Numbered from the stretch's first letter, positions 1-32,000 are shown. The stretch: DNA of 32,000 bases from Pirellula staleyi DSM 6068 (GCA_000025185.1 CP001848.1:1110001-1142000), one strand, 5' to 3'. A program made the numbers and translations. Notes: generated by a model not told the origin, from the letters alone.

Positions 1-1
1 A

Positions 2-229
2 GCCAAGCTCGGATTCCTCGCCGGAGGGATCCTCACGGCAATCTCAGCCACCATTCTCGGAATCGAAGTGCTCGAAACCTTTCGCCGCTCGTATCCAGAA
101 TACTGGCAGTGGTCGCGCGACTGGCTCTCTTTGGCCTGGATCATTGCTACCGAGCTCGCCACGGGTGGCTTCCTCGGCGCCCTTCTCTTCACTCCTCCCC
201 TCGCTCACTGGTGTACTGACAAACGATAG
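2..229 (+). CDS. 3' end of a membrane protein gene (5' part lies outside the window)
   Basis: Frame 2 is open from the window edge to TAG at 227-229. The translation AKLGFLAGGILTAISATILGIEVLETFRRSYPEYWQWSRDWLSLAWIIATELATGGFLGALLFTPPLAHWCTDKR is hydrophobic and TM-like, with GC-rich third positions. It is absent from the ORF track because no start codon lies in the window. Confidence 0.45.
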   Translation, partial: AKLGFLAGGILTAISATILGIEVLETFRRSYPEYWQWSRDWLSLAWIIATELATGGFLGALLFTPPLAHWCTDKR

Positions 230-231
230 TG

Positions 232-309
232 CGTAGGGCAGGCTCCCGCCTGCCGATGCTGCTCAGTTGGCTGGGGTGGGGTCTGTCAAATGGGGGCGGG
301 TGGAGCCGG
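232..309 (+). repeat. Intergenic repeat A, copy 1 (core hairpin GGCAGGC-TCCC-GCCTGCC at 237-254)
   Basis: cgtagggcaggctcccgcctgccgatgct...tgtcaaat...ggtggagccgg aligns by eye with 2578-2654 in the same orientation, at roughly three quarters identity. The core recurs at 8712-8737. It starts 2 nt after the upstream stop codon. Confidence 0.8.
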
Positions 310-470
310 AACTTGGGTTCACGGCAGCTGTGGGCTTGTGAATACCGAAGCATCTCATCCGGTCGTCGATAGATTTTGTTCGGCGACTGTTTTAACAGCT
401 TTTATTCCAGGTAGCACGAGTGAAAGATTACCTAGAAATCATCTACTAAAACCCGGGGCATCACTCTGAA

Positions 471-857
471 CTATGGATTTCGAGGACGAATACCAAATGA
501 CGGCTGCCAATCAAGACTAGGCTTGGGCTTCTTAAATGAATAGTGACCAGATATTACAGCACTCTCGCCAAGATCCTTTGGGACTTTAAGGTCTAAATTA
601 AGTGCTTGACCCGACTCGCGAGCGGCAAAAGCAAAAACTGAAATATTCTTCTCGTCACCGCCAGGATGAATCTTAAGCACAGTGGAAAAAAGATTATGGT
701 CGGGCATGCAGCCTGCTGGAATGCGAATAGAAATTACGCCTTCAGTAACTTTAGTAAGGTCGAGATCGATTTTTTTTGCTTCGTCGTCCTCCTTTCGTTC
801 TCTAAAAGAAATATTAGCACTGAACGGATTCCCAGGGATGGCCTGAGAATCGAGCAA
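471..857 (-). CDS. Hypothetical protein (orphan small ORF in low-GC islet)
   Basis: 128-aa ORF with a TTG start and no recognisable motif. It lies in AT-rich DNA; 60-nt lines here count 35-47% G+C. The IS inverted repeat begins 26-29 nt upstream of its start. Confidence 0.4.
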   Translation of the reverse strand: MLDSQAIPGNPFSANISFRERKEDDEAKKIDLDLTKVTEGVISIRIPAGCMPDHNLFSTVLKIHPGGDEKNISVFAFAARESGQALNLDLKVPKDLGESAVISGHYSFKKPKPSLDWQPSFGIRPRNP

Positions 858-882
858 AAATGGCCAACATGCCTTTCCGTAC

Positions 883-1808
883 TTAGAGCCTATCCGATAA
901 CCCGAAATTGGTATTGAAAAAGAGGTGAGTCCTTTTGTTAAAGGAGAGTTACCACACTCGCACCCTTACAAAAGGACCCACCATGGACGGTGCTGTTAGC
1001 TTTGATGCCTATCGAATGCCCGACGAATTGTGGCAGCAAATGCAATTCCTGTTGCCTCCCTACATTCCCTCCCCCTTGGGCGGACGGCCCAGAGCCGTAC
1101 TACGCGACGTAGCAGATGCCATCTTTTACCGAATTCGCACAGGCTGTCAATGGAAAGCAATACCACGCTGCCTCGCTGCGGGAAGCACCGCCCACAGCTA
1201 CTTTCAGCAATGGGTAGAGCAAGGCGTATTCGACGATCTGTGGCAGCTAGCGCTCGAACTGTTTGACGACCTCGTGGGACTCGACTGGCGCTGGCAAGCG
1301 GTCGATGGAGCGATGACCAAAGCGCCCCTAGGCGGCGAAGCGACCGGCAAAAACCCCACCGATCGGGCCAAGCTGGGAACCAAACGCTCGCTCATGACCG
1401 ATGCTCGTGGCATCCCCGTTGGGCTCGCCGTCTCTGGAGCCAATACCCACGATTCACGTCTTCTTCAAGCAACCTTGGAGAACCGTCTTTTAAGATTCCC
1501 AAGAGATCCTAACTCCCGTTGTGAACGTCTTCTATTAGATAAAGCTTATGACTCCCAAGCTATTCGCACGCTGGTGGAAGAGCAGCTGTCGTTTCGAGCT
1601 CACATTCGCTCACGCCATCAAGAGATTCGGGAAAAGGAGCGTGCTCGACCCAGGCGGTGGGTCGTCGAGCGTACTCACAGCTGGCTCAACCGCTTTCGCG
1701 GCGTACTGCTCCGATGGGAGAAGAAAGTCGACAATCACATCGCGATCCTGCAACTGGCCTGCGCCTTCTATACCCTCAAACAAGCTCAGGTTCTCGGATA
1801 GGCTCTAA
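883..1808 (+). mobile_element. IS5-family insertion sequence (IS427/ISL2/IS1031-like size class), apparently intact
   Basis: Imperfect terminal inverted repeats: TTAGAGCCTATCCGATAACC at 883-902, versus the reverse complement of 1789-1808, which reads TTAGAGCCTATCCGAGAACC. They enclose a single DDE transposase ORF. If the element is 886-1805, it is flanked by TA at 884-885 and 1806-1807. The element has host-like high GC although the surrounding DNA is AT-rich. Confidence 0.85.
983..1801 (+). CDS. IS5-family DDE transposase
   Basis: Motifs typical of IS4/IS5 DDE transposases: MPDELW...LLPP, RTGCQWKAIP, DGAMTKAPLGGE, TGKNPTDRAKLGTKRSLMTD, LLLDKAYDS, WVVERTHSWLNRFRGVLLRWEKK. The ATG at 983 is preferred over the TTG at 935 used by the ORF track. 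Confidence 0.9.
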   Translation: MDGAVSFDAYRMPDELWQQMQFLLPPYIPSPLGGRPRAVLRDVADAIFYRIRTGCQWKAIPRCLAAGSTAHSYFQQWVEQGVFDDLWQLALELFDDLVGLDWRWQAVDGAMTKAPLGGEATGKNPTDRAKLGTKRSLMTDARGIPVGLAVSGANTHDSRLLQATLENRLLRFPRDPNSRCERLLLDKAYDSQAIRTLVEEQLSFRAHIRSRHQEIREKERARPRRWVVERTHSWLNRFRGVLLRWEKKVDNHIAILQLACAFYTLKQAQVLG

Positions 1809-1819
1809 AGGTTGTTGAT

Positions 1820-2212
1820 CTAGACGTAGCCCTCGCCGGACCGGTCAGCAAGAAATCTAACTTGTTGAAAGGTTGAGGCTATCTTGTTCTCAGACACCTT
1901 GTCGACCGCCTGGACAAAAAGGAACGTCGCGTCCTGAAGCCCAAAAGAAACAGTTTTATTGGCGCAGTGAAGTTCGTCAAGAAACTGTACCGGACTTGTG
2001 GCTAATCCTAGCAAATCTTCAGCAGACATGGACACTTCCTTGTCATCATCTAACTTTGACTCGATCGCCGCAATATTTTCGCCAACACCACCTATTCGTA
2101 TTACCTCAAATTGGTCACTTGGGTTAATGCCTAGATGTTTAATAATGGCGAGCACTAAATCTCCGATTGGTAGGCGATTCGTGGTTGGCTGGCGGTCGAA
2201 AATTGTGATCAT
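1820..2212 (-). CDS. Hypothetical protein (position consistent with an immunity-type partner of the upstream toxin-like fragment)
   Basis: 130-aa acidic ORF that starts 15 nt downstream of the stop of ORF 2228-2488 on the same strand. AT-rich, with no recognisable motif. The functional label is positional inference only. Confidence 0.45.
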   Translation of the reverse strand: MITIFDRQPTTNRLPIGDLVLAIIKHLGINPSDQFEVIRIGGVGENIAAIESKLDDDKEVSMSAEDLLGLATSPVQFLDELHCANKTVSFGLQDATFLFVQAVDKVSENKIASTFQQVRFLADRSGEGYV

Positions 2213-2227
2213 TGTTATTGTGAACCG

Positions 2228-2608
2228 TTATGGTGTTTTCAGCGGTATAGCAGGACCTCGATGAAAGCCGCCTCCGATTGGGTTATCCGGATTAGCTGGA
2301 GTTAAGTTGTGCTGGTGTGGATCAGGATGAATTTCCGGGTAGCCATGGTCGGTGAAATCAATATCCCGTGTCGGCACTAGACGCCCTTTCTCATCGTACA
2401 TCCATTCTCTCGCTTGCGGCTCTGCACCGTGCGATTTAGTTGAGCGGCCAAGCTGGGTATGAGGAGAGTCGCAATCTGGCTTAAGCACACCATATTTGTC
2501 CTTCGGCAGCGTTCTCTGTACTGCTGGCGAATTCGAACGAACATAACTTCCTGCTTTTGGAACAGGTTCTGGAAGTTCGTAGGGCAGGCTCCTGCCTGCC
2601 GATGCTAC
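2228..2608 (-). pseudogene. 5'-truncated C-terminal fragment of a larger (toxin-like?) gene
   Basis: The ORF track gives 2228-2488 with a GTG start. The same frame stays open for 40 more codons upstream (VASAGRSLPYELPEPVPKAGSYVRSNSPAVQRTLPKDKYG) with no ATG. It ends at a stop at 2609-2611, inside repeat A copy 2. It carries a His-rich motif, DIDFTDHGYPEIHPDPHQH. Confidence 0.4.
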
Positions 2609-2654
2609 CTAGTTGGCTTAAGGGGATTTGTCAAATTTTGGCCGGTGGAACCGG
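2578..2654 (+). repeat. Intergenic repeat A, copy 2 (core hairpin GGCAGGC-TCCT-GCCTGCC at 2583-2600)
   Basis: Direct-orientation copy of 232-309. The only difference within the core hairpin falls in the loop (C to T), so the stem is preserved. Confidence 0.8.
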
Positions 2655-3001
2655 CCCTACACGGGCTTGGGGTCTGTGCTGAGCTTCGCACAATACAGCC
2701 TTACAAAACAGTCACCCAGCATAGCCATATTGCAGAGATGTCCTGCGCGGGGACACAGCACAGCTACTCAGCACCGGCACCAGGGCAAACACCAGCAGCT
2801 TGGCTAGGAGAGATAGATGTTCGAACAGCTAAAGGTCTCGCCCAGCAGCAGCTCAGGTTAGTGGTGACGGGTGCGTGAAACGGGGCGGTGGTGGGTGGTT
2901 GATGGGGGAGGGGCGCGCGTGATGTTGCGCGAGCGCGCGCTTTTGGGACGTAAGTCGTTATTTTTCGAGCAAAAGTTGCGCGCTTGCGCCCCCGGCGGGG
3001 C

Positions 3002-3802
3002 TTATTTCAGCAGCTCGAGGGTCTCGAGAATCATGCTGGCGTGGACCACCGAGGCGAGCCCAAACCGGTGGCGCAAGGTGGTGGTGCCGTAGATGGTCCG
3101 GACCTCTTCGTTGAGGAGTTGCTGTCCCGAGATGAGGCCGATGATCAGCTGCGTCGGGGGAGCATCGGTGCGCGACTCGCGAACGAGGAAGACCGGCCCG
3201 CCGCTATCCCCTTCAAACGTGTTGGCGCTCAGGAAAAAGGTCTTCGTTTTAGCGGTCGGCAGAAGGGGATAGGTGGCGATGGGGCCATCGCGGACGATCG
3301 CAAAACCGGCCTTACTTCCCTCCTCGCGATGCGGATAGCCGAGGCAGGTGAGGTTCTCGCCCGGATGGACTTTGTGGGTTCGAAGCGCTTCGTCGCCCGC
3401 GATCGTTTCGGCCGGGATCAGCACATAGTCGGCCCCCTCGGGGAGCTCGACTGCGATGGCGGCCACATCGGCGGTGGGATGCTTGGCCCAGAGTGGTTTG
3501 CCTTCGCTCCGAATCGCCAGTTTCGTGGGGATTTTGCTGTATTCTCCCTCCGCTTCGAGCCTGCGAAACAGCAGCGTCGTTTCGTCGCCAGGGGTCCCCT
3601 CGAGGACATGATTGGCGGTGACGAGCACGGGTCGCTGGCCGTCGGTGGTGGCGATGAGAAAGCCGGTGGCGGTCGATTTATCGTGACTGATTTTCAGCGT
3701 GGCCCGCAGCATTTGCGTGGTGAAATCGTCGTTGGCCCAGGCGGCTGGCGAAAGGAGCAGAAAGGCAAAAAATAGAGGCAATTTCAGCGAGGTCATAACC
3801 AT
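3002..3802 (-). CDS. Secreted trypsin-like serine peptidase (S1 family)
   Basis: N-terminal signal peptide MVMTSLKLPLFFAFLLLSPAAWA. Catalytic His context VLVTANHVLEG and catalytic Ser motif GDSGGPVF. Confidence 0.85.
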   Translation of the reverse strand: MVMTSLKLPLFFAFLLLSPAAWANDDFTTQMLRATLKISHDKSTATGFLIATTDGQRPVLVTANHVLEGTPGDETTLLFRRLEAEGEYSKIPTKLAIRSEGKPLWAKHPTADVAAIAVELPEGADYVLIPAETIAGDEALRTHKVHPGENLTCLGYPHREEGSKAGFAIVRDGPIATYPLLPTAKTKTFFLSANTFEGDSGGPVFLVRESRTDAPPTQLIIGLISGQQLLNEEVRTIYGTTTLRHRFGLASVVHASMILETLELLK

Positions 3803-3991
3803 CTTTCACGGGGGGAAACTTGACACGCAGGGTCGCTTGGCGACAGCGGTGCAAAGGAGCTGGCAGGCCCTCTATTTTTGTTGCGCGGCGGGCTGGTGTC
3901 GATAAATTTCTTCGGATTTGGTGTACACCTCGGTAAGCTTCAAGGAATCTCTCCTTCCGAAGCGGTCGATTTTTTCGGAGTCCTCTCGATC

Positions 3992-5509
3992 ATGAAAACG
4001 TGGTTACTCACTTTTGGCGCGCTGTGGTTGATGCTGTTTGCGACGAACTTGCGCGGGGCTGAAACGGAGTCAGCCCGTGCCAAACCAGCGCGGCCGAACA
4101 TCGTGATTTTGTATGCCGACGATATGGGGTGGGGGGATCTTGGGGCGCAGAACCCGGACTCGAAAATTCCGACGCCGAATCTCGATCGACTCGCCAGCCA
4201 AGGGTTGCGCTTGACTGATGCTCACAGTTCGTCGGGCATTTGTACGCCCAGCCGCTACGCGCTGCTGCATGGCCGTTATCACTGGCGCAAATTTCATGGC
4301 ATTGTGAACTCGTTCGATCAGAGCGTGATGGATGACGAGCGCGTGACAATGGCCGAACTGCTGAAGACCGAGGGGTACAAAACAGCCTGCATTGGGAAGT
4401 GGCATTTGGGCTGGGACTGGAATGCCATCAAGCGTCCCGGCGCGAAAGGTGGCGCGCAGGGAACCGGCTTTGCCGCCGAAGATTTCGACTGGAGCAAGCC
4501 GATTCCAGGAGGTCCGCTGTCGCACGGTTTTGATTACTACTATGGGGACGATGTGCCCAATTTTCCTCCCTACGCTTGGTTTGAAAACGACCGGATCGTG
4601 GTGCCGCCGACCGTGCGCGTGACCACTACCGAACCAACAGCGGAAGGGAACTGGGAAGCGCGCCCAGGGCCAGCAGTGAAGGACTGGGATTTCTGGAACG
4701 TGATGCCGACGCTGACCGACAAAGCAGTTGCTTGGATCAATAAGCAGAAAGCGGACGAGCCTTTCTTTTTGTACTTCCCGTTCACTTCTCCCCACGCGCC
4801 GATTGTGCCAACGAAAGAGTTCACCGGCAAATCGCAAGCCGGTGGTTTTGGCGACTTCATGACCCAAACCGACGCCACCGTGGGACGGGTGCTCGAAGCG
4901 CTCGACAAGCAAGGGCTCGCGGAAAACACGCTGGTGATTTTCACCGCCGACAATGGGCCCGAACATTATGCCTATGAGCGCGTCCGCAAGTTCGAGCATC
5001 GCAGCATGGGTCCACTGCGGGGACTGAAGCGCGACCTGTGGGAAGGTGGTCATCGCGTGCCGATGGTGATCCGCTGGCCCAAGCATGTGCCTGCGGGCAA
5101 AGTGAGCGACGGGCTAATGAGCCAGATTGATCTGCTCGCCACCATCGCCACGATTGTCGATGCCGAGATCCCCGCAGGATCAGCCGACGATAGCTACAAC
5201 CAACTTCCACTCTGGACAGGAACCGCCCCCAGCGCCCGCGATACGCTGGTGCATAACACCAACGCGGGCGGCTACGCGATTCGCCACGGCCACTGGGTAC
5301 TGATCGACGCCAAATCGGGTGGCGTCTCGAAAGTCCCCGCCTGGTTTGATGAAGCCAGCGGCTACACCGCCAACAAACAGCCGGGAGAACTCTATAACCT
5401 TCAAGACGACCTGGCTCAAAAGCACAATCTCTACGCCGATCACAAAGAAAAGGTCGACGACCTCAAAGCCCGCCTTCAAACCATTCGCGAAAAGGGGCAA
5501 GTGAGGTAG
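3992..5509 (+). CDS. Arylsulfatase (Cys-type, formylglycine-dependent)
   Basis: Signal peptide [24 protein letters not shown] starting from the ATG at 3992. Metal-site motif [11 protein letters not shown], FGly motif [12 protein letters not shown], and downstream GKWHLG and FTADNGP motifs. The ORF-track start at 3878 adds 38 implausible residues. Confidence 0.9.
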
Positions 5510-5536
5510 ATCGCTTCTCAATCCCCGGTAGTACTC

Positions 5537-5634
5537 CGTCTAGCAATCAATGTCAGGCAAAACGGGGTGGCACTGCTGGCTTGTCCAGCAGTGTGAGTCG
5601 CAGCTAAGGATGACATTAACCGATAGACGAAGTA
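5537..5634 (+). repeat. Repeat B copy 1: 98-nt palindromic (MITE/REP-like) element
   Basis: 100% identical to 11960-12057 by base-by-base comparison. Perfect central hairpin CACTGCTGG-CTTGT-CCAGCAGTG at 5571-5593. Outer arms 5537-5555 and 5611-5629 are inverted repeats matching at 15 of 19 positions. It begins 28 nt after the sulfatase stop. Confidence 0.9.
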
Positions 5635-6018
5635 GTTGGTCAGGTGCGCGATAGGAACCTGGCGGGCGGGAGTGATGCCACTTCGATCGCTGGAGACTCT
5701 TTGGGGCAGGCGTGGCGAATGAGAGCTCCGCCCTCAGCGCTGGGCCACGCTCGAGCGGGCTGCAAAAAGCGGGATTTGTGAAGGTTTTTCCTGACCCCAG
5801 AAATGGGGCCTGTGATTGGAATTGGAGTGTACAGTCGGTTATACTCCGGAGCCCGGATGAAAATCTCGGCGACTCTAGGGGCACCTTAACGGCTGTGAAA
5901 GAGTCGCAAACCGGCAGATCCCCTGGGCACTGCGACGCGTGCCAGTGGCACCTCGCGACCTCTGGAGCAGCTGCCGTGCTCCGTTCTGTTTGTTTCCCGC
6001 CTAAGTGAGTTCTCTACC

Positions 6019-8682
6019 ATGACTTTGAGCCGATTTCTCTCCACGGTCGCAGTCGCCAGCTTTTGCTGGTGGGCCGCACTGACCGCCGTCGCTGCCGACG
6101 CGCCTTCCCTGAAACTCGAGAAGGGTGATCGCGTGATCATCGTCGGCAACACCTTTGCCGAACGGATGCAGTACTTCGGCAACTTCGAAGCCTTGCTGCA
6201 AAGCCGCTTCCCAGAACTCGAACTCGTGGTCCGCAATCTCGGCTGGTCGGCCGACGAGATCTCGCTCCGCCCACGCTCGGCCTCGTTCGCCGATCACGGT
6301 CACAAGCTGGCCGATCATCAGCCTCACGTGATCATTGCCTGCTTCGGTTTCAACGAATCGTTTGCTGGTGAAGCTGGTCTCGAGAAGTTCGAGAAGGACC
6401 TCGAGAAGTTCCTGCGTAGCCCCCAAAACATCGATCAGTTCACCAGCAATCGTGGCAACTGGGATGGCTCGCCTGAAGCCAAGAAGGAAGATTCGCCGCT
6501 GAAGAATCTTCGTCAAATCGTGCTCGTCTCGCCGATTGCTCACGAGAACCTGAAGAAGGCCTCGCTCCCCGATGGCTCGAAGAACAATGCCAACCTCAAG
6601 CTGTACACCGAAGTGATGAAGAAGGTGGCCGAGAAGAACGGTGTGCCATTCGTCGATCTCTTCACCCCTTCGCTCGCTGCGATGGAGTCGGCTGCCAAGC
6701 CACTGACGATCAACGGCGTGCACCTCAATAACGAAGGTGATGCCGCTGTTGCCGTGATGCTCGATAAGGGTCTGTTTGGCGATCGTCCTGCTACCAAAGC
6801 CGACATGACCAAACTGCTCGCCGAAGTGAACGAGAAGAACCTGCAGTTCTTCTACGACTATCGCGCGGTGAATGGTTTCTACATCTATGGTGGTCGTAAG
6901 AATCCGTTCGGAACGGTCAACTTCCCTGCGGAATTCGCCAAGCTTCGCAAGATGATTGCCAACCGCGATCAGCGCGTGTGGGCCGTGGCTCAAGGGAAAG
7001 AAGTTCCCGCGACGATCGACGACAGCAACACCGGTGAGTTCACCAAGATCGAGACCAACTTCAAAGCTCCGATCACCGTGCTCCCTCCCACCGAAGCACT
7101 CAAGACGTTCACTGTGGCTGATGGCTACGAGCTCAATGTCTTTGCTTCGGAAGTTGAATTCCCCGACCTCGCCAACCCCGTGCAGTTCTGCTTCGATGCC
7201 AAGGGTCGCTTGTGGGTTGTCACGATGCCTTCGTACCCGATGTACCTCCCTGGTACGCCGGTGAACGACAAGATTCTGATCCTCGAAGATACCAACGGCG
7301 ACGGCCGCGCCGACAAGCAAACCGTTTTCGCTGATAAGCTCCACTTGCCCACCGGTATCGAACTGGGCGATGGGGGCTGCTATGTCTGCGTTCAGCCGAA
7401 CGTGATGTTCCTGAAAGACACCAACGGCGACGATGTCGCTGATGTGCGTGAGTACGTGCTGCACGGTTTCGACAGTGCCGATTCGCACCACTCGATCTCC
7501 GCTGCCACGTGGGATCAAGGTGGCGCGATGTACTTCCAAGAGGGTACGTTCCACCACTCGCAAATCGAAACCCCTTACGGCCCCACTCGCCTAGCCAACG
7601 CTGGCGTGTTTCGCTACGAACCTCGCACCGCCAAGCTCGACGTTTTTGTGAGCTACGGCTTTGCTAATCCTTGGGGTCACATCATCGACAGCTGGGGCCA
7701 GAACTTTGTGGCCGATGCTTCGGGTGGTGCGAACTACTACGGCACAGCGTTCTCGGGCGATGTCGATTACCCAAACAAGCATGGTGGACTCAAGCAGTTC
7801 CTTGCCAAACAGTGGCGTCCCACCGCTGGCTGCGAACTCGTTTCGAACCGTCACTTCCCTGAAGAAGCTCAAGGCAATTACCTGCTCAACAACTGCATCG
7901 GTTTCCAAGGGGTGCTGCAGTACAAGATGCGCGAGGATGGAAGTGGCTTCTCGGCCGATCCGCTCGAGCCACTCCTCAAGTCGAGCGACCTCAGCTTCCG
8001 CCCTGTCGATATCGAGTTTGGTCCCGACGGTGCCCTGTACATCTGCGACTGGTTCAACCCACTCGTCGGTCACATGCAGCACTCGGTTCGCGATCCGAAC
8101 CGCGATTCGAAGCATGGTCGCATCTACCGGCTGACCTACACCAAGAAGCCGCTGCTCACGCCTGTGAAAATCGCAGGCGAGCCCATTCCTCAGCTCCTTT
8201 CGCTCCTGGCATCGGAACCTGAAGAACGGACTCGCTATCGCGTTCGCACGGAACTCCGTGGCCGCGACACCAAGGACGTGATTGCTGAAACCGAGAAGTG
8301 GGTCGCTTCGCTCGATAAGAACGATCCGAACCTGCAGCACCACCTGACCGAAGCTCTTTGGATTCACCAGCAGCACGATGTGGTGAACGAAGAGTTTTTG
8401 AAGACGGTGCTTCGCTCGAGCGAACCGAAAGCCCGCGCTGCTGCCACGCGCGTGCTCTGCTACTGGAGCGACCGCGTGAAGGAGCCACTCAAGCTCCTCC
8501 AAGTGCAAGTCAACGACGAGCACCCACGCGTCCGCCTCGAAGCTGTCCGTGCCCTCTCGTTCTTCGATAGCCAGGAAGCAATCGACATCGCCAGCGAATC
8601 GCTGCTGCACGATCAAGACGACTACCTGAAGTACACGTTCGAAGAAACGCTGAAGACACTCGAGCGCCGCGTCAAGAAGTAA
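6019..8682 (+). CDS. Secreted multidomain protein: N-terminal SGNH/GDSL-like domain, beta-propeller 'membrane-bound dehydrogenase' domain, C-terminal HEAT repeats (no heme motif)
   Basis: Signal peptide MTLSRFLSTVAVASFCWWAALTAVAADA. GDRVIIVGNTFAERM block typical of SGNH-like N-termini in these proteins. FASEVEFPDLANPVQFCFDAKGRLWVVTMPSYP and DGALYICDWFNP blocks typical of the planctomycete/verrucomicrobial dehydrogenase domain. C-terminal HPRVRLEAVRAL HEAT-type repeats. No CxxCH motif found. Confidence 0.85.
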   Translation: MTLSRFLSTVAVASFCWWAALTAVAADAPSLKLEKGDRVIIVGNTFAERMQYFGNFEALLQSRFPELELVVRNLGWSADEISLRPRSASFADHGHKLADHQPHVIIACFGFNESFAGEAGLEKFEKDLEKFLRSPQNIDQFTSNRGNWDGSPEAKKEDSPLKNLRQIVLVSPIAHENLKKASLPDGSKNNANLKLYTEVMKKVAEKNGVPFVDLFTPSLAAMESAAKPLTINGVHLNNEGDAAVAVMLDKGLFGDRPATKADMTKLLAEVNEKNLQFFYDYRAVNGFYIYGGRKNPFGTVNFPAEFAKLRKMIANRDQRVWAVAQGKEVPATIDDSNTGEFTKIETNFKAPITVLPPTEALKTFTVADGYELNVFASEVEFPDLANPVQFCFDAKGRLWVVTMPSYPMYLPGTPVNDKILILEDTNGDGRADKQTVFADKLHLPTGIELGDGGCYVCVQPNVMFLKDTNGDDVADVREYVLHGFDSADSHHSISAATWDQGGAMYFQEGTFHHSQIETPYGPTRLANAGVFRYEPRTAKLDVFVSYGFANPWGHIIDSWGQNFVADASGGANYYGTAFSGDVDYPNKHGGLKQFLAKQWRPTAGCELVSNRHFPEEAQGNYLLNNCIGFQGVLQYKMREDGSGFSADPLEPLLKSSDLSFRPVDIEFGPDGALYICDWFNPLVGHMQHSVRDPNRDSKHGRIYRLTYTKKPLLTPVKIAGEPIPQLLSLLASEPEERTRYRVRTELRGRDTKDVIAETEKWVASLDKNDPNLQHHLTEALWIHQQHDVVNEEFLKTVLRSSEPKARAAATRVLCYWSDRVKEPLKLLQVQVNDEHPRVRLEAVRALSFFDSQEAIDIASESLLHDQDDYLKYTFEETLKTLERRVKK

Positions 8683-8688
8683 CACCCC

Positions 8689-8776
8689 TCACCGGGTGGC
8701 CCTGCTGGCTTGCGTAGGGCAGGCTCCCGCCTGCCGACAATCACCGGGTGGCTACTAGCTGGCTCGTCCAGCAGTG
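8689..8776 (+). repeat. Compound intergenic repeat: repeat-A core hairpin nested between two repeat-B-like half units
   Basis: tcaccgggtggccctgctggcttg (8689-8712), then cgtagggcaggctcccgcctgccga (A core), then tcaccgggtggctactagctggctcgtccagcagtg. CCCTGCTGG at 8700-8708 can pair with CCAGCAGTG at 8768-8776, which is the B-type stem with one mismatch. Confidence 0.6.
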
Positions 8777-8793
8777 TCCCTCGCATCACGACC

Positions 8794-8845
8794 TCGACTT
8801 ACAGTCAGAACCTTTCTTTCTGTAAGTCGATTTTGATGCGTTTTT
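8794..8845 (+). terminator. Candidate intrinsic terminator downstream of 6019-8682
   Basis: Perfect 10-bp inverted repeat, TCGACTTACA at 8794-8803 and TGTAAGTCGA at 8821-8830. It is followed by TTTTGATGCGTTTTT. The 17-nt loop is long and the stem is only moderately GC-rich, hence moderate confidence. Confidence 0.4.
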
Positions 8846-9053
8846 CGAGTGGTTTTTGATCCGTTTTTGCAAAATGCCCCTCGCCGACCATTTCTCGGCC
8901 AGGGTAAAATACAGACGGCAACCATAGCCCCGGATGGCTTTCTACTCAGGAAGTCAGCCGGGGTTTTTTGCTACCCCACCTCCCACCGATGCGAGCCTTC
9001 CCACCTGCCTTTGGGCTCGCCCCCTACTGAACGTTTGCATGAGAGTTCCTGTG

Positions 9054-10850
9054 ATGAAAAGCACCTCCTTTTCGCTCTACACGCTGGCTGTGGCAGCTGC
9101 TATTGCCCTGTCGTCATCGCTGGCAACAGCTCCTCGCGCCATCGCCCAAGAGCCCAGCCCCGTCGCGCCGTTTCTCAAGCTTTTGGCGAGTGGTCGCGTG
9201 CCAGCGGAACGTCAGCCTCTGATCCTCGAGAACATCTGCAAACGTGGAACGGCTGACGATCTCGCCGTGGTTCTCGAACGCATCCTTACCGACGAAACAA
9301 CCACCGACGACTTGAAGCAAAGCGTCCTCGGCTGGCTCACCGATGCCGCCACCACGCGTAAAGTGAAACCTAGCGGCGATCTAGCAGGCATCGCAAAACT
9401 CATCACCGCCAGCAAAAGCGCTAAGCTGCAACTGGCGGCTGTGAAACTCGCTGGCGAGTGGCAAGTCGCTGGCATTGGCGACGCGCTCGCGCAATTGGCT
9501 CAAAGCGAAACCGCTTCGCCCCAGTTGCAAGAGGCCGCGATGCAAGGGCTCGCCGCCATGGGAGATGACTCCAGCAAACAGTTGCTCGAGAAGCTCGCTG
9601 CATCTTCCCAATCGATTCGCGTTCGAACACTCGCCGCTGCAGCGCTTGTGAAGTCGAACCTCGATGTGGCTGCCAAACTGGGGGCTGCTACGCTCGCCGC
9701 CAGCAGCGTCGCCGACGATCCAGCGCCAATGATTGAAGCGATCCTGAATCGCCAAGGTGGTTCCGATAAATTGGCCGAAGCGCTCGCTGGCGAAAAGCTG
9801 CAAGCCGATGTGGCCAAGATGGCGCTCCGCTTCATGTATTCGATTGGTCGCAGCGATGAAGCTCTTTCGGCGATCCTTAGCAAAGCGGCAGGTGTCGCGC
9901 TCGATACCCCACCACCCACCGCCGAAGAAGTCGAGAAGCTCGTCGCCGAAGTGAACGAAAAAGGTGACGCAGCGCGTGGCGAAAAGGTCTTTCGTCGCGC
10001 CGATGTCAGCTGCATGAAGTGCCACGCCATCAACCGCGCTGGTGGTCAAATCGGCCCGGAACTTTCGGCCCTCGGTGGCATTTCGCCAGTCGACTACATC
10101 GTCAACTCGATCCTCAATCCCGACCTCGCTAAAAAAGAGCAGTACCTCACACGGATCGTCCTCACGGTCGATGGCGAAACCTTCACCGGCATCGTGGTCG
10201 ACGAAGACGACGTGAAGATGAACCTCAAAGATGCGTCGGGCAAAATCATCACGATCGCCATCGACGATATCGAAGCTCAAAAAGAGGGCAAGTCGCTTAT
10301 GCCGCAGGGACTAACCAAGTTCCTCACGCACGACGAACTGCTCGACCTTATCAAATACGTTTCGGTCCTCGGTAAGCCGGGCGAGTATGCCCTGCGCACT
10401 GTTCCTGCCATTCAAAAATGGAAGGTCCTCAAAGCACCTTCTGCAGAACTCGCCGGCGATGTTCCCAATGTGGAAATCGTCCGCGAGCATATCCTCGATC
10501 TCCCCGCTGAAGCGTGGCAAGCGATCTACGGCACCACCAGCGGCGCATTACCCCTCGACGAAGTGAAACCGATTGTCCAAGGCTCTCCCGTCGTGATCTT
10601 GCAGGGGGAAGTAAACGTCATCACTGGCGGCGAAGTCACACTGCAAACCACCTCGAGCGAACCTGCTCAAATCTGGATCGATGCCGAACCGTTCGAAGCC
10701 AGCGGACCGATCACCACGCTCCTGAGCCAAGGGATGCACAAGATCACCGTTCGCACCAAGATCGGCGATTCTCCCAGCCCGTCGCTGAAAGTCGAACTCG
10801 CCAAGCCCGAAGGGAGCGAAGCCCAGTTCGACGTCGTCGGAGGTAACTAA
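9054..10850 (+). CDS. Secreted HEAT-repeat protein with c-type cytochrome (CxxCH) domain
   Basis: Signal peptide MKSTSFSLYTLAVAAAIALSSSLATAPRAIA from the ATG at 9054. Ala/Leu-rich HEAT-like repeats. Heme motif within GEKVFRRADVSCMKCHAINRAGGQIGPELS, followed by a MPQGL-type distal Met region. Confidence 0.85.
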   Translation: MKSTSFSLYTLAVAAAIALSSSLATAPRAIAQEPSPVAPFLKLLASGRVPAERQPLILENICKRGTADDLAVVLERILTDETTTDDLKQSVLGWLTDAATTRKVKPSGDLAGIAKLITASKSAKLQLAAVKLAGEWQVAGIGDALAQLAQSETASPQLQEAAMQGLAAMGDDSSKQLLEKLAASSQSIRVRTLAAAALVKSNLDVAAKLGAATLAASSVADDPAPMIEAILNRQGGSDKLAEALAGEKLQADVAKMALRFMYSIGRSDEALSAILSKAAGVALDTPPPTAEEVEKLVAEVNEKGDAARGEKVFRRADVSCMKCHAINRAGGQIGPELSALGGISPVDYIVNSILNPDLAKKEQYLTRIVLTVDGETFTGIVVDEDDVKMNLKDASGKIITIAIDDIEAQKEGKSLMPQGLTKFLTHDELLDLIKYVSVLGKPGEYALRTVPAIQKWKVLKAPSAELAGDVPNVEIVREHILDLPAEAWQAIYGTTSGALPLDEVKPIVQGSPVVILQGEVNVITGGEVTLQTTSSEPAQIWIDAEPFEASGPITTLLSQGMHKITVRTKIGDSPSPSLKVELAKPEGSEAQFDVVGGN

Positions 10851-10910
10851 GCTCGCCGGAACATCCTGCATTGGCTTAACGGCCATCGATAGCGCAAGGG
10901 ATAAAAGTGG

Positions 10911-11840
10911 TTGGCTTGGCTCACATCAACCCTTACGATGGGGGTGTCATTCGTTGATGCCCCCTGTCTAAGGAGATTGCTGGTGCGGACTTCCTACCTC
11001 GCGCGAATCCTCACGTCGGGATCGATGGCCTGCTCGTTGTTGCTGTTGTCTGTTGCCGCACTTTCCGCGCAAGTCCCGGGCATCGAGCCCGCTCCACCCA
11101 CGGTGCGTGTTTTCGCGCATCTGGATGGTCAGCTCGGGCAAGTGATGATCAACGACGAACTGATCGGTGCGGGCGAAACGGCGTTTGTCAGACTCAGCGA
11201 ACACCTCGAAAAAGAGACCGCAGCTGGCCAAACGCTCGCCTATCGCGTGGCGTATATGTCATCGGTCCGAGACACCGATCTGCAAACGATCAAAAGCATC
11301 GTTGTCCACCGCCGCTACAACCCGCGCGAGAAACTCCCCGAGTTCCGCGAGGACCAAGTGCAATCGCTCAGCCTCTATGAGGCTCGGATGAAGCAGCCTT
11401 CGAAAGAGGGGCTCTTTATCGCGAAAGAACGTTTTGCTGATCGCGGCCCCTACATCCAAGATCGCTGGACCGGCCTCTTGTGGCAGAAAGATGGAATAGC
11501 GTCGGGAAAGAAGAACTTCCTCGAAGCGGGTGACTACGCTCAGGACCTCACCTTGGGCAAACTTCAGGATTGGCGTGTCCCGACCAAGGAAGAACTGGCG
11601 ACCATTTTTCCGGCCGATTACGCCCCGTTTCGCAACTCGATGTACACCCCACTCGCCTGCTGCAAAGGGGCGGAGTTCGTCTCGTTCTGGACTTCCGAGA
11701 TCGACGCGCGGAGTGCGGATACGGCTTATGTCTATCAGTGGTACAACCGTGGCGGCGCGAATAACTGCCTGGCCAGCCGCAACTACTGCTACGTTCGCTG
11801 CGTTCACAACCCGGTGGAAGAAGACCAGCTCGACGAGTAG
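10911..11840 (+). CDS. DUF1566 (Lcl C-terminal domain) protein, probably secreted
   Basis: C-terminal block DRWTGLLWQKDG...DWRVPTKEELATIF...FWTSE...YVRCVHNP matches the DUF1566 pattern. The start is uncertain: the GTG at 10983 or the ATG at 11025 would give a better signal peptide (ACSLLLLSVAALSAQ). Confidence 0.75.
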   Translation: MAWLTSTLTMGVSFVDAPCLRRLLVRTSYLARILTSGSMACSLLLLSVAALSAQVPGIEPAPPTVRVFAHLDGQLGQVMINDELIGAGETAFVRLSEHLEKETAAGQTLAYRVAYMSSVRDTDLQTIKSIVVHRRYNPREKLPEFREDQVQSLSLYEARMKQPSKEGLFIAKERFADRGPYIQDRWTGLLWQKDGIASGKKNFLEAGDYAQDLTLGKLQDWRVPTKEELATIFPADYAPFRNSMYTPLACCKGAEFVSFWTSEIDARSADTAYVYQWYNRGGANNCLASRNYCYVRCVHNPVEEDQLDE

Positions 11841-11959
11841 AGCTAGGTCAGACTCAATCGCTTGGCCTCACGTCGAAAAACAAAAAGTTCCTTCAACGTC
11901 GAGCCGAAAGCTACGCATGCTTTTGTCAGGTCCCTGAGAGGGGAGCTGACCCAATGCGA

Positions 11960-12057
11960 CGTCTAGCAATCAATGTCAGGCAAAACGGGGTGGCACTGCT
12001 GGCTTGTCCAGCAGTGTGAGTCGCAGCTAAGGATGACATTAACCGATAGACGAAGTA
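11960..12057 (+). repeat. Repeat B copy 2: 98-nt palindromic (MITE/REP-like) element
   Basis: Identical to 5537-5634. It lies between convergent genes, 120 nt after the stop at 11840 (+) and 62 nt after the stop at 12119 (-). Central hairpin at 11994-12016. Confidence 0.9.
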
Positions 12058-12118
12058 CTACAAGATTGTCTTCCAAAACTAGATCCTAGCCTCTAGGTCC
12101 TAGCCCCTCTCCTCGTCG

Positions 12119-12856
12119 CTACGCAAAATCTTGCACGAGGGGTTTGATGATGAGTTCGGGGATGTGAGCGCGGGGAGGAAGCTGCGCGATGGCGACGACC
12201 ATGTGCCCCAAATCTTCGGGCAGCAGCATCTTGGCGCGGCGTTCGGCCGAGACAGGCTGCGGGCGATTTGCCAAAATGGGTGTATCGACTTCTCCGGGGA
12301 AAATGTTGGTCACGCGAATGCCGTTGGCCGATTCTTCATTTGCCACACCGGTACCCAGTGCGTCGACCGCAAACTTGGAAGCATTATAAGCAATACCTCC
12401 CAGAGGCATTGCGCGTTTTCCGCTCGTCGAGGAGATGTTAATAATCAACCCCTCTTTGCGGTCACGCATACCAGGCAAAGCGTAATACAAACAGTTATAA
12501 ACACCCGTGGCGTTGGTTTGCATCACTTCGTCCCATTGATGCGGCTCCATATTGCCCATCGCGCGTGTTTTAATATTAATACCGGCTGCGTTCACTAAAA
12601 TATCAATTTTAGAAAGGGTCTTATAAGCCCATTCCAAGAGGGTTTTGACACTCTCGCGATTGGCCACGTCGCAAAGGTGCGTCAGGACCTTGGGTCCCTC
12701 GGTGATGCTGGCCGCTGCTGCTTCGAGCACTTCGGCGCGACGTCCGCTGATGGCCACCTGGACCCCAGCAGCAGCGAGCGCTCGGGCAATCCCGAGTCCG
12801 ATTCCGCTTCCACCTCCGGTGATGAGTGCGGTTTTGCCTGCCAGTGATGGTGACAT
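12119..12856 (-). CDS. Short-chain dehydrogenase/reductase (SDR)
   Basis: Cofactor motif KTALITGGGSGIGLGIA and catalytic YNASK (YxxxK). The ATG at 12856 (MSPSLAGK) is preferred over the ORF-track start at 12925. Confidence 0.9.
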   Translation of the reverse strand: MSPSLAGKTALITGGGSGIGLGIARALAAAGVQVAISGRRAEVLEAAAASITEGPKVLTHLCDVANRESVKTLLEWAYKTLSKIDILVNAAGINIKTRAMGNMEPHQWDEVMQTNATGVYNCLYYALPGMRDRKEGLIINISSTSGKRAMPLGGIAYNASKFAVDALGTGVANEESANGIRVTNIFPGEVDTPILANRPQPVSAERRAKMLLPEDLGHMVVAIAQLPPRAHIPELIIKPLVQDFA

Positions 12857-12940
12857 CGGTCTGATCCTTCCAAGCGGAGAGTATTTTGCGAGAAAGCGGG
12901 AATCGGGGAGTCGGCTCGAGCGCACGATAGCAGTGAAAGT

Positions 12941-12975
12941 GGGGGGCGAAATCGTTTTTCGATCAACCGCCCCCC
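12941..12975. other. GC-rich stem-loop in the divergent intergenic region
   Basis: GGGGGGCG at 12941-12948 pairs with CGCCCCCC at 12968-12975. An inner ATCG/CGAT pair flanks a TTTTT loop. It lies about 85 nt upstream of the SDR start and about 310 nt upstream of the RDD start. Function unknown. Confidence 0.35.
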
Positions 12976-13287
12976 AAACTCCGAATATCGCTTCGCAAGA
13001 GCCGAATAGTGGTGTGGGAACGGGTTTATCGCCTGACGAGCACGAGCTTGCAAGTGGCGACGAGTGGTCAGCAGCGGGAAGCTCGTGCCGGGAAGTTTCG
13101 ATCGACCGCTGGCCGTACAGTTGCGAGTGCGCACAACAGTACCGATAATGGGGGACACTGGAGCTTAGCCAGAGACACTCCCCTGCTCTGCCGCAACCTG
13201 CGGCCAGAGGTGTGTAGTTGCTTGGTTTCGTCCCCTTTCGGCTTTCGTTCGGTCTGCCTGATTCCCGTCGACGAGAGCGTGAGACCC

Positions 13288-14400
13288 ATGTCCGAGCGAC
13301 CCCAAAAACTCGACTCGATCATCCGTGTGGTGACCCCCGAGAACATCGCGTTTGAATATCGCGTGGCAGGTCCGTTTCGTCGTTTGCCAGCACTTCTGCT
13401 CGACTACACGCTGATCAGCTTTTTTATCGTCTCGATTTTCTTAGGCCTGCAGCTCACCATTGGCCTAATGAGCACCGGTCTGGCGGTCGGCTTGGGGCTC
13501 GTCTGCAAGTTCGTCCTGAGCTGGTTCTATGGTGGTCTCTTCGAAACGTTTATGAACGGTCAGACCCCGGGCAAATGGGTGTTTGGTTTGCGGGTGCTGA
13601 CGTTCGATGGCCGACCGATTAACGGTTTGCAGGCGGTGATGCGAAACGTGCTGCGACTGGCCGATACGTTTTGCGGCGTCGGGCTGGTGGCGATGGCGCT
13701 CAATAACCGCTATCAGCGCCTCGGCGATTTGGTTTGCGGCACGATCGTGGTGGTGGAAGAAAAGCCGTGGCTCACCGGGGTTGCGAAGCTCGAAGATCCG
13801 CGTGCGATTCAGCTGGCTGGCTATTTGCCCCCCAATTTTGTCGTGACGAAAACGCAGGCCAAAGCGCTGGCGAATTTTGTCGAGCGGCGCCGCTTCTTCT
13901 CGCCGCAGCGTCGACGCGAAGTGGCACGTCACTTGGCCGAGCCACTGCTGGTGAAATTCGGTTTGCCTGCCGACACGAGCTACGATCTGCTGCTCTGCGC
14001 GCTCTACTACCGGACGTTCATCGCCGACCGCACGGACGACGAACGACAGCTGGCCGAAGCGACCGCGAGTGCACGGATGCAAAATGCGTTTGGAGCGGCG
14101 GGGCTGGCCAGCGGCATTCCGAACCCCGCGATGGCGCAAGCGTTTGGCTACGGGGGACAGCCTGCGATGTCGCTCGCGCAGCAAGCAGCAACGCCGATGG
14201 CAGCAGCCGCGAGCAGCACGATTGCCGGGTATGTGCCGCAAGGGTATACGCCGCAGCAGCCTGCTTATCCGGGCTCTGGCTATCCGGGGCCCACTTATCC
14301 GGGTCAGAGTTTCGCGCCGCCGCAAAATGCTCCAGGATCGTTCGCGCCGATTGCTCCACCACCTCTCTCACCGCCGGTACCACCTCCGAAGCCTTCGTAA
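13288..14400 (+). CDS. RDD-family membrane protein with Tyr/Pro/Gln/Gly-rich C-terminal tail
   Basis: FRRLPALLLDYTLISFFI and following TM helices, a GQTPGKWVFGLRV block typical of RDD domains, and a DLVCGTIVV block. The ATG at 13288 (MSERPQKLD) is preferred over 13009. The last ~110 aa are low-complexity. Confidence 0.8.
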   Translation: MSERPQKLDSIIRVVTPENIAFEYRVAGPFRRLPALLLDYTLISFFIVSIFLGLQLTIGLMSTGLAVGLGLVCKFVLSWFYGGLFETFMNGQTPGKWVFGLRVLTFDGRPINGLQAVMRNVLRLADTFCGVGLVAMALNNRYQRLGDLVCGTIVVVEEKPWLTGVAKLEDPRAIQLAGYLPPNFVVTKTQAKALANFVERRRFFSPQRRREVARHLAEPLLVKFGLPADTSYDLLLCALYYRTFIADRTDDERQLAEATASARMQNAFGAAGLASGIPNPAMAQAFGYGGQPAMSLAQQAATPMAAAASSTIAGYVPQGYTPQQPAYPGSGYPGPTYPGQSFAPPQNAPGSFAPIAPPPLSPPVPPPKPS

Positions 14401-14463
14401 TTCAGCTCGCCTCGCTCGTTCCTCGCGCTCGATAATTGCCCCTCGCATGACAAGTGTTCGCCG

Positions 14464-15459
14464 ATGAAAGTACTCGAACTTCTCGAACGACGACGGCAGA
14501 ACTGGCAAGAGCTCGAGCGCCTGTGCGATCGCTTGCAAGAGTCGCAAGGGTCGCTGCATCTGTCGCCGGTCGAGCTGTCGCGGTTTGGAACTTTGTATCG
14601 CGCTGCGTGCGCCGATTTGGCGCTGGCCGATTCGTATCAACTGCCGCAAAACACGGTGCAGTATCTGCATCGCCTGGTCGGACGCTCGCACAATCAGCTC
14701 TATCGTTCGCGCCGCTTTCAAGTGAAGCAGTGGCTCGAAATTCTACTGACCGACGTTCCGCAGCGGATCTTCAACGATCGGTGCGTGCAGCTGATGTTTG
14801 TGCTCTTCTGGGGGATGTTCATTCTGTCCGGTTTTTTGGCCTATTCGAAAACAGCATGGCCCGACTTTGCCACGCAAGTGCTGGGTGCCGAGCAGATCGA
14901 AGCGCTCGAGGCCATGTATGCCAATCCGATCGACGGCTCGCAGCGCAGCGGTGATGAAAATGCAGGGATGGCTGGCTTCTATGCCGACCACAATACCGGC
15001 ATCGGCTTGCAATGCTTTGCCTGGGGACTGCTCGTGGTGCCGGGGATGGCAGTGACGATGTTCAACGCCATCTCGCTCGGCGCGGCGTTTGGCTACATGG
15101 CCCGCCCCGACGTCGAGGAAGGAAAGCACTTCTTCGAATTCGTGACAGCACATGGTCCGTTCGAGCTCACCGCGATCATTTTGTCGGCCGGGGCGGGGCT
15201 CAGGCTCGGGCTTTCGTGGATGATGACCGGTGGCATTTCGCGCATCGATAACTTGCGCAAGACAGGGACCGAAACGTTGCCCCTGATGGGTGCCGCCGGG
15301 ATCATGTTTTTTATGGCTGCACTGATCGAAGGGTTCCTCTCACCCTCAGCGGCGCCTTATTGGCTGAAGGCGACTGTCGCGATTCTCTCCAGCGGGCTGT
15401 TGTCGTTCTATTTCCTGGTGCTGGGTTTCCCGCGGAGTCTTCTCGTTGCAACTCGATAA
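14464..15459 (+). CDS. Stage II sporulation protein M-like (SpoIIM/DUF95) integral membrane protein
   Basis: N-terminal soluble helix region MKVLELLERRRQNWQELERL...FGTLYRAACADLALA. Multiple TM helices. HGPFELTAIILSAGAGLRLG block characteristic of the family. Confidence 0.8.
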   Translation: MKVLELLERRRQNWQELERLCDRLQESQGSLHLSPVELSRFGTLYRAACADLALADSYQLPQNTVQYLHRLVGRSHNQLYRSRRFQVKQWLEILLTDVPQRIFNDRCVQLMFVLFWGMFILSGFLAYSKTAWPDFATQVLGAEQIEALEAMYANPIDGSQRSGDENAGMAGFYADHNTGIGLQCFAWGLLVVPGMAVTMFNAISLGAAFGYMARPDVEEGKHFFEFVTAHGPFELTAIILSAGAGLRLGLSWMMTGGISRIDNLRKTGTETLPLMGAAGIMFFMAALIEGFLSPSAAPYWLKATVAILSSGLLSFYFLVLGFPRSLLVATR

Positions 15460-16330
15460 CACGCGCATTGCCGTTCGGCAGCGCACCTTACTCGAAACGC
15501 TCGATCTCGCGCTGGTAGTGATCCGCGAGTTCTTCCATCCGTGGCTCTCCACCACGCTGATGATGGTGGTGCCACTCTGGATCATCAACTACCTGCTGAT
15601 TGGCTGGATGGCGAACGAGGACCTCGAAAATGGCGACTTTCCTTTCCGATTTACTTGGAACATGTTGCTGCTGATCTACCTCGAGGCCCCCCTGGCTTCG
15701 ATCTTTACGGTCGCCTTTTTTGGCCCCGCTGTCTTCATGCAAAATCCGAAGCTGAAACAAGTGGCGCGTGATCTGCTGAAGGTCTCGCCAGCGCTGTTGT
15801 TCTGTCATGGATTCTTGCGCGGCGTGCTGCCAGCGTGGGGACTCCTGCTGCTGGTGGATGAATATGAAGCTTCGCCCGTCGAGTTTTTCTTCCTCCCCAT
15901 GATCTGCCTTTGGTCGACCGGCATGCGCATCGCGCGCCCGTTCATTTCCGAGATCATATTGCTCGAGAAGAATCCGCTCCGCGCGAAACGTCCCGGACAA
16001 ATTTCGATCAACATGCGGAGTGCCGACTTGCATGGCCCCAGCTTTGGCGACTTGTTTGTGCAATGGATGGCGAGTGTGCTTGTCGGTGTTTTCCTCTACG
16101 CCCTGTTTGCTTTTTCACTTTCGATTTTGGCCCACTTTCTGCTGAGCGATTCCGACCTCAATTGGTGGAAGTTACAGTTCCTCTACCCGGGAGTCGGCTG
16201 GCTGGTGGTGGGCTATTTTTCGATCGTCCGTTTTTTGAACTACGTCGATTTACGAATCCGTCACGAAGGTTGGGAAGTAGACTTACTGATGCGGGCCGAA
16301 GCGATTCGACTCTCCGGCCGCATGCTGTAG
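15446..16330 (+). CDS. Polytopic membrane protein, uncharacterised
   Basis: 294-aa ORF with several hydrophobic helices and GC3-rich codons from the first codon. The TTG start overlaps the upstream stop by 14 nt. No ATG is available until about codon 39. No family recognised. Confidence 0.65.
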   Translation: MQLDNTRIAVRQRTLLETLDLALVVIREFFHPWLSTTLMMVVPLWIINYLLIGWMANEDLENGDFPFRFTWNMLLLIYLEAPLASIFTVAFFGPAVFMQNPKLKQVARDLLKVSPALLFCHGFLRGVLPAWGLLLLVDEYEASPVEFFFLPMICLWSTGMRIARPFISEIILLEKNPLRAKRPGQISINMRSADLHGPSFGDLFVQWMASVLVGVFLYALFAFSLSILAHFLLSDSDLNWWKLQFLYPGVGWLVVGYFSIVRFLNYVDLRIRHEGWEVDLLMRAEAIRLSGRML

Positions 16331-16414
16331 CGAGGCTCGCAGCGATGTCGACCTGAGCAGAACTGCAGCACGCACATCCCGTCACGCACTCCAAGGTTTT
16401 GTTTTTTGATCACC

Positions 16415-17323
16415 ATGCCCCAGCGCAACGCAAACACTCGACGACCAGCGAAGCTCGCCGCGTTTCTCTCGGCGCTGGCGCTAGCGTGTCTCGCTGCGAC
16501 GTCGGCCTGGGGCTGGCAATCACCCGCCGAGTTGCAGGGGCACGCGCCGCACATGGCTCTGGGACTGCAGCGTGCCGAGCAAGAGTACACCGCGGAAGAA
16601 GATCAGAAAGCGATTGAAGCGGCGCGCGATGCCCTTGCGAGCCAGGCAAACTTTCCGTTCTACGACGAGTCGAAAGACGCGATTCGAAAGATCAATATTC
16701 CGCCCCAAGAGCTCCCCCAAAAATCAAAAACAACCACCGGCGGCACGAACTCGGCGAAAGCTAGGCCGACCACCACTCGCGCTGGAACCACCACCGGCAG
16801 CGGACTGTCGGGTTTCAGCAGCGTGCTGCAAGTGCTGGGGCTGATCGTTTTAATCGCGGCCCTCGTGGCGATTGCCGTGCTGATTGCCCGCACCTTCCTG
16901 CGGGGTGAAGTGGCGGAGCAAAACAGTGCCGAGCTCGAACTTGGTCCGTCGCGCGATGTCGATCGAGTCGAGCAGTTACCGTTTCAGCTCAAGCGCCCCA
17001 GTGGCGACTTCCTCACCGAAGCACGCCTGGCGTATGAGCAAGGTGATTTCGCCCGCGCGATCATCTATTTCTACAGTCATCAACTGGTGCAACTCGACCG
17101 GCATCAATGGATTCGTTTGTCGAAGGGGAAAACGAATCGACAGTACCTCCGCGAACTTCGCAGCAAGCCCGAACTGCGAGATTTACTCGACGAAACGATT
17201 CTCTTGTTCGAGTCCGCTTTTTTTGGTCATCACGATATCACACGCTCTCAGTTCGAAGCGGTGTGGCGTCGCGCAGGTGAATTTCAGCAGCTTGTTCTTC
17301 AGCAGGAGGCACTCACCGCATGA
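16415..17323 (+). CDS. DUF4129 domain membrane protein
   Basis: Signal/anchor MPQRNANTRRPAKLAAFLSALALACLAATSAWG from the ATG at 16415. Central TM VLQVLGLIVLIAALVAIAVLIA. C-terminal FLTEARLAYEQGDFARAIIYFYSHQLVQL...TNRQYLRELR matches the DUF4129 pattern. Confidence 0.75.
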   Translation: MPQRNANTRRPAKLAAFLSALALACLAATSAWGWQSPAELQGHAPHMALGLQRAEQEYTAEEDQKAIEAARDALASQANFPFYDESKDAIRKINIPPQELPQKSKTTTGGTNSAKARPTTTRAGTTTGSGLSGFSSVLQVLGLIVLIAALVAIAVLIARTFLRGEVAEQNSAELELGPSRDVDRVEQLPFQLKRPSGDFLTEARLAYEQGDFARAIIYFYSHQLVQLDRHQWIRLSKGKTNRQYLRELRSKPELRDLLDETILLFESAFFGHHDITRSQFEAVWRRAGEFQQLVLQQEALTA

Positions 17324-18600
17324 GCACCGCCCCCGCTTCTTCTAGCTCACCTTACTCCTCGAGCAGTGGTAATTCGGCAAGCAGTTCGGCCAAGAGCAGT
17401 TCCTCCAAGTCATCGTCGGCGATTGTGCCACTGGCTCTGGTCGGACTCTTTATCGTCACGCTGCTGATGCTCTGGTTCTATTTCACCTCCCGCACCTCCG
17501 ACACCATCACGTCGGAATACGGTAAGCGCCGCGCTAGTGGTGCCACCGATAGTGTGAATGGCACCTCGGTCCTTGCCGAGATGTTCAAAGCGACCGGACG
17601 CCGCGTCGAAACGATCAACCAACTTTCGCCACGTCTCGAGCGTTATCAAACGATCGTCTGGTTTCCGGATGATTTTTCTCCACCCTCTGCCGAACAGCGC
17701 GAAGCGCTCGAGGACTGGCTCTTCGACGGGAGTGGCCGGGTGCTGATCTATGTCGGTCGCGACTACGATGCTCGATCCGACTACTACAACGACATTCGGC
17801 CGCTCGTCAAAAAAGAAGAACGTAGCGAGTTCGAGCGACGTCGCGCCACGGCCAAATCGCAGTTCGATAGTGCTCGAGCTTCGATGCCCAAACAAGGCTT
17901 CTCGCGCTGGTTTACTGCCAAGCGCGATGGCAAACGAACGGTAGTTAAATCGCTAAGCGGTCCCTGGGCCGAAGGGATCGACGTCACCAAGACCGATCTC
18001 GAACTGCAAGGGCGTCTCGATATTCCGATCGAATCGGATCGCAATGCGACAGTCGATCCCGCGCTGCCGACAGAGACCGAAGCCCTGCTCGAAACCGACG
18101 AAGGGGATGTCCTCGTGAGCTCCATCATCGATGAAGCTTATCTCGGGAGCGGGCAGATCGTGGTCGTTGCGAATGGTGGTTTCGTTCTTAACTATCCGCT
18201 CGTGAATCACGAGCATCGAAAGCTCGCCTCGCGACTGATTGCCGAAACCGATCCCAAAGGGAAAGTTGCGTTTCTCGAGAGTGGTCCCGGTGGCCCCCCT
18301 GTCGTCGATCGCGAACCAGCCGAGGAATCGCAGGCTGCGATTGCGATTTTGAAAGTCTGGCCACTCAGTGCCATCATGCCGCACCTCGTGATTTTTGGCG
18401 TCATGCTTTGTCTGGCACTCTCCCCCATTTTTGGACGTCCGAAAGAATTGCCGCGCGAGACACTGGCCGACTTTGGTAAACATGTTGCCGCGCTGGGACA
18501 ACTGTTGGCCCGCACGCGCGATCGAGGCTATGCCCTGCTGCGACTCGAGCAATACCGTCAGCAAGGGCGCCGCGATTCGGGACGCTCGCATCTGAAGTAA
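17320..18600 (+). CDS. DUF4350 domain membrane protein
   Basis: ATGA overlap with the upstream stop. Ser-rich N-terminus, then a TM helix (IVPLALVGLFIVTLLMLWFYF). GTSVLAEMFKATGRRVE...TIVWFPDDF...GRVLIYVG pattern as in DUF4350 proteins. Second TM near the C-terminus. Confidence 0.7.
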   Translation: MSTAPASSSSPYSSSSGNSASSSAKSSSSKSSSAIVPLALVGLFIVTLLMLWFYFTSRTSDTITSEYGKRRASGATDSVNGTSVLAEMFKATGRRVETINQLSPRLERYQTIVWFPDDFSPPSAEQREALEDWLFDGSGRVLIYVGRDYDARSDYYNDIRPLVKKEERSEFERRRATAKSQFDSARASMPKQGFSRWFTAKRDGKRTVVKSLSGPWAEGIDVTKTDLELQGRLDIPIESDRNATVDPALPTETEALLETDEGDVLVSSIIDEAYLGSGQIVVVANGGFVLNYPLVNHEHRKLASRLIAETDPKGKVAFLESGPGGPPVVDREPAEESQAAIAILKVWPLSAIMPHLVIFGVMLCLALSPIFGRPKELPRETLADFGKHVAALGQLLARTRDRGYALLRLEQYRQQGRRDSGRSHLK

Positions 18601-18713
18601 ACCATCCTCTGCTGTTCATCGATCACCACCCGCGCTAGTCGCTCGCTGTACCACACTTTTAGCCACTCGACGTTCAGCGTCGAACTCACGACATACTGGG
18701 AACTTTCCGCTTC

Positions 18714-20279
18714 ATGAGTAATGCACCCCTCGGACCCGATGCATCCGCTGGCTCGGCCGCTACGATTGAGTTTCACTGCAGCAGTTGTCAGCGAAGTTTG
18801 CGAGTTCCCGCTTCAGCGGCTGGCAAGCGGGCAGCCTGCCCACAGTGCAACGCGATTGTGCAAGTTCCGGCCGCGACGGCACCCGCAGCAAGCACGCTAG
18901 GTTCCGTCGATCCGCTCGCAACTGCTGCCTCGGGAAGCACACCCGGAAGCTTGTCGCTCGGCTCTCCCATGTCGTCGGGCGCTCCGCTGTCGACCGGCAA
19001 TGTCGCGGCAGCCTCTCCGAGCATGATGCCTGGCAGCAACCTCCCCAGTTCAGGAATGCCGAGCGCTGGCGCGACATCGCTTCCACCGATCTCAGCGCCG
19101 GCTGCTTCACCGTTTGGCGCAATCCCGCCGCAGCAACAGCCGTTCGCGCCACAGACGAGCTATCCCCAGCCAACCTATCCGCAGCCAAGCTACGGCCAGA
19201 TGCCACCAGTGAGTTCGGGCTACGGCAGCACGCCGTTTGGAAATTCCGCGCCCACCACCACTCCCACTTCGTCGGCACCTCCGCCAGCGGCGCTAAAACT
19301 CACTGGCAATGCCGCCACAGGTTCGCAGACACGCACCAAGCAATTGTTCGATCGCATCACGAGTGAAATTGCCAAGGTCTACGTCGGTCAAGACGAACTC
19401 GTGCTCGGCGCGCTTGTCGCACTCTTCTCGAGCGGACACGTGCTGATCGAAAGTGTCCCGGGACTCGGTAAAACGCTGCTCGTTCGCGCGCTCGGACGGG
19501 TCCTCGGCTGTCACTTCGGACGTATTCAGTTCACCGCCGACTTGATGCCGAGCGATGTCACCGGCGCTCCGATCCTCGACATGAAAACGCAAGAGTTCCG
19601 CTTCCGTCCGGGACCTGTCTTCACGCAGCTGCTTCTGGCCGACGAAATCAACCGCGCACCGGCGAAAACACACGCCTCGCTCCTCGAAATCATGCAGGAA
19701 TATCGCGTGACGGTCGATGGCAAGAGCCACGTCATCGAGCGTCCGTTCCTGGTCCTCGCGACGCAAAACCCGATCGAGTCCGAAGGTACCTACAACCTGC
19801 CCGAAGCTCAGCTCGACCGCTTCATGTTCAAGCTCGTTGCCAGCTATCCACGCGAGCACGAAGAGGCGCAGATTCTGAAGCTGCATAGCCAGCAGAAGAG
19901 CCTCGAGAAACAGCTCGAACAAGAGGTGGCCACCGTTACCAATCCGAAAGAGATTCTCGAGATCATCGCCCAGAACGCGCAGGTCCGTGTCGACGATCGG
20001 CTGGTCGATTACATCAACAAGATTGTGCGTCTCACGCGGCAATGGCCGAAGTTCCACATGGGTGCTTCACCGCGCGCGGGTCTGGCACTCATGCAGTCGG
20101 CTCGCACGCTCGCTGCCTTTAGTGGTCGCGACTACGCTGTGCCCGACGATGTATTTCAAATCGCTCTGCCTGCTCTGCGCCATCGTGTGGTGCTGACCGC
20201 AGAAGCGGAAGTCGAAGGCTACAAGGTCGACGATCTGCTCACCGAATTGATTCGTTCGGTGGAGGTGCCGCGCCTTTGA
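18714..20279 (+). CDS. moxR: MoxR-family AAA+ ATPase with ~205-aa N-terminal zinc-ribbon plus low-complexity extension
   Basis: AAA_3-type core: VYVGQDELVLGALVALFSSGHVLIESVPGLGKTLL (Walker A), LLADEINRAPAKT (Walker B), VLATQNPIESEGTYNLPEAQLDRF. The N-terminus has CSSC-x16-CPQC followed by a Pro/Ser/Ala/Tyr/Gln-rich linker. Confidence 0.92.
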   Translation: MSNAPLGPDASAGSAATIEFHCSSCQRSLRVPASAAGKRAACPQCNAIVQVPAATAPAASTLGSVDPLATAASGSTPGSLSLGSPMSSGAPLSTGNVAAASPSMMPGSNLPSSGMPSAGATSLPPISAPAASPFGAIPPQQQPFAPQTSYPQPTYPQPSYGQMPPVSSGYGSTPFGNSAPTTTPTSSAPPPAALKLTGNAATGSQTRTKQLFDRITSEIAKVYVGQDELVLGALVALFSSGHVLIESVPGLGKTLLVRALGRVLGCHFGRIQFTADLMPSDVTGAPILDMKTQEFRFRPGPVFTQLLLADEINRAPAKTHASLLEIMQEYRVTVDGKSHVIERPFLVLATQNPIESEGTYNLPEAQLDRFMFKLVASYPREHEEAQILKLHSQQKSLEKQLEQEVATVTNPKEILEIIAQNAQVRVDDRLVDYINKIVRLTRQWPKFHMGASPRAGLALMQSARTLAAFSGRDYAVPDDVFQIALPALRHRVVLTAEAEVEGYKVDDLLTELIRSVEVPRL

Positions 20280-21703
20280 ACGATCCCATCACCAATCTCT
20301 TTACCAACTACGGCGATTTACTGCTGAAAAACGCGGGGCTGCTCGGTGCGGCGTTTGTCGTTCCGCTCCTCTGGCTCGCCGTCTATCGCCGTGTCTTCGC
20401 CAACATTCCGCTGGTGGTGCTGCTGGCCATCCCTGCGCTACTGTCGTTCTCGCTCCTGTTTCAGCAGCAACTGTTTAGCGTCATCATCTGGGTCGACGCC
20501 GCCATTTTCCTGGTCGCGACGATCGATCTCTTCACGCTGCCGGGCAAGCGCGCGCTGCAAATCGAGCGCGAGATGGCACTCGTCGGTTCGCTCAAGAAAC
20601 AGCATCGTGTCACGCTGCATATCAGCAACGTTTCGTCGCGTCGACTTGTCATTTGGCTACGCGATGATGCACCGGCGGAAATGCAAGCAACGCCCGATCG
20701 CTTCACACTGTCGCTCGCACCGCGCAGCCGCACTACGGTGCACTACGATCTTCAGCCGACCCGTCGTGGCTCGTTCACGCTCTACGATGTGCATGTGCGA
20801 GTCCGAAGTCGACTCGGACTTTGGCAACGCTACCTCGAAATTCCGCAGCAATCCGAGCTCCGTGTTTATCCCGACATGAAGCAGCTGTCGGAGTATGCCA
20901 TCCTCGCACGTACCAATCGCCTGAGCTTGATGGGGGTTCGTCGCACGCGGAAAGTCGGCACCGAAAACGATTTTGAACGCCTGCGCGACTACACGCTCGA
21001 CGACAATCACAAGTACATCGACTGGCGCGCCAGTGCCCGACGCAACAAGCTCACAGTCAAAGATTTTCAGACGAGCCAAAGTCAGCGGATCATCTTCCTG
21101 GTCGACTGCGGTCGGCTCATGACCGGTCAATCCAACGGGCTGAGTCTGCTCGATCACTCGCTCAACGCCGTGCTGATGATGAGCTACGTGGCGCTGCGCC
21201 AAGGCGACTCGGTCGGGATGATCTGTTTCTCCGATCGCGTGCTGAAATACGTGCCGCCCCAAGGTGGCATGAATCAAATGAATCAGCTGCTGCACACGTC
21301 GTTCGATCGCTTTCCCGAACTGGTTGAATCGCGCTACGACGAAGCGTTTCTCTACCTCGCCTCGCACTGCAAAAAACGCTCGCTCGTGGTGCTGATCACC
21401 AACGTCATCGACGAGGTCAACGCGCATCAGATCGAGAGCTATCTGGCAACGCTTGTCGGCAAACATTTACCGCTCGGCGTGTTGCTGCGCGATCATCAGT
21501 TGTTCGACGCTGCCGATCGCGATCCGGTCGACGATGCTACGCTCTATCAGGCCGCCGCTGCTGCCGAGATTCTTACCTGGCGACATCAGGTGCTACGCGA
21601 TCTCGAACATCGAGGCGCACTAGCGCTCGATGTTTTTCCCGAAGATATGACCGCGCCGCTGGTCAACAAGTATCTCGAGATCAAAGCGCGGCACTTGCTC
21701 TAA
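20276..21703 (+). CDS. DUF58 protein (vWA-like MoxR partner) with N-terminal TM helices
   Basis: TTGA start/stop overlap with moxR. DDNHKYIDWRASARRNKLTVKDFQTSQSQRIIFLVDCGRLM is the signature DUF58 block. Two N-terminal hydrophobic helices. Confidence 0.85.
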   Translation: MNDPITNLFTNYGDLLLKNAGLLGAAFVVPLLWLAVYRRVFANIPLVVLLAIPALLSFSLLFQQQLFSVIIWVDAAIFLVATIDLFTLPGKRALQIEREMALVGSLKKQHRVTLHISNVSSRRLVIWLRDDAPAEMQATPDRFTLSLAPRSRTTVHYDLQPTRRGSFTLYDVHVRVRSRLGLWQRYLEIPQQSELRVYPDMKQLSEYAILARTNRLSLMGVRRTRKVGTENDFERLRDYTLDDNHKYIDWRASARRNKLTVKDFQTSQSQRIIFLVDCGRLMTGQSNGLSLLDHSLNAVLMMSYVALRQGDSVGMICFSDRVLKYVPPQGGMNQMNQLLHTSFDRFPELVESRYDEAFLYLASHCKKRSLVVLITNVIDEVNAHQIESYLATLVGKHLPLGVLLRDHQLFDAADRDPVDDATLYQAAAAAEILTWRHQVLRDLEHRGALALDVFPEDMTAPLVNKYLEIKARHLL

Positions 21704-21740
21704 AACGAGCAGCTCACTTGCCGCGACGCACCACAGACTT

Positions 21741-22766
21741 TTATTCCATCGCCAAACCACGAATCCAATCGGCCAGCTCCTGGGGCAATTGCATGCGCCA
21801 GATCAGCGGCTCGCTCGTGATTGGATGAACGAAACCAAGTTCAGCGGCATGGAGTGCTTGCCGTGGCGCGCCACTCTCGTCGCGCTGCGACTTTTCGCCG
21901 AGCTTATGCGTGTAAACTTTTTCGCCGCAGAGCATGTGCCCCGCTTCGGCCAGGTGAATACGAATTTGATGGGTGCGACCTGTTTCGAGGCGACACTCGA
22001 CAACACTATAGGGGCCGATGGTTTGCATCAGCCGCACGTGTGTCACCGCCCGCTGCGCTTCTTCGGCAACTTTACCGGCAGGACTCGAGCCTCGTAGTCC
22101 ATCCCCTCGATCGCGCACTAAATAGGTTTCGATCTTCTGCTCGACAGGAGTGCCATGCACCACCGCCACGTAAGCGCGCGTCACATGATGCTTCTTAAAG
22201 AGCTTGATGAGCGCCGTCGATGCTTCCGGCGTTCGGGCAAACACCATCAGGCCACTCGTATCGCGGTCGAGTCGATGGACTGCAAAGATGCGCGGCAATT
22301 TCGGCGCAGGCTGGGTGCGACGACCTTTCGCGGCGGCACTACCCGCAGCTTCGCGCGGGATCTTCCAGCCCAAATGCTTGGCGAGGAGACGTGGGAGCAC
22401 TTCGTCGAGCGTGGGCTGTAGCTGTTTACGGCGCGAAGGCCAGTTCTTCTCTTCGGGATGCCGTTCGGTCGTCATCCCTGCAGGTTTTTCGACGACCACG
22501 AGGTGGTTATCGACATGCCGGATGCGGACATCTTTTTCATCGGCCGGTTTCGCGAGTGGATGCTGGTAGACCTTCACGACTTCGCCCGGCTTGAGTCGGC
22601 GCGCTTCGTCGAGGCACAAGTTGCCGTTGACCTGCACATGCTGACCGAGGACGAGCGACTTGACATCGCGCCATGAAATCTGACCTAGCCATCGACGAAT
22701 CGCAGCGGCCAGCGTTTGACCCTGCTCGCGCGACGTGACATGAAAATGCTCGGAGTGGTTGCTCAT
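21741..22766 (-). CDS. RluA-family (RluD-like) pseudouridine synthase with N-terminal S4 domain
   Basis: Catalytic motif HRLDRDTSGLMVFA, a GRTHQIRIHL block, and an S4-like N-terminus (VKSLVLGQHVQVNG...LKPGEVVKV). Confidence 0.9.
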   Translation of the reverse strand: MSNHSEHFHVTSREQGQTLAAAIRRWLGQISWRDVKSLVLGQHVQVNGNLCLDEARRLKPGEVVKVYQHPLAKPADEKDVRIRHVDNHLVVVEKPAGMTTERHPEEKNWPSRRKQLQPTLDEVLPRLLAKHLGWKIPREAAGSAAAKGRRTQPAPKLPRIFAVHRLDRDTSGLMVFARTPEASTALIKLFKKHHVTRAYVAVVHGTPVEQKIETYLVRDRGDGLRGSSPAGKVAEEAQRAVTHVRLMQTIGPYSVVECRLETGRTHQIRIHLAEAGHMLCGEKVYTHKLGEKSQRDESGAPRQALHAAELGFVHPITSEPLIWRMQLPQELADWIRGLAME

Positions 22767-22772
22767 CGCCGC

Positions 22773-24776
22773 TTACTTCGTTTCTGCTTTCTTCGGTACT
22801 GCGCCCGGGGCGCTAGGGTCGCCGCTAGCCGCCATCGATTGCCAGGCGAGAAGCGCCGTGGCTAACCGTGGCGAGACGGTCGGGTTCTCTTGCATCTGAC
22901 CAGCGGCTGATTGAATCGCCCCCTCGGCCAGCTTCAAATACTCGTTTTTCCCAGTGATTTTTACGAGTTTCACGAGATTCACTGCCGCCACACTGTTGCC
23001 GGCTGGCATCGCGCTATCGACCGTTTCTTTCACCCGCGCGAGAAGCGATTCGTGATCTTTGCTCGTGAAATAAAAGCCGCCGCGCGGCACATCGTGGAAC
23101 AACTCGACCTGCTGATCGGTCAGCTTGATTGCCTCGTCGAGCCAGCGCTGCTCGCCCGTCGCCTCATGAAGTGCCAGGAGCCCCTCGACCAGCATGGAGT
23201 AGTCACTGAGGTAAGCGTTCAGCTTGGCTTTCTCGCCACTGTAAGTCCGAAAGAGTCGACCTTCAGGAGCGGTCATCTTCGAAAGGACCAATGTCGCTGC
23301 TGTAGCTGCAGCTTCGGTGTAGCGCGGCTCTTTCAGCAGCTTGCCTGCGGTCGCCAGGCCTGTGATCGCAAGTCCATTTTCACCTGCGAGGATTTTGGTA
23401 TCGGTGAGTGGTCGCTTGCGAGCATTGCGTGCGGCGAGCAGTTTGGCATGGATTGGCCGCAAGTCATTCACAAGCTTTTCCACGGTGATTTCGCGTGTTT
23501 TTGCAATATCGACAAGGGTATCGCGGAGCTGAATCACATAGAACGTTTCTTCGAAGTTTGGAGCGCGCGACAAACCATACACGGCGCTATAAAGTTCAAA
23601 CTCCTCTTTGGTGAGTAATTTTTCGACCTCTGCTTTGTCCCAGCGATAGAACTTTCCTTCGACCCCTTCGGTCTCGGCATCGAGCGCCGCATAGAAGCCG
23701 CCGCTAGTGTCGCGCATCTCGCGGAGCATGAACTCGGCAGTTTCTCGGGCGATGCGCTGATAGTTTTCATCGCCAGTCAGCGCATACGCTTCGCTGTAGA
23801 CCGTCAGCAGTTGGCCGTTGTCGTAGAGCATCTTTTCGAAGTGAGGAATGCGCCACATCCGATCAACACTGTAGCGATGAAAGCCTCCTCCCACGTGATC
23901 GTAGATTCCACCCATCGCCATCCGGTCGAGCGTATGAACCAGCATCGCGCGACTTTCAGAAGCGGGCGTTTTCTTCACGATTTCGAGCAAAAACTGCAGA
24001 TTCGAGGGCTCGGGAAACTTGGGGCGTTGCCACTCGATCTCGTCGAAGCCAAAGCCTCCATAGCGCTCGTCGAACTGCGCAGCGAGCCCTTTCTCGACAC
24101 TGGTTGTGAGCTTCGTATCGAGCACAACAGCAAGGAGCAACTTGGGGCCTTCGAGCTGATCCTTGATGAACCGCGCGAGTGTCGTTGCATCGTCGCCGAG
24201 CTTCACCGGCTCCTTCTTCCACATCTCACTCACTTTGGATGAGAGGGTGAGAAAGCCAGTCATTCCTTCGCGATCGCCATCGCGCGCGGGGAAGTAGGTG
24301 CCACCAAAAAAGGGATTCCCTTCGGGGGTGAGGAACACGGTCATCGGCCACCCCCCACCGCGTCGACCAGTCGTCAGTTGCAAGTAGGTTTGTACGGCGG
24401 TCATGTAAATGGTGTCGATATCGGGACGTTCTTCGCGATCGACTTTGATGCAGATGAAGTTCTCGTTGAGTAGCTTCGCGATCTCGGGATCGAGGAACGA
24501 CTCGCGCTCCATCACATGGCACCAATGACAGCTGGAATAGCCGACCGAAAGGAAGATCGGCTTATTCTCTTTCTTGGCGCGCTCGAGCGCTTCGTTGCCC
24601 CAGGGATACCAGTCGACCGGGTTGTGGGCGTGCAGCAGCAAATAGGGACTGGTCTCTTGGGCTAGTCGATTCGTCTTGGTCGGCTGTTTTGGCGCAGGCT
24701 CTTCGGCCATCGCCCCTGCGAGCACGACGAGCCCCAGCAGGCAAAAAACGAGCAAATGGATTCGACTAGATGGCAT
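22773..24776 (-). CDS. Thioredoxin-fold DUF255 protein (YyaL/SPATA20-like, with alpha/alpha-toroid C-terminal region)
   Basis: [52 protein letters not shown] is the canonical DUF255 N-terminus. Signal/anchor [24 protein letters not shown] from the ATG at 24776, versus the ORF-track start at 24839. Confidence 0.9.
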
Positions 24777-24884
24777 CGGAGTTCTCGCCAAGCGCGCAGA
24801 GAATGGGTGACTGGCCCCATTGTAGCAAGCAGATGCCAAGGGCGTCGCGGCACGCGCCGATCGGACCGACGATGAAGCCGCAGC

Positions 24885-25691
24885 CTACGAAGAACGCATC
24901 ATTTTCGAGAGAATCCAGTCGCCGAGGGCTGGAAACAGAGCGCTGATAGCGAAGAGAAGTCGTGCACGTCCGGGAATAACCAGCTCGAGCTTGCGTCGCT
25001 CGCAGGCCACCACAATGCGGCGGGCCAGATCGTCGGGATCGAGCCCCTTGAGCTTTACCCCTCCGCCCGGCGATTTCGCACTTTCAGGAAGGTCGGCTGC
25101 TTGCTGGGCATAGCGGACACCAGCATCGTCGCGACGTATCGGGCCAGGACAGACCAGCAAGACATTCAGTTCGTCGTGAGGAACTTCCAGCCGCAGCTGC
25201 TGCGCGTAGGCAGCGAGAGGAAATTTCGAAGCCGGATAGGCTCCAAGAAAACGGGTAGCCGACTTCGAAGCGAGGGAACCTATCAAAACTAAATGACCCC
25301 GGCGACGACGCAGCGAGGGAGCAAGTGCTCGCGTGCAGCGAACGACCGAGAGAAAATTCAGCTCGAGGAGTTGCTGCATCTGCTCGGGCGAGGTGTCGAG
25401 CACCTTTCCACGATCGCTTTTACCAGCGACACAGGCCACCACATCGACATCCCCCAGTTCTTGGTGGATGGTGGCTGTCATCCGCTCGACATCATCGTCG
25501 CGTGTGACATCGGCGGCGATGGTGAGGATATCGCCACCAATTGTCTCGGCGGCGATGCGTAGGCGATTCTCATCGCGGGCCACCAGAATCAGTTTAGCAC
25601 CTTGCGCAGCAAACTTGCGGGCAATGGCAAGTCCCAGACCAGCCGATCCACCGATCACAACGACACGTTTGCCCGACCACGACTGACTCAA
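24885..25691 (-). CDS. Short-chain dehydrogenase/reductase (SDR)
   Basis: GKRVVVIGGSAGLGLAIARKFAAQGAKLILVARD cofactor motif and catalytic YPASK. TTG start. Confidence 0.85.
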   Translation of the reverse strand: MSQSWSGKRVVVIGGSAGLGLAIARKFAAQGAKLILVARDENRLRIAAETIGGDILTIAADVTRDDDVERMTATIHQELGDVDVVACVAGKSDRGKVLDTSPEQMQQLLELNFLSVVRCTRALAPSLRRRRGHLVLIGSLASKSATRFLGAYPASKFPLAAYAQQLRLEVPHDELNVLLVCPGPIRRDDAGVRYAQQAADLPESAKSPGGGVKLKGLDPDDLARRIVVACERRKLELVIPGRARLLFAISALFPALGDWILSKMMRSS

Positions 25692-25840
25692 GCGGATAGC
25701 CTCTACGATGATGGGCCAGCAGGTACCGGCGTGTGACAGCGGGTGATAGCGCGGTGAAAATCTCGAGCACGAGCAGATATCGTACTAACGCGATGCGAGG
25801 GATGGCGAGTGGTGGAGCGCGATGTATTTTTGGTCGGCGC

Positions 25841-25880
25841 AAAAAAAAGGCCCCCGGACACCACTACATCCCAGGGGGGC
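25841..25880 (-). terminator. Rho-independent terminator (minus strand)
   Basis: Minus-sense GCCCCCCTGGGATGTAGTGGTGTCCGGGGGC forms a 6-bp all-G:C stem plus 2-3 inner pairs. It is followed by C and then T8 (the plus-strand A8 at 25841-25848). Confidence 0.6.
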
Positions 25881-26326
25881 AAAGGATGAAGCAGCTCTTC
25901 CGGGAGCGATTGGTCGGTTAGCGGAGGAGCGCGTCCTTGCACATTCCGCTAAACGTATTGATCGAAGTTGACAAGTCGTCGTGCCACATCCATGTCGCAC
26001 AGCAGACTTGAGATCCGCAGACCGTTGCACGCAAGCGTGAACGTTCCTGATGCAGATCGGCCTCGACCAACGAATTGTATTGTGCTTGCGAGTGGCTCTC
26101 TTTCGAGGAGCGTCACTTGCGAGGTGTGGTTGATAGCCGAAAGTTGCGACTCGCCGCAACATCAATTTTTCGTCGCCGGAAAAGTTTTCAGCGAGAAATT
26201 TTGGAGCCATCCACCTGCGTCACCGAAGCGACGGGCCGGAAGATAGGTGAAACGGCCGACGAGGGTCAATATCGATTTTTCGAAGAACTCGAAAGAAGTG
26301 AGAAATCGCTTTATTCCTCGGGAAAT

Positions 26327-27829
26327 CTAACGATTCGAGGGGACCATACGAACGATCGGTGCCCCAGTGCTATCATGGGCGATCACGCAGTTGCGACCCT
26401 GCGCAATCGCTGCTTGCAGAGCGCGACGGGCACGCTCGAGAATCAGCCGCATGTCGTCCCCATTGCTCACCTCGACCGCACCCACGGTGATGGTGAACCA
26501 GGCGGCTCCAGCACGACGTGGCAAACGACATTTTTGTACGGCTGCTCGAAGGCGTTCGCTCACCGAGTGAGCATCGATGATCTTGGCACCTGGCAGCAAC
26601 AGCGCGAAGGTATCTTCGCCCAGACGTGTCACGTGATCCATGTCGCGCATTGTCGCTTGCATGATCTGCGACGTCACTCGCAAAACGGTGGCCGCAGCTG
26701 TGGGACCATGTTCGGTCGCCACGCGCATCAAACCATCGACTTGCACCATCATGAGCGAAAGTGGCGCGCCGCCACGTCGCCACTGAGCCAGCCGACGAAT
26801 CAGATCGTCAAAGAACACAGGACGCGACGAAACGTTCGCAATCGGATCTCGTGTGAAAAGCTCATTGGTGTCGGCTTCAAAGAGCCATTCATCTCCCACC
26901 TTCGCAACCGACATTTCGGCAGCAGCCGTTTGTGCGGCGACCGCTGCGGGATCGTTGATGGTGAGTCGAACAGTCCGCTCGGCGTTGGTCATGTGGCCGC
27001 AGTTGCGACCCGCCTTCTTCGACGCGTAGAGTGCTTCGTCGGCGCGACGAATCCATTCTTGTTCGTTATCGGTCGGCAGCAATTCCGACAGGCCAGCCGA
27101 CGCGGTGACGCTGAGCGACTTGCCTTGAAAACGAAAGTTGGCCGTGGCCACCGCCTGACGCGCTTTTTCAGCAGAGATTTGGCACGCTGCGAACGACACA
27201 CCCGGAAACACAATGGCAAATTCTTCACCACCGTAGCGGGCCACAAGTTCAGCCGAGCTGAATGCGTTGCGAAGTACACGGGCAACCCCGCGGAGCACTT
27301 CATCGCCCGCTTGATGACCGTGGGTGTCGTTGAATTTCTTGAAGTGGTCGACGTCGAGAATCATCAGCGTCGAGACGGTTTTATTGTGATCTCGTTCGCT
27401 AAGGCAGCGGCGGAGTTCGTCGTCGAAGGCGCGACGATTGGCCACTTGCGTTAAAGCATCGGTGCGGGCTTCGACCGCATGCGATTCAATTTGTCGCGCT
27501 TGAGCCTGCAGTCGTTCTTCCGCCGATACGAGCTGCTTTTGCATCCGCTCGTTGGCGTCAATCAGCCGCTGAACGGTGGTGAGGACATCACTATCTTGCT
27601 CGCCGCCACTCAGTTCGGCGTTGATCTCTTGAACATAGGTAGCGTGCTCATCGACATCGGCAGCGACCCGCGCGGTGAGATCTTGCAAGCGAGCGATCGT
27701 CTCTCGCGCTAGATGTTGTTCAGCTTCGATATCGCCGACAGGCCTTCGTCGTCGCACCAATGCGAGCACCACCGCGACAGCGCCAAGCGCTGCGAGGAGA
27801 GTGATGACGAAGCTCAACCAGGTCGACAT
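26327..27829 (-). CDS. Membrane-anchored diguanylate cyclase: TM, coiled coil, active GGDEF (GGEEF), then degenerate second GGDEF domain
   Basis: N-terminal TM WLSFVITLLAALGAVAVVLALV, then a heptad-like region. DALTQVANRRAF...LDVDHFKKFNDTHGHQAGDEVL...RYGGEEF, with GGEEF verified at 27218-27232. The second domain (about aa 327-486) has RLGEDTF in place of the signature. Confidence 0.9.
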   Translation of the reverse strand: MSTWLSFVITLLAALGAVAVVLALVRRRRPVGDIEAEQHLARETIARLQDLTARVAADVDEHATYVQEINAELSGGEQDSDVLTTVQRLIDANERMQKQLVSAEERLQAQARQIESHAVEARTDALTQVANRRAFDDELRRCLSERDHNKTVSTLMILDVDHFKKFNDTHGHQAGDEVLRGVARVLRNAFSSAELVARYGGEEFAIVFPGVSFAACQISAEKARQAVATANFRFQGKSLSVTASAGLSELLPTDNEQEWIRRADEALYASKKAGRNCGHMTNAERTVRLTINDPAAVAAQTAAAEMSVAKVGDEWLFEADTNELFTRDPIANVSSRPVFFDDLIRRLAQWRRGGAPLSLMMVQVDGLMRVATEHGPTAAATVLRVTSQIMQATMRDMDHVTRLGEDTFALLLPGAKIIDAHSVSERLRAAVQKCRLPRRAGAAWFTITVGAVEVSNGDDMRLILERARRALQAAIAQGRNCVIAHDSTGAPIVRMVPSNR

Positions 27830-28003
27830 TCCGCTAATCCATCGGGCAGGAAAGATAGCTGGGCATCAGAGCCCAAAATCTACGGGCGTATAACGGAGAG
27901 CCTAGGGCTCCCGGAAAGCACGCATGAATCGGTGCTCCCTGTGAACAAATACGTCGCAGGTAGTTGATGTCAAACGGTAAGCCGCAAAACATCGCGTGTG
28001 CCA

Positions 28004-28249
28004 CTACGAGCAGCTAACTGTGACCCTACTACAAGCTCGCATGCCGAGCTGCGAGCGCCCAGCGCGCGATTTCAACCCACCGGGTTCCAGTGCAATCACA
28101 GCCCGGGATTTTGGCTCTCGCATGATCGCCTCGTAGGTAGAAATATAGGCATCCGCTTCGCCCAGAGTACATCGCTCAAGTACCACATCACCCGCTGGGA
28201 GGATAATGACCTGATACCGACGCTTCTGACAAATTCCTGAAGTCTTCAT
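28004..28249 (-). CDS. Hypothetical small protein (weak call)
   Basis: The ATG at 28249 is preceded by the purine-rich stretch AAAGAGAAAGAG. The first ~55 aa (RYQVIILPAGDVVLERCTLGEADAYISTYEAIM) look protein-like, but the C-terminal part is Arg/Ser/Cys-rich and dubious. The ORF track starts at 28309. Confidence 0.3.
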   Translation of the reverse strand: MKTSGICQKRRYQVIILPAGDVVLERCTLGEADAYISTYEAIMREPKSRAVIALEPGGLKSRAGRSQLGMRACSRVTVSCS

Positions 28250-28350
28250 CACGAACTCTTTCTCTTTAACGAACCACTTACTTACGACTTCTACAACACT
28301 TGCAATCATCTTTTACAGAAAAACCAGCACATTTCGCACATTCCCACCCC

Positions 28351-29496
28351 TCAGAACGGCGCTGCTGTCGGGGTGGTTTGTTTTGCTCCCATCCGCTCGT
28401 TGTACGTATCGATCAGCAGACGGGGACGGATTTCATAGGTCGGACGCGCACCGAAATTCAGATGCGCCAGAGGACGCAAAACATCCCGATCGACACAGCG
28501 CAGCAGCTCGGAGAATTCGACTTGCACCGCTGAGAGCGCGACCATGAACGGAATCCAGCGCCCCGAATAGCCGCTGCCAGTCGATGCCGCTTGAATGATC
28601 TCCGGGGGAACTTCGAGCGCCTTCCAGATCTCGAGATCGAGATCTTTTTTCCAGTCGAAGATCTGTGTTGCGCCGCCGGTGTCGCGCGGTGGTGTGTAGT
28701 CGGTCAATCGATTGCCATGCTGATCGCGCACCAGTGGCAACGTGAGCGCGCCACCCGTTTGCCGTGCTTCGATCAGTTGACGCCCCACATCGCGCCAACT
28801 CACTTGTGTTCCGTCGGCCAGTTGCACCGCTTGGTCGGCTGGATACCAAAAAATATCGCCGATGTAGCTGTCTTTCATCATTCGCAAACGAAGGGATCGC
28901 TTTGCGCCCCCTTCCATCCACTTCTCGTACCAGGCGGGATAGGCGCGCGCTAGTAGCGAACATCCATAAGGGTGACCACTCTCGCTGTCGAACGTCACGA
29001 GCAATCCGCGAGGAGCCAGAAGCGTGACTTCTTGATCGCCATCGCGCCACACAAAACCAGCAGGCTCATGACCGCGCATCACAATCCGAATCTCGCGCGC
29101 GGGACGTTCAATCAACTGATCGACCTCGACGAAGCCAGCAAATCGTCCGCCTGTAGCGCGCCGGTAAACCACTTCCGACGCTTGAAATCCGTAGAGTTTC
29201 GCGCGTAGCAGCTGAGGAGCGTACGTTGACCAGAGTCGACTCCACTCGCCTCGCACCCACTCCACAACATCGTCTTGATCTCCCGAAACAGTCACCTCGG
29301 CACCCATCAGCAAACCATTCCGAGCACCAAGTCCAATGCGCACTTGTGCGTCGAATCGCATGGCGTCGGCTGTAGCAAGTGTGAAAGTCGGAAGCTCGGC
29401 GAGCGACGGAGTAATTGGGTCGATCCCTGTGAGTTGCGAAGGCTGACGCGAGCGTGGTGGAAAGAACGAATCTCGAAGTTTTTGTAGCAGGCCCAT
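28351..29496 (-). CDS. Phage portal-like protein (DUF935 / Mu gp29-like pattern, tentative)
   Basis: AAGGA lies 9 nt upstream of the ATG. Blocks AMRFDAQVRIGLGARNGLLMGAEVTV, AKLYGFQASEVVY and PYGCSLLARAYPAWYEKW resemble my recollection of the DUF935 portal profile. At 381 aa it is shorter than typical portals. Confidence 0.4.
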   Translation of the reverse strand: MGLLQKLRDSFFPPRSRQPSQLTGIDPITPSLAELPTFTLATADAMRFDAQVRIGLGARNGLLMGAEVTVSGDQDDVVEWVRGEWSRLWSTYAPQLLRAKLYGFQASEVVYRRATGGRFAGFVEVDQLIERPAREIRIVMRGHEPAGFVWRDGDQEVTLLAPRGLLVTFDSESGHPYGCSLLARAYPAWYEKWMEGGAKRSLRLRMMKDSYIGDIFWYPADQAVQLADGTQVSWRDVGRQLIEARQTGGALTLPLVRDQHGNRLTDYTPPRDTGGATQIFDWKKDLDLEIWKALEVPPEIIQAASTGSGYSGRWIPFMVALSAVQVEFSELLRCVDRDVLRPLAHLNFGARPTYEIRPRLLIDTYNERMGAKQTTPTAAPF

Positions 29497-29544
29497 CGAA
29501 TGAATTCCTTGAATGTGCTTGTTGAAAAAGGATGGAAGTGTCTG

Positions 29545-30039
29545 TTACGAATCGCTCCGACGTCGATGGAGCGAAGCCGCCGGATTGCTTCCAGTGCTGG
29601 TCGAAAGATCGGGTTTCACTCGGCGCTGACTCGCCAGGTCGATCCGAAAGTTGGTGACCGTCGGCATGGTTTCCGCAGGAGGCAAGGCATCGGGCAGACG
29701 CAGCCGACCTGCTGCAATCTCGAGTAAATCGCGCAGATAGCTGTCGTGCTGTTCTGCCAGCGGTGCAGGTGGTTCGTCCGATTTGCGAATCGAAAGCAGA
29801 TAGGCGGCAATCGCTGCATTGCAGTCGCGACACCAGGCGTTGCCTGCCAACGAGGCAACGACAAAACGTTGTTCGAGGTAGGCATTCATGCGACCAGCAG
29901 CTCGTTCAATCGCGCGGCTGATGATGGCCTCTTCCACACTCGAGATCGTGCCACTCGAATCGTCATCGACAGTTCCAATCAACTCACTGGGGGACCAGAT
30001 GGCATCAATGTCAGCCTTAGTACAGTACGTGGTCGTCAT
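29545..30039 (-). CDS. Phage head-tail adaptor-like protein (DUF1320 / Mu gp36-like)
   Basis: N-terminus MTTTYCTKADIDAIWSPSELIGTVDDD matches the characteristic YCT-x-xDL...L-x-L-x-DD opening of DUF1320 proteins. It sits immediately downstream of a major capsid gene, as in Mu-like phages. Confidence 0.6.
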   Translation of the reverse strand: MTTTYCTKADIDAIWSPSELIGTVDDDSSGTISSVEEAIISRAIERAAGRMNAYLEQRFVVASLAGNAWCRDCNAAIAAYLLSIRKSDEPPAPLAEQHDSYLRDLLEIAAGRLRLPDALPPAETMPTVTNFRIDLASQRRVKPDLSTSTGSNPAASLHRRRSDS

Positions 30040-30116
30040 GGCGTCACACTTTCATAGATAGGCATATTTCTAGTGAAATACGCATGCTTTCTTGCTGTCA
30101 CAGTGGATCACGAGCC

Positions 30117-30155
30117 AAAAAAAGGCGCACGAAGCGAGTGATCACTTCGCGCGCC
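30117..30155 (-). terminator. Strong rho-independent terminator after the major capsid gene
   Basis: Minus-sense GGCGCGCGAAGTGA-TCAC-TCGCTTCGTGCGCC forms a 14-bp stem (12 Watson-Crick pairs plus 2 G:U) with a tetraloop. It is followed by T7 (the plus-strand A7 at 30117-30123). Confidence 0.8.
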
Positions 30156-30211
30156 GCATGTGCCGCACAAAAAACTGCACAGCACTATTTGTCGATCGAG
30201 TTGAGTCGCGA

Positions 30212-31324
30212 CTAAGGGGTCACGATCTTGCCGTAGGCGATAGCCGCTGGGGTGTAGAGCGCAGGGATGCCGTTGAACACACCGCACAAATCCCAGCCAC
30301 TCGGATCGTGCGTCGCATAGGCATAGGGATAGAAGCCAAACTGTTCTTGCTTGGCACCACCGGGACCTTCCGTCACAATCTCCGACCCTTCGAGATACTG
30401 AGCCCAGCGCGGTGATGGTTCAGGAAGGAACGCGGCATAGTCATCTTCGATCAGCTTGACGAACGATTCTTGCGAGCCGTTCCAAACTTCGAGACCGTAG
30501 TCCACGATGTGAAACGTCACCCAAGGAATCGCCCGCAAAACAGCCGAAAACTCGCCACTTCCGACACGCTGCATCGATTCAAACACAACGTTGGTCGAAC
30601 CACCTTGCGCTTGCACCTTGGTGTTGTTCACCACATGCTGCCAACCAGCGCCGGTGAGCACCACATGCGCGAGTCCCATGCCGGTCAGCTGCACCATCGC
30701 GGTGTTAATCAGCTGCAATTGCTTCGGAATATCGGTGCTGGTCGAGCTCCAGCTAGCGCTCAGGATGTCGCCAGCACCGAGCATGTTCAGTCCCGAACGA
30801 TTACTCGCAGGAACTTGAAAATCGATCTGCACCTGACCACTCGTGAAGCCATGTCGCAGCTGATCGCCATCGGCGGTGTAGGAGTACGAACCGCGCAGCA
30901 TTGCGGCAGTTTGGAACTCCACCAGATTCGCGAAGCGCTGCGCCAGGTAGTACTCTTGCCGTGTGAGATAGCTCTCGCCGCCGAAGTCGAGGTCGTCGGT
31001 CGATTCACCAATCTCGCGGCGGTTGAGCAGGTCTTCATCGAGGAGTGAGATCACTTCTGCAGCGCGGGGAAATGTCGCGGCGACTGTCCCCACTCGCTGA
31101 GGCCGTGTTCGACTTGCCACCTGACCGGGAACACGGCCCGTGGCCACGCTGCGCGTGTGGTTGAAAATGTCGTACGAAAAATGACGCCCCGAGAGACGAC
31201 GAATGTTTCGCCCACCAAGCTTCCATCCAAAAAGCGATTGCAGCGTCGTGCCAGGCAGATCGAGCTGCGAGATGGCCTTGTAGATGGTCTTGGGAGCGAG
31301 GAGCGTAGCTGCTGAGGTACCCAT
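30212..31324 (-). CDS. Phage major capsid protein, lambda gpE-like (HK97 fold)
   Basis: GGAG lies 8 nt upstream of the ATG. LTRQEYYLAQRFANLVEFQTAAMLRGSYSYTADG parallels lambda E RRIIMQNMRDEELAIAQVEEMQAVSAVLKGKYTMTGE. C-terminal AFLPEPS...FYPYAYATHDPSGWDLCGVFNGIPALYTP parallels FLPDNT...YPKNWVTTGDPAREFTMIQSAPLMLL. Confidence 0.75.
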   Translation of the reverse strand: MGTSAATLLAPKTIYKAISQLDLPGTTLQSLFGWKLGGRNIRRLSGRHFSYDIFNHTRSVATGRVPGQVASRTRPQRVGTVAATFPRAAEVISLLDEDLLNRREIGESTDDLDFGGESYLTRQEYYLAQRFANLVEFQTAAMLRGSYSYTADGDQLRHGFTSGQVQIDFQVPASNRSGLNMLGAGDILSASWSSTSTDIPKQLQLINTAMVQLTGMGLAHVVLTGAGWQHVVNNTKVQAQGGSTNVVFESMQRVGSGEFSAVLRAIPWVTFHIVDYGLEVWNGSQESFVKLIEDDYAAFLPEPSPRWAQYLEGSEIVTEGPGGAKQEQFGFYPYAYATHDPSGWDLCGVFNGIPALYTPAAIAYGKIVTP

Positions 31325-31465
31325 GAGAACTTCTCCGAACTTTCTAAACTTCTATTGATGACTTTGTTACAACATTTGATTTCATCGGGCGAGTGCGCAA
31401 GCGAAGTCGCACTCGTCGTTAAGCGACTATTTCCAGGGAAATACGGCTGTTCTTTGTTCCAGTGA

Positions 31466-31990
31466 CTAGGCGGCAACGGCAGCGGTCGTTCCACCAAGAT
31501 TGGTGACCAGCCACTTCACGTTCACCGAGTCGACGAAGACACCCTCGACCAGCACCTGACTGCCAATCTTGTTTGCTCCAGCGGTAAACGACACTGTCGA
31601 TGCATTCGAGTACCCTCTGTGGATCATGTTCCCGCTGCCGACGATCGTCAGGTCGTTATCGGTCGTTTGAGCGATGCGATAGGCGAGACCATTGGCCGCC
31701 GCTGGCAGCGTGATGGTGGATGCACCAGACATCAAAAAGAGGAGACCAGTTTGTGCACTCGTGAGCGTTTGATTCCCTGCAGCACGAACGACACCACGTG
31801 GGTGCATGAGAACCCCTGGATGCACCTCGAGATTGTCGAACTGAATCCGACCAGCGAGTTGCTGCTTGGCACGCTCGTCGAGGTTCGGCAACTCAGCGGC
31901 ACGCACCAGCCCTTGCACAATCAGCTGCGTGAACCGCTGCGTAGGCTGACCATCGACTTCCATCGGGAGAGGATTCTCGAGAACACCCAC
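31466..31990 (-). CDS. Phage head decoration/cement-like protein (tentative; may extend beyond the window)
   Basis: It sits directly upstream of the E-like capsid gene, as lambda D precedes E. The pattern TLTSAQTGLLFLMSGASTITLPAAANGLAYRI...LTIVG...W-V resembles small beta-rich phage head accessory proteins. The annotated start is a GTG at 31990, and the frame stays open to the window edge. Confidence 0.45.
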   Translation of the reverse strand: MGVLENPLPMEVDGQPTQRFTQLIVQGLVRAAELPNLDERAKQQLAGRIQFDNLEVHPGVLMHPRGVVRAAGNQTLTSAQTGLLFLMSGASTITLPAAANGLAYRIAQTTDNDLTIVGSGNMIHRGYSNASTVSFTAGANKIGSQVLVEGVFVDSVNVKWLVTNLGGTTAAVAA

Positions 31991-32000
31991 GGCAATCTGA

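What the first reader, a model, noticed from the sequence alone, without database searches (positions are those of the whole stretch)
13288..21703. Seven-gene RDD / SpoIIM-like / TM / DUF4129 / DUF4350 / MoxR / DUF58 cluster: a membrane-anchored AAA+ module with no assigned function
Seen: seven same-strand genes with spacings of 63, -14, 84, -4, 113 and -4 nt. Three junctions overlap (ATGA, TTGA and a 14-nt overlap), which implies translational coupling and a single operon. Six of the seven products have clear TM helices; only the ATPase is soluble. Established: MoxR AAA+ ATPases work as chaperone/remodelling partners of vWA or DUF58 proteins. RDD, SpoIIM-like, DUF4129 and DUF4350 are families without a biochemical function. 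Recollection to verify: a similar RDD-SpoIIM-DUF4129-DUF4350-MoxR-DUF58 neighbourhood occurs in Actinobacteria, which would make this a cross-phylum conserved but uncharacterised machine. Inference: a cytoplasmic-membrane complex in which MoxR/DUF58 remodels or inserts a cofactor or partner into a membrane scaffold. The additional 294-aa polytopic protein and the MoxR extension are lineage-specific embellishments.
Basis: partly seen in the sequence, partly recalled or inferred. Interest (0 to 1): 0.72.

Follow-up and report, generated by a model that had tools for sequence, protein, structure and literature searches.

The report
Conserved membrane-bound MoxR ATPase gene cluster
Seven tightly packed genes in Pirellula staleyi encode six membrane proteins and one ATP-driven chaperone; the same set recurs in at least five bacterial lineages, including mycobacteria, so it is a real, widespread membrane module whose job nobody has tested.

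Summary
Seven + strand genes lie at the stated coordinates with the stated spacings, and the six Pfam assignments are correct: RDD, SpoIIM, DUF4129, DUF4350, MoxR (AAA_3) and DUF58. The window is Pirellula staleyi DSM 6068 (g3 = Psta_0901).

Synteny is well beyond chance. The order RDD-SpoIIM-g3-DUF4129-DUF4350-MoxR-DUF58 recurs in every sufficiently complete locus of 34 from Planctomycetota, Gamma/Betaproteobacteria and Myxococcota, and the flanks are unrelated. Alphaproteobacteria keep the set in a permuted order. Actinobacteria keep it with rearrangements.

The 294-aa protein g3 is not a local embellishment. It belongs to a large family without a Pfam model (954 clusters at 50% identity), and in Proteobacteria it is fused to the DUF4129 protein.

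New details:
- The DUF58 subfamily of this cluster has a degenerate MIDAS (D-x-G instead of D-x-S-x-S) in all five lineages.
- Conserved residues of g3 and g5 lie on the cytoplasmic face.
- The periplasmic DUF4350 domain models as a non-catalytic amidotransferase-like fold.

Most likely this is one inner-membrane complex that MoxR/DUF58 remodels from the cytoplasm. Its function is untested. It is a new variant of a known kind, of moderate interest.

The parts
13121..13149 (+). sigma-70-like promoter match upstream of g1 (weak, optional)
   Evidence: TTGCGA-17-GATAAT, 9 of 12 matches. The number of such sites in the region equals the shuffle expectation, and planctomycete promoters may differ, so this is only a candidate.
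13288..14400 (+). g1: RDD-family membrane protein (370 aa). RDD domain at residues 26-150, a further stretch to about residue 220 that the orthologue profile also covers, then a Pro/Gln/Ala/Gly-rich tail.
   Evidence: Pfam RDD 3.7e-18. The iterated orthologue profile covers about residues 7-225 (ORF residues 124-342) and matches an ORF directly upstream of the SpoIIM-like gene in nearly every locus. ATG at 13288.
14464..15459 (+). g2: SpoIIM/DUF95-family polytopic protein (331 aa) with an N-terminal region of about 100 aa upstream of the first membrane segment, matching the position of Pfam DUF8413 in homologues
   Evidence: Pfam SpoIIM 6.4e-29 at residues 112-294. Nocardia homologues carry precomputed PF28475 (DUF8413) plus PF01944. 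The four-phylum alignment A2 extends over the N-terminal region.
15446..16330 (+). g3: six-TM protein of a family without a Pfam model (294 aa; Psta_0901). Invariant N-terminus MQLDNTRIAxRER, conserved loop RPxIxEIILLEKNPL, and C-terminal motif DLRIRHEGWEVELLMRAE.
   Evidence: 100% identity to Psta_0901. 954 representatives at 50% identity with E<=1e-3. Alignment A1. No Pfam hit even at E<=5. hhalign against the N-terminal half of the proteobacterial fusions gives probability 96.9%, E 1.5e-10. AF2 model is all-helical, pLDDT 69.5, with no significant PDB match.
16415..17323 (+). g4: bitopic protein (302 aa). Signal/anchor helix, low-complexity segment inferred periplasmic, TM at 140-158, then a C-terminal DUF4129 domain inferred cytoplasmic.
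   Evidence: Pfam DUF4129 1.3e-09 at residues 222-286. TM segments. Fused to g3 in Proteobacteria and to g5 in the MAG locus L006.
17320..18600 (+). g5: DUF4350 protein (426 aa). Ser-rich N-tail, TM at 35-53, amidotransferase-like domain inferred periplasmic, TM at 349-367, and a conserved C-terminal tail (FGRP..F..H..A.G) inferred cytoplasmic.
   Evidence: Pfam DUF4350 1.3e-20. AF2 pLDDT 76, core above 90. Foldseek PDB hits are to chains whose shared element I take to be the GATase1-like non-catalytic domain (7vkz, 5xb7, GH164), probability up to 0.99 but E only 6e-3. No invariant Cys outside TM2. Cross-phylum conservation is concentrated in the C-terminal tail.
18714..20279 (+). g6: MoxR AAA+ ATPase (521 aa). 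The N-terminal CxxC...CxxC zinc ribbon (residues 18-52, nt 18765-18869) and the disordered linker of about 160 aa are lineage-specific. The AAA+ module spans about residues 213-519.
   Evidence: AAA_3 4.7e-61 and AAA_lid_2 4.3e-21. Weak FmdB zinc-ribbon hit, 0.0017, below cut-off. PDB 2r44 at 6.7e-68. Stretches I read as Walker A, Walker B, sensor 1, Arg finger and sensor 2 are conserved in 33 orthologues. The extension occurs only in the window and L007-L011.
20276..21703 (+). g7: DUF58 protein (475 aa). N-terminal TM helices, then a vWA-like domain with a degenerate MIDAS (VDCGRLM).
   Evidence: DUF58 1.6e-23 and VWA_2 1.2e-4, below cut-off. TM segments at about 19-87. D-[CSAT]-G-x-x-M in all cluster-type orthologues, against DFSNSM in an unrelated DUF58.

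Best explanation
The seven genes are one operon. They encode a cytoplasmic-membrane complex that a MoxR AAA+ ATPase (g6) remodels from the cytoplasmic side, through its membrane-anchored, MIDAS-less vWA-type adaptor DUF58 (g7).

The parts acted upon are integral membrane proteins:
- A platform pair: RDD (g1) and DUF8413-SpoIIM (g2).
- A chain of three proteins that weave through the membrane: the six-TM protein g3, the bitopic DUF4129 protein g4, and the bitopic DUF4350 protein g5.

These proteins expose conserved tails and the DUF4129 domain to the cytoplasm. They expose a single globular, non-catalytic amidotransferase-like domain (DUF4350) to the periplasm.

Shown:
- The gene set, the topology-relevant hydrophobic segments and the conserved linkage of the genes.
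- The fusions g3::g4 and g4::g5.
- The conserved ATPase stretches and the degenerate MIDAS.
- The fold class of DUF4350.

Inferred:
- The proteins form one complex.
- DUF58 docks onto the cytoplasmic elements (DUF4129, the g3 C-terminal EGW(D/E)(V/I)E helix, the g5 tail).
- ATP hydrolysis switches the assembly or conformation of the membrane scaffold, and so the state of the periplasmic DUF4350 domain.

The physiological role I consider most likely is maintenance or remodelling of the cell envelope or membrane, not metal-cofactor insertion.
For: Gene set and operon signals:
- Seven same-strand genes, three of them with overlapping junctions, and no terminator-like site in the gaps.
- In Catenovulum all junctions are overlaps or a 1-nt gap.

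Conserved linkage:
- The same order occurs in 11 planctomycete, 21 gamma/betaproteobacterial and 1 myxococcal locus with unrelated flanks.
- The permuted order DUF805-DUF4129-DUF4350-MoxR-DUF58-SpoIIM-RDD in Paracoccus and Rhizobium keeps both halves linked.
- Actinobacteria keep the set with rearrangements.

Fusions:
- g3::DUF4129 occurs in all proteobacterial loci and in several representative clusters.
- DUF4129::DUF4350 occurs in L006.

ATPase and adaptor:
- The stretches I read as Walker A, Walker B, sensor 1, Arg finger and sensor 2 of MoxR are conserved.
- The DUF58 MIDAS is degenerate in five lineages, whereas an unrelated DUF58 is canonical.

Where the conservation lies:
- Invariant residues of g3 lie in the N-terminus, the loop at residues 160-205 and the C-terminus. 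These are cytoplasmic by the positive-inside rule (model).
- Cross-phylum conserved residues of g5 lie in its C-terminal tail.
- DUF4350 has an amidotransferase-like fold without a conserved Cys. This agrees with Makarova et al. 2015 (PMC5898192).

Weak support from the literature:
- Rv3694c (annotated as SpoIIM in PMC8191103) and Rv3695 (annotated there as RDD family) were both recovered in one Mtb membrane co-IP (PMC8093794).
Against: - There is no direct evidence of co-transcription, physical interaction or any phenotype.
- RDD plus SpoIIM occur without a neighbouring MoxR module in Bernardetia (L002). In Nocardia the RDD gene is on the opposite strand and an unrelated gene separates the two halves. 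The two halves can therefore be separated.
- g3 is replaced by DUF805 in Alphaproteobacteria, and DUF4350 is not detectable in Nocardia. The composition is therefore not fixed.
- Topologies come from hydropathy and the positive-inside rule only.
- The g4::g5 fusion rests on a single MAG and could be an assembly error.
- The strong joint down-shift of the cluster in M. chelonae could reflect a deletion rather than regulation.
Confidence: 0.5

Rival explanations
1. It is a secretion or transport apparatus. The polytopic proteins (SpoIIM-like, RDD, g3) would form a conduit, the GldG-like DUF4350 domain would handle a periplasmic or surface substrate, and MoxR/DUF58 would assemble or energise it. 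Makarova et al. predicted this for the archaeal DUF4350-MoxR-vWA neighbourhood.
For: - DUF4350 resembles GldG/ABC_transp_aux. In archaea it is linked to MoxR plus vWA, and the authors read that as a novel secretion system (PMC5898192). There is a weak ABC_transp_aux hit in the Catenovulum orthologue.
- SpoIIM/DUF95 proteins are standard components of circular-bacteriocin clusters, together with a YIP1 membrane protein and an ABC transporter (bioRxiv 10.1101/2025.10.31.685828).
- Three polytopic proteins are conserved in the cluster.
Against: - No cargo gene, ABC ATPase, outer-membrane component or S-layer/Ig-like protein is conserved in or beside the cluster.
- The periplasmic domain is the least conserved part across phyla.
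- The g3 model has no transporter-like match in the PDB.
Confidence: 0.2
2. MoxR/DUF58 is a maturation chaperone that inserts a metal or cofactor into a client enzyme encoded elsewhere, as NorQ/NorD, CoxD/CoxE and CbbQ/CbbO do. The membrane proteins would merely localise it.
For: - From established knowledge of characterised MoxR-vWA pairs: they mature or activate enzymes.
- g6 gives weak hits to the chelatase families BchI/BchD and CobT-like, E 3e-12 to 7e-4, far below their cut-offs.
Against: - The metal-binding MIDAS of the vWA-like domain is degenerate in every orthologue.
- No enzyme gene is conserved in the flanks across phyla.
- Five membrane partners are conserved instead, and two of them are fused to each other.
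Confidence: 0.1
3. Two unrelated modules (RDD+SpoIIM, and g3/DUF4129/DUF4350/MoxR/DUF58) merely sit side by side.
For: - The RDD+SpoIIM pair stands without an adjacent MoxR module in Bernardetia.
- In Nocardia the RDD gene is on the opposite strand and an adenosine-deaminase gene separates the halves.
Against: - The two halves are adjacent in Planctomycetota, Gamma-, Beta- and Alphaproteobacteria, Myxococcota and Actinomycetota. This holds despite about 30% protein identity, unrelated flanks and a permuted order in Alphaproteobacteria.
- g2 and g3 overlap by 14 nt in the window and by 11 nt in Catenovulum.
Confidence: 0.07
4. It is an anti-phage or conflict system of the MoxR-vWA ternary type.
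For: A bpMoxR Pfam hit sits exactly at its cut-off (27.0 bits).
Against: - The AAA_3 hit is far stronger (205 bits).
- There is no beta-propeller or effector gene.
- None of the seven proteins hits PADLOC.
- Vertical-looking conservation of one fixed set, without the variable island context typical of defence loci.
Confidence: 0.03

Closest known systems
Mycobacterial Rv3689-Rv3695 cluster (M. chelonae MAB_0386c-0392c; includes moxR2/Rv3692)
   Same: - It contains the same families: RDD, SpoIIM-like, DUF58, MoxR, DUF4350 and a membrane protein, listed as neighbours in PMC8191103.
- Nocardia loci show (g3-like?)-DUF4129-MoxR-DUF58 next to RDD and DUF8413-SpoIIM.
- The DUF58 has the same degenerate MIDAS.
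   Different: - In the Nocardia loci the RDD gene is on the opposite strand to the other genes, and an unrelated gene can intervene.
- DUF4350 is not detectable in Nocardia.
- The counterpart of g3 is only marginally similar.
- No function is known there either.
MRP-subfamily MoxR-DUF58 operons with membrane partners: the Bacteroides Bat (aerotolerance) operon and MoxR-DUF58-transglutaminase operons (bifidobacterial PFNA cluster; TgpA-type proteins whose C-terminus is DUF4129)
   Same: - A MoxR (AAA_3) gene is immediately followed by a DUF58 gene and is linked to integral membrane proteins (PMC8430577 and PMC12067865).
- From memory of the Pfam description, not tested here: DUF4129 is the C-terminal domain of membrane transglutaminases. 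If so, DUF4129 recurs as a partner of MoxR-DUF58.
- The proteobacterial g3::g4 fusion (polytopic N-domain, periplasmic segment, TM, DUF4129) has the same layout as TgpA minus the enzyme core. This too rests on memory of the TgpA layout.
   Different: - g1-g7 have no transglutaminase core, no BatA/BatB vWA proteins and no TPR proteins.
- Instead the partners are RDD, SpoIIM-like, g3 and DUF4350.
- The MIDAS is degenerate here.
Archaeal arCOG01314 (DUF4350)-MoxR-vWA neighbourhood, predicted to be a secretion or membrane-remodelling complex (Makarova, Galperin, Koonin 2015, PMC5898192)
   Same: - A DUF4350 membrane-anchored extracytoplasmic flavodoxin-like domain occurs with a COG0714 ATPase and a vWA protein.
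- The same paper notes bacterial SpoIIM homologues next to a vWA protein and a COG0714 ATPase.
   Different: - The archaeal loci add S-layer/Ig-like proteins, which are absent here.
- RDD, g3 and DUF4129 are not described there.
SpoIIM of the Bacillus subtilis DMP engulfment complex, and DUF95 proteins of circular-bacteriocin clusters
   Same: - g2 belongs to the same Pfam family, PF01944.
- In each case the protein is a polytopic membrane protein encoded or acting with other membrane proteins (PMC5898192; bioRxiv 2025.10.31.685828).
   Different: - None of the window ORFs scanned matched SpoIID or SpoIIP, and there is no bacteriocin precursor or ABC transporter.
- g2 has an extra N-terminal region, matching the position of DUF8413 in homologues.
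Characterised MoxR-vWA chaperone pairs (CbbQ/CbbO, NorQ/NorD, RavA/ViaA)
   Same: Working analogy from established knowledge: a hexameric MoxR ATPase uses a vWA-domain adaptor to grip and remodel a client.
   Different: - Those adaptors use a functional MIDAS and act on soluble or respiratory enzymes.
- Here the adaptor is membrane-anchored and MIDAS-less, and the conserved neighbours are non-enzymatic membrane proteins.

Membership tests
MoxR AAA+ ATPase, MRP subfamily | AAA_3 core with Walker A and B, sensor and Arg-finger motifs, plus the AAA_lid_2 domain | tested here: met
   AAA_3 4.7e-61 and AAA_lid_2 4.3e-21. The stretches GLGKT, LLADEINRA, ATQNP, PEAQLDRF and GASPRA, which I read as those motifs, are largely conserved in 33 orthologues. 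PDB 2r44 at 6.7e-68.
MoxR AAA+ ATPase, MRP subfamily | A DUF58 gene immediately downstream (Snider and Houry 2006 criterion, as cited in PMC12067865) | tested here: met
   g7 (DUF58) overlaps the g6 stop codon by 4 nt.
DUF58 / vWA-like adaptor | Match to Pfam PF01882 | tested here: met
   1.6e-23, 83.5 bits against a cut-off of 23.4.
DUF58 / vWA-like adaptor | Canonical metal-binding MIDAS, D-x-S-x-S | tested here: not met
   VDCGRLM in the window. D-[CSAT]-G-x-x-M in orthologues from five lineages. DFSNSM in an unrelated DUF58 of L017.
RDD family (PF06271) | Pfam match above the gathering score | tested here: met
   66.6 bits against a cut-off of 24.1.
SpoIIM / DUF95 family (PF01944) | Pfam match above the gathering score | tested here: met
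   101.4 bits against a cut-off of 26.9.
Functional SpoIIM (sporulation DMP engulfment complex) | Acts with the SpoIID and SpoIIP peptidoglycan hydrolases in an endospore former | tested here: not met
   None of the 26 window ORFs scanned against Pfam matched a SpoIID or SpoIIP family. The organism is a planctomycete. Only the window was examined, not the whole genome.
Bat (aerotolerance) operon | MoxR-DUF58 followed by the BatA/BatB vWA membrane proteins and the TPR proteins BatC/BatE | tested here: not met
   No vWA protein apart from g7 and no TPR protein in or next to the cluster.
TgpA-type MoxR-DUF58-transglutaminase operon | Membrane protein with a transglutaminase core domain ending in DUF4129 | tested here: not met
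   DUF4129 is present in g4, but no transglutaminase-core hit occurs in g3, g4 or the 12 proteobacterial fusions, even at E<=1.
Archaeal arCOG01314 predicted secretion/remodelling system | DUF4350 protein plus COG0714 ATPase plus vWA protein in one neighbourhood | tested here: met
   g5, g6 and g7. Definition from PMC5898192.
Archaeal arCOG01314 predicted secretion/remodelling system | Accompanying S-layer or Ig-like membrane/secreted proteins | tested here: not met
   None found in the cluster or in conserved flanks.
RDD-SpoIIM-DUF4129-DUF4350-MoxR-DUF58 neighbourhood (Rv3689-95 type) | All six families encoded contiguously | tested here: met
   In the window. In 30 or more loci of other lineages. 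In the M. chelonae table.
MoxR-vWA-beta-propeller ternary conflict systems | A beta-propeller partner and effector context | tested here: not met
   bpMoxR sits only at its cut-off (27.0 bits). There is no propeller gene and no PADLOC hit.
FmdB-type zinc ribbon (N-terminus of g6) | CxxC...CxxC ribbon matching TIGR02605 | tested here: inconclusive
   Four Cys at residues 22, 25, 42 and 45, conserved in the window and L007-L011. TIGR02605 scores 18.4 bits against a cut-off of 31.3.

The most novel reading that the evidence does not exclude
The cluster encodes a previously unrecognised inner-membrane machine driven by an AAA+ ATPase. It would be conserved from Planctomycetota to Proteobacteria, Myxococcota and Actinomycetota, including M. 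tuberculosis Rv3689-95. In it, a MIDAS-less vWA adaptor (DUF58) would couple MoxR ATP hydrolysis to a SpoIIM/RDD/g3 membrane platform and to a periplasmic DUF4350 module. That would be a new class of envelope-remodelling or export apparatus, distinct from every characterised MoxR system. g3 and DUF4129 would be its defining client or transducer.
Probability: 0.25. Interest if true: 0.75.

Novelty: new variant of a known kind. Interest (0 to 1): 0.5.

Why it matters
MoxR-DUF58 pairs and non-sporulation SpoIIM homologues are among the most widespread bacterial proteins without a known role.

This cluster ties both to a fixed set of membrane partners, so it offers a defined seven-component system that can be tested genetically and structurally. 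Tractable organisms that carry it include Rhizobium, Paracoccus, Pseudoalteromonas and mycobacteria.

The work here adds four things:
- A seventh family, g3, which has no Pfam model and is fused to DUF4129 in Proteobacteria.
- Fusion evidence that g3, g4 and g5 act together.
- A MIDAS-less DUF58 subfamily that marks this cluster.
- The observation that conservation is concentrated on the cytoplasmic face, which points to where MoxR acts.

If the complex proves to be an envelope-remodelling or export device, it would also assign a role to a block of seven neighbouring M. tuberculosis genes.

Tried and rejected
Searches that found nothing for g3:
- Pfam and NCBIfam gave nothing, even at E<=5 over 21 homologues.
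- Foldseek against the PDB returned only generic helical bundles, TM-score about 0.27.

Genome scan:
- The four-phylum SpoIIM alignment A2 was too divergent for the genome scan. A three-sequence alignment worked.
- That scan used one peptide pattern derived from cluster-type SpoIIM proteins. It samples orthologues, not the whole SpoIIM family.

Homology tests that failed or were marginal:
- The actinobacterial 260-aa protein against g3: hhalign probability 2-3%, no hit with a combined profile, and only an iterated E of 2e-5. It is left as 'possible'.
- The C-terminal extension of the Bernardetia SpoIIM-like protein against g3: no similarity.
- The C-terminal part of the Nocardia DUF4129 protein against DUF4350: none.

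The TgpA/transglutaminase link of DUF4129:
- It could not be verified in the plasmid collection or in the papers. It is kept as a recollection only.

Other negatives:
- PADLOC gave no hit.
- Rfam and tRNA scans of the window found nothing.
- Sequence search of the PDB found nothing for g2, g5 or g7.
- Conserved flanking genes were sought across phyla and none was found. A neighbouring SDR gene recurs in four loci but is not general.

Evidence not relied on:
- The joint 6-8 log2 down-shift of the cluster in M. chelonae was not used as evidence of co-regulation, because a deletion would look the same.

Full report
**1. The observation**

The window comes from Pirellula staleyi DSM 6068: g3 is 100% identical to Psta_0901. 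Seven + strand ORFs occupy 13288-14400 (g1), 14464-15459 (g2), 15446-16330 (g3), 16415-17323 (g4), 17320-18600 (g5), 18714-20279 (g6) and 20276-21703 (g7).

Pfam gives RDD for g1, SpoIIM for g2, nothing for g3, DUF4129 for g4, DUF4350 for g5, AAA_3 plus AAA_lid_2 for g6, and DUF58 with a sub-threshold VWA_2 hit for g7. NCBIfam adds only weak chelatase-type hits and a weak zinc-ribbon hit for g6.

A hydropathy scan finds transmembrane-like segments in six products. The one hydrophobic stretch in MoxR lies immediately before the AAA_3 match and runs into the Walker A loop. No terminator-like hairpin falls in the three intergenic gaps, and a weak promoter-like site lies upstream of g1. The neighbouring genes are convergent or divergent and unrelated: an SDR at 12119-12925 on the - strand and an RluD-type pseudouridine synthase at 21741-22766 on the - strand.

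**2. Is the gene set conserved?**

I anchored a scan of one genome per GTDB species on a three-phylum alignment of the SpoIIM-like protein. It returned 34 loci:
- 11 from Planctomycetota.
- 20 from Gammaproteobacteria (mostly Alteromonadales, plus Atopomonas, Endozoicomonas, Alcanivorax and an Acidiferrobacterales MAG).
- 1 betaproteobacterial MAG.
- 1 Myxococcales MAG.
- 1 short unclassified MAG contig.

Iterated profiles built from the window proteins found the same order in every locus with enough flank: RDD, SpoIIM, g3, DUF4129, DUF4350, MoxR, DUF58. For the Myxococcales locus, DUF4350 was confirmed by Pfam.

RefSeq annotation of a Catenovulum adriaticum megaplasmid shows the same series, with every junction an overlap or a 1-nt gap.

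Alphaproteobacteria carry the set in a permuted order: DUF805, DUF4129, DUF4350, MoxR, DUF58, SpoIIM, RDD. This was seen in Paracoccus and in Rhizobium, where 53 plasmid or chromid records hold the DUF58 orthologue. The two halves therefore stay linked after rearrangement.

In Actinobacteria, Nocardia loci hold a 260-aa membrane protein, DUF4129, MoxR, DUF58, RDD (opposite strand) and DUF8413-SpoIIM. A published M. chelonae table lists the adjacent genes as RDD, SpoIIM, DUF58, MoxR, DUF4350 and a membrane protein, and equates them with Rv3689-Rv3695 (PMC8191103).

One caveat applies: the genome scan used one peptide pattern taken from cluster-type SpoIIM proteins. It shows that orthologues keep their neighbours, not how often any SpoIIM homologue has them. 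In Bernardetia (Bacteroidota), RDD and SpoIIM stand without an adjacent MoxR module.

**3. The seventh gene, g3**

g3 belongs to a large family: 399 hits in the 90% clusters and 954 representatives at 50% identity, 364 of them below 1e-30. No Pfam model matches it.

Its N-terminus (MQLDNTRIAxRER), an internal loop (RPxIxEIILLEKNPL...RS..LH) and its C-terminus (DLRIRHEGWEVELLMRAE) are invariant among 21 planctomycete homologues.

Several representatives are proteins of about 550-610 aa in which the g3 domain is followed by DUF4129. In all proteobacterial loci a single ORF occupies the positions of g3 and g4. Twelve of these fusions align well. They start with M(Q/E/D)(L/I)(D/N) and carry Y-L-N-R-R-V-x-L-E-G-W-D-I-E-L at the end of the first domain. 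Six of them hit DUF4129. Profile-profile comparison of the planctomycete family with the fusions gives probability 96.9%, E 1.5e-10, over the whole length of g3.

g3 is thus a core component in three phyla, not a Pirellula embellishment. It is not universal. Alphaproteobacteria have DUF805 in its place. The actinobacterial 260-aa protein shares only the terminal Y-V-D-R-R-x-R-x-E-G-x-D-I motif and a marginal profile score.

An AlphaFold2 model of g3 (pLDDT 69.5, pTM 0.69) is an all-helical bundle of six membrane helices. It has no significant match in the PDB.

**4. Other anatomy**

- One Pirellulaceae MAG (L006) has DUF4129 and DUF4350 in a single stop-free ORF. With the g3::g4 fusions, this suggests that g3, g4 and g5 act as one unit. 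An assembly error in that MAG cannot be excluded.
- By hydropathy and the positive-inside rule, the chain would run as follows (topology inferred):
  - g3, six TM helices, with both ends in the cytoplasm;
  - the g4 anchor helix, leading out of the cell;
  - a low-complexity periplasmic linker;
  - a TM helix leading back in, followed by the cytoplasmic DUF4129 domain;
  - the first TM helix of g5, leading out, followed by the periplasmic DUF4350 domain;
  - the second TM helix of g5, leading in, followed by a cytoplasmic tail.
- The invariant residues of g3 sit on the predicted cytoplasmic segments.
- Across phyla, the conserved residues of g5 are almost all in the C-terminal tail (FGRP..F..H..A.G). 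The periplasmic domain is poorly conserved.
- The g5 model (pLDDT 76, core above 90) matches chains of a GH35-like beta-1,2-glucosyltransferase, GH42 and GH164 enzymes, and class I amidotransferases. Probability reaches 0.99, but the E-values are only about 1e-2. I take the shared element to be their amidotransferase-like non-catalytic domain. This agrees with the GldG/beta-galactosidase-trimerisation similarity reported by Makarova et al. (PMC5898192). There is no conserved cysteine outside the second TM helix, so an enzyme of the amidotransferase type is unlikely.
- The stretches I read as Walker A, Walker B, sensor 1, Arg finger and sensor 2 of MoxR are conserved.
- The N-terminal CxxC...CxxC ribbon and the disordered linker of about 160 aa in MoxR occur only in the window and five related Pirellulales loci.
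- In DUF58 the MIDAS position reads D-[CSAT]-G-x-x-M in orthologues from all five lineages. An unrelated DUF58 in the same Pseudoalteromonas locus reads D-F-S-N-S-M. This cluster therefore uses a distinct DUF58 subfamily that probably binds no metal.

**5. What it most likely is**

The best-supported reading is a single cytoplasmic-membrane complex. The MoxR hexamer would work through its membrane-anchored DUF58 adaptor on the cytoplasmic elements of the membrane proteins: DUF4129, the g3 termini and loop, and the g5 tail. It would thereby control the assembly or conformation of a platform made of RDD, SpoIIM-like protein and g3, and the state of the periplasmic DUF4350 domain.

Shown:
- The gene set, its linkage across lineages and the fusions.
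- The conserved ATPase stretches and the degenerate MIDAS.
- The location of conserved residues and the fold class of DUF4350.

Inferred:
- Physical association of the proteins.
- The docking sites of DUF58.
- The physiological role.

I favour envelope or membrane remodelling, for two reasons. No enzyme, cargo or transporter gene is conserved with the cluster. And the characterised relatives of the parts are scaffolds or assembly factors:
- SpoIIM in the engulfment complex (PMC5898192).
- DUF95 proteins in circular-bacteriocin clusters.
- MoxR-DUF58 with membrane transglutaminases.

Weak outside support: Rv3694c and Rv3695 were both recovered in one M. tuberculosis membrane co-immunoprecipitation (PMC8093794).

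Rivals:
- A secretion or transport device, as Makarova et al. proposed for the archaeal DUF4350-MoxR-vWA loci.
- A cofactor-insertion chaperone for a client encoded elsewhere. The degenerate MIDAS and the lack of a conserved enzyme partner weaken this.
- Two unrelated adjacent modules. Linkage in six lineages and in two different gene orders weakens this.
- A defence system. There are no PADLOC hits and no propeller or effector gene.

**6. Comparison with what is known**

The cluster is a member of the uncharacterised RDD-SpoIIM-DUF4129-DUF4350-MoxR-DUF58 neighbourhood, which includes Rv3689-Rv3695. It belongs to the broader, known kind 'MRP-type MoxR plus DUF58 with membrane partners'.

It fails the defining features of several related systems:
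- The Bat operon: no BatA/B and no TPR proteins.
- TgpA/PFNA-type operons: no transglutaminase core.
- The sporulation DMP complex: no SpoIID or SpoIIP match among the window ORFs scanned.
- The archaeal system as drawn: no S-layer or Ig-like proteins.
- The MoxR-vWA-propeller conflict systems: no propeller.

Parts of the neighbourhood were noted in 2015 (PMC5898192). Full-text searches found no paper that names DUF4129 together with DUF4350, and no functional study of the mycobacterial genes.

**7. Verdict**

The finding is real and the families are correctly named. The cross-phylum claim is confirmed and extended. One interpretive claim (g3 as lineage-specific) is refuted, and one (the MoxR extension) is upheld.

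It is a new variant of a known kind rather than something categorically new. The function remains unknown, but the system is now defined well enough to test. Interest 0.5.

Noticed in passing
window 28351-31324 (- strand), running towards the window end: Mu-like phage head genes: Portal_Mu (28351-29496, 4e-13), Phage_Mu_Gp36 (29545-30039, 3e-11) and major capsid protein E (30212-31324, 7e-11). Probably a Mu-like prophage or a remnant.
   Followed up: partly
window 935-1801 (+): IS4/IS5-type DDE transposase: DUF4096 plus DDE_Tnp_1.
   Followed up: no
window 12119-12925 (-); L001 7437-8135; L002 11024-11728; L038 13962-14729: A short-chain dehydrogenase gene lies next to or near the cluster in Pirellula, Catenovulum, Bernardetia and Nocardia. 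It was not found as a conserved flank in the wider locus set, so this may be coincidence.
   Followed up: partly
L001, L036, L040, L041 and 53 Rhizobium records: In Proteobacteria the cluster often sits on secondary replicons: Catenovulum pCadTS8_2, Gayadomonas pG7, Paracoccus plasmid II and Rhizobium chromids/plasmids. This suggests an accessory, niche-linked role.
   Followed up: no
L017 15883-16374 (-); L016 8708-9289 (+); L026 16227-16763 (+); L029 16419-17006 (+): Some Gammaproteobacteria add small membrane proteins at the cluster edges. These are a DUF4234 protein downstream (7 loci), an unassigned 190-aa membrane protein 4-18 nt upstream of RDD (5 loci), or a second RDD paralogue after DUF58.
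   Followed up: partly
L002 8986-10839 (+): The Bernardetia SpoIIM-like protein is 617 aa, with a C-terminal polytopic extension of about 300 aa. The extension shows no detectable similarity to g3. It is paired with RDD, with no MoxR module nearby.
   Followed up: partly
L017 1203-3143 (-) and L020 1370-3319 (-): Pseudoalteromonas carries a second, unrelated MoxR-DUF58 pair about 6 kb upstream of the cluster, with a canonical DFSNSM MIDAS. It served as an internal contrast to the cluster-type DUF58.
   Followed up: yes
window 26327-27829 (-): A 500-aa protein with two GGDEF matches (4.5e-67), a diguanylate cyclase-type protein.
   Followed up: no
window 6019-10850 (+): Typical planctomycete genes: DUF7133/HEAT/GDSL protein (887 aa) and HEAT/cytochrome c protein (638 aa). 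A sulfatase lies upstream at 3878-5509.
   Followed up: no
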